A stretch of 64,000 nt of DNA from Nemertoderma westbladi (Eukaryota; Animalia; Xenacoelomorpha). Positions 1 through 64,000 of this stretch are shown piece after piece. The DNA lies in contig JAUCBJ010006695.1 in the NCBI GenBank assembly GCA_032718475.1, positions 124,001 to 188,000 of the forward strand, read 5' to 3'. How positions within the stretch are numbered: the stretch's first letter is position 1; every line of letters starts with the position of its first letter. A model generated the notes under the pieces. That model did no database searches and had not been told where the DNA came from. It saw only the letters and a list, made by a program, of their open reading frames with translations. Position numbers and translations under genes: made by a program.

Positions 1-1270
1 CCAGACAATGGTGATGAGCACCATGGGAGCAAGGAGGAAGAGAACAGTACTTCTCGGAGTAGTACCGGTGAGGATAATTGGAGAAAATGGACCATCAGTT
101 ACAACATTAATGTTAGTCGATAGCGGAGCAGCGTTCATGCTGATGGAGAGTTTGGTGGCCGAGAAGACAGGATTAAAGACCAGGCCAAGTAAGATGGCAG
201 TGACCACGATATCAAGCCAATACGAGGTCATGAAGAAGAGGATGGGATGGTGTAAAATTGGAGCAATAACACCAGGGTGCAACTATGGGGCTACCATCGA
301 ACCCATTCAAATAATAGAGTCGATAAACATCAACGCCAGGCGACCTACATAGATTGAGATCAAACAATACCGGTACCTGGACAGCATCGACTTCTCCGTG
401 CCTGAACTAGATTTCCCGAAAGTGAGGACATAGAGCAGAAGCCAAAGACGGACGATGGGGAGGTCCCATATGAGAAGCGGCCCAGGGAAGGATACCAGGA
501 GTCTGGGACAGGTATGGATCTGGAACCACGCATAGTGGAAAGGGTGGAGGATGAGTCCAGAGAAATACCACCGATAGAGGAGTCAGGACGAAGAGCAACA
601 GCGTACTTGGTGGACATGATTCCAAGTATGGTAGAGACACATTACTGGACAGATTCCATGGTAGTATTGGGATGGTTGCATAACGAGAAGACGCGTTATC
701 CCATATTTGTAGCGAACCGAGTGGATGAGATAAGAGCAACAACTGACTTGGACAAGTGGCACTACTGCCCAACCAACGACAATCCAGCGGACTTGCTATC
801 GAGGGGCATACTACGCCACGCTTTCTCGAGAAAGCAGGAGTTGTGGCAGCATGGCCCGCACTTCCTGAACAACAGGTCAAAGTGGCAACCAATGAGGAAG
901 GTAGATCCAAGTGCAGAGGAAGAGATAGTAGAGGATGAGGGAAACGAATCGGAGGGGGAAGAAGTATCTAGCCAGCTAGTGAAGGAGACTAAGGAGACAC
1001 CACCACGATCTACGACGATAGTGTCGTGCGATAATCCAACAGATAGGTTGCTCAGTTACAGCTCTAGCTGGTATAAGATGAAGAAGCTTACTAGCTTCCA
1101 TATCTGAGGGCTTACAGAGAATTCCTTGGGGGCTGGTGCGGGCAGCAAGGTAAGACCCACCATCGATCTGGAAGGGGTGGCTAAAGCCGTGATATGATAC
1201 GAACAAAGGAAGGGATGTGGAGACGATGTAGACCGCATCAGGAAACAGCAGCGCCTTCATCAGGACAGGC
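1..1270 (+). pseudogene. Degenerate BEL/Pao retrotransposon pol fragment (protease and RNase H pieces)
   Basis: ORF 8..352 has the aspartic protease motif LVDSGA. ORF 514..1107 has the BEL RNase H motifs YWTDSMVVLGWL, FVANRV and WHYCPTNDNPADLLSRG. Stops and deletions interrupt the frame. Confidence 0.85.
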
Positions 1271-1271
1271 T

Positions 1272-1430
1272 TTGAAATTAATACTCCATATCTCAAGAAC
1301 CTGTGGCCTAGTGGTTGTAGTCTCGGCTTCCACCTCGAGGTCCCAGGTTCGAATCCGACACCACGCTGATGAGACCCAGTAAGGTCGAAACGCGTACGTG
1401 GTTTGGAGAGATATGAGATATTAATTTCAA
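1272..1430 (+). mobile_element. tRNA-derived head fused to a hammerhead ribozyme, bracketed by a 23-bp inverted repeat (retrozyme/SINE-like)
   Basis: A-box TGGCCTAGTGG at 1304-1314 and B-box GGTTCGAATCC at 1346-1356. Hammerhead at 1361-1401. Imperfect inverted repeat 1272-1294 / 1408-1430. Confidence 0.75.
1361..1401 (+). ncRNA. Type I minimal hammerhead ribozyme
   Basis: CCACG-CTGATGA-GACC(cagtaa)GGTC-GAAA-CGC-GTA-CGTGG: intact core, stem I CCACG/CGTGG, stem II GACC/GGTC, palindromic ACGCGT stem III, GUA cleavage triplet. Confidence 0.85.
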
Positions 1431-2269
1431 GAAAAATTACACGATTCTTAAATTTGTACACTACCCGGTTAAAAAGTACGCATGTGATGGGATTAGTCCT
1501 ACAATTGCGCCAATAAAAGATAAGTTATTTTCGGTAAAATAAACTTATCATTCGAGGTAAAGACCCCTAGATCCCTTCCTATAATAAATCTATAATAACA
1601 AACACCTCGAAAAATACAGCTTGCCAACACATTGTTACTATCAATAATCAAATGACGGATCTCACTGACATGCCATACACATGCATGAGGCCCGAAAGAA
1701 GTGTGTGGAGAGTCACAGTGAAAGGGGGTTGAGTATGAGAGAATCGTGGGGGGAAAATACTGGGGTTCAGGGAAAGAAAGGAGTGCGAGGTCCAAGTGTG
1801 GGGAGCGAGCATAGAGTGGGTATAGAGTCCTATGGGACTAGTGAGCGAGGAGAATGGACAATCGAGTCCGAGACATAAAATTGTTGTGAGGAGTGAGGGC
1901 GATCGTCTAAAATGAGACGCCAGATGCCTTGGTACAGCTTAGCTCGCAGATGTACCAAGGATGGTACCCGAGAAGATAATTCCACCCCACATCCAATACT
2001 AGATTGGATTCCAGCGGAATTGGAGTGCACTTAAGGTTGATGCTATCTTCTCACCGGGAAGATAGCATGGGGAGGGGGTGTAAGCGGTTCCAATTCACTG
2101 CACTACCCAGTGGAAAATGGGGAAAGTGGCTTTTTACCAATTATAGTTGGCTAGGTGACATTAGCAATATAATATCACCTAACAACCAACAGCAATATAA
2201 TGTCACCTAACAACCAACAAAGGCAATATACATTGCCAGCCACAAGTAGAGATGAGAGGCTACAAGCCA

Positions 2270-3045
2270 TCTCAGTACCCATCGAGGGGCGTGGCATGCC
2301 ACACTTTCTCAAAGAAGGAAGTGTTGTGGCAGCACGGGCCACACTTCCTGAACAATAGATCAGCCTGGCCACCAATGAAGAAGGTGGGCCTGGTTTCAGA
2401 GGAAGTAGCACCAGGGGAAGAGGGAGAAGATTCAGAAGGTGAAGAGATATATAGTCAGATGGTGAGGGAAGTCAGGGAGGTGCAACCGAAATTAGAAGAG
2501 CCATGCGAAAACCCGACGGATAGGCTACTCAGCTACAGCTCTAGCTGGTACAAGACCAAGAAGTTGGTAGCGTACTGGAGGGCCTAACGGGGATTTCCTC
2601 AAGGGAGTTGGTAAGGACGCCAAGAGGAAACCAAATATCGATCTGGAGGGAGCGGATAAGGCCGTGATATGGTATGAACAGAGAAAGAACTATGGCGACG
2701 AAGTGGATCGGGTCAGCAAACAACAACACCTTCGTCGGGACAGCGAGCTCATCACGTTGTCACCACAACTCAACGATGACGGGATTCTGGTGATGAATTC
2801 CAGAGTGCTGAACAACAACAGCCTTATCATCCCACCAAAACCCATTATCATCCCCTACAGATCGCCGATAGTCCACCAGATCATTTGGGACTCCCAGAAG
2901 TCGATATTGCGCGGAGGCACCAACCAGACCCTCACGGAGATACGGAGGACCTTCTGGATCGCGCAGCTAAAAAAGAAGGTGAAGGCGGTAGTGGGGCAGT
3001 GCCAGACCTGCCGACGGACGAGAAAGGAGCGGGCCCTACAGGAGG
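2270..3045 (+). pseudogene. Second degenerate BEL/Pao pol fragment (RNase H end to integrase N-terminal zinc-binding region)
   Basis: LWQHGPHFLNNRS and NPTDRLLSYSSSWYK are paralogous to 800-1260. GGTNQTLTEIRRTFWI...CQTC is an integrase HHCC remnant. Confidence 0.8.
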
Positions 3046-3051
3046 GATTTA

Positions 3052-3217
3052 GGACAATTCGGTCCCGGACTATTCGGTCTGGACAATTCGGTCCCGGACA
3101 ATTCGGTCCCGGACAATTCGGTCCCAAAACACTAAATAAATGGGACCGAATTGTCCGGGACCGAATTGTCCGGAACCGAATTGTCCTAGGACCGAATTGT
3201 CCTAGGACCGAATTGTT
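3052..3217. repeat. Palindromic array of the 15-bp unit GGACAATTCGGTCCC (5 direct plus 5 inverted copies), probable MITE-like remnant
   Basis: Direct copies at 3052-3125 and reverse-complement copies at 3142-3217. The GPGQF peptide repeats in the ORF track come from this array. Confidence 0.85.
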
Positions 3218-4429
3218 AAACTTCTTAGTGCTTTTTTGATATTGGTGAATGTTCTAGAACATTAGTAGAAATATTTGTTATGGTAGCTAGTGTTATTTAC
3301 TTGCTAGAATTTTTTGAAATTTTAAAAATACTGTATTTCTAGCACGAGGGCACAGGGGAACAGGGAGTGCCATAGGAAGGATAGGTTAGCCAATGGTGGG
3401 GCAGAACACCATCTAATGGGATGCATCCATTGGCCGGGCTACACAGCAACTACCTATATTCTATATGTGTTAGTAATATAACCATTGCATTTACAGTATT
3501 ACCTGTTGTTTAGTTGGTTTGTGTAGAGTGTGGAAGCAAGACAGTTTAGACCATCGTAAATAACCGTGCTATTATTATATTCTGATTGTATTATTATTGA
3601 ATTCTTGTCAGATTGTAAAAAATTTGGTCAACGGCGCCGGGCGCGCACTCTGCCAACCACGCGACCTGCTGGCATGCCTATTCAACACGCAGTACTGGTA
3701 CTGTGTTTACTTTCCGCAATAATTTTTCTTGTCCGTTTAAATCACTCATAATGTCCTCTTTTTTTTACTTTTATGTCCTCCAGAAATCTACCGTTAGGTT
3801 CCATGCTACCGGTTTTTCTACTGCTGTTCTCTTAGGCTATCAGTACCTGTATCCTGTATTTGTATATAGAGTCAGTATTTTGCAGTATTGCTGTATTGTA
3901 CAATGTAGGTATAAAGCTTAGAAAAAAAATTATATACACGTAGCATTATAATACTCAGCTACTGTACGATAGATTCTGATACCGCCACCGGTACTCTGAT
4001 ATGTAGCCTAAACAGTTGTAAATGAGAGAATGATGGTAATTAATAAACTTATTTCACAATTTTAGTACCGGCTGACCACGCAACCTTTTAATTTTAAATA
4101 ATTAATAAATTTTAGATAATTGATACATATCTGGATAATACATTTAAAATGGATCATGACTCCTGTAATGTTATGGGTAGCTGTAGTGGTACCTCTAAAT
4201 CTATAATGTAGTTCTAAACTAACAGATCAGTCCACATAAAATGTGTTCGAAAAATCTACTTACTGTATTACTCATTTGATAGCGAAAACACACTGATATC
4301 GAAAAGATCGGGCCGGTTTTAGCAAAAAAGCAAAGAGGTTGTCCCAATAAAGGATATATACAACTGTACATAATGTAAAATATTGCCGCCATAAAATGTT
4401 CGTTTTCCTCAATTGGTAAAGTGTATCGT

Positions 4430-4910
4430 TTGTTGTTTTGGTTAGAAAGTTCCGTTTCTGTAACCTGCTCCTTTCCCCAATTGCTAATGTGATCGTTTAT
4501 TATTTTGGCTAGAAACACCCGCTTCTGTAACCTGCTTCTTGCCCTCAAATGTGATTGTTTATTATTGTTTTGGTTAGAATTTAGAAAAGCCCGCCTCTGT
4601 AACCTGCTCCTTTCCCCCAATTGGTATAGTGATCGTTTATTGTTTTATTTAGAAAAGCCCGCCTCTGTAACCTGCTCCTTTCCCTGAATTATTCAAATGA
4701 TCGTTTATTGTTTTGGTTAGAAAAGCATGCCTCCGTGACCTGCTCATTTCCCTGATGACTGTTTATTGGTTTGGTTAGAAAATCTCGCCTCTGTAACCTG
4801 CTCCTTTCCCTCAATTTTTGTTAAATGATCGTTTATTGTTTTGGTTAGAAATTCCCGCCTCTGTAACGTGCTCCTTTACCTGATTTGGTAAAGTGACCGT
4901 TTATTGTTTT
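4430..4910. repeat. Degenerate ~60-bp tandem repeat
   Basis: About 7 copies of TTAGAAA..CGCCTCTGTAACCTGCTCCTTTCCC...TGATCGTTTATTGTTTTGG. Confidence 0.85.
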
Positions 4911-5070
4911 GCAAGCATATATCAAATGCTTGTAGCTAAAGTTCGAAAGCGAAAATATAAATTATGACTCGCCTACACTTAAGTCGGGAGTTTATACTAT
5001 CTCTTTGAAGGGAATTTGGGGGGTGGGGTCTCGTGCTTGAATTAAGACTACTATACTAGGATCGGCATGC

Positions 5071-6558
5071 TACGGAGCCCCTAAAAAGGGACATGATAAA
5101 TTTTTTTTTTTCGCTAACTCGTACGAAAGAACGACTTAGTATGTCGTGCGAACGACTTAATAGGTCGTGCGAACGACTTACTAAGTCGTACGAACGACTT
5201 AACTAACTCATGCGAACGACACACTAACTCGTGCGAACGACTTACTAAGTCGTGCGAACGACATACTAAGTCGTGCGAAGGACATACTAAGTCGTGCGAA
5301 CGACATACTAAGTCGTGCGAACGACATACTAAGTCGTGCGAACGACTTAACAATCTCGTGCGAACGACATACTAAGTCGTGGGAACGACTTACTAAGTCA
5401 AGTCGTGCGAACGACTTAACTAACGTGTGCAAATGACTTAGTAACTCGTGCGAACGACATACTAAGTCGTGCGAACGACATACTAAGACGGGCAAACGCG
5501 GGATTTTCAATTCAATCTACAGCATTTGTTGATGGCTTTATTGGTTGAAAATATTATTATCAATGGCTGAACGCGCTCTGTTAATATCGACGTACTTTAA
5601 CTTTAGGCCGACAATACAACCGACATACTGTAGCAAATTATAATATCTTTAACATATTAATTTTATTTTAACTTATTCAGTAAATAGCTGTATTATCTAC
5701 GTTCAGCGCTGTTAGATAAGCTGATTATAGTGTCAGGTGTTGTTGCTGTGTTACTAAGCAACATTCCCATCTCACTATTGTATCGAACAGCTGTAGTCGA
5801 AATCTCGGTTTTGGGGGGAGGAGGTGAGATAGGTCCTACTATTTAGAGTATTGTACAATATTGTGACTCCGCCACAATATTCGATTTAAATAAAGTACGT
5901 ACCCGTATTTCACTTTCAGGCTCTCGTTCCATATTTCACTCAGTTGCTTGCGCTCGTTCTTAATAAAATTAATTCGAATAAGTAATGCGTAACATCGCCC
6001 TAATGAAACCAGTGAGTGCATTGATGGATATTCCCGGAAAATGATTTGGTTGAACGTGTATAACACCAATAATGACAGTCAATTTATCGGGGACTACTGC
6101 TTGGAAGCGATAACTGAGGAAAAGGGTAACTGAGAAAAAGGGTGCTCCGCGGATTGTTCGTGGGGATTTTGGAACAGAAAATGTTCGCGTTCGAGACTTT
6201 CAGAAGTTCATCCGTAGAGATCACACTGACAATATGCAACATACCTGTTACATACATCGATGGCGCAAGCACAGCTTAGGATAATTTCATTATTTAGTTT
6301 TAAAGCAGATGAAATTTGTCCGTATGTTAGGCCTAAGTTAAAGTACGTCGATATTAACAGAGCGCGTTCAGCCATTGATAATAATATTTTCAACCAATAA
6401 TGCCATCAACAACAATGGTGTAGATTGAATTGAAAATCCCGCTAAAAAGGTTGTACTTTTATTACCAGTATTATTTAGCCAATCAAAGTAAAGTTAGTAA
6501 GTCGTTTGCACGAGTTACTAAGTCGTTCGCACGCGTTAGTTAAGTCGTTCGCACGACT
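5071..6558. mobile_element. Rearranged IS3EU-like DNA transposon remnant with 21-bp subterminal repeats
   Basis: Begins TACGGAGCCCCT. The 21-bp repeats (GTCGTGCGAACGACATACTAA) run 5115-5485 and recur inverted at 6495-6558. Segment 5500-5605 is inverted at 6330-6440. An internal DDE transposase fragment is present. Confidence 0.65.
6015..6276 (+). pseudogene. Integrase-like DDE transposase fragment (IS3EU/IS481-like)
   Basis: Manual translation gives CIDGYSRKMIWLNVYNTNND ... GAPRIVRGDFGTENVRVRDFQKFIRRDH ... DGASTA, frameshifted. It is not in the ORF track. Confidence 0.75.
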
Positions 6559-6885
6559 TCTGTATTCCCCTTTATAATATAATATATTTTTGCTTCTGTT
6601 ATATACGAAACATACTGTAAAGCGGGGAGCGTGCCTGGATAATGTTTATTTATTTATTTACTTTGGTGCATCATTTCCCCCTTTATAATATAATATATTT
6701 TTGCTTCTGTTATTTAGTTTGTTGCACTAGATCTTGAAATCTACTGTATATTAAATTCACTACTTATATTACCCTTATACAGTAGGCCTAGGTCTTCTGC
6801 AGTTTCCATACCTTACTACTGTACCGGTCACATTATGTAGGTTTTAACTATATTTTACTGCTCTTATGTAGTTGAATTAAATTTT

Positions 6886-6924
6886 GGTCCTGACGATACC
6901 CCAACAGGGGGAAATATATTGACC
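6886..6924 (+). ncRNA. Degenerate minimal hammerhead-like motif (Penelope-like pLTR type)
   Basis: GGTC-CTGACGA-taCCCC(aaca)GGGG-GAAA-TATA-TT-GACC: stem I GGTC/GACC and a palindromic stem III. The base of stem II is non-canonical. Confidence 0.55.
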
Positions 6925-7404
6925 GTTAATTTACAACATTTACAACATTTTAAACTGGGTAATAAACCCCCTGCACCCCCCCCCCCCCCCCCCAACAATT
7001 ATCTACTGATCTAGACACACATGTCAAACCTACTCACCTAATTCAGTAAGTCAGTAAGTAGTACTGTAGTAGGCCTACCTGTTTCAGTGTTTAGCTGTTG
7101 GCCCTAACTAGGCGTGGTGTACCGTTACCGTTGTGTACCGTTGTCGTTGTCGTAGGCGAATATGTCCCCCGCCTGCCCGCGCGGAATGCCCCCCTGCCCC
7201 GTATACTGCAGTAGGCCCAGCCAGCACTTTAACTTGGATTTATTTTTTTTTTTTTTTTTGGTTAGGGTTAATTGGTCAGGCCCAAACCAGCAAACCCTAT
7301 TTAGAACTGTCATATAACCTAAGTCATAAGCAAGGCTCTAATGTACGGAAGCCCAAAGTGGCCAGACAACCACACACACATCATTTTTCATTTTATGGGT
7401 GTTG

Positions 7405-7790
7405 GGGTATGTGTGTGGTTCTCCAGTTGAGTGTGTGGTTGTCCAGTTGTGTGTGTGGTTGTCCAGTTGTGTGTGTGGTTGTCCAGCTGTGTGTGTGGTT
7501 GTCCAGTTGTGTGTGTGGTTGTCCAGTTGTGTGTGTGGTTGTCCAGTTATGTGTGTGGTCGTCCAGTTGTGTGTGTGGTCGTCCAGTTGTGTGTGTGGTC
7601 GTCCAGTTGCGGTCAGCCTAAACACCCAACTACACCCAACTTTCACCCAACTACACCCAACTACACCCAACTTTCACCCAACTACACCCAACTTTCACCC
7701 AACTACACCCAACTTTCACCCAACTACACCCAACTTTCAGCCAACTACACCCACACAGTTCCACCCCACTACACCCAACTTCCACTGCAC
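7405..7790. repeat. Adjacent minisatellites: 20-bp GTGTGTGGTTGTCCAGTTGT and 21-bp TTCACCCAACTACACCCAACT
   Basis: Direct reading of the sequence. Related copies lie at 10520-10730, 12110-12265 (reverse) and 13005-13170 (reverse). Confidence 0.9.
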
Positions 7791-9039
7791 ATCCACTTCC
7801 ACTCTGCATCCAACTTACACAAAACTATACCTACTGTATGGCACCAAACTTCCACAAATTACAATATGTACAGTAACAAACTCTTCGAGGAATTGCTGAG
7901 ATATGAGCTTTTAAATGTTTCATGTACTGTGTGTTGCCCCCACTGCTGAGCAATTATGAAAATAACAAACTAACGTTTTATATTTATTGCAGTTTGGTTC
8001 TAGAATAATTGATGCATTTAGCAATAAATATGCAAAGGAGAGACGCAGAGACTATTGACGAACGATCCAAGCTACAGTATAAAACTAAACTGGCGCTGTG
8101 GGATTGTGGTGAAAATTAAAACGGTATTGATACACAGGGGGGTCACCGTCACAGCCTTAACGACGAAATCGCATTGGAAACTTCTGTTATGGGAATAGCA
8201 ATGCAGATAATTCGTACAAAGTTCTATATTATACAGTATGTTTAATGCAATTATAATAATGTAATTATCCTTTATGTATCATAGAATACAAGAAAAAGAA
8301 CTGTAACATTATTTTCAGCAGCTTTATTTTAATCTTGGGCCCATGTAAACACTTTCTGCCGTTATATATTTCACTTTGCAGTTGCCCCCATGTGAAGAAT
8401 CCCAGGTTTTCATTAAAATCACAGGTTACAAAAGGGCTGAATCTAACCAAAACAATAAACGAAATTTAGCCGTATCAAAACGAAACGTATCAAAAAGATA
8501 AATTAAAAAAAATAAAAAATCTTCATACATAAAATTCCAATAAAATGTCGACCGAAAAGTGAAATCCTGGTATTATTCACATGGGCGAACTTTATGGCCT
8601 TTATATTAATTAATTTTTAACGAAACAACAGCAATAATTTTAGAACATTTTACTTTTTTGATAAACTAAAAGGGGATCTGGTAAGATCTGTACAGGTCAA
8701 GGGAATTTCTGCAAGGAACTTATTATGATCTTCACATACAGGCGATGCCAGAATGGACAAGATCTCTACAGTATGAGAATCGATAAGATCGTTATACATT
8801 ACAGATCTTACAGTAGTAGAAATAATAATTCATCACACTAGGGTAGAGAATTGCAGACGTTGATCAACGTAATCATATAGACGCGGCTTGTGGTCTCTAG
8901 TACATACTGTACAGTATATGTACAGTAGGATATGACAATATTCAGCTTATTTTATTACAAACAACGAAATGGGAGAAGTTTATTTAATCTTTCAGACATT
9001 CCACCCATTCGAAAATCCTCATGTGATCAACATTGAGGT

Positions 9040-9320
9040 TTCCAAACTAATGTGTGCATTGTACTTGACACAATGAACCCGGCGTAGCATTCTTGTGAAT
9101 GTGCCATCCAGAGATTTGGTGTCCTCAGCAGTTAGAGCCCAGCATGGACTCCCGTAGAGGAGTACTGGAACTACTGCTGCTCTAAATAATCGGACCTTGA
9201 GTTTCCGATTAATTCTCGGTGACTTCCAAATCCTGGAAAGCCTATTCAAGGCTGCCCATGCCTTTCCCTTACGTATTCGAAGGTCCTCACCTGACTTCCG
9301 GATCCATGATCCCAGGTACA
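9040..9320 (-). pseudogene. Non-LTR retrotransposon (RTE-like) RT C-terminal fragment
   Basis: YLGSWI...DLRIRKGKAWAALNRLSRIWKS...KVRLFRAAVVPVLLYGS..WALT. Another piece lies near 10060-10240. Confidence 0.8.
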
Positions 9321-12300
9321 GTACAGGCCACCAGAAAAAGCAGATTTCATCCAATGTGATCACATGTGAACACATTTGTTCAAGTCATCTGATTGGCAGG
9401 TTATGGCGAGTTATCTAGCTAACTTGCTGGGACCGACAAAGGCTTAGTGTGCGGTGCGCCTGTATCTCTGATATCAGGTAGATGAGAGACAGGACGTAAC
9501 ATTGCGGACATGGGATGTATTGGTAGAGAGAGAACTACATACAAGACCACATGGAGGTTCATGGAGTGTATGGGAGTGGATGGGTATATGGATGGACGAG
9601 CCTAGACCATTGAATAATTAATTTAGTGCAGGGAGATGTCGCGCCATTAGTCTGACACCGAGAGGGCACAGAGAAACACCAGAAGATGGCTTAACATCTC
9701 TAACTATAGGCCTGCCTACTAGACACTATTAACCGCACACTATAAAGGTAAACAAAATCCTTATCGCATTTCCAGCTGCAGTGAGTGACAGTTCGCGGCA
9801 AACTACAGAGAGTTTCCAGATTACTAAGCGTTTCAAAAGTATTCAATTGTATCCTTTGGCGAAAAAATTTTGGTTGTTGCCAATTCAATTATGTTCAATT
9901 ATGTTCAATTGTCCCGTTCAACAACATTACATTACACTGGTACACATTTGATAAAATGTGTTCACAATTGTACAAATCTGCGTTTTCTGGTGGCCTGTAC
10001 TGTAACAGAAGTTGTCCACATGCTCAAGCATACCATCCTTTGAGCTTATGCTCATCCGATCAGAGACTTGCTGAGGACTTTCAAAGTTAACTGTCAAAAT
10101 TGTGGTCTTTCTGGAGGTAATAAAAAGACCAACACTAGAAGCAGAATGTTCTAATGAGCTGAGGAGCCGTTGGGCTCCCTCTAATGATTCTGAGAGTACT
10201 CCTAAGTCATCAGCAAAGTCTATCTGATCAACATTGAGGTTTCCAAGCTAAATTCTCACATGTGAATGAATAATATGTCACACACTTTAGGTATGTTGCT
10301 ACATAGTCGGATCCCAAGTGGGGTTTCTCATCGGGCTTTAATGTGGATCAGTTGGCGAAAATCTTTAAAAGTTACTTACGAATGAATTTTTCATTACAGA
10401 CAGACAAGCGGACAGAACGACCGACTGGAGATGAAATTTTGCCCTATTTTTACTAATTGCAATTGTGCGCTAAGGCTTGCCCTGACTGCGTGACTCGTCC
10501 CACAGAACACCAAACTCTCCAACCAACTACACCTAACTTTGACTCACTTTCACCCAACTACACTCCACTTCCACCCAACTCTCACCCAACTACACCCAAC
10601 TTTCAGCCAACTACCCCCAACAACACCCAACTTTCACCCAACTACACCCAATTCTCCACCCAACTACACCCAACTATCACCCAACTACAGTACACTCAAC
10701 ATTGTCTCACTTCCACCCAACTACACTTACCTTTCACCACTTTCTCGCAGGTCAGGATTTTTGAAAATAAAAAATTATAAAGCAAATTATAAAATTGTCA
10801 AAAACCATACAAATCCTAATCTACGTCGCTTTTTTGGATGTGAAGATGAGTAGGACATACAGTACAATATATCTAATGTTTAGTTCTGAGGCATAACAGC
10901 GAGAACATGCGAGCCACGTAGTAAAGGCGAGCCTTAACGCACTATGATAATTAGTAAATACTGGAAAATTTATTTCGAGTTATTATCATATTCGAGTTAG
11001 TGAAATATTGAAACGAGGGACCGAAGTGAGATAAAAGTACATTATACACTATAATACGTTGTTTTATTGTTAAATTTCTTGATTACTTAACGCTCGTCTA
11101 TGGACGAGCCGCAAATAATCCATCTATCTACTGTATTTACGGCTTGTCCAAGGACAAGCGTTAAGTAATTCAGAAATTTAACAATAAAATATTATAATTA
11201 TCCTTTTTGTATCATATTACAAGAAAGATTGTAACATAGTCTTTATTTTCAACAGTTTTATTCTAAACTTCGTGGCCTTTATATTAATTTGATCTTATCT
11301 TTCGTTTATTATTTTGGTTCCATGATAAATTTATTATTCGCCTATATTATACAGAAAGTACTTTATTTTCTAACCATTAAGATTGGATCAGGGAGCCAAA
11401 TGGAGTGTAAACTTGATACATGTAAAATGTAATGAGAAATGTAAAAAGTTCTAAAATTATTTCTGTTGTTTCGTTAAAAATTAATTAATACAGTATAAAG
11501 GCCATAAAGTTTAAGATAAAGAAGCTGAAAATAATGTTACAGTTTATTTTCTTGTATTCTATGATACATAAAGGATAATTACATTATTATAATTTCATTA
11601 AACATACTGTATAATATAGAACTTATGTCCATTAACTTTGTACGAATTATCTGCATTGCTATTCCCACAGCAGAAGTTTCCAATAATGCGATTTCGTCGT
11701 TAAGGCTGTGAAGGTGACCCTCCTGTGTATCAATACCGTTTTCATTTTCACCGCAATCCCACAGCGCCAGTTTAGTTTGTACTGTAGCTTTAGTTTGGAG
11801 TTTTGATGCGTGGTATGTGTAGACATCTATAGGTATCTGGATCGTTCGTCAATAGTCTCTGTGTCTCTCCTTTGTATATTTATTGCTAAATTCATCAATT
11901 ATTCTAGAATCAACCTGCAATAAAAATAAAATGTTAGTTAGTTATTTTCATAATTGCAGGACAGTGATGGCAAAATACAGCACGAGTACATGCAACTTTT
12001 AAAAGTTCATATCTCAGCAATTCCTCAAAGAAGTTCAGAGTTTGTTACTGTACATGTTTGGTGTAAGTTGGATGCTGTTGTGTTGAACGTGAAGTTGGGT
12101 GTATTTGCAGAGTTGGGTGTAGATGGGTGGTATAGTTGGGTGTAGTTGGTGAAAGTTGGGTGTAGCTGTGTAGTTGGGTGGTAGTTGGGTGAAAGTTGGG
12201 TGTAGTTGGGTGAAAGTTGGGTGTAGTTGGGTGTAGTTGTGTGAAAGTTGGGTGTAGTTGGGTGATTAGGCTGACCCTCCAGTTGTTTACTGGTCAACCA

Positions 12301-12687
12301 CACACACACACACACCCCTGCACTAAGTGCTCCAAAGAGGCCAACCATTCATTGGTTCGATTTTGACACTTTATTATTGTAATTGGTAGGGGGAAATTTG
12401 AAATTTAATGAAATTCAATCGACCTATTGTTGATGTTGCGGTACCGGTATTAGTTTTATATTGCAGGTATTATTATCGCTTCCGGTCCGGCGTCTATGCT
12501 CTACCCTGCAGATACTAAAACTACAGTAATGCTGCAATTTTTGTTTGTTATTCCGATTTCTCGTTATGTTTTGTACTCAGTGTGGAGTAAATCTCGTCGA
12601 TTCTGCGAAATTATGTCACCAGTGTGGAACAAAAGTTGTAGGTATCGGCAATGAATCATTTACAGGTGCTGCTACCAGCTACCAAAC

Positions 12688-12926
12688 GGCGGGGTAGCTC
12701 AGTTGGTTGAGCGCCGGGCCTGCAATCTATTGGTTGTAGGTTCAGCCCCGCCAGGGTCCACTCAGCCTTTCATCCACTGGGGTCGATGAAATGAGTACCA
12801 GTTAAATAACTGGGAGCAAATCTTGGGATAGGAGTAGCACCCACCCCTACCCTCGGGTAGTAGCTATCGAAAGAGGAGCCTTCGGGCCGCCTCCGGCTTC
12901 GGCCAACTGTTTGCTTTTTGTTTTTT
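12688..12926 (+). mobile_element. tRNA-derived SINE
   Basis: A-box TAGCTCAGTTGG and degenerate B-box GGTTCAGCCCC. Central ACTCAGCCTTTCATCC...AAATGAGTACC, hairpin 3' region and T-rich tail. Absent from the inverted partner arm. Confidence 0.75.
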
Positions 12927-15634
12927 GCTTGCTACCGGTACTCTACTCATCAATCATCACCCATGTCGTTTACCGAATATCTCTCAACCAAGAAACGAGG
13001 ACAACAACCACACACACAACTGGACAACCACACACACAACTGGACAACCACACACACAACTGGACAACCACACACACAACTGGACAACCACACACACAAC
13101 TGGACGGCCACACACACAACTGGACAACCACACACACACAACTGGACAACCACACACAAAACTGGACAACCACCTAAAATGAAAAATGATGTGTGTGTGG
13201 TTGTCTGGCCACTTTGGGCTTCCGTACTAATGTAAGAAATTTTGTGGAATTTTGGACCTTTGCCATTGGCCAGCCAGAAGGGCCAATGGTGAATGGTAAT
13301 GTCCAAAATGCCACAAAATTGCTTAGATTTTAGAGCCTTATGACTTAGGGTTAGGGATACATGACAGGTTTAATTCTGTAATTAGGGTTTCGGGCCGTCA
13401 TTTCACTTTGAATTATAGGGTTTCGGACCGCCACTCTCGAAATCTGGTGTGAAAATGATCTGTGGGGGGGGTAGGGGCATTTCATTTGGTGCTAGGCGAA
13501 AATGCCGGGGGGGGGGGGGGGGGGTGGGCATTCCGCGCGGGGGACATTTTCGCCTGTGACACTGTCGTACTGCCATACTCTAATAACAATCTTGCCATCT
13601 TTATCTGTATTTATATTTTAAAAAATTATTTTCTTATAAGCACGGCATGGGCCTACTACAGTAAACAACAGGCCTATCCCAGTATATCACAGCTTATCAG
13701 GGAGTCAGGGTCAACCATACTAGACTTGAATTGCTCCGAATTTACATCAGTACGTGGTTTACAATTACTGAAACAAATTAGGCCTACCTAAAATTACCTA
13801 AAAACAAAATGTTTATAATATCCGAATATGTATAAGTATTTATCTTGGTGCAATGCAGACGAGTAGTGTCTACATCATTGTCCCGAATAGGGTGTTTCCC
13901 TTAACTTCTATGGGGCTTTCTATTATTCCTAACTGTCCCAAATACGTTGTGTAATGATTTCCAACCTGTCCAATATAGGGGCATCCAATCAAATCATCAT
14001 ATGAGCCAACTCCTCATCATCGGACCAATACCAACATTCCTAAAGTTAAGCATCTCCCTTATTGGCTATATAATGTAAAGGTTAATGGAAAATTCCACTG
14101 ATATATAATCCAAGTGTCAACTACGAATCCGGGGCTCATTATAACAACCTATACTGGACCGAGCAACGTATTTGGGACAAGAGCAGGTTGAGGTATATGG
14201 ACAGTGGAAATTTCCATTCTAAATAAGGTCATTTGGAATACATGTTCCCTAGTTATTTATGGTTAAAGATATACTATGGGTGCCTTGCAAATGGCCTGTA
14301 AGACTGTGATGCATTATAGGCTATAGTGTCATTATAGTCACATTATTTCATTTCATGTTGTGCAATTTATTCATGTTTGCAATTTATTCATGTTGTGCAA
14401 TTTATTCATGTGGTGCAATTTATTGATTTATAATAAATCTAAATACATTCGTATAATAATAATTAATTGACAATCAAATTAGTGATACCGCACCCTCATC
14501 CCCCAGACTCATCTTCATCCGAAATAGTTCTTACTAAGTCTTAAATTTGCCTCAAATAGGTTGTTATTGTCCCATATAGGGTGTTAGTGTCCCATATAGT
14601 TTGATTGTGCCCAAAATAGCCTGTGGCTTTAAAAAATTATTTCAAATAGTTTATAAATGTAAAGGAATACTGAAAAGAATATCGACTTCATTCATAACCC
14701 ATATAGGGTGTTTTTGTTCCAAATAGCGTGTGACTTCCTCAAAATGAGTTCAAATGGTTTCTAAATGTCATGGAATACTCAAAAGAATATAGAATTCACT
14801 ACCATAACTTTAATTTCAATTTGTCCCAAATAGGTTGTTTTCATACCATATAGGGTGTTTGTGTCCCATATAGGGTGTGAATTGCTTATAATGATTTCAA
14901 ATAGTTTCTAAATGTAATGGAATACTCAAAATAACATAGAATTCACTACCATAGCTTTAATTTCAATTTGTCCCAAATAGGTTGTTTATGTCCCATATAG
15001 GGTGTTTGTGTCCCATATAGGGTGTTTGTATCCCGAATAGTGTGTGACTTTCTCAAAATGACTTTACATAGTTTATAAATATAATGGAATACTAAAAAGG
15101 ATATATAATTCACTATCAGAATTTAGATTTAATAATTTAGAAACTTTTTAAAATCATTATAAGAAATTTACACACTATTTAGGACACAACCACCCTATAT
15201 TGGACATAAACAACCTATTTGGGACAAATTTAAATGAAAGCTATGGTAGTGGATTTTATATTCTTTTGAGTATTCCATTACATTTAGAAACTATTTGAAA
15301 TCATTATAAGCAATTAATACCCTATAAGGGACACAAACACCCTATATGGGACAAAAACAACCTATTTGGGACAAATTTAAATTAATTAAAGTTATGATAG
15401 TGAATTCTATTTTCTTTTGAGTATTTACATTATATTTATAAACTATGTTAAATCATTTTGCGAAAGTCACACGCTATTTGAGACAAAAACACCCTATATG
15501 GGACACAAACACCCTATATGGGACACAAACACCCTATATGGGACATAAACAACCTATTTGGAACAAATTGGAATTAAAGCTATGATTATGAAGTCGATAT
15601 TATTTTCAGTATTCCTTTACATTCATAAACTATT

Positions 15635-16915
15635 TGTACGCGCTTTTGAAGACCTTTAGCAGTTTGACCTGCCAAAATTTATATGTCTTTTGGTTTATAA
15701 ATATACTTTAGAAGAAGACAAATATTTTATACCAATAAACACAACATTAGCAGAAGCCAGCCTAGTGCGCGTCCATTCACCCGCTGGATAATCCCGGGAG
15801 ACTGGATTCTGTCGGCTTAAATTATTATTGCAGTGAAGCTTACGGTATTGTATTATTCGATTGATCGTTAATAATTAATTTCTGACTAATATTATTTACT
15901 TTCGGGAAATATTAACAGTTCCTTTAGGACGTGGCGCTCTATCTAGGTAAACAGAGATATGACTTATACTAATCACAATGGTAAGTCGGTAAGGCTTAAG
16001 ATTCACGTATGAGGCGCATTCTTTAGGAAATGCTTAGTTATCAATCACAATCATGCACACTACCGGTAACACACAATACTGCTCACTAATTTGCCGACAG
16101 TCAATGAATTTTATCATATATAAAGAGAATAGCAACGGACCAATGTAGTGCTTATCAAATAGCATTAAATTCACTACAAACCACAATAATATAAGTCGCA
16201 ATCGCTATATATAACCCGTCTCTCTAACCTGTAGTGTATCAAGAAAATTGGGAAATTTGGGTTCTTTATATATGTTCTCCAAATAATATTCAACCAAACA
16301 CAATAGTAAACAGCAGTATAATAATGTATATTGAACCGATAATATAAAAACAGAAACCAGTTGATATGAATTGAATTGCATTGAAGTGATAAGAATTGTT
16401 GTTGATAACAGTCATACGCTCTATAATTTTAGCCTACTAATGTTTCTTATAAAAGTATGAAACGAATTGATTCTAGAGCCGTTGTTCCTGGCCTAGACAG
16501 CAATAACAACAAAGTATCAAGAAAAAACTGTAAGACTGAACACACTCCTTATGATCGACCGAAAAGCTACACGTCGACAGGAAAAATCTCTCTGATTGGT
16601 TCAAGCCAAACAAAGAACCATGCGTCCAATGGCTGTTTCCATGTCAGCAACCAGCTGTTAGATGTCGTAATATGAATCATCACGGCTAAGCTATGAAGGG
16701 TATTTGTCACATTGCAGGTTTTTTGTCTTACCATGTCCGCTAAAACACGTATATAGCAGAATGACTTTTATGTCCGTTAAAACACCTGTAACGGTACCTT
16801 GAGGGCGAGGGGAATATTTATACAGTTAGAGAACCTTTTTAGAGTATTCCAGCGCCTGGGGGGAAACTGGATTGCGAAGCAAAGGGGCCAGTTATATCCC
16901 ACAGAAGCTTTTACA
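15635..16915 (-). repeat. 3' LTR of element A
   Basis: Direct repeat of 33053-34333. Only 2 mismatches noticed by eye. Confidence 0.97.
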
Positions 16916-16923
16916 CCGCTCCC
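16916..16923 (-). other. Short polypurine tract GGGAGCGG abutting the 3' LTR
   Basis: Minus strand reads CTGGGAGCGG|TGTAAAAG. Identical in element B at 48864-48871. Confidence 0.7.
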
Positions 16924-16993
16924 AGAAAATGGGATTTGAGTCTATAAAATATACAAAATCACAGTTTCTAATATACGTAAATACTCTAAACAG

Positions 16994-19900
16994 TTAGTCT
17001 TTCTTGCGCGGACGGCGTTTACGCAGTTTTTTAAAGCTAGCAAGAGTCCTTTTCTCTTTGGGGCGAGCCACTTTACAAGGAGGGCTATAACTCCTGGGTG
17101 AAGGGTGCAATATGATTGCATCAGAGGGTGTAGGATTATGGTCGGTGTATCCGCCAGTCGAAGTACCGGGTTGATTGACGTCAACGTCAGGTGAGAGGGG
17201 TCTAACGGCTTTGAGAGCTCGTTTCAAGACAGCCGCTCTTACGGGTCCTTTACGAGTGGTCTGAACGAGGGCCGTGGGTGGACCATAGGCAGTTAGAAAC
17301 TTCCGGGGTTTAATGGTCCTTTCCAACTCGCGTTCGCGGGCTCGGTATTCGTAAGGCCTTCGATGTACTTCCTGCAACTCGGGATGTGAGTTAACAAACA
17401 AGTCTCCATAGTCCGGATCCTGACGGATATAATTGATTAAGTTATAGGAATGAAGGTCGCTAGGATTAACACTCCTGAGAAATTTGCGTACGAATTTAGT
17501 TGAAATACATTCTCCGACGCGCTTCAGTAGCTCGTAACTCGATATGCGTGATTTCTGTTCAACAGAAGCGAATAGATAAGGATGGAACGCATAAACTCCT
17601 TCGTAAGCGCGTCCGGGATAATAGCGATGGCGCGAATCACAATGTAAATCAGCGTTCGCTTCCCAAGCTCTGATGTAACGCAGTGTGATCATTTCATCTA
17701 CGCTTTCTAAATCGTGATTAAAAGGGCAGTCGAAACTAGCATGTCCCTTTAGTTGACAATGGTGACATTGAGTCATAAATTGAGGGCAAACCGCAAAGAT
17801 ATGCAGGTTATTGAGTCTGCAATATGCGCAATAAATTTCCATAGTTGGTTGTTCTTGGAAATAGGAACAGCGGACGTTGGTGTCCATGGGAGTATCGTGG
17901 TCTCTCGAGGCGCATAACTGACAACGTTGCCTAGAAACATAGTTGGCATGGCGATAATCGTACGCCGTGAGACACTGTGGGCCTTGATACCATTCTATGA
18001 TGTAATCGTTGTCGCTGGTCCGGGGCGCGATAGGCTGAATCTCTTCAGATTCTAGACATATTGGTTCGTCTTCCAAGTGCATAGCTGAAGTGGGTGTGTC
18101 TGTCTCTTCAGGTGGACCTATCGTCTGAATTTCCACAACAGAGTAACCTGTGGGGATTCGAGGTCTTTGTATAACTGAGGAGTGCAAGTTCGATATACAA
18201 ATCTCTTGGAAAATGGCGAATCCAGCGCTATCCAACTTCTCTGCAGCTGAGTTTCTTAGGCTGAGTTTGGTCAAAGCGCGGTCTTTAAATTGGCTATCCA
18301 CGTTGCGAAACGGGGTTAAAAATCGCCGGAAACATTCGAAACGGATGAATTTATTATGTTCATCTAGCTTGGCGAGTTTGGTCCCAAGTATTAATGGATG
18401 GGCACGTATAGTACGACTGCACACATCGGCTAGCCAACCGGCAAGTGCGGTGTTTTCAAAGATCGTGTATATAGCTAAGGAGGGACGGAGTGGAACACTC
18501 ATGAAGCTATACACGGCGCCAGGTGCGGTCAATGGTCCATCAAAGTATAATCGAGAATAATGGTCTCCGTATACCTGTTGATAGTTAATGGGATTTCCGA
18601 CCTTGAAATTCCATCCGTATTCCTGAAAGGCAAGATGTCCGATGGAAGTTCGTTGCACCTTGGTAATGTTGCTAGACGTATTAGCATACATGGTGCGGAA
18701 GAAACCTCGACCTTCTGCCCAGGGAGCAATCAGCTGAGTATCAACGAAAGGGTATGGAATGTCCTCCATATTCCGAAAGTCGTTTTGGAGATCTCCATAA
18801 ACAGCTGAGCCGATTTTAAGGATTCTTTTGTTGAACAACATCTCGAGTACGGGCTGGGGTAACATCGATCCATCGATGCCCATGGCCGGTTTGCGTTCGG
18901 TGTCAATGACGTAACGCTGCGCGAGTTCGAATTGTCCATGTCGGAGATTCTTTTGTGTTTCGGTGAGAGTTTCAAAAGAATAATCAATCAAGTCGGAACA
19001 CGCTCGAGTAAACACGTGGGTAGAACCAGCTAATCCGCGGATGTGGATCATGCGCGTAGTTCCTAGCTCTCCGACCGGAACGCTACCTTCATTATCGTAG
19101 GTGACAACTCCATACATCTCAATAACATTAAGAGTTTCATTCCACTCCTTGGTGGCGTTCTCTAGGGTCATCCCTACTGGATGCCACAAGGTGGCGCATT
19201 GGTTAGCGTCAGGGAGATCACTATACTTCATATGCCGAGTGGTATACGTCTCCACATTTCCAAATCTTTGTATTTTCTCTTCTTCAAATAATACATCTAG
19301 ATTCCAATGGACTAATCGAGTTTTAATAAATCCATCGAGGTTATAAGGAGGTTCTATATCTTTCTCGATTCGAGAAATGTTATATGGTTTTCTAAATGAG
19401 TTTACCTTTACTAACTGATCCAGATGTTTCTGCAATTGTTCAAGTTCGACAATGTCGAGAGGATTTATTAGTGGTAGAAACTTTAAATCATGTGTCGGGT
19501 CTTCTGGTTTTACCATATAATATTGGGTCAGATTAACGTAATAAGGGTGGTCTTTAATCCCGTAAAACGAGTTCTGTAAAGGTCTAGCGCGTATGTTGAC
19601 ATCGTGTACCATACGACGGACAAGATCCGCTCGATTGTCCGGAGGTTCAACGAGTATACCGTCAACACGAGCGGCCTCGATCGGCGGACGCTGTAACATA
19701 GGGGCGTCAGCGATGAGGTTTTGCGATCCTGTACTGATATCAACCGGTTGAGGTTGTATCGTCGCGAAGAGCTTGTCTCCGAAATGTGGAATCATAGAGG
19801 GACGACGAACGGTTTTAGAGTAGAGGTCCGTCATGAGGATTTGAGCTTCAGGTTGGGCTAAAGCGGCTTCTTCTCTTTCTTCCAGTTTCGTGTGTTTCTC

Positions 19901-21247
19901 TTCGATTAGATTTTCTTCCGCTTGTCTCTGTAAGCGTTCATCTAAAAATTCTTGTAGAGAATACGTGCGTCCAAGCTCGATGTCTTCCTCGAGGTTTTGG
20001 ATTTCTCTATCGAACTGTGGCAAGGCTAACTCCTTCACCGATTGGACTTGTTGTTGTAATTTACGTTTCTCTAAACAATCTTGTGTCCCCTTTCCGATTT
20101 TCTGTCGAATGGCGTCTAAAGCGTTTCTTATAACACTCTCCTCGACTTCCGTGGCGGGTTGTATCGGGTTTAATCCTGGACGATTGTAAGGATCAAAGGG
20201 CGATATTAGCTGCCTGCGTCCCAATCCGGCTAAGTAGGATGGGCGGATGTCTAACGAACCCACTACCGGAGCACCACCGATTAGTTGTTCGGGTAACACT
20301 AAGTCTTTGAACAGGGAATATAGTTCGGGAGGATCAGTGATACTGTTAGGATCAAGAGTTTGAGGTCTCACTAGGGAATGAGGAGGCCTGACCGAGTATT
20401 CCGGAACTCTGATCATGGGTTTATTCAGTGATCGTTTAAGACGAGCGATCGTGGGTGGTATGTCGAACAGGTTTCGCTCGAAACTCCCGTAAGTGTAACG
20501 CGTAAAACTATGTTTAGCGCAACGTCTCCGCGGATGTTTATGTCTTTCAGTTTGTTGGTTAGGTCTAGGACATTCGTCACAATAATACCAAAGAAGTACG
20601 TCCTGTAGAGGAAACGCGGGTGTTCGTTCTCCAGTTTTGCAGTATTCTTCCATTTGTTCAAAACTATCCGGGATAACAGGTAGTGGACGATCGGCGGTAA
20701 GATACATCATAGTGAAATAGAGCCGTTTAAGTTCTAACACAGGGTCGTGATGTATACCTTGAGGATATCGAGTCTCTAAGTTCTGCTGACTAGCGACATT
20801 GAGATAGGTTTCTCTCAAAAACTCTAAGTATTCGTTGAAGTCGATGCGTTTATCCGGTTCTTCAACGTTTTCTCTTTCCAGTCTATTACGAATAGAATTT
20901 TCGTGATCTATTCTCGGTTTATCGTTACGACTCCACTGGGTATGATATTTAAATAGAACCATTTCCCTTTCTGTATCTTTATCGTCCGTATCATGTAAAT
21001 CGATAGGATGGCCGGTCGTTAGGAAGTCCATATACGTACCATTATGATTCGTATAGCGAGTGGTGAATTTTCGATAGTCCAATTCACGCGCAAGTTGCTC
21101 TTGGGACATCGGCGGTTCGATATAACGACCATCGTCCTCCGTAATGGTTGGATCGGCTTCACCGCGTATTAAGCTATCCACAAATGCTTGTAAAGGTAGA
21201 GTATATCGCTCCCTAATACCAAGATCATCTTCTATTAACTCCATCAT
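16994..21247 (-). CDS. Retrotransposon ORF3, 1417 aa: DEDDy-like 3'-5' exonuclease domain, CCHC zinc knuckles and basic C-terminal tail
   Basis: ExoI VVTYDNEG. WRN/EXD-like stretch LPQPVLEMLFNKRILKIGSAVYGDL...FVDTQ. ExoIII-like PLRPSLAIYTIFE. Canonical knuckle CHHCQLKGHASFDC plus two variants. C-terminal KKLRKRRPRKKD. Confidence 0.85.
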   Translation of the reverse strand: MMELIEDDLGIRERYTLPLQAFVDSLIRGEADPTITEDDGRYIEPPMSQEQLARELDYRKFTTRYTNHNGTYMDFLTTGHPIDLHDTDDKDTEREMVLFKYHTQWSRNDKPRIDHENSIRNRLERENVEEPDKRIDFNEYLEFLRETYLNVASQQNLETRYPQGIHHDPVLELKRLYFTMMYLTADRPLPVIPDSFEQMEEYCKTGERTPAFPLQDVLLWYYCDECPRPNQQTERHKHPRRRCAKHSFTRYTYGSFERNLFDIPPTIARLKRSLNKPMIRVPEYSVRPPHSLVRPQTLDPNSITDPPELYSLFKDLVLPEQLIGGAPVVGSLDIRPSYLAGLGRRQLISPFDPYNRPGLNPIQPATEVEESVIRNALDAIRQKIGKGTQDCLEKRKLQQQVQSVKELALPQFDREIQNLEEDIELGRTYSLQEFLDERLQRQAEENLIEEKHTKLEEREEAALAQPEAQILMTDLYSKTVRRPSMIPHFGDKLFATIQPQPVDISTGSQNLIADAPMLQRPPIEAARVDGILVEPPDNRADLVRRMVHDVNIRARPLQNSFYGIKDHPYYVNLTQYYMVKPEDPTHDLKFLPLINPLDIVELEQLQKHLDQLVKVNSFRKPYNISRIEKDIEPPYNLDGFIKTRLVHWNLDVLFEEEKIQRFGNVETYTTRHMKYSDLPDANQCATLWHPVGMTLENATKEWNETLNVIEMYGVVTYDNEGSVPVGELGTTRMIHIRGLAGSTHVFTRACSDLIDYSFETLTETQKNLRHGQFELAQRYVIDTERKPAMGIDGSMLPQPVLEMLFNKRILKIGSAVYGDLQNDFRNMEDIPYPFVDTQLIAPWAEGRGFFRTMYANTSSNITKVQRTSIGHLAFQEYGWNFKVGNPINYQQVYGDHYSRLYFDGPLTAPGAVYSFMSVPLRPSLAIYTIFENTALAGWLADVCSRTIRAHPLILGTKLAKLDEHNKFIRFECFRRFLTPFRNVDSQFKDRALTKLSLRNSAAEKLDSAGFAIFQEICISNLHSSVIQRPRIPTGYSVVEIQTIGPPEETDTPTSAMHLEDEPICLESEEIQPIAPRTSDNDYIIEWYQGPQCLTAYDYRHANYVSRQRCQLCASRDHDTPMDTNVRCSYFQEQPTMEIYCAYCRLNNLHIFAVCPQFMTQCHHCQLKGHASFDCPFNHDLESVDEMITLRYIRAWEANADLHCDSRHRYYPGRAYEGVYAFHPYLFASVEQKSRISSYELLKRVGECISTKFVRKFLRSVNPSDLHSYNLINYIRQDPDYGDLFVNSHPELQEVHRRPYEYRARERELERTIKPRKFLTAYGPPTALVQTTRKGPVRAAVLKRALKAVRPLSPDVDVNQPGTSTGGYTDHNPTPSDAIILHPSPRSYSPPCKVARPKEKRTLASFKKLRKRRPRKKD

Positions 21248-21288
21248 ATCTGCTATCTGAGTTTATTAATATCAAATAAGTTTGTATT

Positions 21289-21440
21289 TAGGCGAGCGGG
21301 CGTCGCTGCCTACTTTTCTTTGCCCCCGGACAGTGGGATTCTCAGCGCTGATGTACCGTCGTCGCGGTGTTTACGCCAACATGTAGCAACAGCACGACAA
21401 CGATAACCGGCACAAGTCACTCCACTGTCCGTCCCAAAGG
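21289..21440 (-). ncRNA. Predicted structured cis RNA element just upstream of the ORF3 start
   Basis: Nested stems CGGACAGTGG/CCACTGTCCG and CGTTGTCGTG/CGCGACGACG plus a TAGGC...GCCTA hairpin. Conserved at 47152-47303. Confidence 0.55.
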
Positions 21441-22868
21441 CTTGGATCCACTTAGGTTCTTTCTATAGGAGAGTTGGGCTATTTTTACAATTGCGACTAG
21501 CTACGGTAAACATACTTTAGCAGTAACATTCACCTATAAACGCACAAATTCCACACAACTGTCAACAACTGCACACACACAGGCCATTTGTCCGTTAGTC
21601 AGTGCCTTCCAGAATGTCACTTTATTACTGTGTATCCTTGGATACTAACAGTGTGCTATGTATTCTCTATGCTAGGCAATGGGACAAGCTTTCTATTGTT
21701 CTTTTAACTTGCTTCTAATTCTAGCGTGGGTGTTGCTATGGTGACATTATGGAATGCTAGCGGTAGAATTAGGGTAATTCTCATGCATACAGATCTGGGA
21801 TGCTATTTAATAATAATTCTTTAATTGTCAATATCCTCTCTATGCATGATTTTGTTAATTTTATCGGCTATTGACTATATGTTGGAGATTCTCGCACTCT
21901 AATACACTCAACAGGATGAATCTCCGCTCCCATGATCTATTAATTAATGGAATTTTGGGAATGTTATAAATTGTACAAAATGACAATTTATGAAATTCAT
22001 GTAAAAATATGAATTTAAATTTATTCCCGTGAATTTTATTATTTGATGTTAAAATTGACACAATTTGATTCCAGAGCAGGTCTGGGGACATAGGATCCTT
22101 AATTCTATGAAATTTGTCTTTTAAGAGTATCGGGAAGTGCTACGATATCTTAATCGACTAGAATTGTTAACGGATCTGAATTTTACAGATTTTAATAAAT
22201 ATTAAATTAATATTTAAGATGGGCACCGATTTATTCCAGAACTTGTCTGGTGACGTTAACCACTGATTCTAGAATTTGTCTTTCAAGTATATCGGTGGAT
22301 GCCGCGATATCTTAATCGACTAGAATTACAGATGGTCAAAAGGTTTAACAGATTTATTTGCGTTTTACGCTACTGTTATATGGACATCACGCTACTATAT
22401 GTATTATTTAATATAAGGTAGAAGAGCAATATCGCACGAAGCAATGTCAGTGTGAAGAGGCAAGTCGTTTCCAAGGTCTACCCAGAGCTTGGTTTAGCCG
22501 AGACACGAGGATCTGAACTTTGCATTCCTAATACTCTGCCTACCGATAATACTTGAACATAGTAGTGGCTTTATTGTACTTTAAGAAGTACGGACATTTC
22601 ATCTTACTGTAGTCACGTCTTTATAATATGATACGGACAGTAAGGAAAGAGAAAAATTATTTCTCGCCGTCGCACTAAATATATTATAAGTAATTACGTA
22701 CGTAATAAACACTAATATATTGCACTAATCTACTAAATAATCACTAAAATAACATTCTACTAAATAAAATTGAATAAAAACGATTATAATAAAGTACATA
22801 ATAAAGTTCACATATAAAAATATAACAAATAGATAAAATAATATAGTCATACACCCACTCCAGACGTA

Positions 22869-25800
22869 TCACGTTAGGGAGTCCCTAGATGTTTGAGGTA
22901 TTAGGGAGGTGGTCGTGGGAAGAGTGTCTTGCCTTCCATAGTTCCCGGAGAGTTCTCTGTCTCTTTCCAGTAAACATAAACGACCAACTGGGCGATTGAG
23001 TTGTTGCGTCTCAAAGATGATGCCTGGTTTCTTGAAGTTACGCCGCATGACGATGAGTTCTACTGAGCGTACTAAACCATCATCTGAAATGTGTGTCTCG
23101 ATGATACGACCTGTCTGCCACCGTTTACGCGGGAGGTCTGGATCTACAATAAGCACCATATCTCCGGCGCTGACGTTTTCTTGCTGCGCAAACCACTTAG
23201 TTCGAAGTTGTAGCGTGGGCAGATAATGTTTCTCGAAATGGTCAGCGAAACGACGGGATAGCAACTGCATAAGTTGCCAAGTTCGACGGCAGTATTCGTC
23301 TCCGTCGGCAATCTCCGATCGTGGGAGCATGGCTACGGGTTTCTTCAGTAGGAAGTGCGCGGGTGTTAGCGCTTCCAGGGAATCGGGACTCGATGAGACT
23401 GGCATAAGCGGTCTCTCGTTGAGATAGGCAGCGATTTCCTCCATTGACGTCCGCAAAAGTTCGTCGGTGAGATACGCGCGGCATGGCACTATAAAGTGAA
23501 ATGCGGTTTTGACACTTCGAATTAATCTCTCCCAACTTCCTCCCCACCAAGGGGCGTCGGCAGCGTTGAAGGTTCAGCTAGACGCTGTTATCCTTAGCTG
23601 GTCGTCCACCTGTCTTTGGTTCCAGTCCCTCACGTAAGCCTGTATCTCGTTGTTGGCACCTATGAAGTTCGTTCCTTTATCCGATCTCATGGTATTACTC
23701 ATCCCGAAGCGAGCGATCTGTCGTCGTAAACTTAAGACGAAGCTGTTAGTAGATAGATCGTTCACCATATCGAGATGGATGGCTCTACAAGTCATGCACA
23801 CGAAGATGACACACCATCTCTTGACTATAGTCCTCGCACGATATACTTCAATAGGGCCAAATAAATCTACACCAGTATTAGTAAAAGGTGGTTCATAGAA
23901 GCTTACTCGTTCCCTAGGTAATTCTGCCTCTCGCTGTGTTAAAGGCCTACTGAATGCTTTCCTACAGGGTATGCAGTTCCTAAGAACTTGGTTCAGAGCT
24001 CTACGGGGTTTATCAAAATAATAGCGAGTTCGAATTTCGCTAAGAATTCGTTCTCTACCAGCATGGTAAAGTTTACCGTGAACGTCTACAATCATCTTGA
24101 TTTGTACTTCAAGATTTCTAATAAGTATGGGGAATTTGGTGTCAAAGGATACGGGCGCGTTGGTGAGTCTTCCTCCAACACGTATTAACCCATCTATCAT
24201 TGTGCTCGAGAATCGATCCCTTAAGCGCATCTGTGGATTTCTCAACAACAGGAAGTACTTTTCGGAATCCTCATAGCATTGCAGGAGTCTCAGTATCTGT
24301 TTATTTGTTTCTTCATACTCCTGGTGACTAATTTTCTCTTTTAGAAAACGATCAGATATCCTATATTTGGGTAAATTCTTAATAACATGAACTTGTGCAG
24401 ATGTCAATGGAGCGTGATCACTAATGGTCTTCGTCCTGGAGTAGTGATGATGAAAACATCGTCTTAAATATGTGACGGCTTTACAGAGCCGATTCCAGGA
24501 ACTGTAATGATGCATTGCTCTCTGCAGCATGGGTGAGATTCCTTGCGAGACGTCTGGTATTCCAGATTTCCAATCTCTATCTCTAATTTCCACAACAGAC
24601 TTATTTGTGTTGAGGGATTGTGGATCCGAAACATCATTCCCGGAAGTGTGTAATACGGATAGATCGATAGTCGGTTTAAATAACTTCGATTTACTCGCCC
24701 GGGTTTTAGGTTTGACTGTCTCCGTTCCCTTGGCTTGTCTAATCTCTGCCGTAGTAAGGTGAGGAGGCCATTCATCTTCTTCCTTGCTCAGGAAGTCGGG
24801 TCCACCCAACCAATCTGGAGTATCTATCAGTTCCTGTGGAGTTGCTCCCCTGGAGGCGATATCGGCTGGATTAATTGTACCAGGGCAATGTCTCCATTGA
24901 TCTATCTTTGTGCGACTAAGAATAATAGCTACTCGGTTAGTAACAAAAACGCTAAACTGACAGACTTCATTGGTGAGATACTCCAACACGAGTAAAGCGT
25001 CGGTCCAATAAACCGTTTTCTCCAGTGGATAGTCGATTTGTTCCGTTACGTTCCGGCCGATGGCTGTAGCGTATAAAGCCGCCTTTAACTCCGCTCGAGG
25101 AACCTTTAGCTTGTTGTTAATCAATGCCTTAGAGGTAACCAAGGCGACTTTGATTCCATCCGGAGTTTCGACTCGCAGATATGCTACTATACCTATTCCC
25201 ATGTCGCTGGCGTCTCCAAACACATGGAGTTGATAGGAATACGTAGGAAGAACATGGCCAAAATATGCACGGGAAATTATAAAGTTCTCGATGGCAGGTA
25301 GAGAATCTTCCCATTTCATCCATTTCTTCAACAATTCTCCCTTAAGCGGATCGTCCCATGAGTGGTTTTCAAGCCACATCTGTTGTACTAAACTCCGAGC
25401 AATCAATATAACTGGGCTAATAAATCCCAAATGGGTCGAAATAAGTGCTCAGGATACTTAAACAAATCCGTTTGGTCCGAACTGGATTATCTCGCTGTTT
25501 CAACTGAAAAAACAGGATGTCTCTTTCAGTGTCCCACTTCAAGCCTAGCGTCTTGGTTTCAGGAAGATCGTCCTTTATTAAGTCTAGGTCTTTCGCTCCG
25601 CGATCTTCTACCGGTATGGCTTCCAGAAACTCACGGGAGTTGCTAGTGAATTTCGTCAGTCGAAATCCACCTCTTTTCAAACACTCTACCGTTCCTTTCG
25701 CGACAGCTATGGCTTCTTCTACTGATGGAAGGGACCTTAAATTGTCGTCCATGTATATATTGCGTTTTATGTTGTCTATCACTTCTTTGGAGAAGGAGTC

Positions 25801-28800
25801 TCAGTTGTCATTCGCAGTGGTTCGCACCATGGAGCAGGCATTGGAAGGGCTTGATATGATCCCAAAAGCCTGGATGGTCATCCAGTACTCTACCGGTTTC
25901 TGGTTGAGGTCTCCTTCAGGCCACCACAGAAATCTCAGGCTATCTCTATCTCTATCCAGCGCCTTGACTTGTAAGAACATTCCTTCGATATCAGAGGCGA
26001 ACGCGATGGAATATTGTCTTAATCTTAATAGTATTCCCAACAAAGATTGGAGTAAGTTGGGTCCTGGTAACAACTCGGAATTGAGGGATTGGCCCATATA
26101 TAGAGCAGAGCCATCAAATACGACTCGTACTTCATGGGGTTTACCGGGTTTGGGAACGTAATGATGTGTTAAATAATACGTTCTCTCAGTCACTGGTGTT
26201 CCTTCCGGTACTCGCTCCGCGTATCCCTTTGTTATAAATTTCTTCAGCTGAGTTTGGTACATTTCTTTCGCTGAAGCATTAGCTGTAAGTCGTCGATATA
26301 ATTGAGCGATTCTTTTCTCTGCCAAGGGTCTGTTATTTATAAATCTAGGTTCTCGTTTTCGAAATGGTAGGCCGATTTCATACCTACCTTGGTCCTTTAA
26401 AAAACGTGTAGTTGTTTCCTGGATTTGCTTGGCTCTTTCTTCTTCTATCGATAGAGCCTTATCTTATGAATTGGGCTCTACCAGTTCCTGAGTAAAGAAT
26501 CGTACAGCTAGTTCGTCCCGAGTTCTAGCGTTGTAGCGCTCTATCTCATCGTTTAGTTCGTCATTGTAAGCGATGGGTTCCGATGGGTGAATCAGTTGAC
26601 ATAGGTTCACCTGACTTTTCCAATTTTGGTTTTCTGTAAGTAGGTCGATTGTGTTCTCTTCATCGAAGAGTTGGTAGATGTCGTCATTATCTGAGGAGTA
26701 TGGTGTTCCCTCAGTTAGTTCGTCCACCTCACTGCTCTCCACTTCCCAATCGTGTACTTGGTATGTGGGTTCTTGTGGCATTCTCTCTTCGAGAGTCCTG
26801 CGGGAAGGGCCAGTAAAGTACCAACCTACTCTAGTTCTTACTGCATAGGTTTGCAGTGGCTGTGGTTGAGCAGGCCGTTTCTCCAATGTTTCAAGCGCCT
26901 CATGCGCGTTCTGGCCGATGAGGATTTGCACTCCAGGATAATCTGTCTGGAATCGAGGTATCTCAAGATGTTGGATGCTCTCATCCTCGTCCCAATTATA
27001 AAGGTCTGCTTGAGTAGTAGCGAAGTTCTTTATAGCCACCATTTTTACCGACCTTATACCTTGTGTTCCTAACTTATCCTGGGGGGTGGACAACACACCT
27101 ACATAGTAATCTGCCGTTAAGGTAGATTTCCAAACCTGCATAATTCCTGACATATTCAATTTAGTCCGGAATTTGGGTTGTCCAGCAAAGATATCCTCGG
27201 CTAATTCTTGATCGATGAATGTTCCTGTGCTGCCAGAGTCAAGGAGGGCGTTCACTATGTAACTTTTATTAAGACCATGAACTCTTACCTGCACCACAGG
27301 AAATTCTCTGATTCCTACGTTGGAAGTTGGAGCTTTCCAAGATGGTTGTTTGGCAAAAGTAGTTGGGGGAAACTCATCGTTGGTGACCTTTTCATAAGTA
27401 AGTGCTCGATACACTGCGGTATTGATTAGATAACAGGATTCGTTGGCGTCGGAGAATTCGTCAGTATAGAATCCTTCCATCTCAGACTCCTGATCAGTGT
27501 CATTTACATCACTGAATTGGACATGTAGTTCGGGCTCACTTACCTGACTCTGTTTGTCTCGTTCGAACTCACTGTGTAACAAGATGTGATGTTTCGCGCC
27601 ACACTTTGCACACTTTATGTCGGAGTAACAGGTTCGCCGTTGGTGTCCTGGTCTGAGGCAATTATAGCATAACCGCTTGTCCCACACAACTGCACGTCTG
27701 TCTACAAGGGATTTCTTTAGAAATTCAGCACACGTACTCAAACGGTGGGTCCCGTCGCACAGCGCACAGTTAGGTTTTATGTTACTCACTTTACCTTGGG
27801 TAACTTGATGCACTCTCGTTCTTTCTTCGGGTTTTCTTCGGTGCATTCTGTTAGGAGACTGAGGAGGGGTCTTGGCAACCTGTTCTCTCCTATCGTTGTT
27901 TCGAGCCTTGTATTTACTTACATCTTTTGAGGTTTTGTCGACGTAGTAAGATCGCTCAGTATCTTTCCCGCTGTCCTCTTCTTGAGAAACTTGGCTTTCG
28001 CCGTCGTCAGTGTAACACACCGGTGTTATTCTTCTCCTAGAAGCGGGTTTCTCACTTACCTTATTTTCCGATGTTTTCTCTCTGGACTGCTTGATGAGTT
28101 GTAGTTTTACCTCACCATCTAAGAAGGACATGAGATCAGCCATGGTAGGACTTCGTCGTTGTTGTTCATTCATGTACAACACTTTCTTGTCCCAGCGTGT
28201 ACATACTCCACCCTTTGGTAAAGTAGAGACTACGGCTCCAATAACCATTGAACTCTGATATTCATGAGACTTACCCAACCAGTCCAATTGTCTACAGATC
28301 TCCTGAATTTCATCGGAAAACTCTATAATCCCGCTACTAAGGAAGTGTCGGGGGGCTACTAATTTTGCATACAAATACTTAGCTATGTTATCCTTGTTAC
28401 CATACCTGATGTTTAATGTATCCCATACTTGTCTTAATCCTTCTGGATGTCCAATAAACTTTAACGCCATTAACTTGGGAGGTCCTTCCAAGCACTTGAT
28501 GAGGAACCTAAGTTTCTCTCCGTTAGATAGCACAGAGTTCTGTATGCTGTCTTTGTAATATTCGTTGAAAGGTAACCATTTCATCTCATCTCCATTGAAT
28601 TTGACGATCTCTCCCACTTTGACCGCTTGGCGGGCTTCTGTTCTAGCCATCTGCCGCGTAAAGCTTTCTTGGGCCATCGTGTTATTTAATATCGAATTAT
28701 CGGTATATAAATTTCTCGGATCAGTATCAGGTCTATAGGGAATATCATTAATAACAGGTCTATAATCACCCTTAATAGGGTTTGCTATAGGAGTTTCTAC

Positions 28801-30891
28801 TTCACTAGCAGTATAGATGCGTGTAGGTTCCACACCTTGCGCATGTAAGACTTCAGACCTAACAGGTTGACACAATGTTACAGGGGGTATTGGTATTCCC
28901 TTTTGTATATTGACTAATTTGTCGCGTTCTAGCGCGATACTTTGCTGCACTTCTTGCAATTCGGCCCTACTTTCCCTTACTGTTCCCTTAAGCTGGTGGA
29001 CAGTCTCCTGCATCTGTCCGAGCAGGAGATTCATCCCCCGCCGTCCCTCCTCTACCCACTCAACCGCCGAAGCGGGAGTCGCCAACATTGTAGCGGGCTG
29101 ACGTGGGATGACGGGAGACAAATCTTTGATTTCTCTCTCAGCTTCCAGGACAGGAATGTTCTCATGGACTGTTCTACCGGGTACAGGCAGTGTAGTACTG
29201 TGTAAAGGGAACTTAGAGTTAAGCTCTGGAAGTACAGGGGTCTCTAGCACAGGTGTGACTTTGGGAACGACAGGCCTAATTATTTCAGGCTCATCAACTA
29301 TTGTAGGGAGTCTTTTGACCTGAATAGTTTGGTATATGGGTTCCGTACTCGCTAAGTCTGTGCTAGCTAATTGTCTTCTAACAGCTGGGGGCAAATCAGG
29401 CAATTTGTGACGATGAGATGTTTTTCTACGCCTGCTTAGACGAGATCTATTTCCTCCGCCTTCAGGATCGGTGGTTTCACTTTCTTCCGAGGATGTGTAT
29501 CCCTGGCGTTTGGGAGTAGATTTTCTCATCATCTGCATGTGACTAGCAGTTAACTGTTTATTTATGTTGTCTTGCGTCTCTTGCAGATTTTCCAACTCCA
29601 GTTGGGTAGTCTGCTCAAACGCTCTCCGTTCTGCTTCTGCCACTGCTCTTTCCGCCTTTGCTTCTGCCGCCGCTGCTTTTCTTTCTACTTCTGCTTCTGC
29701 CGTAGCCGCCGCCTTTTGTTCCTCTATCCGTCTTTTCTTTACTTTTTCTTCTTGGACTCTAGCGAGGCGGAGTTTTTCATCAAATTCTGCTTGGTTAGCA
29801 GCTAACATTTCAGCATCGATTGAATCTAACACACGCTGGGTTCCTTCACTATTGGGGGAAAGTCCAGACAGCCGTCTCCTCAATTCTTCGTCTCCTAGGA
29901 ATCGCTGATAGTCGGACAGATAAATGTCTATGGCGTCTCTCGCTCGTGGTTTCTCTGAGGTCTCTTCGCCTTCCACTTGAGAAAGGGTGGCATCGGTTGG
30001 TTCTTCATAAGTTAGTCTCTCAGACAGCTGTGATTTCCACTGGTCTGTTTCTTGGATTTGGAGACCTATCCGCTGGAACTAAGTTTTGACAGCAACCTGC
30101 AGTGACGTGTCCTGTCTTCTTTTGGAAGTTTCCTCAAAAGCTGATAGGATTAGTCGAATGCGTAGGGTTCTTTCGCGTACTTGATATAGCAGTTCTTCCT
30201 GCTCTTGAGGTCCTTGGGGTTGTCGAAACAGTTGTTCTTCTAATCTCTCTAAGGAGCCGAAGAATCCCTGCACATATCCTGCTGCCGACCTCTTCCAAAC
30301 AGCTGGATCCATCGTATCTTTTGCCACTCCCATCCTGTGTATATCTTCCCAAGTAGCCTCGGACAGATCCAACGGGAGTCCGGGTCCGGGAAAGTTCCAT
30401 TGTGACTCGACAATAGACATCAATTCTTCCCTGGCGTATCCCGCATAATTATCTTGGGTCGCTCGCTTATTTCTCGCCCAATCTGCTTGATGTTCCTCCA
30501 CCGCAATCAATATAGTTGTTAGCACTGCGGCAGGAAGGGTGAGAAGGGGGTCCGAGTAGGCTTTAGACGTCATCTGCAATCCACGTTCGGGGGTCAGTTC
30601 GACAGTATCCGAACTACTGGAGCTATCTGATCGCTGGGAACAAGTTTCTTGACTAGGCTGTTGCTGCTGTGGGACAGCTGCTTCCTGGTTCCGTTTGACT
30701 TGAGCCCGAGTGCCGATGATGGACCTACGGTGTTGGATTAGCTTAGGGTCCGATATCACTACTGGAGGGATGACTTTTCTTTCAGTAGGAGGTGAGCTGA
30801 ACTCCTTTCTTAATCGCTCAACACTCCTATCTGTGTCACAGATGGTTGTATCGATTAGGCTGTCTGACAGGGTTTGCTGAGTGTCAGACAT
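22869..30891 (-). pseudogene. BEL/Pao gag-pol of element A, disrupted by 4 in-frame stops and 1 frameshift
   Basis: Gag FNGDEMKW and three Cys/His fingers, PR ALLDSGS, RT YMDD, RH LHVFGDAS, IN GVDLFGP/SDKGTNF/WERL, C-terminal LTPAHFL. Stops at 30079 (TAG), 26464 (TAA), 25801 (TGA) and 23574 (TGA). Extra base near 25430. Confidence 0.93.
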
Positions 30892-33041
30892 GTTTAGCTA
30901 TACAGTTGAATGCTTACTGCTATAGTTACAGTTAAAGCAAGTCTGGTAATTCAGTATGACCGTTGGCCTAGTACCGGTAATTTATTGCAGTATATTAGAA
31001 TACCGGTATGCGCTTATAATATATATATAAGTATTGTAAACTAGGTTTGTCACAGAGTACCGGTATATAATTTTAGCACAAATATATATAAATATATAAT
31101 AGGCCTATCGTGAATACCGGTATACAGCTTACACTTATAGTATATATAAGTATAATTATGAACTAGAATTATTACAGAATACCGGTATGATTTCAGCTCA
31201 AATTTATAGAAATAAATATAATAAGCCTATGATAAATACCGGTATGTCAATTATTTTAGAATAATTGATTTTCTGAATATTTAGGGTTACTTGGTTACTT
31301 CAACTTACCTTATTACCGTTATTTAAGCAGTAGTCCAACTGAATTTTAGACCTAGTTGTTGTATGGCAGGCCTACTATTTATAAATCGTTTGAATTGATT
31401 TATAATAGATATATACCCGTTTAAAATGGGTTTTGTCAATATCTGAAATAAATGTTATTATTTCTGGGGGTCACTACACAGAAGCTGTGCGCTCTCAGTG
31501 AAGTGCTATTTATTGGACACTAAAACTGATAATTCTAATTTACCTAAGTTACTTAATACTACAAATTACTTACGATACGGGTGAGATTAAATCTCTAGTT
31601 AAACACAACAAAAAATTATTACGTACGAATTTTTTAGGGTAATTTTACAAGAAGTCTACAAACCAGTCTAACAAAGGGTTAGAATTCTGGTTATTACAAC
31701 GGACAGGGTACTACGGTATTTGAAAATAATAAGTAGTAGTAAATACACTGCGCTGTCCAGATAGGAAAATACCACCGCCTGACGACCTATAGCCGTATCG
31801 CTATAGGTACTACGTTATGTATCACGGAGTGTTCCTACCTGGAAGTTAATTACCGCGGACTACCAGATCCAGCGTGCCTATTAACCACTTTACAACACAA
31901 ATATACTGCCTACACACTAATTACTTTCGGAAAGCACTGTACACTAAACCCTAAATTAGGTACAAGTACTGGTACAACAAATAATCAGTAGTTAAATATA
32001 CTTGAACAGTTAAAAGAACCACGGCATCTGCTGGAGTGACCAGAGCACAAAGTCACCAGTCTTGTCCTACACCAAGCAGCCCGTGTAGTACCGGGGTTAA
32101 TTTAACTATAACTGTATGTGTAACAAACACAATTACTGTAGGAATGAACTTGGGGACATGAATGTTGCGAATAATCGCATAAACTCTGAATAATAAATAT
32201 TACGCTACCCGTACAGAATACTCAAACTAATACAAACCAAAACGCTGGCAGACTACCACCAAGCCTAAATAAACTACTGTATGTGCAGATTCCAAAACGG
32301 TTAGTTAGTATGCGTTCTAACACGGTAGTACGACTTATTCTTTAAGAGGGGATTGACCTTACAGTTATGACTGCCCCAACTTACTAACTGGCACTTTATC
32401 AGACAAACTCTACACAAGCAGCAATCTCTTCAGACCTAATAATAGCTAGACAACAGTCCAGCCTACAAAATATCTGAGTAATAACTATTACGGTACCTGA
32501 ACAGACCACACAAACAAACACAAGCCAAAACGCTGGCAGAATACTGTCAAGCCTAAATAAACTACAGTATGTGCAGATTCCAAAATTGTTAGTTAGTATG
32601 CGTTCTAACACGGTAGTACGACTTATTCTTTAAGAGGGGATTGACCTTACAGCAATGGCTGCCCCAACTTACTAACTGGCACTCTATCGGACAAACTCCA
32701 CACACGCCGTAATCTCTCCAAACCCAACAACAATCTGACAACAGTCCGGCCTACAATTATCTGAACAATCTGAGCAGACTTACACGTCTTCAGCTCAATA
32801 TTAACTTACATGTAAATAAAACCGACAGAAATAAGTAAAATCTCAATAAAAAACCAGGGCTGCAGTCCCTGATTAAATACTAAGACCTACCGGTATACAA
32901 TAATCAAAATCGAATAATACTAATGTACTTGTACTGGAAGTACCGGTTGGGACAGTTGGGCCTACTGACCTACAGAAGTACCGGTTCAGGTTTACCGGTC
33001 GACCGGTACTTTCAACTTTATTGCTTACTGCAATAAAGTCA

Positions 33042-33052
33042 ATGACTGTTAT
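33042..33052 (-). other. Non-tRNA primer-binding site ATAACAGTCAT, complementary to LTR 33823-33833
   Basis: Abuts the CA end of the 5' LTR, has no TGG, and has a perfect 11-nt complement inside the LTR. Confidence 0.75.
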
Positions 33053-34333
33053 TGTACGCGCTTTTGAAGACCTTTAGCAGTTTAACCTGCCAAAATTTAT
33101 ATGTCTTTTGGTTTATAAATATACTTTAGAAGAAGACAAATATTTTATACCAATAAACACAACATTAGCAGAAGCCAGCCTAGTGCGCGTCCATTCACCC
33201 GCTGGATAATCCCGGGAGACTGGATTCTGTCGGCTTAAATTATTATTGCAGTGAAGCTTACGGTATTGTATTATTCGATTGATCGTTAATAATTAATTTC
33301 TGACTAATATTATTTACTTTCGGGAAATATTAACAGTTCCTTTAGGACGTGGCGCTCTATCTAGGTAAACAGAGATATGACTTATACTAATCACAACGGT
33401 AAGTCGGTAAGGCTTAAGATTCACGTATGAGGCGCATTCTTTAGGAAATGCTTAGTTATCAATCACAATCATGCACACTACCGGTAACACACAATACTGC
33501 TCACTAATTTGCCGACAGTCAATGAATTTTATCATATATAAAGAGAATAGCAACGGACCAATGTAGTGCTTATCAAATAGCATTAAATTCACTACAAACC
33601 ACAATAATATAAGTCGCAATCGCTATATATAACCCGTCTCTCTAACCTGTAGTGTATCAAGAAAATTGGGAAATTTGGGTTCTTTATATATGTTCTCCAA
33701 ATAATATTCAACCAAACACAATAGTAAACAGCAGTATAATAATGTATATTGAACCGATAATATAAAAACAGAAACCAGTTGATATGAATTGAATTGCATT
33801 GAAGTGATAAGAATTGTTGTTGATAACAGTCATACGCTCTATAATTTTAGCCTACTAATGTTTCTTATAAAAGTATGAAACGAATTGATTCTAGAGCCGT
33901 TGTTCCTGGCCTAGACAGCAATAACAACAAAGTATCAAGAAAAAACTGTAAGACTGAACACACTCCTTATGATCGACCGAAAAGCTACACGTCGACAGGA
34001 AAAATCTCTCTGATTGGTTCAAGCCAAACAAAGAACCATGCGTCCAATGGCTGTTTCCATGTCAGCAACCAGCTGTTAGATGTCGTAATATGAATCATCA
34101 CGGCTAAGCTATGAAGGGTATTTGTCACATTGCAGGTTTTTTGTCTTACCATGTCCGCTAAAACACGTATATAGCAGAATGACTTTTATGTCCGTTAAAA
34201 CACCTGTAACGGTACCTTGAGGGCGAGGGGAATATTTATACAGTTAGAGAACCTTTTTAGAGTATTCCAGCGCCTGGGGGGAAACTGGATTGCGAAGCAA
34301 AGGGGCCAGTTATATCCCACAGAAGCTTTTACA
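33053..34333 (-). repeat. 5' LTR of element A
   Basis: Direct repeat of 15635-16915 with TG...CA ends. Confidence 0.97.
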
Positions 34334-35859
34334 CTATTTGAAATAATTTTGATAAAGCCATAGGCTATTTTGGACACAATCAACCTATATGGGAGACAAA
34401 CATCCTATATGGGACTCTAACAACCTATTTGAGGCAAATTTAAGACTTATTAAGGACTATTTCGGATGAAGTTGAGTCTGGGGGAGGAGGGTGCGATAAC
34501 ACTAATTTGATTGTCATTTAATTATTATTATACGAATGTATTTAGATTTATTATAAATGAATAAATTGCACCACATGAATAAATTGCACATGAAAAATTG
34601 CACAACATGTATAAATTGTACAACATGAAATGAAATAATGTGACTATGATGACACTATAGCCTATAATGCATCACAGTCTTACAGGCATTTGCAAGGCAC
34701 CTACAGTATATCTTTAACTTTAATTTTCCATTAACCTTTACATTATATAGCCAATAAGGGAGATGCCTAACTTTAGGAATGGTACAAAAGTAAGGGGGGT
34801 GGGGTCTTTCTTTTGTACCCGTTTTGTACCAGGGGTTGGTATTGGTCCGATGATGAGGAGTTGGCTCATATGATGATTTGATTGGATGCCCCTATCTGGA
34901 CAGGTTGGAAATCATTACACAACGTATTTGGGACAGGTAGGAATAATAGAAAGCCCTATAGAAGTGAAGGGAAACACCCTATTCTGGACAATGATGTAGA
35001 TACTATTGATGCAGACTGTATAACAGAACGTGTATATTACATTAGGTACCGTACTTACAGCATGCATGTACATTACCTGTAAACTCTGAAACTCAATAAT
35101 TGGAGATAATAGCGAGTCTTCAGTCATCATATTGAAATTTCATTTTGCTGTAATTTTGTCCTAATCATGGATTATCTTTATTTGTGTCATCTGTGTGTGT
35201 ATGTATGACTTTTGAGATATATTTTTATTGCAGATAGGGGGGAAACTGGACGCAATAAAAATTAATCCCTCTCCAGGGGAAATTCGACGCAAATAACAGA
35301 TGATTACTCTCAAAAATAAAACTGTAACATGTTCTATTGTGTTTAGTTTATTATTGTTTTGGTTAAACTAATTTGCCATTATTTGCCACTAACCTGCACC
35401 TTTCCCTAAATTGAGAATTTAACATTGAGGCGGGATATTAATTCACCAAGGTGGGTTTTGCGTTGAGTTCCCCCCTTTCTCTTTTATTGATACTGGTGTA
35501 ATTAAACTAAACTAAATGTGGAAGGTATGTAGGCAAATACGCTGGATCGGCGAATTTTCCACAATGTACGCGGAAGATACCGGAACATTTTAAAATTGTT
35601 TATTCACTTTAATTCAGTAGTGCGTACCATGCGCTGCAACTGCACGCCACAAGAACAATGACAAGGTGAGATGTTAAGGCCTACAGTACAATAACAGACA
35701 GCCTACCGGTACCAGGCAGAGAGGAGCCAGGAGCAACAGAGTAGCAAGCAACCCAGAATGCTTCAGTAGAAATGGAAACTGATCTTGCATCAGCAGTTGG
35801 CCTACACCAAGTGTATGTCGCAATTTCATGTACGCTGGATTACAATGCGAAATGAAAAA

Positions 35860-36340
35860 CTAGAGGGAGCCCAAAGGCTCCTCTGCTCATTGGAGCAGGT
35901 TGCTTTTGTAGTGTTGCTCTTTTTGTAAATTCCAAGAAGACCAAAATCATGACAGTCAACCTAGACAGCCCTCAAGAAAGTAGTACCAGTACTCTTATAT
36001 GGGAGTCCTTATATGGGCTCTAACTGCAGAGATACCAAATCTCTGGATGGCACTTTCATAAGAATGCTGCGCCGGGTTCATTATGTCAAGTACAATGAAC
36101 ACATCTCCAATCAGACTCTATACAACATTGGAGGTGTTCCATTAATCTCCCCTAGCTTAACACTTGAATGGAACCACCTCCGTGTTGCAGGTCATTGCTT
36201 TCACCATGAGGACCATAGTCAGTGCATAATCTTGTGCTTTGGCGCCCTCATGGAGCGAATAAGCATGGTGGACAGCCCATGGCTTTCTTGAGATGCATCT
36301 TAAAGGACACTGGCCTTGAAAATGCGGATGACCTAGCAAA
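35860..36340 (+). pseudogene. RTE-like LINE RT fragments
   Basis: VPVLLYGS..., DTKSLDGTFIRMLRRV and LRVAGHC. Same family as 9040-9320. Confidence 0.7.
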
Positions 36341-36499
36341 TGTCATGATAATATATATATAATGCAACTGCAATGCTGCATGCCGATCGTAGTAGTAGTA
36401 GTAGTTGTACAAATATATATATGTGAACTTCAAGTTCTTGTAAGAATTCACTCTAAATATCCATTATACCGTATTATATTATTATATGAATATTCGAAT

Positions 36500-36700
36500 A
36501 TTATATGAGTACCAGTAATATATTTCTCATACTACTCATATGATTATATGAGTAGTATATTTCTCATACTACTCATATGATTATATGAGTAGTATATTTC
36601 TCATACTACTCTTGATTTTATGTATATTTCTCATACTACTCATATGATTATATGAGTAGTATATTTCTATTACTACTCATATGATTATATGAGTAGTATA
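36500..36700. repeat. 37-bp tandem repeat with an internal hairpin
   Basis: TATTTCTCATACTACTCATATGATTATATGAGTAGTA, about 5 copies, no spacers. Confidence 0.85.
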
Positions 36701-37250
36701 TTCACCTTCCACAGCTTTTTCTCTAATGCGAACATGAACACCCAATTGAGCTGCGAAAACTATTAAGAACCCTTTTTGTAACACAGTAGTAATGACTCGA
36801 AAAACACACAAATATTATCTGATGGTTAGTTACAACAAGGGTTAGTTACAACAAGCGTAAACACAATACTTAGTTCAATTTCAAATTTCAAATTTTAATT
36901 TTATTTTCCTTTTAACAATTTCCTAGATTGCATACAATCTGGTGATGGTGATGACGGAGTAGCAGACAATAGCGTAACTAGTGTTACTTTAGTTCTTCTG
37001 ACATTCTAGAGGAGATCATACAGGCGACGTGTAGCAGATCTTGATCTTCATATGCTGGATGAAGTCTCCATGAATGCTATTGGAGTTGCAATTAAGAATT
37101 AACTAACCCAAAGGGAATTATTAAAATTACATCTGTAATCATATAATCAATCAATGACAATATTCAAAATTCTTTCTTATGTAGAAATTTGTATTCATTG
37201 ATCAACTAATCCTGTGTAGTTATTTCGTATGGTGTAGTATATAGTGCACA

Positions 37251-38723
37251 ATGGATATTATCGCCATTTTAATATTCTTTATTGCCTCGATTTCAAGCTA
37301 TATATGTTATTATCATTTTACTAAAAACACCTTAGGAAACCGCAGACCCCCATCACCAAGTGGTGTGCCAATCCTGGGCAATTTGATCAGTGCATGGAGG
37401 TCCAAACATTCACTGGTTATGACTTATTGGAAGTGGAGTAAAGAATTATCCTCCAATGTTATTCGGGTGCGTGTCCCAGGCCAAAATATAATAGTACTGA
37501 ATTCCCTGCCAGTGATTCGACAAGCATATATCGAGAAAAGCAATCTGCTCTCTGGGCGCACAAGTCTCATCACTGAAAGAGGAATTTTATTGTCCACAGG
37601 ACCTATATGGTACCATCAAAGGAAGTTATTCATGTCAGTTATGCGACAATTCTATCTTGGGAAAATATCATTCGAGCAACGTGTTGCGGAAGAAGCGACC
37701 TACCTTTGCCATTGGATGGCGGACCAAGAAGGTTCTCCCTTTGACCCCTTTATGATGTTCAGCAAATCAGTTTCTAATATCATCAGTGGAATTGTATTTG
37801 GAAATCGTTTCGAATATGATGATCCTGAGTTTATATATCTCCTACAACTGGTACACCAATCAGTTCGTATTTTCGTATTGCTCTATGCTCTTCCAAAGTT
37901 CATTGTTGATGCCTTGGTTGGTGACAATGCCAATCCCCACAAACTGTTTGCAAACATGGCTCAAGTTTGTCAGAAACATATAGTTCATCATTGGGAGACC
38001 ATCGATTATTCCTCCACTCCCAGGGATTACATAGATGCGCATCTCATGGAAGAGAAGAAGTATTTAAATTCTCTAGATACCAAAACCGCTGACTACTACA
38101 ATGATTTGAATCTTTCCGAATCAATTAGAGACCTCTTCCTTGCAGGCAGTGAGACCACAAGTAGCGCACTCTACTGGTTCATACTAATTCTAGCCAGTCA
38201 TCCTGATGTTCAGAGTAAATGTCAAGGTCTCCTAGATTCCGAGGTTGGCAGAGACCGACTTCCAAATCTCACCGACCTCTCCAAATTACCATATTACGAA
38301 GCTTGTCTACTGGAGGTTCTTCGATATGGGGTTATCCTGCCCTCGGATATCAGTCGTAAAGTCCCACGTGATGTGACTATCGATTCTTTCACTATCCTGC
38401 CTAGTGATGTGGTCTTGATGAATATATGGGCCCTGCTGAGAGACCCTGCTGTCTGGGCCAGGCCTACAGAATTCTACCCAGAACATTTCCTGACAGCAGA
38501 TGGGTCGGCGGTGATCAAACCCGATCACTTCCTTCCATTTGGAGTTGGGGCGAGGTCTTGTGCTGGTCAGCGATTGGCTATCATGGAGTTTCGGATATTT
38601 AGTAGCCATTTGATCCACTCGTTCACTTTTGTGGGAGAGGGAGAACTTCAATTGGGGGAAGTAGAACATGGTGGAACACGAATTCCTAAATCTTATAAAA
38701 TTCGTGCTAATTTGAGGTTCTAA
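37251..38723 (+). CDS. Cytochrome P450, clan 2-like, single coding exon (490 aa)
   Basis: N-terminal TM helix, PPSP hinge, WxxxR, AGSETTS I-helix, EVLR, PEHF and heme motif FGVGARSCAG. Confidence 0.95.
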   Translation: MDIIAILIFFIASISSYICYYHFTKNTLGNRRPPSPSGVPILGNLISAWRSKHSLVMTYWKWSKELSSNVIRVRVPGQNIIVLNSLPVIRQAYIEKSNLLSGRTSLITERGILLSTGPIWYHQRKLFMSVMRQFYLGKISFEQRVAEEATYLCHWMADQEGSPFDPFMMFSKSVSNIISGIVFGNRFEYDDPEFIYLLQLVHQSVRIFVLLYALPKFIVDALVGDNANPHKLFANMAQVCQKHIVHHWETIDYSSTPRDYIDAHLMEEKKYLNSLDTKTADYYNDLNLSESIRDLFLAGSETTSSALYWFILILASHPDVQSKCQGLLDSEVGRDRLPNLTDLSKLPYYEACLLEVLRYGVILPSDISRKVPRDVTIDSFTILPSDVVLMNIWALLRDPAVWARPTEFYPEHFLTADGSAVIKPDHFLPFGVGARSCAGQRLAIMEFRIFSSHLIHSFTFVGEGELQLGEVEHGGTRIPKSYKIRANLRF

Positions 38724-39080
38724 TATTTTATTTTAATAATTATATCACACTTTACGCTATTCAATTATAAGGCGATCCCATTTCATAAACATTAAGTATA
38801 ATAAGTAATAACAAAGCGAGTTCCATAAAGTAAATTGAATTTATTAATATTTTTGGTCCATTTTTGACTGTCATTTTCTTATAATAATTACAATTGGCAG
38901 TGGTATACCGTGAATTGTACTGCATAACTACATGTTGAGTCGTTCCCAGTCAACAATACTCAACTTTTTTTAATCCCAAGGACACTGCCCCGCCCCCATA
39001 CCGCTAGGTTGTTCTCACTCAACGGTGTACTGCTGCCCATTTGGTACACTGCGGTTTGCAGTTTCGTTGTCTACGAATAT

Positions 39081-40272
39081 TGTAAAAGCTTTTGTGGGAT
39101 AACTGATTCGTTTGCTTTGCTAACCAGTTCCCCCCAGTCGCTGAATACTCTAAAAAGGGATCTATAGCTAAAATAGTGCAAGCTACCAGCTTATTGGCTG
39201 AGGGGCTGTACGAAGGTATCTGGGTTCTGCTCGATCGGCCAACCAGCTTAGGGAGGTTGCCTCAGCCATGCTGTCCGTATCGGCCAATAGAATTTGAGTG
39301 GGCGTTGATTTTGACCTATCCCAGAGCTACTGAACTGAATTTCCTATCTGTATGCTCATCCTCTGTGTTGGACGGGAGCTTCGGGGAATAAGGGTAGTTG
39401 GTATCCTCGTATAGTCATGTAGTCACATGTTTCTGTTGTTGTGTTCCCATTTTTCGCCATAACACCGGCTTTTGGAACAACTCTAGCAAAAACTGCTTAG
39501 ATTATAGAAAGTATAACTGTTACCGGCGGTACTTACCAACTAATCGGCACACGGCACGGACTTTAATTACTAATCATATTGTTTGTACTGCTATTTACCA
39601 TCAGTTATTAATTGTATCGATTTGTTGATGAAATATTGTCATTTGGAGAATATTGATAAATCACCCAAATTTCCCAATTTTCTTGATACACTACAGGTTA
39701 GAGAGACAGGCTATATATAACAATTGCGATTTATATCAATGTGGTGTGTATTGAATCTAATGTTATTTAGTAGACACTACCTGAGTCAATTGCTGTTCTC
39801 TTTATGTGTGATCAAATATACTGACGGTCGGCAGAATAGTGTGCATGATTGTGAGTGTGACTGGTAACAAAGCATTTCCTAAAGAATGCGCCTTATACTT
39901 TAATCATAAGCCCTATCGTTGCGTTTAGTATAAGTCCTAGCTCTGTTTAAATAGATAGAGCGCCACGTCCTAAAGGAACTGTTAATATTTCCCGAAAGTT
40001 AATAATATCTGTCAGAAATTACATATTAGCGATCAATCGAATAATACAGTAGGTTTACACTGCAACCTTACACTGCAATAATAAAATCTAAGCATCCGAA
40101 TTCAGCCTCCCGGGTGTATCCATCGGGTGAATGATCGCGCATGGGCTGGCTTCGGCTAATGTTTTGTTTATTAGCATAAAAATATTGTCGTATGCTAAAG
40201 GTGTGTTAATTAACTAAAAGACATATAAATTTTGGCAGGTTAAACTGCTAAAGGTCTTCAAAAGCGCGAACA
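39081..40272 (+). repeat. 5' LTR of element B
   Basis: Direct repeat of 48872-50063. Two mismatches noticed. Confidence 0.97.
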
Positions 40273-40284
40273 GTAACAGTTATA
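40273..40284 (+). other. Non-tRNA primer-binding site GTAACAGTTATA, complementary to LTR 39512-39523
   Basis: Abuts the LTR end and has a perfect 12-nt complement, TATAACTGTTAC, in its own LTR. Confidence 0.75.
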
Positions 40285-42525
40285 AATCTTATTGCAGTAA
40301 GCAATAAGGTTGCAAAATACCGTAGTGACCGGTAAATCTGAACCGGTACTTCTGTAGGTCAGTAGGCCCAACTGCCAGAACCGGTACTGCTGTAGGTCCG
40401 TAGGTCCAACTGCCAGAACCGGTACTTCTGTAGGTCTGTAGGCCCAACTGTCCTAACCGGTACTGCTGTATCAGTACATTAGTATTATTCGAATTTGATT
40501 AGTGTATACCGGTAGGTCTTAGTACTTAATCAGGGACTGCAGCCCTGAATTTTTATTGAGATTCTACTTATTTCTGTCGGTTTTATTTACTAGTAGGCTA
40601 ATATTGAGCAGAAGGCGTGTGACCCTGCTCAGATTGTTCAGATAATTGTAGGCTGAGCTGCTGTCTGACTGTTGTTGGGTTTGGAGAGATTACGGCGTGT
40701 GTAGAGTTTGTCTGATAAAGTGCCGTTAGTAAGTTGGGGCAGCCATATGCTGTAAGGTCAATCCCCTCTTAAAGAATAAGTCGTACTACCGTGTTAGAAC
40801 GCATACTAACTAACTATTTCAGAATCTGCATATACTGTAGTTTATTTAGGCTTGATCGTAGTCTGCCAGCGTTTTAGCCTGTGTTTGTTTGTGTGGTCTG
40901 TTCAGGTACCGTAATAGTTATTACTCAGATATTTTGTAGGCTGGATTGTTGTCTAGCTATTATTAGGTCTGAAGAGATTGCTGTGTGTGTGGAGTTTGTC
41001 TGATAAAGTGCTGTTAGTAAGTTGGGGCAGCCATATGCTGTAAGGTCAATCCCCTCTTAAAGAATAAGTCGTACTACCGTGTTAGAACGCATACTAACTA
41101 ACCATTTCAGAATCTACACGTACGGTAGTTTATTTAGGCTTGGTGGTAGTCTGCCAGCGTTTAGTTTGTATTTGTTTGAGTATTCTGTATGGGTAGCGTA
41201 ATATTTATTATTCAGAGTTTATGCGATTATTCGCAACATTCATGTCCCCAAGTTTATTCCTACAGTAATTGTGCTTGTTATACATACCGTTATAGTTAAA
41301 TTAACCCCGGTACTACACGGGCTGCTTGGCGTAGGACAAGACTGGTGACTTTGTGCTCTGGTCACTCCAGCAGATGCCGTGGTTCTTTTAACTGTTCAAG
41401 TATATTTAACTACTGATTATTTGTTGTACCGGTACTTGTACCTAATTTAGGGTTTAGTGTACAGTGCTTTCCGAAGTAATTAGTGTGTAGGCAGTATATT
41501 TGTGTTGTAAAGTGGTTGATAGGCACATTCGTTAGCTCTATTAACTTCTGGGTAGGAACACTCCGTGATACATAACGTAGTACCTATAGCGATACGGTTA
41601 TAGGTCGTCAGGCGGTGGTATTTTCCTATCTGGACAGTGCAATATATTTACTGCTACTTATTATTTCAAATACCGTAGTACCCTGTCCGTTGTAATAACC
41701 AGAAATCTAACCCTTTGTTAGGCTGGTTTGTAGACTTCCTGTAAAATTACCCTAAAAATTTCGTACGTAATATTTTTGTTGTGTTTTAATTAGAGAATTA
41801 ATCTCACCCGTATCGTAAGTAATTTGTAGTATTAAGTAACTTAGGTAAATTAGAATTATCTGTTTTAGTGTCAAATAAGTAGCACTTCACTGAGAGCGCA
41901 CAGCTTTTGTGTAGTGATTACTTCCCAGAAATAATAACATTTATTTCAAATATTGACAAAACCCATTTTAAACGGGTATATAAATATTATAAATCAACTC
42001 AAACGATTTATAAATAGTAGGCCTGCCATACAACAACTAGGTCTCCATATCAGTTGGACTACTGCTTAAATAACGGTAATAAAGTAAGTAAAGTAACCAA
42101 GTAACCCTAACATTCAGAAATTCAATTATTTTAAAATAATTGACATACCGGTATTTACAATAGGCTTATTATATTTATTCGATAAATTTAGGCTGAAATC
42201 ATACCGGTACTCTGTAATTAATTCTAGTCCAGAATTATACTTATATACTATAAGTGTAAGCTGCATACCGGTATTCACGATAGGCCTATTATATATTTAT
42301 ATATATTTGTGCTAAAATTATATACCGGTACTCTGTGACAAATCTAGTCTGTAATAATACTTATATATATACTATAAGCATACCGGTATTCTAATATATT
42401 GTATATATATCACGTTACACCGAGTAACGGTATCGGTAATTAATCGCTAGGCTTGCAGTGATACTGAATTACTAGACTTGCTTTAACTGTAATATAGCAG
42501 TAGGCATTCAACTGTACAAACAAAA

Positions 42526-45500
42526 ATGTCTGACACAAAACGGGCACTGTCAGATAGTCTTTTGGAAGGTGTTAGAATGAGTCTTAGACTTGGACAGGGT
42601 CTTGAAAGGAAGATGGCAGAGGCAATGGCAACAGCAGAAGCGAAAAGAAAGGCGGCAGAGGCAATGGCAACAGCAGAAGCGGAAAGAAAGGCGGCAGAGA
42701 CAATGGCAACAGCAGAAGCGGAAAGAAAGGCGGCAGAGGCAATGGCAACAGTAGAAGCGGAAAGAAAGATAGAGACACCTGTACTCCCAGAACCTGCCTA
42801 TAAATTCCCTTTGTACAGTACTAAACTACCTGTGCCCAGTAGGACTGTTCCCGAGTCCGAACCCGTCCTGGACGCCGAGCGAGATATCAAGAATTTATCG
42901 CCCGTCGTCTCTCGCTCGCCCGCTACTACGTTGGCGACTCCCGCTTCGGCGGTTGAGTGGGTAGCTGAGGGACGACGGGAGATGGGTCTCCTTCTCGAGC
43001 AGCTGAGGGAACACTGTTTGTGCTCCTCTCAGCAGGTCCGGGAAATGGAAGAGACTGTCCAGCAGCTCAAGGGAACAGTAAGGGAAAGTAGGTTAGAGTT
43101 GCAAAAGGTGCAGCAAAGTATCGCGTTAGAACGCGATAAATTAGTCAATTTACAAAAGGGTATACCACCACCCCCTGTAACAATGTGTCAACCCGTTAGG
43201 TCTGAAGTATCTCATGCGCAAGGTGTGGAGCCTACACGCATCTATACTGCTAGTGAAGTAGAAACTCCTATAGTAAACCCTATTCAGGGTGATTATAAAC
43301 CTGTTGATAATAATATTCCATATAGACCTGATCATAATCCGAGAAATTTATATACCGATAATTCTATATTCAATAATACGATGGCTCAAGAAAGTTTTAC
43401 GCGTCAAATGGCTAGAACCGAAGCCCGTCAAGCGGTAAGGGTTGGAGAGATCGTCAAGTTCAATGGAGATGAGATGAAATGGTTACCTTTTAATGAATAT
43501 TACAAAGATAACATACAGAATTCTGTGCTATCTAACGGAGAGAAACTCAGATACCTCATTGAATGCTTGGAAGGACCTCCCAAGTTAATGGCATTAAAGT
43601 TTATTGGACATCCAGATGGATTAAGACAAGTTTGGGATACATTAAACATCAGGTATGGTAACAAGGATAACATAGCTAAGTATTTGTATGCAAAATTAGT
43701 AGCCCCCCGACACTTCCTTAGTAGCGGGATTATAGAGTTTTCCGATGAGATTCAAGAGATCTGTAGACAACTGGACTGGTTAGGTAAGTCGCATGAATAT
43801 CAGAGTTCCATGGTCATTGGAGCCGTAGTCTCTACTTTACCAAAGGGTGGAGTATGTACGCGCTGGGACAAGAAAGTGTTGTACATGAATGAACAACAAC
43901 GACGAAGTCCTACCATGGCTGATCTCATGTCCTTCTTAGATAGTGAAGTAAAATTACAACTCATAAGGCAGTCCAGAGAGAAAACATCGGAAAATAAGGT
44001 AAGTGAGAAACCCGTTTCTAGGAGAAAGATAATACCAGTGTGTTATACTGACGACGGCGAAAGCCAAGCTTCTCAAGAAGAGGACAGCGGGAAAGACACA
44101 GCAAAATCTTACTATGACAACAAGACCTATAAAGACGTAAGTAAATACAAGTCTCGAACCAGTGACAGGAGAGAACAGGTAACAACAACTCCTCCTACGT
44201 CTCCTAAGAGAATTCACGGAAGAAAGCCCGAAGAAAGAACGAGAGTGCAGAACGTTAACCAAGTTAAGGTGAGTAACATCAAACCAAAATGTGCGCTGTG
44301 CGACGGGCCCCACCGTTTGAGTGCGTGTGCTGAATTTCTAAAGAAATCCCTTGTAGACAGACGTACAGTCCTGTGGAATAAGCGGTTATGCTATAATTGC
44401 CTCAGATCAGGACACCAACGGCGAACCTGTTACTCCGACATAAAGTGTGCAAAGTGTGGCGCGAAACATCACATCTTGTTACACAGTGAGTTCGAACGAG
44501 ACAAACTGAGTCAGGTAAGTGAGCCCGAACTACATGTCCAATTCAGTGATGTAAACGACACTGATCAAGAATCTGAGATGGAAGGATTCTATACTGATGA
44601 ATTCTCCGACGCCAACGAATCCTGTTATCTAATCAATACCGCAGTGTATCGAGCACTTACTCATGAAAAGGACACCAACAATGAGTTTCCCCCAACTACT
44701 TTTGCCAAACAACCATCTTGGAAAGCTCCAACTTCCAACGTAGGAATCAGAGAATTTCCTGTAGTGCAGGTAAGAGTTCACGGTCTTAACAAAAGTTACA
44801 TAGTGAACGCCCTCCTTGACTCCGGCAGCACAGGAACATTCATCGATCAAGAACTAGCCGAAGATATCTTTGCTGGACAACCCAAGTTCCGGACTAAATT
44901 GAATATGTCAGGAATTATGCAGGTTTGGAAATCTACCCTAACGGCAGACTACTATGTAGGTGTGTTGTCCACCCCCCAGGATAAATTAGGAGCACAAGGT
45001 ATAAGGTCGGTAAAAATGGTGGCTATAAAGAACTTCGCTACTACCCAAGCAGACCTTTATAATTGGGACGAGGATGAGAGCATCCAACATCTTAAGATAC
45101 CTCGATCCCAGACAGATTATCCTGGAGTGCAAATACTCATCGGCCAAAACGCGCATGAGGCGCTCGAGACATTGGAGAAACGGCCTGCTCAACCGCAGCC
45201 ACTACAAACCTATGCGGTAAGAACTAGAGTAGGTTGGTACTTCACTGGCCCTTCCCGTAGAACTCTCAAAGAGAGATTACCTCAACAACAGGTATACCAA
45301 GTAAAGGGGGAAGTGGAGAGCAGTGATGTGGACGATCCAACTGAGGGAACACCATACTCCTCAGATAATGACGATATTAACTCCAATGTAGATCAATGGA
45401 GACATTGCCTTGGGACGATTAATCCAGCCGACATCGATTCCAGAGGAGCAACTCCTCAAGAACTGATAGATACTCCAGGCTGGTTAGGTGGATCCGACTC

Positions 45501-45720
45501 CTTAAGTAAAGAAGAAGAAGAATGGCCTCCTCATCTTACCACGGCAGAAATTAGACAGGCCAAGGGAGCGGAGAAAGTAACACAACAACTCAATCGCCCA
45601 GCTAGTCGTTTATGTTTACTGGAAAGAGACCGAAAACTGTCCGGAAACTATGGAAGGCAAGATACTCTTCCTACGGCCGCTTCCCTGGTCCGACGAATGT
45701 CTGGGGACTCCATAACGTAA
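42526..45720 (+). CDS. Gag-protease ORF of element B (RT, most of RNase H and integrase deleted in frame), 1064 aa
   Basis: Near-identical to gag-PR of A, with ALLDSGS intact. Fused to DQWRHC..NPAD and to the natural pol C-terminus. Confidence 0.88.
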   Translation: MSDTKRALSDSLLEGVRMSLRLGQGLERKMAEAMATAEAKRKAAEAMATAEAERKAAETMATAEAERKAAEAMATVEAERKIETPVLPEPAYKFPLYSTKLPVPSRTVPESEPVLDAERDIKNLSPVVSRSPATTLATPASAVEWVAEGRREMGLLLEQLREHCLCSSQQVREMEETVQQLKGTVRESRLELQKVQQSIALERDKLVNLQKGIPPPPVTMCQPVRSEVSHAQGVEPTRIYTASEVETPIVNPIQGDYKPVDNNIPYRPDHNPRNLYTDNSIFNNTMAQESFTRQMARTEARQAVRVGEIVKFNGDEMKWLPFNEYYKDNIQNSVLSNGEKLRYLIECLEGPPKLMALKFIGHPDGLRQVWDTLNIRYGNKDNIAKYLYAKLVAPRHFLSSGIIEFSDEIQEICRQLDWLGKSHEYQSSMVIGAVVSTLPKGGVCTRWDKKVLYMNEQQRRSPTMADLMSFLDSEVKLQLIRQSREKTSENKVSEKPVSRRKIIPVCYTDDGESQASQEEDSGKDTAKSYYDNKTYKDVSKYKSRTSDRREQVTTTPPTSPKRIHGRKPEERTRVQNVNQVKVSNIKPKCALCDGPHRLSACAEFLKKSLVDRRTVLWNKRLCYNCLRSGHQRRTCYSDIKCAKCGAKHHILLHSEFERDKLSQVSEPELHVQFSDVNDTDQESEMEGFYTDEFSDANESCYLINTAVYRALTHEKDTNNEFPPTTFAKQPSWKAPTSNVGIREFPVVQVRVHGLNKSYIVNALLDSGSTGTFIDQELAEDIFAGQPKFRTKLNMSGIMQVWKSTLTADYYVGVLSTPQDKLGAQGIRSVKMVAIKNFATTQADLYNWDEDESIQHLKIPRSQTDYPGVQILIGQNAHEALETLEKRPAQPQPLQTYAVRTRVGWYFTGPSRRTLKERLPQQQVYQVKGEVESSDVDDPTEGTPYSSDNDDINSNVDQWRHCLGTINPADIDSRGATPQELIDTPGWLGGSDSLSKEEEEWPPHLTTAEIRQAKGAEKVTQQLNRPASRLCLLERDRKLSGNYGRQDTLPTAASLVRRMSGDSIT

Positions 45721-47345
45721 TAACATATGGAGTGGGTGTGTGACTATATCATTTTATATTTGTTTTTTATTTTATATTTATGTATGTATTATTACGTAAT
45801 TTTATTATAATCGTTTTCTTTAATTTTATTTAGTAGAATGTTATTTTAGCGATTATTTAGTAGATTAGTGCAATATATTAGTGTTTATTACGTAAGTAAT
45901 TACTTATAATATATATTTAGTGCGACGGCGAGAAATAATTCTTTTTCTCTTTCCTTACTGTCCGTATCATATTATAAATACGTGACTACAGTAAGATGAC
46001 ATGTCAGTACTTATTAAAGTACAATAAAGCCACTACTATATTCAAGTATTATTGGTAGGCAGAGTATTAGGAATGCAAAGTTCAGATCCTCGTGTCTCGG
46101 CTAAACCAAGCTCTGGGTAGACCTTGGAAACGACTTGCCTCTTCACACTGACATTGCTTCGTGCGATATTGCTCTTCTACCTTATAACAAATAATACATA
46201 TAGTAGCGTGATGTCCCTCTAACAGTAGCGTAAAACGCAAATAAATCTGTTAAATCTTTTGACCATCTGTAATTCTAGTCGATTAAGATATCGTGGCACC
46301 CACCGATATACTTGAAAGACAAATTCTAGAATCAGTGGTTAACGTCCCCAGACAAGTTCTGGAATAAATCGGTGCCCATCTTAAATATTAATTTAATATT
46401 TATTAAAATCTGTAAATTTCAGATCCTTTAAAATTTCTAGTCAATTAAGATATCGCAGCACTTACCGATACTCTTAGAAGGACTATTTTATAGAATTAAG
46501 GATCCTAAGTCCCCAGATATGCTCTGGAATAAAATTTGTGTCAATTTAACATCAAATAATAAAATTCACGGGAATAAATTTAAATTCATATTCAAATGAA
46601 TTTCATAAATTGTCATTTTGTGCAATTTATAACATTCCCAAAATTCCAGTAATTAATAGATCATGGGAGCGGAGATTCATATTGAGTGTACTAGAGTGCG
46701 AGAATCTCCAACATATAGTCAATAGCCGATAAAATTTATAAAATCATGCATAAAGAGGATATTGACAATTAAAGAATTACTATTAAATAGCATCCCAGAT
46801 CTGTATGCATGAGAATTACCCTAATTCTACCGCTAGTTTTCCATAATGTCACCATGGCAACACCCACGCTAGAATTAGAAGCAAGTTAAAGGAACAATAA
46901 AAAGCTTGCCCCATTGCGTAGCATAAGAGTATACATAGCGCACTATTAGTATCCAAGGATACATAGTAATAACGTGACATTCTGGAAGACACTGACTAAC
47001 GGACAAATGGCCTGCATGTGTGCAGTAAGTAATGATTGTATGGAATTTGTGCGTTTATAGGTGAATGTTACTACTAAAGTGTGTTTACAGTAGCTAATCG
47101 CAATTGTAAAGTAGCCCTAACTCTACCGAGATAACCTCAAGTGGATTCAAGCCTTTGGGACGGACAGTGGTGGGACTTGTGCCGGTTATTGTTGTCGTGC
47201 TGTTGCTACATGTTGGCGTAAACACCGCGACAACGGTACATCGGCGCTGAGAAACCCACTGTCCGGGGGCAAAGACTAGTAGGCAGCGACGCCCACTTGC
47301 CTAAATATTGACTCATACTAATATTAATAAACTCAGATAGCAGAT

Positions 47346-48793
47346 ATGACGGAATTAATAGAAGATGATCTTGGTATCAGGGAACGATATACTCTACCTT
47401 TACAAGCATTTGTGGATAGCTTGATACGCGGTGAAGCCGATCCAACCATTACGGAGGACGATGGTCGTTATATCGAACCGCCGATGTCCCAAGAGCAACT
47501 TACGCGTGAATTGGACTATCGAAAATTAACCGCTCGCTATACGCATCGTAATGGTACGTATATGGACTTCCTAACTACCGGCCATCCTATCGATTTACAT
47601 GATACGGACGATGTATACCCCGAAAGGGAAATGGTTCTATTTAAATATCATACCCAGCGGAGTCGTAACGATAAACCGAGAATAGATCACGAAAATTATA
47701 TTCGTAACAGACTGGGAAGACGAACCAATATGCCTAGAATCTGAGGAGATTCAGCCTTTCGCGCCCGGAACAACGACAACGATTACCTCCTTGAATGGTA
47801 TCAAGGTCCACAGTGTCTCACTGCGTACGATTATCGCCATGCCAACTATGTTTCTCGGCAACGTTGTCGGTTATGCGCATCGAGAGACCATGTTACGCCC
47901 ATGGACACAAACGTCCGCTGTTCCTATTTCCACGAACAACCGACGATGGAAATTTATTGCGCGTATTACCGACTCAATAACTTGCACATTTTTGCGGTTT
48001 GCCCTCAATTTATGACTCAATGTCACCATTGTCAACTAAAGGGACGCGCCAGTTTCGATTGCCCTTTTTAGTCACGATTTGGAAAGCGTAGATGAAATGA
48101 TCACACTACGTTACATCAGAGCTTGGGAAGCGAACGCTGATTTACATTGTGATTCGCGCCATCGTTATTATCCTGGACGCGCTTACGAAGGAGTTTATGC
48201 GTTCCATCCTTATCTATTCGCTTCTGTCGAACAGAAATCACGCATATCGAGTTACGAACTACTGAAGCGCGTCGGAGAATGTATTTCAACCAAATTCGTA
48301 CGCAAATTTCTCAGGAGGGTTAATCCTAGCAACCTTCATTCCTATAACTTATCAGTTATATCCGTCAGGACCCGGACTATGGAGACTTATTTGTTAACTC
48401 ATACCCCGAGTTACAGGAAGTATATCGACGGCCTTACGAATACCGAGCCCGCGAACGCGAGTTGGAAAGGACCATTAAACCCCGGAGGTTTCTAGCGGCC
48501 TATGGTCCACCCACGGCCCTCGTTCAGACCACTCGTAAAGGACCCGTAAGAGCGGCTGTCTTAAAACGAGCTCTCAAAGCCGTTAGACCCCTCTCCCCGA
48601 CGTTGATATCAATCAACCCGGTACTTCGACTGGCGGATACACCGACCATAATCCTACACCCTCTGATGCAATCATATTGCACCCTTCACCCAGGAGTTAT
48701 AGCCCTCCTTGTAAAGTGGCTCGCCCCAAAGAGAAAAAGACTCTGGCTAGCTTTAAAAAACTGCGTAAACGCCGTCCGCGTAAGAAAGATTAA
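47346..48793 (+). pseudogene. Deleted and frameshifted ORF3 of element B
   Basis: The N-terminal ~125 aa and the C-terminal knuckle region match A ORF3. The central part, including the exonuclease domain, is missing (junction near 47715). Frameshifts and a stop follow. Confidence 0.9.
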
Positions 48794-48871
48794 CTGTTTA
48801 GAGTATTTACGTATATTAGAAACTGTGATTTTGTATATTTTATAGACTTAAATCCCATTTTCTGGGAGCGG

Positions 48872-50063
48872 TGTAAAAGCTTTTGTGGGATAACTGATTC
48901 GTTTGCTTTGCTAACCAGTTCCCCCCAGTCGCTGAATACTCTAAAAAGGGATCTATAGCTAAAATAGTGCAAGCTACCAGCTTATTGGCTGAGGGGCTGT
49001 ACGAAGGTATCTGGGTTCTGCTCGATCGGCCAACCAGCTTAGGGAGGTTGCCTCAGCCATGTTGTCCGTATCGGCCAATAGAATTTGAGTGGGCGTTGAT
49101 TTTGACCTATCCCAGAGCTACTGAACTGAATTTCCTATCTGTATGCTCATCCTCTGTGTTGGACGGGAGCTTCGGGGAATAAGGGTAGTTGGTATCCTCG
49201 TATAGTCATGTAGTCACATGTTTCTGTTGTTGTGTTCCCATTTTTCGCCATAACACCGGCTTTTGGAACAACTCTAGCAAAAACTGCTTAGATTATAGAA
49301 AGTATAACTGTTACCGGCGGTACTTACCAACTAATCGGCACACGGCACGGACTTTAATTACTAATCATATTGTTTGTACTGCTATTTACCGTCAGTTATT
49401 AATTGTATCGATTTGTTGATGAAATATTGTCATTTGGAGAATATTGATAAATCACCCAAATTTCCCAATTTTCTTGATACACTACAGGTTAGAGAGACAG
49501 GCTATATATAACAATTGCGATTTATATCAATGTGGTGTGTATTGAATCTAATGTTATTTAGTAGACACTACCTGAGTCAATTGCTGTTCTCTTTATGTGT
49601 GATCAAATATACTGACGGTCGGCAGAATAGTGTGCATGATTGTGAGTGTGACTGGTAACAAAGCATTTCCTAAAGAATGCGCCTTATACTTTAATCATAA
49701 GCCCTATCGTTGCGTTTAGTATAAGTCCTAGCTCTGTTTAAATAGATAGAGCGCCACGTCCTAAAGGAACTGTTAATATTTCCCGAAAGTTAATAATATC
49801 TGTCAGAAATTACATATTAGCGATCAATCGAATAATACAGTAGGTTTACACTGCAACCTTACACTGCAATAATAAAATCTAAGCATCCGAATTCAGCCTC
49901 CCGGGTGTATCCATCGGGTGAATGATCGCGCATGGGCTGGCTTCGGCTAATGTTTTGTTTATTAGCATAAAAATATTGTCGTATGCTAAAGGTGTGTTAA
50001 TTAACTAAAAGACATATAAATTTTGGCAGGTTAAACTGCTAAAGGTCTTCAAAAGCGCGAACA
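48872..50063 (+). repeat. 3' LTR of element B
   Basis: Direct repeat of 39081-40272, preceded by GGGAGCGG. Confidence 0.97.
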
Positions 50064-52042
50064 AATATACCATTAAGGATAGTGGGGACTTTCTACGCAA
50101 TCAAAATTAATCTCTGTCAAGGGGAATATCGATTCCAACAGCTGATTTCTCCAGTAATATAACTGTACCTTGTTCTATTATTTAGGTGAGACTAACCTGC
50201 CACTGTGATCTGTTCCTTTCCCTTAATTAATATTTTAACATTGGGTAGAGATATTAATTTGCTGACCTGCGCTTTTGGGTCAACACGGAAAGGTTCTCAG
50301 GCCACTGGGTCTCAGGACTCTCAGGGTCACTGACCACCATATTATAACATGAAATATTCCTTTTTACGTTATGTAAGAATACACGTTCCCACTTTTATAT
50401 TTATTTCATAAAAACAATAATAATGGTCATATAATACTATTATTGTAATAACACATCCTTGTCTTGTGTTATTAGTTTTGCAAATAAAATGCTTCTGGCA
50501 AGGCTTCTGGCAAGCTATTCTATATGAAAAATACTGGCTCAAGCCCTGCAGAAAAATACATTTACTGACATTATAACAGACAATGGTAACTCAAATTATG
50601 GGTTTAGCGCATCCGTCAAACTAGATAATGTTTAGAATAAGTAGAGTGTATCTATTAATTTCTGCCAACTAGGGCCATCGTCAGGATAAACAATATCAGA
50701 CTGAATGATAAAAAAAATTACACATAATATTGGCGAGGGCTATATAATTTATGACAATGGCGTACTGTAGCAGGATTCGGTAGAACGCTTTCGGTGGATG
50801 TTCCTAGCACATCTGTCTTAGCTTAGCACATAGCCTCGCCCAACCAAACATTTGTTGCTTCCTCAACTTCCGGTGCGGCAGTTGACCTAGAAGGCTCCTC
50901 AACGATAACACCTCATCCCTAGAAATGGCGGACTACAACACAACCAGTAACTCACCAACCTTAATTGAATAGCAAACTCCACTATATAACACACGGTTCG
51001 AAGGACCATGTCCTTGCTAAAACATTCAAGACATTGTGGGGTGTGAAATTGGAAATTAGGATTCAATGTTGGGGTGGAAACCTAAGGGTGATGATAATAA
51101 AGCCACACTGTATGGGATGTCGGGGACGTGGGGACTACAGAGCCAATAGCGTGAGGCCAATAGCTGACAATGTGACTGAGTTGTAAAATATTTTGAAAAT
51201 GTTGTACAGTATGATGCTTCAGTAATATAAAGTTATAAAATACGGCCGTATATTTACTTACTTGATTATGGTTTACCATAATAGGGTTGGTGCGCGAAAA
51301 ATTTTGGGATAGAAACAATTGAAGAAGGGGTTAAGGAAGGTGCCCTGATTCCAGTGGCGGCGTATGTTTTTGTAAAAACACGAGGAATTGGTCGAAATGG
51401 CTGGTTTACTTGCTCCTTTGTGGAGGGGGATTTTCGATCCATTCAAATATACATTCAATTTCAATCATTTTACACATATGGGTTATATCAATTTATATCG
51501 GCGAGTCTTGCGCGTCTTTTGACACCTAAATTAATCAAATTCATGCTGTTGAAAATTGATAAAATGCTGTTCACAATTGCAAACTCGGCAGATTGCCTGA
51601 CCTGTATGCAAGCTCTCAGCCCTATTAGCCTATTGCAGTATCTGAGTATTAGTATTGCAGCTTTCTTCATTAAGTTGGGTTTACCGGTGACCGGTACACA
51701 ATTTAGAATAACATTTTATACTATAAAATGTTATTATAAATTGTGTACCGGTCACCGGTAAACCCAACAATATTATTTAGTATTTATAGTAGCTACCAAT
51801 TAATATACAGTACAGTAGTAGCGTTGTAACAGTAAAATAGACCCCCCCTCCCCGGAAAATGTGCCCGGGGGCTTTTTTCCTATGAAAAAATGCCCCCCCC
51901 CGGGCAAATTCTCATAGGAATAAATGTCCCCCGTAGGAAATTATGCACCCCACCCTCCCCCCCCCCCCCTTAATTAAACTATTTTATTGAAGACTGTCTC
52001 ACTCTAGAAAGAGACACAATACCAACACCAACCTCCGAAGGT

Positions 52043-52320
52043 TCCACCTTGGTGTAGTGGTTGCATTGAATTCACATCTCCTGTAGGTTGTGCGTTCGAT
52101 CCTCACATGGGCCAGGGCAGTTTTCGTTTCGGCACGAATGCTTTAAAGGGACCAGCCAGGGCCTGCCTTGCATCCTTAAGTGGTAGCTAAATGAGTACTG
52201 GAGTTTCCTCTGGGGAGTAAAGTTCTGAGGGGACCGCACTGGAAATAAGTCGTCAGACTTTGTGCGTAATCCCTGGCCTAGTGGCCGAAGAAAATTTACT
52301 TTACTTTTTAGTTTTACTTA
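52043..52320 (+). mobile_element. tRNA-derived SINE
   Basis: A-box TGGTGTAGTGG and B-box GTTCGATCC. Central GCCTTGCATCC...TAAATGAGTAC motif shared with the 12688 SINE. TTTAC-repeat tail. Confidence 0.7.
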
Positions 52321-52521
52321 ACCGTTACTTTGGGGACCGTTGTATGAAACACTTTTATATATACCGCTTATTTTATGAAATTAACTTTTAAATTTCAATG
52401 TCATTTATCTTTGTTTTGGCTTTTTAATTTTTGTATGCAATAGGTTTTATAGTGTAGTAAGAGTAAAGTAACAGTAAAATAAATTCATTTACAGCCAATT
52501 ATAAGATAATTATTATTAAAA

Positions 52522-52864
52522 GATCGTATCATGATGGAATCAGAGTCTACCACCATTATATCGAGTATAAGGAACAATATGCATTCTTTTTCAGTTTCTA
52601 GTTGCCATGGCAACCAGTAACCTTGGCTAAAAACAAGATACATATTAGGCGCAGCGTTTTTAAATCAACCTCTACCCCCACTATATCGAGTATAAGGAAA
52701 AATATGCAATATATATATTTTACTTTCTAGAAGCCATGGCAACGCGTCAGAATTGTTAATAAAGTGTCTTTAATGCCATGGCAACTAGAAACTGAAAAAG
52801 AATGCATATTGTTCCTTATATGTGATATAATGGTGGTAGACTCTGATTCCATCATGATACGATC
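52522..52864. repeat. ~90-bp inverted repeat within a CCATGGCAAC-rich non-autonomous DNA element
   Basis: 52522-52611 versus 52774-52864 are near-perfect reverse complements. Confidence 0.75.
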
Positions 52865-53881
52865 ACTGAATACGCATTACAAAGCCCGTTACTATGGACA
52901 TTGTCAATATTGCTATCTTTGAAGGTCGTTTTCGCATGGTTGCTATGGTATTTTCAAAAAAACGAAATATGCCATTAATTTCTTCATATCCAAAATATTA
53001 ATCTGCTATAAATTTTAAATTGTCATATTTACTATAAGAGCTGTTGCTATGGCAATTTTCTCCGTTGCTATGTTTAAGACCCCCTAATTAACGAGCGCAA
53101 CCATTTGGTGAAGTCTACCCAAATTTTTTTAAATGTCCTAAGCATGCACTAAACATCTATGTAGGGTAGCCGAGTCATATATAAAATTCCTACGGGGCCA
53201 TAGGCTGGAGCCTGTACTATTATGAACTATGGGGAATACCATAATGAAATACAAATACGTGTACTAAGTTTCCATGACAACCAAATTAATCTAAACTTAA
53301 ACCAAATCTAAGTAAGGATACTGGCTTTCAGAAGATACCTTGAAATCGTATTTTCGTCCGCATTTCAGCGAGTTATTAAAAATTAAATTGTATCAAATTT
53401 TGCGGGACACCCTGTCCACAAAGTTACCCACGCAATATTTTCATTAATGGAATTTCCCATCAGCGGTAATGTAAATGTGTTATTTAAGTTACCGGTAATT
53501 AAGTGGCTGTTTTGACGCTATCTACCTAACTTAATTAAACATAGAACAGTTAATTAATTAGGTTGATTAGTTTAACATGTGGCTGTTAGTTGTCTCATTG
53601 TTCTCTATTTGTTATTCTGATTCAGAACAAACTTTGAACCGGAATTTGTCCCACCAAGGTAAACCAATTTTCTATCATAAAATACACTAATAATGATATG
53701 AGAGCAACATAAAAAAATTTTTTTTTTGTTTTAAATGTAATTCATAATATAATAATTATAATGTGTATTTAAAATAATTGAATATTATGTAATTTACCCC
53801 TATGTTAATTTATCGGAGTACCTCTGGAATATAGCTTACTGGTACCTGTCAGCCTGTAGACCAGGTTATAGAGGGGTGTAA

Positions 53882-54025
53882 ACGCTGTGCCGACAGTGTC
53901 GGCATAACGTTGTGCCGACAGTATCGGCGTTACGTTGTGCCGGCAGTGTCGGCGTTACGTTGTGCCGACAGTATCGGCGTAACGTTGTGCCGACAGTGTC
54001 GGCGTTACATTTTGCCGTCAGTGTG
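53882..54025. repeat. 25-bp tandem repeat with GCCGACA-G-TGTCGGC palindrome
   Basis: About 5-6 copies of ACGTTGTGCCGACAGTGTCGGCGTT. Confidence 0.85.
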
Positions 54026-54469
54026 CCTGGCTAAAATCTAAATAGGAGACTGTTGTATAAGTGATAAGACTGTAGGGTAAATGATTTTTATAACCGCTGA
54101 CTGTGAACGACCCAACAAGTAGTTGTGCGGTACACCGCGCGGTTTACCGCAGCCTATTGAAAAAATGTTAAAAAAATTAATGTAAATTCCTGTTGAATTC
54201 GCATTCGGCAGATAGACAATAATTTACCGCAACGGTACCGCAGGGTGTGAGCGGGCTCCGGGTAGTGTACTGCTGGTGTGTACTTCAATACCGCTAGACC
54301 ATTATGTACAAAGGTACTTTAAAACTGATAGCTCTACTGGTGTTAATAATGTGCCTCTGAGGTCTTTAAGATAAGATAATGCCTTCAACTCATCCACCCT
54401 ATCCTTGTAGACTAAGTAGGCTGACACCGTTTCCAAATAAGGTAATTATCCTGTACTGTGTCATAGTGT

Positions 54470-55280
54470 GAAATTAGTCCTATCTCAATTGCTGCAAAAT
54501 ATTGTAAAAAGACTCTTGTGTGGGAATCAGAATGGGTTTCGTAAAGGTAGAGTTACCTTTAAGCCCATTCTTGCATTTATAAAGATTATTGAAGGCGTAT
54601 CCCAAAGAAATACAGGCGTTTGGCTGTCATCTATGTGGATTTCTTCAAGGCCTTTGATTCTGTGTCATGCCCAAATGTAGCATGATCCAAAATCCATCAG
54701 GCATATGGGATTACCAATTATATCATCAATGGAATCAGAACCGTTTTTGACGGTTACATGACCTTTGTCTCTACAACAGATGGAGATACAGTCCCATTTG
54801 AGGTTCTCTGGGATGCCCTGCAAGGAATATATATATTAGCATCTTTATTCTTGTGGTGGACTATGTGCCGTGATCATCTCTCGATATTCACATTGCAGAT
54901 GGGGTGGAAATATCTCCTCCATTAGGTAGCTATATAGAACAATTTATAGAACAATTTATAGCCAAGCAGAACATCTAACCGATCTTGATTTTGCTGATGA
55001 TCTTGGTTTAATGTGAGATACATTAGAGGGATCAAGTTCCCACAGGAATCATATGGACTCAGGCCAGCAGAAAGTTGATAATTATATCATTCAATCGCTG
55101 AATGGTCTCAGGTCTGTAGAATGAGTTCTGCTACCTTGGATCATGGGCTCGAAGTCTGGTGAAGAACCCCGCATTCGCAAACGAAAAGCCTGCTCTACCA
55201 ATTACCAGCTATCCGGAACCTGGAGGTGCTGTGATATGTAATGCTCTTTAAGGGTACTCCTTTTCTGTGTAGCAATGCAG
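54470..55280 (+). pseudogene. Decayed LINE reverse transcriptase
   Basis: QNGFRKGR, VDFFKAFDSV and DLDFADDL motifs across frames. Confidence 0.75.
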
Positions 55281-55827
55281 CCTTTGCTGCTTCATGTAAC
55301 AGCGAAATGGAACTGTAACCTGTGCTAATGACATTCTTGTATTGTTTTGTTAGAATATTGTGCCACTGGAACCTTCTCCTTTGCCATAATATTAATAATT
55401 GATAAATCGATTAAAAATTGATAAAAATTCAATGAGATGGGATTTGCGACAAGTTTCCTTCCCCCCTGTCTCGAATTATGATAGATTCCCCAAAGTGCAT
55501 ATTAAGTTAGCATAATTGTATGAGAAGTGTTCGAGTGCAGCCTACTAAACAGCTTTGAAGCCTCTTCTCATCTTTACTTGCAAGACATTAGCAGGGGGGG
55601 GGGGGGGGGGGGTTGACGTGTAGCAGTTCAGAATACTACTGAGTTGAAATTAACAAACCCAAAGAGAATAATAAATTTGTCACTGTATCTCATAATCAAA
55701 AAGACAAAAATTATATAGTATATTGTACCAAATTTCTTTCAAATATAGATTTATATATATCGTTTGATTGACTAATCCTGTATAGTTATTTCATATATGT
55801 CGTTCATGGAATAGTATATACAGTAGA

Positions 55828-57300
55828 ATGGATATTATCGCCATTTTAATATTCTTTATTGCCTCGATTTCAAGCTATATATGTTATTATCATTTTACTA
55901 AAAACACCTTAGGAAACCCCAGACCCCCATCACCAAGTGGTGTGCCAATCCTGGGCAATTTAATCAGTGCATGGAGGTCCAAACATTCACTGGTTATGAC
56001 TTATTGGAAGTGGAGTAAAGAATTATCCTCCAATGTTATTCGGGTGCGTGTCCCAGGCCAAAATATAATAGTACTGAATTCCCTACCTGTGATTCGACAA
56101 GCGTATATCGAACAAAGCAATCTGTTCTCTGGGCGCACAAGTCTCATCACTAAAAGAGGAATTATAATGTCCACGGGACCTATATGGTACCATCAAAGGA
56201 AGTTATTCATGTCAGTGATGCGGCATTTCTATCTTGGGAAAATATCATTTGAGCAACGTGTTGCGGAAGAAGCGACCTACCTATGCCGCTGGATGGAGGA
56301 TGAAGAAGGTTCTCCCTTTGACCCCTTTGTGATGTTCAGCAAATCAGTTTCTAATATTATCAGTGGAATTGTATTTGGAAATCGTTTCGAATATGATGAT
56401 CCTGAGTTTATATATCTCCTACATCTGGTACACCGATCTGTTCGTATTTTCGTATTGCTCTATGCCCTTCCAAAGTTCATTGTTGATGCCTTCGTTGGTG
56501 ACAATTCCAATCCCCACAAACTGTTTGCAAACATGGCTCAAGTTTGTCAGAAACATATAGTTCATCATCGGGAGACCATCGATTATTCCTCCACTCCCAG
56601 GGATTACATAGATGCGCATCTCATGGAAGAGAAGAAGTATTTAGATTCTCTAGATACCAAAACCGCTGACTACTACAATGATTTGAATCTTTCCGAATCA
56701 ATTAGAGACCTCTTCCTTGCAGGCAGTGAGACCACAAGTAGCGCACTCTACTGGTTCATACTAATTCTAGCCACTCATCCTGATGTTCAGAGTAAATGTC
56801 AAAGTCTCCTAGATTCCGAGGTTGGCAGAGACCGACTACCAAATCTCACCGACCTTTCCAAGATACCATATTACGAAGCTTGTTTGCTGGAGGTTCTTCG
56901 ATATAGCGTAATCTTGCCATTGGATATCAGTCGTAAAGTCCCACGTGACGTAACTATCGATTCTTTTACTATCCTGCCTACTGATGCGGTCGTGATAAAT
57001 ATTTGGGCCCTGCTGAGAGACCCTGCTGTCTGGGCCAGGCCTACAGAATTTTACCCAGAACATTTCCTGACAGCAGATGGGTCGGCGGTGATCAAACCCG
57101 ATCATTTCCTTCCATTTGGAGTTGGGGCGAGGTCTTGTGCTGGTCAGCGATTGGCTACCATGGAGTTTCGGATATTTAGCAGCCATTTGATCCACTCGTT
57201 CACTTTTGTGGGGGAGGGAGAAATGCAGTTGGGGGAAGTCGAACACGGTGGAACACGAATTCCTAAATCATATAAAATTCGTGCTATTTCAAGGTTCTAA
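55828..57300 (+). CDS. Cytochrome P450, clan 2-like, paralogue of 37251-38723 (490 aa)
   Basis: Same motifs as the first copy. About 30 amino-acid differences by eye. Confidence 0.95.
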   Translation: MDIIAILIFFIASISSYICYYHFTKNTLGNPRPPSPSGVPILGNLISAWRSKHSLVMTYWKWSKELSSNVIRVRVPGQNIIVLNSLPVIRQAYIEQSNLFSGRTSLITKRGIIMSTGPIWYHQRKLFMSVMRHFYLGKISFEQRVAEEATYLCRWMEDEEGSPFDPFVMFSKSVSNIISGIVFGNRFEYDDPEFIYLLHLVHRSVRIFVLLYALPKFIVDAFVGDNSNPHKLFANMAQVCQKHIVHHRETIDYSSTPRDYIDAHLMEEKKYLDSLDTKTADYYNDLNLSESIRDLFLAGSETTSSALYWFILILATHPDVQSKCQSLLDSEVGRDRLPNLTDLSKIPYYEACLLEVLRYSVILPLDISRKVPRDVTIDSFTILPTDAVVINIWALLRDPAVWARPTEFYPEHFLTADGSAVIKPDHFLPFGVGARSCAGQRLATMEFRIFSSHLIHSFTFVGEGEMQLGEVEHGGTRIPKSYKIRAISRF

Positions 57301-59172
57301 TATATTTTACTTTTAATAATTATATAACACTTTACGCTATTAGAATCATAAAACATCCCATTTCAAAAACATTAATTGTAATCAGTAATAAGTAGCTCCA
57401 TAAAGTAAATTGAATTTTATATTAGGCCTATACTCGAATTGCTAGAAAGGAATTGTTCTCATTTGTTCTCACCTGCTTTTCTAACGTAAATGAAAATAAC
57501 TTTAATTAAATATACATATACATATAATATGTGATATTATGATCTCAAATATCAATAATATATTTCGAGCATTTATTTCAAATTTTTTTGATGCACGCGT
57601 CAACTTCGTATTGAAATCTTATATTTATTCTTTGAGAACTATTCAACATTTACGTGTGTGGTTTTTCATACATAACTGTTCGTCGTCATGTACAATCTGT
57701 ATTCTACACCATTATTAACATTGTTTACAACATTGCCTAGCATCAACTTGCGTTGTACCAGAATCTTATTGGCTGTTATCCTCTTATTTTAGCTCTCACC
57801 TCCTCATTGGTTACACTCGTTTGATTATACATTATAATAAGTGCTGTGTCTTTATGTGATAACCTAAGCCCAACTAACTATAACATCTGAGGCAATTAAA
57901 TGTTTAGGTTCGTATTAGTCAATATGGATCTGTAAATTTTCACCGTGTTCATACATTTTCACCGTGTTGCGCATATATTCACACATAAGTGAGCACTCCT
58001 ACCGTGTGGTAGGTATCCCAAGGCAAAGATAGTGTTCACAGACTAAAACATATCGAACCTAATTTAAGCAGATGCATAAGTTACGGCTTGGGGACAATTG
58101 TTTGTTTATTGTCAGCCCATCTGTAAAAGCCTTGACTAATTTCGAAAGTGATCGACTAAACCGCTAATTTAAATTATTAATATATTAATATAAAGTCGAA
58201 TCTTCAATGCGTTGCATTGTGAGCACATCTGAAATGGAGACTCTCCTCCAATATTTTTGAATGCTTGAAACTGGTACATCAATCATCTGCTGGTCAGAAT
58301 CAATATTCACTCTCAGAATATCGTTAAAGCTTTGTAAATAATTAATTTCATCCCAAAAATAGCCATCCTCATTGGGAGTGTAGGGAGTGTATCACATTCT
58401 AATGTGATACACTCCCTTAATAGTTTATTCTAATCATTTAATTTTTGTAATTGTATTACATACATATATTATATATAATAGATAATAATATATCGCAATT
58501 ACAATATTATATATCAATACCGGTACTATTGATAAACAACCGCGACCTCTATACTAACAGCAGAACTGTTGAACAGACCAATACTATCAATAAGTATATT
58601 TTGTGATTCAGTGTCGGTCTGCTACAGTAACTACCCCATGTACCCTATATATTTATTATACCTTTTTTTTTACATTTTTCTTTCTTTATTGTGGGACGAG
58701 CCACGAAAGTAAGCGAGCTTAGCATACAGGTACCCCTAACTCAATTGGTGTGTCTGTTATTTGCTCTGTCCTTCTGTCGTGTTCAATTTTAAACGTTAAT
58801 AACTCAGTCAAATATCGATGAAATCTATCCAAACTTGGTACACTGTACACATGTATAGTCTGGCAAAAGTTTAGAAATTTTCCAAGTTGAATTTGCGTGG
58901 GGTCTTCGTGTACCACCTGCTGTGTAACTGTCATGCAATTATAATAAATTAATCTATCCAAAATTATAAGCCTGTCGCTAGGAGACTGCAGGATATACAC
59001 CGTACTGCTGTTGCTGTAGGTGGTAGGCCTAACAGTCTAGGCTGGTTGTCAGGGTGGTACTGCTGTACTGCAGTATTAGCGACTATTCAGCCAGTAGACA
59101 TATCATGTACGGTACCGTAATCTTATTAAACAGATGTTTAGCAGTACCGGTACTGGTGCAGGGGTACCGTAA

Positions 59173-59316
59173 CCGCAACCGTACCTGTACTGCTGTCCGC
59201 AACCGTACCTGTACTGCTGTCCGCAACCGTACCTGTACTGCTGTCCGCAACCGTACCTGTACTGCTGTCCGCAACCGTACCTGTACTGCTGTCCGCAACC
59301 GTACCTGTACTGCTGT
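59173..59316. repeat. 24-bp minisatellite
   Basis: CCGCAACCGTACCTGTACTGCTGT x6. Confidence 0.9.
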
Positions 59317-62300
59317 AGGTTACTGGTGCCGTCTTCAGGTCGTTAGCGCCACCCACCCATCGGCTCGGCAGCAGCAACCATGGAAGTTTTGATATTATGC
59401 GGACTTACAGACTTAACAGCTTAAGGAATGGTGCAAGTGGAAATGAAACGGACTGACAGATTCTCAGGTTGTACCAGCTGACCTTTATTCCATGTTCCGG
59501 TACCCACTATGCACTAACTGCACTCACTTCCTATCACAGCAACGTGTTGGAATTGTACTTTAAACAACTCGCCATCAAGGCCACCACCTCTGTCTGTCGC
59601 AGTGTCGTTGGCGACCTGGGCTTTTGGTGTATCGCTACTGCGCTAGCGCTACAGGTAAACTGGACAACCGAGGAGCTACAGTAGGACTGGAGAATGCATG
59701 AAACTTTTTGAGAGTAGTTTGGCTGTGAACTTCTATGACATCGATGCCAAGCTGCCAATGCGAAAGTTTTTTAAAGTAATTCACTGCCATCACCCGGTGT
59801 CCGCCACGGCCGCACGTTTGCCTTGACACGTTTGCCTTGACATGTTGCCCTTGAGGCCTTGACACTGCTCCGTGCTTCCGGCTCGGCTGCTCGGGTGCAA
59901 CAGCTGCACAGCCACACATTAACTCACGCTCATGTTTATTTTCACCCAAACTGCCAAATCCCTGCGGCGTATTCTGTCGAAGGGCGTTGAACTGCACCCG
60001 TAACGGTAGGCTGATGCCGGTACAGTACACAGAATCTATTCGAAGCAAGTGAAAGTCTTAAGTGAAGTGAGATCGGATGGATCATTCTATAGTTAAGTTA
60101 TAGTGTTAGTGTCCAGCCAGCCAGTAGTGGTGTCTGCCTGTCACAGTGTCACCCACGTGGTAATAAAGACTTTGGTACATATTGACTGATATGATAGGGA
60201 GAAGGACAGGTGGGGAGGGGGGGGGGGGACTTTCGATGCAATAAAAAGTCATCCCTATCCAGGGGAAATCAATGCCAAACAGCTGATTACTATATTTGTT
60301 ATATTGACTTTAGTGGGGGCCCAAACCCTAATTAAGATTAGATCGATGTAATGTCATTGTATTGTTTTTTTTGTTATAGTATGTATACTATAGGTCGTTA
60401 ATAAATTAAAATATTTATTTATTTATTCTATTGTTGAATAAATATATTAGTTGAATAATAACTATATACGTCATTGTTTATAAAATAGCACTTTATTTAT
60501 AGCGTTACGGCACGAGTGATTTTGAATAAAATGAAATTTTGTATTAACCTCGCTACGCTCGGGTAATAAAATATTGAGTCTAGTGAAAATAATGTTCTAC
60601 ATTATTTACCATGAAATAAATAATTATAAAGTGCTAATTATGAACAATGGCGAATCTAATTTTATTTATTTGTGGGGAATTATTTGTAATTATGCCATGA
60701 AACATTCTAGAGCAACGTAATAATGACGCGGTGACATACTGGAGCAATAGGCTGCCACTGGAGAGCCAAAGGCTCGACAGAGTCTTATGAGGAATAAATA
60801 ATGCAGCCTTTTTAACGGAACATGAGAAACCAACATAAACACCAAAGTAAAACCTCATAAGATAGCATTATGGTGTACCCCCTGTCAAGTAGGCACTTTG
60901 CTTTGATCTTTTTTAGGTCGATTTTTAAAGGATTTTTCCAGAAGAACGGCGAAAGCTAGAACGATTCTGCTTGCGCGATCTGGTAGATGGCCCTAGCGCG
61001 ATAGCTGGGAGTTTTTGTGGAAAAAATCTGTTAATTAATTAATTAGTAATTAGCGATTAAAGATTTCTAATTGATTTTTCTCGAAAAGTATTTGGTTTTT
61101 CCCCTAGCAACGGTGTTTTTTTTTGTTCATCTCGGTAAGATCTAAAAAAAGTTCAGTCATCGCTATGGCCCACCTATTACTGTTAATTAGTACTAATTAG
61201 CCGAAAACTAATTAGCGTCGTAACTCGAAAACACTAAGAGCTATGAAAAAACGTAACATCACAAAGTTGTTCGGAATTTTATTCTACACAAAAAAGTCTT
61301 TGGCGCCGATGCGGTATCTCCTACCGTTAATTAGTAATTAACTAATTACTTAATTACCTAATTGGCGGGGGGGGGGGGCTTTGCCCCCCCGCCCCCCAAA
61401 TCCTTATTCACAAGGTGTACCAAAGCGGTTTACTATTTTACAAATGATAATTACTCTAAAATCTTTTGAATCGAACTAATTAACGATTTTACTAATTAGT
61501 AAAGTTTCCCAAATTAATTAATAATTTATCCAATCCGGCTGCATTATTAATACAGCTGATTCATCAGCCTGGTTTGATGAACTTGATGAAATCATAAAGT
61601 CAGTAGTTGCTGTATGCCATTACTGACTAAAACTATATACCAAACACCTCTTGCCGGTAGCTTCCTCCACAGTCTGTAGTGAGCACCGGTGCAGGTATGG
61701 TAGGCCTACATGTAGGGCATATATAGTGGAGGTTCTTTTGGCAGATAGGCCTAGTCAAAACGTTACATCAGATGCCGTATTTTAGTCAAAACGTACCCTA
61801 TCTTCATATAGTTGAGTATTGTGAATACAGGAATGTCCAAGTACTCCTGTACTTAGTATACCCATCTGCCCATGTACAGTAACTGGCTGACAGTTACCCT
61901 TAGTTTGTAGGCTATAGATGATTGACATTTCTAGCAATGTTCTTAACGTAGGCATTTTACTGGAAGTTATTAATACCATAGTTTACCCCAAAAAAACTAA
62001 AATTACCCAAATCGCACCAAATCAAAATAAATCTTATAACAGCAACACGGGCTATCTGACGATATGGATTAGATCAATGTAGCGGATAGTGACCATTGAA
62101 GGGCTTCTTATGCATGCAAAGGAAAATATGATCAGACCCAAATCACACAGTCAGACCTGATCTTTTGCTGATCAAATACCGGTAGGTGACTTTGCTGATA
62201 TGCAGTAACATTTTATGGTATAATTTGATGCGAAAATGTTTTGGCCAGTACTCTGAACCTTCCATTGGGGTCTCAGGTCACGCGCCTACCGTGGTCACTG

Positions 62301-64000
62301 TATCTGGCACCTGATTGGCTCAAATATTCAAACGCTGAAAACTTACCTAGGCCTTGACAATTAGTGATAAGATTTTATGCGAATATGTTTTGGATGGTGT
62401 TCTGGATCTCGCGTTGAGGTCCCAAGTCACCCCCATACCGTGGTCATCAGATACGGCGCCTGATTGGCTAATTCTTTGAACGACGATAACTCGAGTTTGC
62501 TTCACTTTGGGATGAAGTTTGAAAGCTAAGAATATTATCTGGAGTATGCCCTAACACACTGACGATGTTTTATAGCTGTTGGATTGTCGGGTTTTGCTAC
62601 GTGGTCTATGATTGGTTAATTTTTTGAAAGGCTATATCTCAAGAAGTATTCACTTTGGAATGATGAAGTTTATTTTTAAATGTTCTCTAGAGTGTTTCCG
62701 ATCCCACTAAAGACATCCAATTGCTGTATGACTACCGGTTTCACGCTTTTGATTGTTTGAATATGCATGAAAATTTTGCATATAATATATCAAGAAGAAT
62801 TAATTTTTGCACAAGGAAATAATACTTACAATGCTCTCTGACATGTCTGGTGTATTTTAAAATCACTGGGGTTGAACAATTGTAATTGGAATACACCTTC
62901 ATGAGTTTTCTTTGTGATTTTAGAGCTTTAAAGGTTCAATATTAAATTTTGTATTAAATAATTATTTTTGTGTTATTTGTTAATATGAGTATATTTCTGT
63001 ATTTGCTGGTATTATATTTTGGGTGTTTTCTTTTGTTATTAGTTTTGGTATTAATTATTTTTTATTAATCCAGGGAATATCCTTATTAACTCTGGGTCCT
63101 CACTCGTTAATTCAGGGACCACCCTCGATAGCTCTGGGTCCACCCTCCTTAATTGAAAACCACCTTTGTCAATTCAACAAATTTGAATAATTTTTTTTTA
63201 TTATAAGGTTTTCCAAGGTGCTGAATTAAAAGATTGAAAATGGTTTTAAATGGCCTGCTTTTATTGTAATTCCATTTCGTGTGATGTGTTTCGTGCCACA
63301 AATTTTTAAAGTATAAATAATATTCCCCCCCCCCCCCCCCCCAGCCCCACCAAAAAAAATGTTTCATTTAACATATATTTACAATAACTAATTGTTGTGG
63401 AATACTGTATATATTATTATTGATGACTACTGATTCGTATGCATGGTTGAAAATTTTGCACATAATTTCAAGAAGAATTCACTTTAGTGCAAATAATTAT
63501 AATTTATATAATGTTGTCTGGTATCTCTGGTGTGTTCCAAAAGACCTCCACTTCCACCACCTTATGGTTATATGTTACTTCCACAAATAATAATACACAA
63601 GTATTATAAATTGGGGAGGGGGGGGGGGGGGGTTATGCGCCTGTCGATTTATACGAATCGACAGGCGCAACAAAAGTATTTGGAATATTATGCCCATGTA
63701 TACTTATATATATGTAAGCCTTCAAGTATAAACAAAACGGGACCTTAACAAAATCAAGGTAGGCATTTGTTATTTTCCATCAGCAACATGGGTTTTAACT
63801 TTTAACTTTACATGGCATTAATAATACTGTAATATTCTAGAACAATACCACATGGCCAACGCCGTCGGCCATGCGCTCGCACGGCGCAAATGCTCCATTT
63901 GCGCTCTCCACCTGGATGTAAACTGGAAATACATAGTAAATGTATGGCATAGGGACATACTGAGAAATAATGTCGCACTGCGATGTAATGTTAGAAAATA

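Follow-up and report, generated by a model that had tools for sequence, protein, structure and literature searches.

Organization of the element

The window, a 64,000-nucleotide stretch of the Nemertoderma westbladi genome, contains on its reverse strand a retrotransposon (copy 1) whose features are listed in Table 1. We assigned this element to the BEL/Pao superfamily based on its TG...CA long terminal repeats (LTRs), the flanking 5-bp target-site duplication (AATAG), and a gag-PR-RT-RH-IN order that includes the BEL-typical DUF1759, Peptidase_A17 and DUF5641 domains. PF05380 was found in 120 of 120 homologs among the matches listed. A quick tree left the pol of the window unplaced, on a long unresolved branch. 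The LTRs of copy 1 differ at only 2 of 1281 bases, which indicates a young element that was inserted recently. Its gag-pol is broken by in-frame stops at positions 30081, 26466, 25803, and 23576, and by a frame change near 25417-25448. The element family is abundant, and the window holds a second, diverged copy (copy 2) with an internal deletion that matches positions 18073-20878 and removes the exonuclease domain predicted in copy 1. The deletion joint was present in three of four public sequencing runs, and the remainder of ORF3 in copy 2 bears four 1-base indels.

Table 1. Features of the BEL/Pao element and of its second copy in the window
Feature	Position	Strand	Description
5' LTR	33053..34333	-	1281 bp, TG...CA; 2 mismatches to the 3' LTR
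Predicted self-primer	33823..33833	-	LTR nt 501-511; fully complementary to the primer-binding site
Primer-binding site	33042..33052	-	Lacks a TGG tRNA match; a hairpin follows in both copies
BEL/Pao gag-pol	22869..30891	-	DUF1759, knuckles, protease, RT region, Peptidase_A17, integrase H2C2, DUF5641
ORF3	16994..21247	-	1417 aa, intact, sense to the element, 0 internal stops
ORF3 residues 1-639	19331..21247	-	No family recognised; CxxC...H...C..H cluster and likely coiled coil
Predicted RNase D-type DEDDy 3'-5' exonuclease	18428..19135	-	Residues ~705-940; ExoI D718/E720, ExoII D819, DTQ 836, ExoIII Y927/E931
Three Cys/His zinc-knuckle-like clusters	17726..17923	-	ORF3 residues 1109-1174
Basic C-terminal tail of ORF3	16997..17032	-	Residues 1406-1417; putatively NLS-like
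3' LTR	15635..16915	-	1281 bp
Second, diverged family copy	39081..50063	+	LTRs of 1192 bp, 2 mismatches between them

General features of ORF3

ORF3 sits between pol and the 3' LTR, with the last pol stop 1621 nt before it and the LTR 78 nt after it. The initial annotation had described it as intact and not envelope-like, and both points were borne out. All 1417 codons are open, and the hydropathy maximum in a 19-residue window is 1.21, indicating no membrane segment; the usual cut-off for such a segment is about 1.6. Hydropathy and family searches revealed no signal peptide-like segment, transmembrane anchor or envelope family match.

The N-terminal half had been reported as unrecognised, apart from a Cys/His cluster and a coiled coil. 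The family searches gave no useful match here, and the ESM Atlas gave no usable one for residues 1-640. The cluster was found with its CxxC at residue 223 and its H/C residues at 236-246, while a crude heptad score makes a coiled coil likely at residues ~379-465. The three Cys/His knuckles noted earlier are likewise present, but only the third (residues 1161-1174; Pfam E-value 0.3) has the canonical CX2CX4HX4C form, the others being CX2CX4HX9C (1109-1127) and CX2CX5HX4C (1140-1154). The defective copy 2 retains 10 of the 12 knuckle ligands. It also shares all 12 residues of the basic tail, with two silent changes in the corresponding codons.

Sequence searches of Pfam, PDB and PHROGs yielded no useful match to ORF3, and nothing matched residues 640-1220 in a word-indexed protein search. 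The sole homolog that we found, P0001 (E-value 3e-7; 29% identical), is a protein that need not be encoded by a retroelement, and a word-indexed search with P0001 retrieved only P0001 itself. It has the same exonuclease-plus-knuckle layout, with three knuckles, and keeps the D-x-E, K.GS...D, DTQ and Y-x3-E motifs, so the expected conservation of the acidic residues holds in this one homolog. No DNA relatives of ORF3 or P0001 were found in metagenome, viral, prokaryote or phage collections, and neither the pol alignment nor RNase D retrieved anything when scanned against the viral collection.

Predicted exonuclease domain

The motifs on which the exonuclease assignment was originally based lie where they had been placed: YDNEG at residue 717 (position 19099), LP..L..LF....ILK.G....D at residues 796-819 (18862), and Y927-x3-E931 (18469-18455), with FVDTQ at residue 834. 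Several concordant lines of evidence, each of them weak, point to a predicted RNase D-type DEDDy domain in residues ~705-940. For residues 680-1020, 24 of 30 ESM Atlas feature matches belonged to the PF01612 3'-5' exonuclease set (cosine 0.92), and the best 10 of 10 family-bearing matches shared the PF01612 family or clan; the match had 154 of 256 features in common, fewer than the 170 typical of same-family matches. Among 18,950 NCBIfam models, the only two that matched were for RNase D (rnd; E-values 0.012 and 0.034). When a two-row profile of ORF3 and P0001 was applied blind to 201 bacterial genomes, 16 of its 17 matches lay within PF01612 genes, as counted in the 61 genomes that were searched with PF01612 as well. 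Conversely, an HMM built from 29 bacterial DEDDy domains scored ORF3 at 14.0 bits, versus at most 2.6 bits for controls comprising 300 shuffles, the reversed sequence and 121 other proteins. In hhalign, ORF3 aligned to bacterial DEDDy domains with a probability of 92% (E-value 7e-7), with D819 paired with ExoII. That the core outscores 300 shuffles and that the gene is under purifying selection (see below) argue that the observation is more than chance. The initial annotation had called the LP..L..LF motif WRN/EXD2/Mut-7-like, which it may be; the measurable likeness is to RNase D, through the DTQ motif and the NCBIfam rnd models. Fold models reached a pLDDT of only 31-34.

The individual motifs differ in how well they align. 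The ExoII aspartate has the K-x-G/H-x4-D context followed by D-T-Q, and D819 and D836 are the top-scoring ORF3 sites and align in both hmmsearch and hhalign. ExoII and DTQ are the only sites that ORF3 ranks at the top unaided; ExoI and ExoIII fall outside the top four sites for their own profiles and rest on the alignment with P0001. Global hhalign aligned D718-N-E720 on the ExoI D-T-E and misplaced ExoIII, and in a second alignment with other boundaries D718/E720 were unpaired with ExoI. At ExoIII, both ORF3 and P0001 have Y-x3-E in place of Y-x3-D, and the P-x7-Y-x3-E register of ORF3 matches the top ExoIII site of P0001. Judging from the sequence, we predict that this ExoIII variant works like DEDDy, although glutamate in place of aspartate may reduce or abolish activity.

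Compared with bacterial RNase D and the DNA_pol_A_exo1 family (PF01612), ORF3 has an alignable ExoII-DTQ core, and its putative ExoI aligns in global mode. It differs in scoring far below the curated cut-offs, in having glutamate at ExoIII and no detected HRDC domain, and in the stretch from ExoI to ExoIII, which spans 209 residues versus 123-142 in bacterial RNase D (~85 longer). No single search reached a curated cut-off, and the Pfam and PDB sequence searches missed the domain. As to the predicted DnaQ/RNase H-like fold, AlphaFold models were uninformative (pLDDT 30.9 and 33.5) and Foldseek found no match for the second of them, while the language-model features pointed to PF01612.

Selection on ORF3

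ORF3 is under purifying selection as strong as that on gag-protease. Between the two copies, dN/dS is 0.18 over 481 codons (Fisher P 2e-13), far below the value of about 1 that would have spoken against the initial annotation, versus 0.215 for gag-protease; codons 1-125 have a ratio of 0.42. Among the family variants listed for the exonuclease domain, 34 of 40 are synonymous (~30% expected; P 1e-12), and 20 of 30 are synonymous in a second set (~30% expected). Selection is weaker in residues 1-639, where 12 of 21 listed variants are synonymous (P 0.01). Codons 716, 717, and 719 carry silent variants; D718, E720, and D819 are left unchanged by every one of the 40 listed. None of the five lesions of copy 1 falls in ORF3, but this apparent preservation of ORF3 during the decay of pol is not statistically significant (P 0.12).

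Predicted self-primer and related BEL/Pao elements

The predicted self-primer of copy 1 forms an 11-nt Watson-Crick match that was equalled by none of 100 shuffles, and in copy 2 the match is 12 nt long with two compensatory changes. Two other primer types were considered for these LTRs. Splice-junction primers were rejected, reaching only 7 and 6 nt, lengths that 59 and 125 of 200 shuffles also attained, and a poly(A)-site primer is unsupported, AATAAA and ATTAAA being absent from the LTR of copy 1.

No ORF3 homolog was found in 80 related BEL/Pao loci, in 24 of which, by hand count, a terminal repeat lies less than 1 kb from the integrase end. The long ORFs located 3' of pol in L002, L025, L048, and L057 are neighbouring gag-pol genes and not ORF3s. 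Splice-junction self-primers (three distinct primer sequences) were predicted in four of the eight testable relatives that lack ORF3; they are 10-12 nt long, use GTAAG donors, and each was matched by none of 200 shuffles. With at most 37% identity, these relatives are distant, and their primers are spliced, whereas the primer of the window is contiguous.

Comparison with known systems

DEDDy ORF3s are known from the Juno and Vesta LTR elements of bdelloid rotifers and from Athena/Terminon elements (Rodriguez, Kenefick, Arkhipova 2017, PMC5408684; PMC6431247). The precedent claimed for ORF3 therefore stands for rotifer LTR elements and Terminons, but its nematode part does not appear in either source. 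Protein searches brought up no rotifer ORF3 sequence. By description, on which this comparison is based, all of them have an RNase D-like DEDDy ORF 3' of pol, in the env position, with no membrane segment and with a single Asp-to-Glu change in the tetrad; exonuclease function is undemonstrated there too. In contrast, the host element here belongs to BEL/Pao, which is outside the coverage of PMC5408684, and the tetrad is D-E-D-E versus the DEED reported for the rotifer ORFs. ORF3 is also distinguished by its 1417 aa, three knuckle-like clusters, likely coiled coil and basic tail; a coiled coil is reportedly absent from the rotifer DEDDy ORFs.

A limited literature search found no DEDDy ORF3 in BEL/Pao. 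The rotifer sources describe exonuclease ORF3s only for rotifer elements of low copy number, for which selection and function were not demonstrable (PMC5408684; PMC6431247). ORF3 places such a gene in another superfamily and in an abundant family, with clear purifying selection, knuckles and 640 unexplained residues. Its occurrence under selection in a different superfamily argues that such genes do real work and were captured repeatedly. From its sequence, ORF3 appears to be a real gene and a new variant among the known accessory exonuclease ORFs, with a predicted activity and target. It provides a concrete protein for asking whether retrotransposons encode nucleases to counter RNA silencing by the host or to process their own RNA.

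In the order of its domains, a DEDDy exonuclease followed by zinc fingers, ORF3 resembles the Trypanosoma brucei RNase D (TbRND), whose C-terminal zinc fingers raise RNA binding and cleavage (PMC7797062). That source describes TbRND as a cellular gRNA-trimming enzyme with a canonical DEDD set and four fingers. We detected no sequence similarity between TbRND and ORF3, and the likeness is one of architecture only. With Tf1/sushi, the element shares an LTR segment of 11 nt that can pair with the primer-binding site. Unlike it, Tf1 belongs to Ty3/gypsy and its primer is freed by RNase H; the passages on this release mention no accessory exonuclease.

Possible functions of ORF3

We propose that ORF3 is an accessory gene that selection has maintained in a BEL/Pao retrotransposon, and that it encodes a predicted 3'-5' exoribonuclease of the RNase D type, equipped with zinc knuckles and a predicted catalytic set of D718, E720, D819, Y927, and E931. 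The protein would likely act in trans, probably in the nucleus, with its basic tail serving in import. By analogy with the trypanosome RNase D, the knuckles would grip single-stranded RNA and boost activity. The targets, as a guess, would be RNAs of the host silencing or surveillance response against the element, which would be trimmed or destroyed. The absence of ORF3 from other BEL/Pao elements suggests that it is not part of the core replication machinery, making a host-interaction role the most likely one, and we hold the proposal as a whole tentatively, with somewhat less than even confidence.

Alternatively, a weak or dead DEDDy domain could serve as an RNA-binding scaffold. Together with the knuckles, coiled coil and basic tail, it would make ORF3 an adaptor comparable to Rev/CERV or Egalitarian/EXD1, through which element RNA is exported, localised or packaged. 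The Asp-to-Glu change at ExoIII, the large and about half non-enzymatic protein and the conserved basic tail all fit such a role, for which precedents exist in Maelstrom and EXD1, inactive RNA-binding DEDD derivatives, and in Cer1 CERV, a nuclear accessory protein reportedly required for genomic RNA export. We nevertheless consider the scaffold unlikely, given that the four acidic positions and the tyrosine are kept in both ORF3 and the diverged P0001, that silent variants surround an unaltered ExoI, and that rotifer ORF3s with the DEED variant are regarded as possibly active. An active exoribonuclease could also process the 3' ends of the element's own RNA (tails, read-through or LTR transcripts) at assembly or strand transfer and have no defence role. 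This reading, proposed for the rotifer ORFs as well, shares the fold and selection evidence and would suit the nucleocapsid-like knuckles seen in P0001, but the 80 related loci indicate that BEL replication in general manages without ORF3, and we regard it as rather improbable.

The initial annotation had suggested a possible link of ORF3 to maturation of the self-primer. In such a role, ORF3 would cut an LTR-derived RNA back to its 11-12-nt duplex with the primer-binding site, leaving a 3'-OH for priming. The missing tRNA site, the exact LTR complement with its compensatory changes and the ability of RNase D-type enzymes to trim 3' tails of structured RNAs are in its favour. The link is weakened by the four relatives that lack ORF3 yet have predicted self-primers and by Tf1, which frees its 11-nt primer by the RNase H of its RT; as these relatives are distant and have spliced primers, the need for ORF3 may be lineage-specific. 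Such a role seems doubtful to us, and we think equally little of the broader notion that a deep-branching BEL/Pao lineage combines self-priming independent of tRNA with a dedicated primer-maturation nuclease, a captured RNase D-zinc-knuckle enzyme supplied in trans to defective copies. That ORF3 is a captured passenger, or that its exonuclease likeness is due to chance, would agree with the failed folding and the absence of a curated family match. We find this highly improbable in view of four concordant profile lines, and the dN/dS ratio and the excess of synonymous variants argue against a passenger.

ORF3 in a BEL/Pao element

The element carrying ORF3 (copy 1) is bounded by two 1281-bp LTRs with two mismatches between them, a TG start, a CA end and a 5-bp flanking duplication. 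We assigned it to BEL/Pao because the ORFs upstream of ORF3 match the DUF1759, aspartyl protease, Peptidase_A17, integrase H2C2 and DUF5641 families, and because PF05380 is present in all 120 homologs listed for its RNase H-integrase part. Between the pol stop and the start of ORF3 lie 1621 nt, and 78 nt separate its end from the 3' LTR. As the initial annotation had proposed, it is a long intact reading frame that is not env-like, with no hydrophobic segment along its length (maximum hydropathy 1.21). The motifs described there were all located, but just one of the three Cys/His knuckles is canonical CCHC.

The gag-pol lesions of copy 1 coexist with LTRs that differ at merely 2 of 1281 bases; because this divergence is so low, the lesions are probably older than the insertion, and mobilisation in trans is likely. 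The deletion joint in the ORF3 of copy 2 was seen again in three of four public sequencing runs, which suggests that copy 2 belongs to an amplified non-autonomous subfamily.

Features of the two element copies, their surroundings and related loci
Feature	Position or locus	Strand	Description
LTR element (copy 1)	15635-34333	minus	18.7 kb
ORF3	21247-16994	minus	1417 aa, stop-free
gag-pol of copy 1	22869-30891	minus	broken: four in-frame stops, one frame change
Copy 2	39081-50063	plus	internally deleted, without most of pol and without exonuclease; LTRs near-identical
Primer-binding site, copy 1	33042-33052		no tRNA-type TGG; exact complement of LTR nt 501-511 (33823-33833)
Primer-site match, copy 2	40273-40284		12 nt, to LTR nt 432-443; two compensatory changes relative to copy 1
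Tandem duplication	32178-32753 (copy 1), 40646-41162 (copy 2)		288 bp; each copy has it within its 2.1-kb leader
Repeat/inverted-repeat array	14500-15630, 34334-34600		~147-bp repeat on both flanks of copy 1, which is inserted within it
Cytochrome P450 reading frames	37245-38723, 55786-57300		two, related and uninterrupted, one each side of copy 2
Pieces of another LTR element	406-3239		integrase H2C2 match; weak similarity to the RNase H part of BEL
LTR intron	L036, L039, L060, L028 (BEL/Pao relatives), LTRs		67-77 nt, GTAAG...AG; predicted exon junction complementary to primer site

Selective constraint on ORF3

ORF3 is a real gene under selection. Between the two copies its dN/dS is 0.18 (481 shared codons, Fisher P 2e-13), well below the value near 1 that would have counted against the initial annotation, and gag-protease gives 0.215 for comparison. 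By part, codons 1-125 have a ratio of 0.42 (P 0.056) and codons 1059-1417 one of 0.13. Since copy 2 lacks the exonuclease, variants of this region were taken from contigs of the four public runs, each classed singly against the window codon. Among the 40 best supported of 148 variants, 34 are synonymous against 30% expected (P 1e-12, rough omega 0.08). The acidic residues D718, E720 and D819 are unchanged by any of these 40, again in keeping with that annotation, and silent changes at codons 716, 717 and 719 flank ExoI. The same 40 include no variant at Y927 or E931, and the remaining 108 places may hold some. Synonymous changes make up 20 of the 30 variants listed for the whole ORF3, and 12 of 21 for its N-terminal part (P 0.01). 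The defective copy 2 retains 10 of 12 knuckle ligands and all 12 tail residues.

Identity of the central domain

The initial annotation of a DEDDy-like exonuclease can now probably be narrowed to a branch, with part of its motif assignment left indirect. The central domain had no match by Pfam, PDB or word-indexed protein search. A HMMER scan with residues 640-1236 over 1.84 billion representative proteins returned a single match, P0001 (E 3e-7, 29% identity), an unnamed protein of 648 aa with nucleocapsid-like knuckles and a weak PF01612 match (E 0.2). P0001 retains D-x-E, LP..I..LL....V.K.GS...D, DTQ and P-x7-Y-x3-E. A profile of ORF3 and P0001 found matches in 55 of 201 bacterial genomes (E up to 1), and in the 61 genomes searched with both this profile and PF01612, 16 of 17 matches fell inside PF01612 genes. 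An HMM built from 29 of 30 bacterial DEDDy domains gave ORF3 by itself 14.0 bits, whereas the controls (300 shuffles, the reversed protein and 121 other proteins) reached 2.6 at most, and hhalign aligned ORF3 with these domains across the ExoII-DTQ core (probability 92%, E 7e-7). By ESM Atlas features (residues 680-1020), the PF01612 set accounts for 24 of 30 matches (cosine 0.92); the top three matches are unnamed clusters, and the feature overlap (154) is low. The sole two NCBIfam matches to ORF3 are RNase D models, far below cut-off (E 0.012 and 0.034).

Four partly independent tests of profiles and features thus point to the RNase D branch, and the central domain is likely to be an RNase D-type DEDDy domain. 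The predicted ExoII is firm, whereas ExoI and ExoIII, which are not top-scoring sites in ORF3 taken alone, are putatively assigned via P0001. Global hhalign aligned ExoI and misplaced ExoIII; a second pairwise alignment left ExoI unpaired. Two AlphaFold runs gave low-confidence models (pLDDT 31 and 34), with no Foldseek match for the second. Residues 1-640 had no useful match in Pfam, ESM Atlas, NCBIfam or PHROGs.

The nearest Atlas clusters comprise unnamed eukaryotic proteins of ~210 aa, whose recorded sources are mostly Basidiomycota, and 3'-5' exonucleases of giant viruses. They hint at where the domain may have come from but are not evidence of transfer.

Primer sites and possible role of ORF3

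Complementarity between LTR and primer site arose by chance in 0 of 100 shuffles for each copy (2 of 100 if G-U pairs are allowed), and self-priming is predicted for this family. LTR nt ~100-490 hardly align between the copies, yet the primer complement is kept; a TTATAG motif lying just upstream, and a hairpin just past the primer site, are also kept in both.

For comparison we used the best 80 of 525 BEL/Pao loci, many of them near-copies. No ORF3 homolog was detected in these 80: tblastn gave no match at E 0.1, and the best HMM match had E 0.5. By hand count, 24 of them have a terminal repeat less than 1 kb from the integrase end, and most of the others are too short to judge. Nine loci with a readable LTR end had no significant contiguous LTR complement of the primer site. 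Splice-junction primers were sought in eight of them, L027 being left out for its uncertain boundary. In four of the eight (three distinct sequences), joining the predicted exons across a short GTAAG...AG intron of the LTR gives 10-12 nt complementary to the primer site; for each locus, 0 of 200 two-base-block shuffles did as well. Self-priming is therefore predicted to occur in BEL/Pao without ORF3. Loci L008, L017 and L051 share a primer-site motif just past the 5' LTR, T-x-AGTTCGAATTT, with no TGG and neither kind of match.

The suggested link between ORF3 and maturation of the self-primer accordingly lost ground. The Tf1 primer is cut by RNase H (PMC4600332, PMC7175516), and half of the tested ORF3-less relatives have predicted self-primers; however, identity to these distant relatives is no higher than 37%, and the window pol sits on a long, unplaced branch of a quick tree (58 rows). 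We regard primer maturation as improbable, and processing of the element's own RNA 3' ends as slightly less so. A non-catalytic RNA adaptor is also unlikely, if somewhat more probable: the basic tail is conserved in copy 2, and CERV of Cer1, a nuclear accessory protein, is needed for genomic RNA export (PMC10309623). Beside the codon constraint and profile scores, a passenger, or an exonuclease likeness due to chance, is very improbable indeed.

ORF3 is an intact, selected accessory gene, not found in the sampled relatives and not required in cis. Because it is accessory, we tentatively favour a role against host RNA silencing or surveillance. The central domain would be a 3'-5' exonuclease of the two-metal type whose ExoIII bears Glu, the knuckles may hold RNA and raise cutting, and the basic tail may carry the protein into the nucleus. 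The proposed knuckle function follows trypanosome RNase D, which we take to be the protein of PDB entries 7C42 and 7C45. Its zinc fingers bind RNA and boost cleavage (PMC7797062). Arenaviruses reportedly offer a viral precedent for a captured exonuclease turned on host defence.

Relation to known exonuclease ORF3s

The precedent cited by the initial annotation holds for rotifers: Juno and Vesta LTR elements and Terminons carry DEDDy ORF3s with a DEED tetrad and undemonstrated activity (PMC5408684), an account repeated in PMC5718144, PMC6431247 and PMC6338049. The nematodes that the annotation also invoked, like BEL/Pao, are not named in the main text of PMC5408684, and PMC13524379 mentions exonuclease nowhere. 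No BEL/Pao exonuclease ORF3 was found in a limited search of the open-access literature. In contrast to the rotifer ORF3s, the window ORF3 lies in BEL/Pao, a superfamily context that is new as far as this search reached. ORF3 is a variant of the exonuclease-ORF3 type, new in its architecture, its Glu at ExoIII and its large N-terminus without a recognised family.

Follow-up and report, generated by a model that had tools for sequence, protein, structure and literature searches.

Probable Tf1-like self-priming in BEL/Pao retrotransposons, with a candidate splice-junction primer in their relatives

Two related LTR retrotransposons of the BEL/Pao superfamily, termed here A and B, lie within the window, i.e. 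the whole 64,000-nt stretch of Nemertoderma westbladi DNA that was analyzed. Directly after the 5' LTR each of them bears a primer-binding site (PBS) of non-tRNA type, which is exactly complementary to a block in its own LTR, and the same relationship is seen in relatives. Comparison of these sequences suggests, with a probability of roughly 0.8, that this group of elements is self-primed in the manner of Tf1, and that in most of the relatives the primer is built by splicing. What is new is the splitting of the primer by an intron in the relatives.

Anatomy and affinities of the two elements

The two elements are arranged head to head, with A extending from 34333 to 15635 on the minus strand (18.7 kb in total) and B from 39081 to 50063 on the plus strand (Table 1). 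The two LTRs of A, which have TG...CA ends and are flanked by the target duplication AATAG, show 2 differences, as do those of B, whose target duplication is AATAT. The presence of just 2 differences per LTR pair, taken together with the 5-bp target duplications, marks both as recent insertions. The gag-pol region of A is interrupted by in-frame stops and a frameshift, and most of pol including the reverse transcriptase (RT) has been deleted from B; both are defective BEL/Pao retrotransposons. Their interiors share 78-95% identity in the aligned blocks, and they represent sister subfamilies. The long 5' leader of both contains a 288-nt tandem duplication (32178-32753 in A and 40646-41162 in B).

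Table 1. Positions of the features of elements A and B in the window
Feature	Position	Strand	Basis or remark
A 5' LTR	33053..34333	-	1281 nt; direct repeat of 15635-16915; TG...CA; 5-bp target duplication
A TATA-like hexamer	33864..33869	-	sequence; 36 nt upstream of block; in A, not B
ATTATAGA motif	33838..33845	-	alignment; common to A and B just upstream of block
A putative self-primer block	33823..33833	-	in LTR; exact complement of PBS; 11/20,000 shuffles
A segment just 3' of block, variable among host copies	33745..33820	-	contig depth; bounds approximate
A PBS, non-tRNA	33042..33052	-	no gap after the CA of the LTR
A gag-pol	22869..30897	-	DUF1759, protease, RT, RNase H, integrase, DUF5641
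A extra ORF, 1422 codons	16994..21262	-	between pol and 3' LTR; no family
A polypurine tract region	16916..16929	-	sequence
A 3' LTR	15635..16915	-	1281 nt; second block copy at 16405-16415
B 5' LTR	39081..40272	+	1192 nt
B putative self-primer block	39512..39523	+	exact complement of PBS; 4/20,000 shuffles
B PBS, non-tRNA	40273..40284	+	directly after LTR
B gag ORF (DUF1759)	42493..45720	+	Pfam
B 3' LTR	48872..50063	+	1192 nt; repeat comparison with 5' LTR

The 1422-codon sense ORF of A is still open despite the broken pol, and its two ends alone remain in B. It contains Cys/His clusters and gives a weak match to the zinc knuckle (E 0.005, below the cut-off); searches for a family, a PDB structure and database relatives found none at the lengths searched.

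The Pfam domains detected in A and B, namely DUF1759 (E 5e-12), Peptidase_A17 (E 6e-30), DUF5641 (E 5e-21) and the integrase zinc domain, constitute the BEL/Pao set, and the RT relatives contain the same families. Translation motifs and Pfam positions yield the BEL/Pao order of protease, RT, RNase H and integrase. The TG...CA LTRs, the target duplication and the polypurine tract typical of BEL/Pao elements are likewise present. The ICTV profile of the Belpaoviridae (genus Semotivirus) describes elements with a genome of 4.2-10 kb, an 18-nt PBS for tRNA-Arg or tRNA-Gly, and a replication that is tRNA-primed and poorly understood (PMC8742986). A and B resemble these in their LTRs, the domain order of gag-pol, the polypurine tract and an animal host, but both lack a PBS corresponding to an 18-nt tRNA 3' end, and A, at 18.7 kb and with an extra ORF, exceeds the described form. 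They are hence placed in BEL/Pao on account of their Pol markers and not of the priming described in the profile. With the Tf1/sushi group they have in common a PBS complementary to some 11 nt of their own LTR, but they have BEL/Pao markers in place of the Ty3/gypsy chromovirus Pol; they are not members of that group, yet very probably function as Tf1 does. An affinity with the Sinbad/Sparrow/Surcouf (Sailor) lineage is no more than suggested by the hosts of the nearest RT matches, i.e. fish, echinoderms, a trematode and a barnacle.

Complementarity between the PBS and the LTR block in A and B

The sequence-only reading of the window had reported an exact complementarity between the PBS and a site in the LTR of each element, and this was borne out in full, extending over 11 nt in A and 12 nt in B. 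Both matches begin at the first base past the LTR-terminal CA, and each LTR contains the complement a single time. The sites in the two LTRs can be aligned, indicating that they are homologous, and lie 781 (A) and 761 (B) nt from the LTR end. Between A and B two pairs have been swapped with compensation, as that reading had also held: at PBS position 1 an A to G change is accompanied by T to C in the LTR, and at position 9 a C to T change by G to A. When the pairs are crossed (PBS of A with LTR of B and the reverse) a match of only 6 nt is left. Dinucleotide shuffles of the LTR gave such a match in 11 of 20,000 cases for A, and for B in 4 of 20,000 over 12 nt or 15 of 20,000 over 11 nt. Two further observations of that reading, that A has no TGG-type tRNA PBS and that the block is a conserved island in unalignable surroundings, also proved correct: TGG is absent from the 40 nt that follow either LTR, and the flanks of the island show 31-48% identity per 100-column block, compared with 64-85% in the final 650 nt of the LTR. 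Given that A and B are sister subfamilies, by themselves they attest to at most two compensatory events, and the weight of the argument comes from the relatives.

Folding of the 800-nt leader gave the core helix a mean pairing probability of 0.92 in A and 0.98 in B, and the block is thus predicted to pair with the PBS across a loop of about 770 nt. A search for a complement assembled across a splice junction found none in A and B, the best being 4 and 9 nt respectively. Downstream of the putative primer there is a possible intron of about 550 nt (33646 to 33087 on the minus strand in A, 39697 to 40238 on the plus strand in B), whose possible donor lies within a perfectly conserved block of about 40 nt and whose acceptor is weak and located in the conserved LTR end. 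The predicted helix of A is unchanged when this candidate intron is left out. Rfam models gave no match at the gathering score over 32000-41500, and none at the block or PBS sites.

The ATTATAGA motif shared by A and B is core-promoter-like or splice-acceptor-like in appearance. A TATA-like hexamer at a fitting distance from the block is seen in 2 of the 28 elements considered below, and B is without it; in A, the hexamer and the abrupt loss of likeness among copies right after the block are compatible with a nearby transcription start. The family of A is very abundant in the host, as seen in contigs of public runs, and its copies resemble A through the block but cease to do so within 1-3 nt of the block's 3' end, at 33821-33822. 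The summed contig depth in four runs from three studies is 66,085, 46,798, 87,814 and 241 at 33824-27, and 468, 421, 334 and 0 at 33816-19, so that the three deep runs lose over 100-fold in depth and the fourth drops to zero. A boundary of likeness among host copies accordingly lies at the 3' end of the block, in a comparison of assembled contigs that shows neither a start site nor phased covariation. No variants at the block or the PBS were present among the matches listed between host contigs and A, and islands of the B type do not align to A, so that these contigs do not constitute a test of covariation. The approximately 75 nt beyond the block (about 33745-33820) are strongly variable among host copies, with the sequence on both sides being common to them; after cleavage, the template would begin here.

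The complement and its introns among relatives

A query consisting of an alignment of the RT piece of A with 29 of 114 homologues recovered 94 loci at 30-47% RT identity, 80 of them from metagenomes and 14 from genome bins. The latter (L081-L094) are BEL/Pao RT loci inside prokaryote bins, most likely reflecting contamination of the bins by host DNA. Among viral contigs, 307 pattern matches included no relative. The LTR end could be delimited in 18 loci by comparison of the 5' and 3' repeats, and TGG was found nearby in L064 alone. Omission of L048, in which the LTR end is unclear, leaves 17 loci, which together with A and B make up 19 delimited elements; the ends of L045, L076 and L092 are approximate.

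In many relatives the match within the LTR stopped at an AG preceded by pyrimidines, and a donor resembling GTAAGT was located upstream; joining of the donor to the acceptor in silico completed the complement. An earlier search for contiguous helices with tolerance of G-U pairs had scored poorly in most relatives, and the search across junctions took its place. With fixed splice filters, a match over 10-15 nt to the element's own LTR is found in 16 of the 19 delimited elements, as against 6 of 338 swaps of PBS and LTR, although the splice hypothesis and the filters were developed on part of the same loci and the comparison is therefore not a hold-out. Eleven of the 16 matches span a GT-AG intron junction within the LTR, and five (A, B and three others) are contiguous. 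The self-priming proposed in the sequence-only reading thereby receives strong comparative support across many sequences, whereas the splitting of the complement by an intron in most relatives had escaped it. Given this prevalence of the split form, A and B are likely to be intron-less forms.

Three delimited elements fell short in the 10-nt comparison. L064 has a TGG-type site 5 nt past the LTR (L064:56-80) and lacks a self-complement; in L082 the junction contains a single mismatch; and L092 has a 12-nt match with the 5' LTR copy only. L064 groups loosely with spliced-type elements in a quick tree. The acceptor picked out for L082 in the blind scan described below was the palindromic PBS itself and was rejected as an artefact.

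The blind scan made no use of the LTR end and covered, for 74 of the 94 loci, the 1.7 kb that precede pol. The best junction complement was at least 10 nt long and lay 0-4 nt after ACA in 25 of the 74, compared with 144 of 5,344 swaps, a set that includes some with a PBS in common owing to kinship. In 38 of the 74 loci it was shorter than 10 nt, many contigs ending inside the LTR or lacking the part needed. The loci called spliced number 29 and fall into 21 clusters at less than 75% RT DNA identity.

Natural variation offers two further views of the junction. The sister loci L085 and L087 have their donor and acceptor in common, and their exon end and PBS have changed together at two positions. 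L027, which is 90% identical to L047 over 7.1 kb, is without exactly the 168-nt GT...AG segment that L047 keeps, indicating that the predicted junction exists in nature, be it in spliced RNA or in an intron-less copy. The contig of L022 stops 19 nt after AATAAA in the 3' LTR and retains the LTR intron there, as expected of an unspliced 3' copy.

The complementary cores of 28 elements are 10-15 nt long with a mode of 11 (14 elements), and begin 0-4 nt past the LTR-terminal ACA in 24 of them. Their PBSs start with GT (20), AT (6) or AG (2) and comprise 22 distinct 9-mers, a diversity that one host tRNA cannot explain. After a bulge of 1-5 nt, a second helix of at least 4 Watson-Crick pairs follows in 11 of the 28, compared with 18 of 730 swaps; it is absent from A and B. 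The location of this helix upstream of the block suggests that transcripts of the relatives may start a few bases further upstream, and the putative start at 33833, proposed in the sequence-only reading, may be displaced in the same direction. The cores contain 329 Watson-Crick pairs and are flanked by G-U in just 3 of the 28, and the second helix contains 8 G-U among 75 pairs, a comparison that is biased by the cores having been picked as exact matches. With this reservation, the contrast fits a PBS that is re-copied from the primer in each cycle.

In the quick RT tree of 112 rows, A forms a long branch (1.56) inside a group of 99 rows (SH-aLRT 96), and its place among the relatives is unsure on account of that length. 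The group holds 25 spliced-type loci, and four contiguous rows lie apart. The spliced and contiguous labels cluster no more on this tree than in shuffles, and repeated loss of the intron is therefore a reading and not a result.

Proposed mechanism, alternatives and known systems

Going by the analogy with Tf1, transcription would begin at the block or up to about 10 nt before it, and the block of the transcript would fold back to pair with the PBS, as predicted by folding. RNase H would then cut where the paired block ends on its 3' side, again as in Tf1, and the freed 3'-OH would prime minus-strand synthesis over U5-R. If the rest follows the LTR replication cycle, plus-strand strong-stop synthesis would copy the attached primer and rewrite the PBS, so that the pairing would stay exact even as its letters drifted freely, and the 3' LTR would be the source of the sequence upstream of the cut. 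Where relatives bear an intron, priming would be possible only from a 5' end that had been spliced; the block intron would be inherited if the 3' copy was unspliced, and lost if it was spliced, giving rise to forms like A and B. Both A and B would need Pol proteins in trans. We lean, with distinctly less assurance than for self-priming itself, towards a wider picture in which a large and old clade of animal BEL/Pao elements dropped tRNA priming and has its primer assembled by the host spliceosome, such that the transcript freed of its intron alone primes, the unspliced 3' LTR passes the intron on, and A and B represent one of several lineages that lost it.

Among the alternatives, the one that survives best, though itself improbable, is that the pairing is real and has a structural or regulatory role, such as closing the leader or masking poly(A) or splice signals, with priming relying on something else. 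The bulged second helix lengthens the duplex in relatives in the way of structural stems, with the above-stated excess over swaps (11/28 against 18/730), but the pairing starts, in 24 of 28 elements, in the very place required of a primer, there is no second PBS, and the cores are free of the G-U pairs found in the second helix (subject to the selection bias noted above). Slightly less probable is a primer supplied in trans by short LTR-only transcripts, derived from solo LTRs, 3' LTRs or early polyadenylation, and then spliced and trimmed. Such a source would accord with the abundance of the family in the host, with the AATAAA found downstream of the acceptor within the LTR of relatives, and with the joining of the intron-less form of L027 to a long upstream LTR sequence; it is at odds with the cis helix predicted at 0.92-0.98 and with A and B each matching their own LTR alone despite sharing a host, a specificity that a common trans pool would not keep.

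It is very unlikely that the primer is one half, or an internal fragment, of a host tRNA and that the match with the LTR is secondary. Six letters common to the blocks of A and B may resemble the anticodon loop of tRNA-Asn, which would count in favor of such a fragment. So does the half-tRNA priming described for Copia lineages (PMC6317226). Against this, the 22 PBS 9-mers each fit their own LTR, and both changes between A and B are compensated there. No tRNA genes were found in the 64-kb window or in the 49 of the 94 relative loci that were scanned. Chance complementarity is effectively refuted, for even though A and B are related and do not amount to two independent trials, the shuffles (11 and 4 of 20,000), the homologous sites and the relatives (16/19 against 6/338) all contradict it.

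Self-priming by the element's own transcript, the reading preferred here, has its closest counterparts in Tf1/Tf2 of Schizosaccharomyces pombe, the Tf1/sushi group and the Tcn1 chromoviruses, in which, as in A and B, a tRNA site is lacking and a PBS beside the 5' LTR complements some 11 nt of RNA derived from the LTR of the element itself. The paired stretch of Tf1 consists of its first 11 bases, with RNase H cleaving between bases 11 and 12 (PMC7175516); the modal core of the 28 elements has this same length. The elements described here differ from the Ty3/gypsy elements of the Tf1/sushi type in their BEL/Pao Pol markers, the loop of about 770 nt and, in most relatives, the placement of the block at a splice junction. 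For the TAR lineage (Houba, Osr-1) of plant Ty1/copia elements, self-priming has been predicted from at least 10 nt of the LTR being complementary to a region 0-5 nt past it (PMC6317226, in the portion available). This is evidence of the same kind as that for A and B, from a different superfamily and kingdom, and a primer intron is not mentioned in that portion.

No report of self-priming or of a splice-junction primer in BEL/Pao was found in the literature searched, and Repbase, GyDB, subscription papers and supplements may hold remarks. The accessible portions of PMC3118150 and PMC6238403 have no mention of primer, tRNA or intron, that of PMC554778 none of PBS, tRNA or self, and that of PMC13524379 none of self-priming; those of PMC3601003, PMC3286476 and PMC8220671 add nothing on BEL/Pao priming. 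If the above reading is correct, BEL/Pao would be the third LTR superfamily with self-priming, beside Gypsy (Tf1/sushi, where it is described) and Copia (TAR, where it is proposed). With a splice-junction primer, reverse transcription would be linked to splicing by the host, a form of control of which we found no report. A simple rule would also follow for annotating aquatic BEL/Pao elements that show no PBS.

The window also holds several other features. Two uninterrupted cytochrome P450 ORFs on the plus strand, 37245-38723 and 55786-57300, share 91% DNA identity, and the former sits between the head-to-head A and B. Element A lies inside a foldback-like repeat, with inverted arms flanking it at 13864-15636 and 34327-35005, and next to its 3' LTR there is an array, palindromic in arrangement, of units of 20 and 147 nt. 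A further pair of inverted, satellite-rich arms with 20-nt and 21-nt units, at 7343-8336 and 11507-13227, probably belongs to a terminal-inverted-repeat element.
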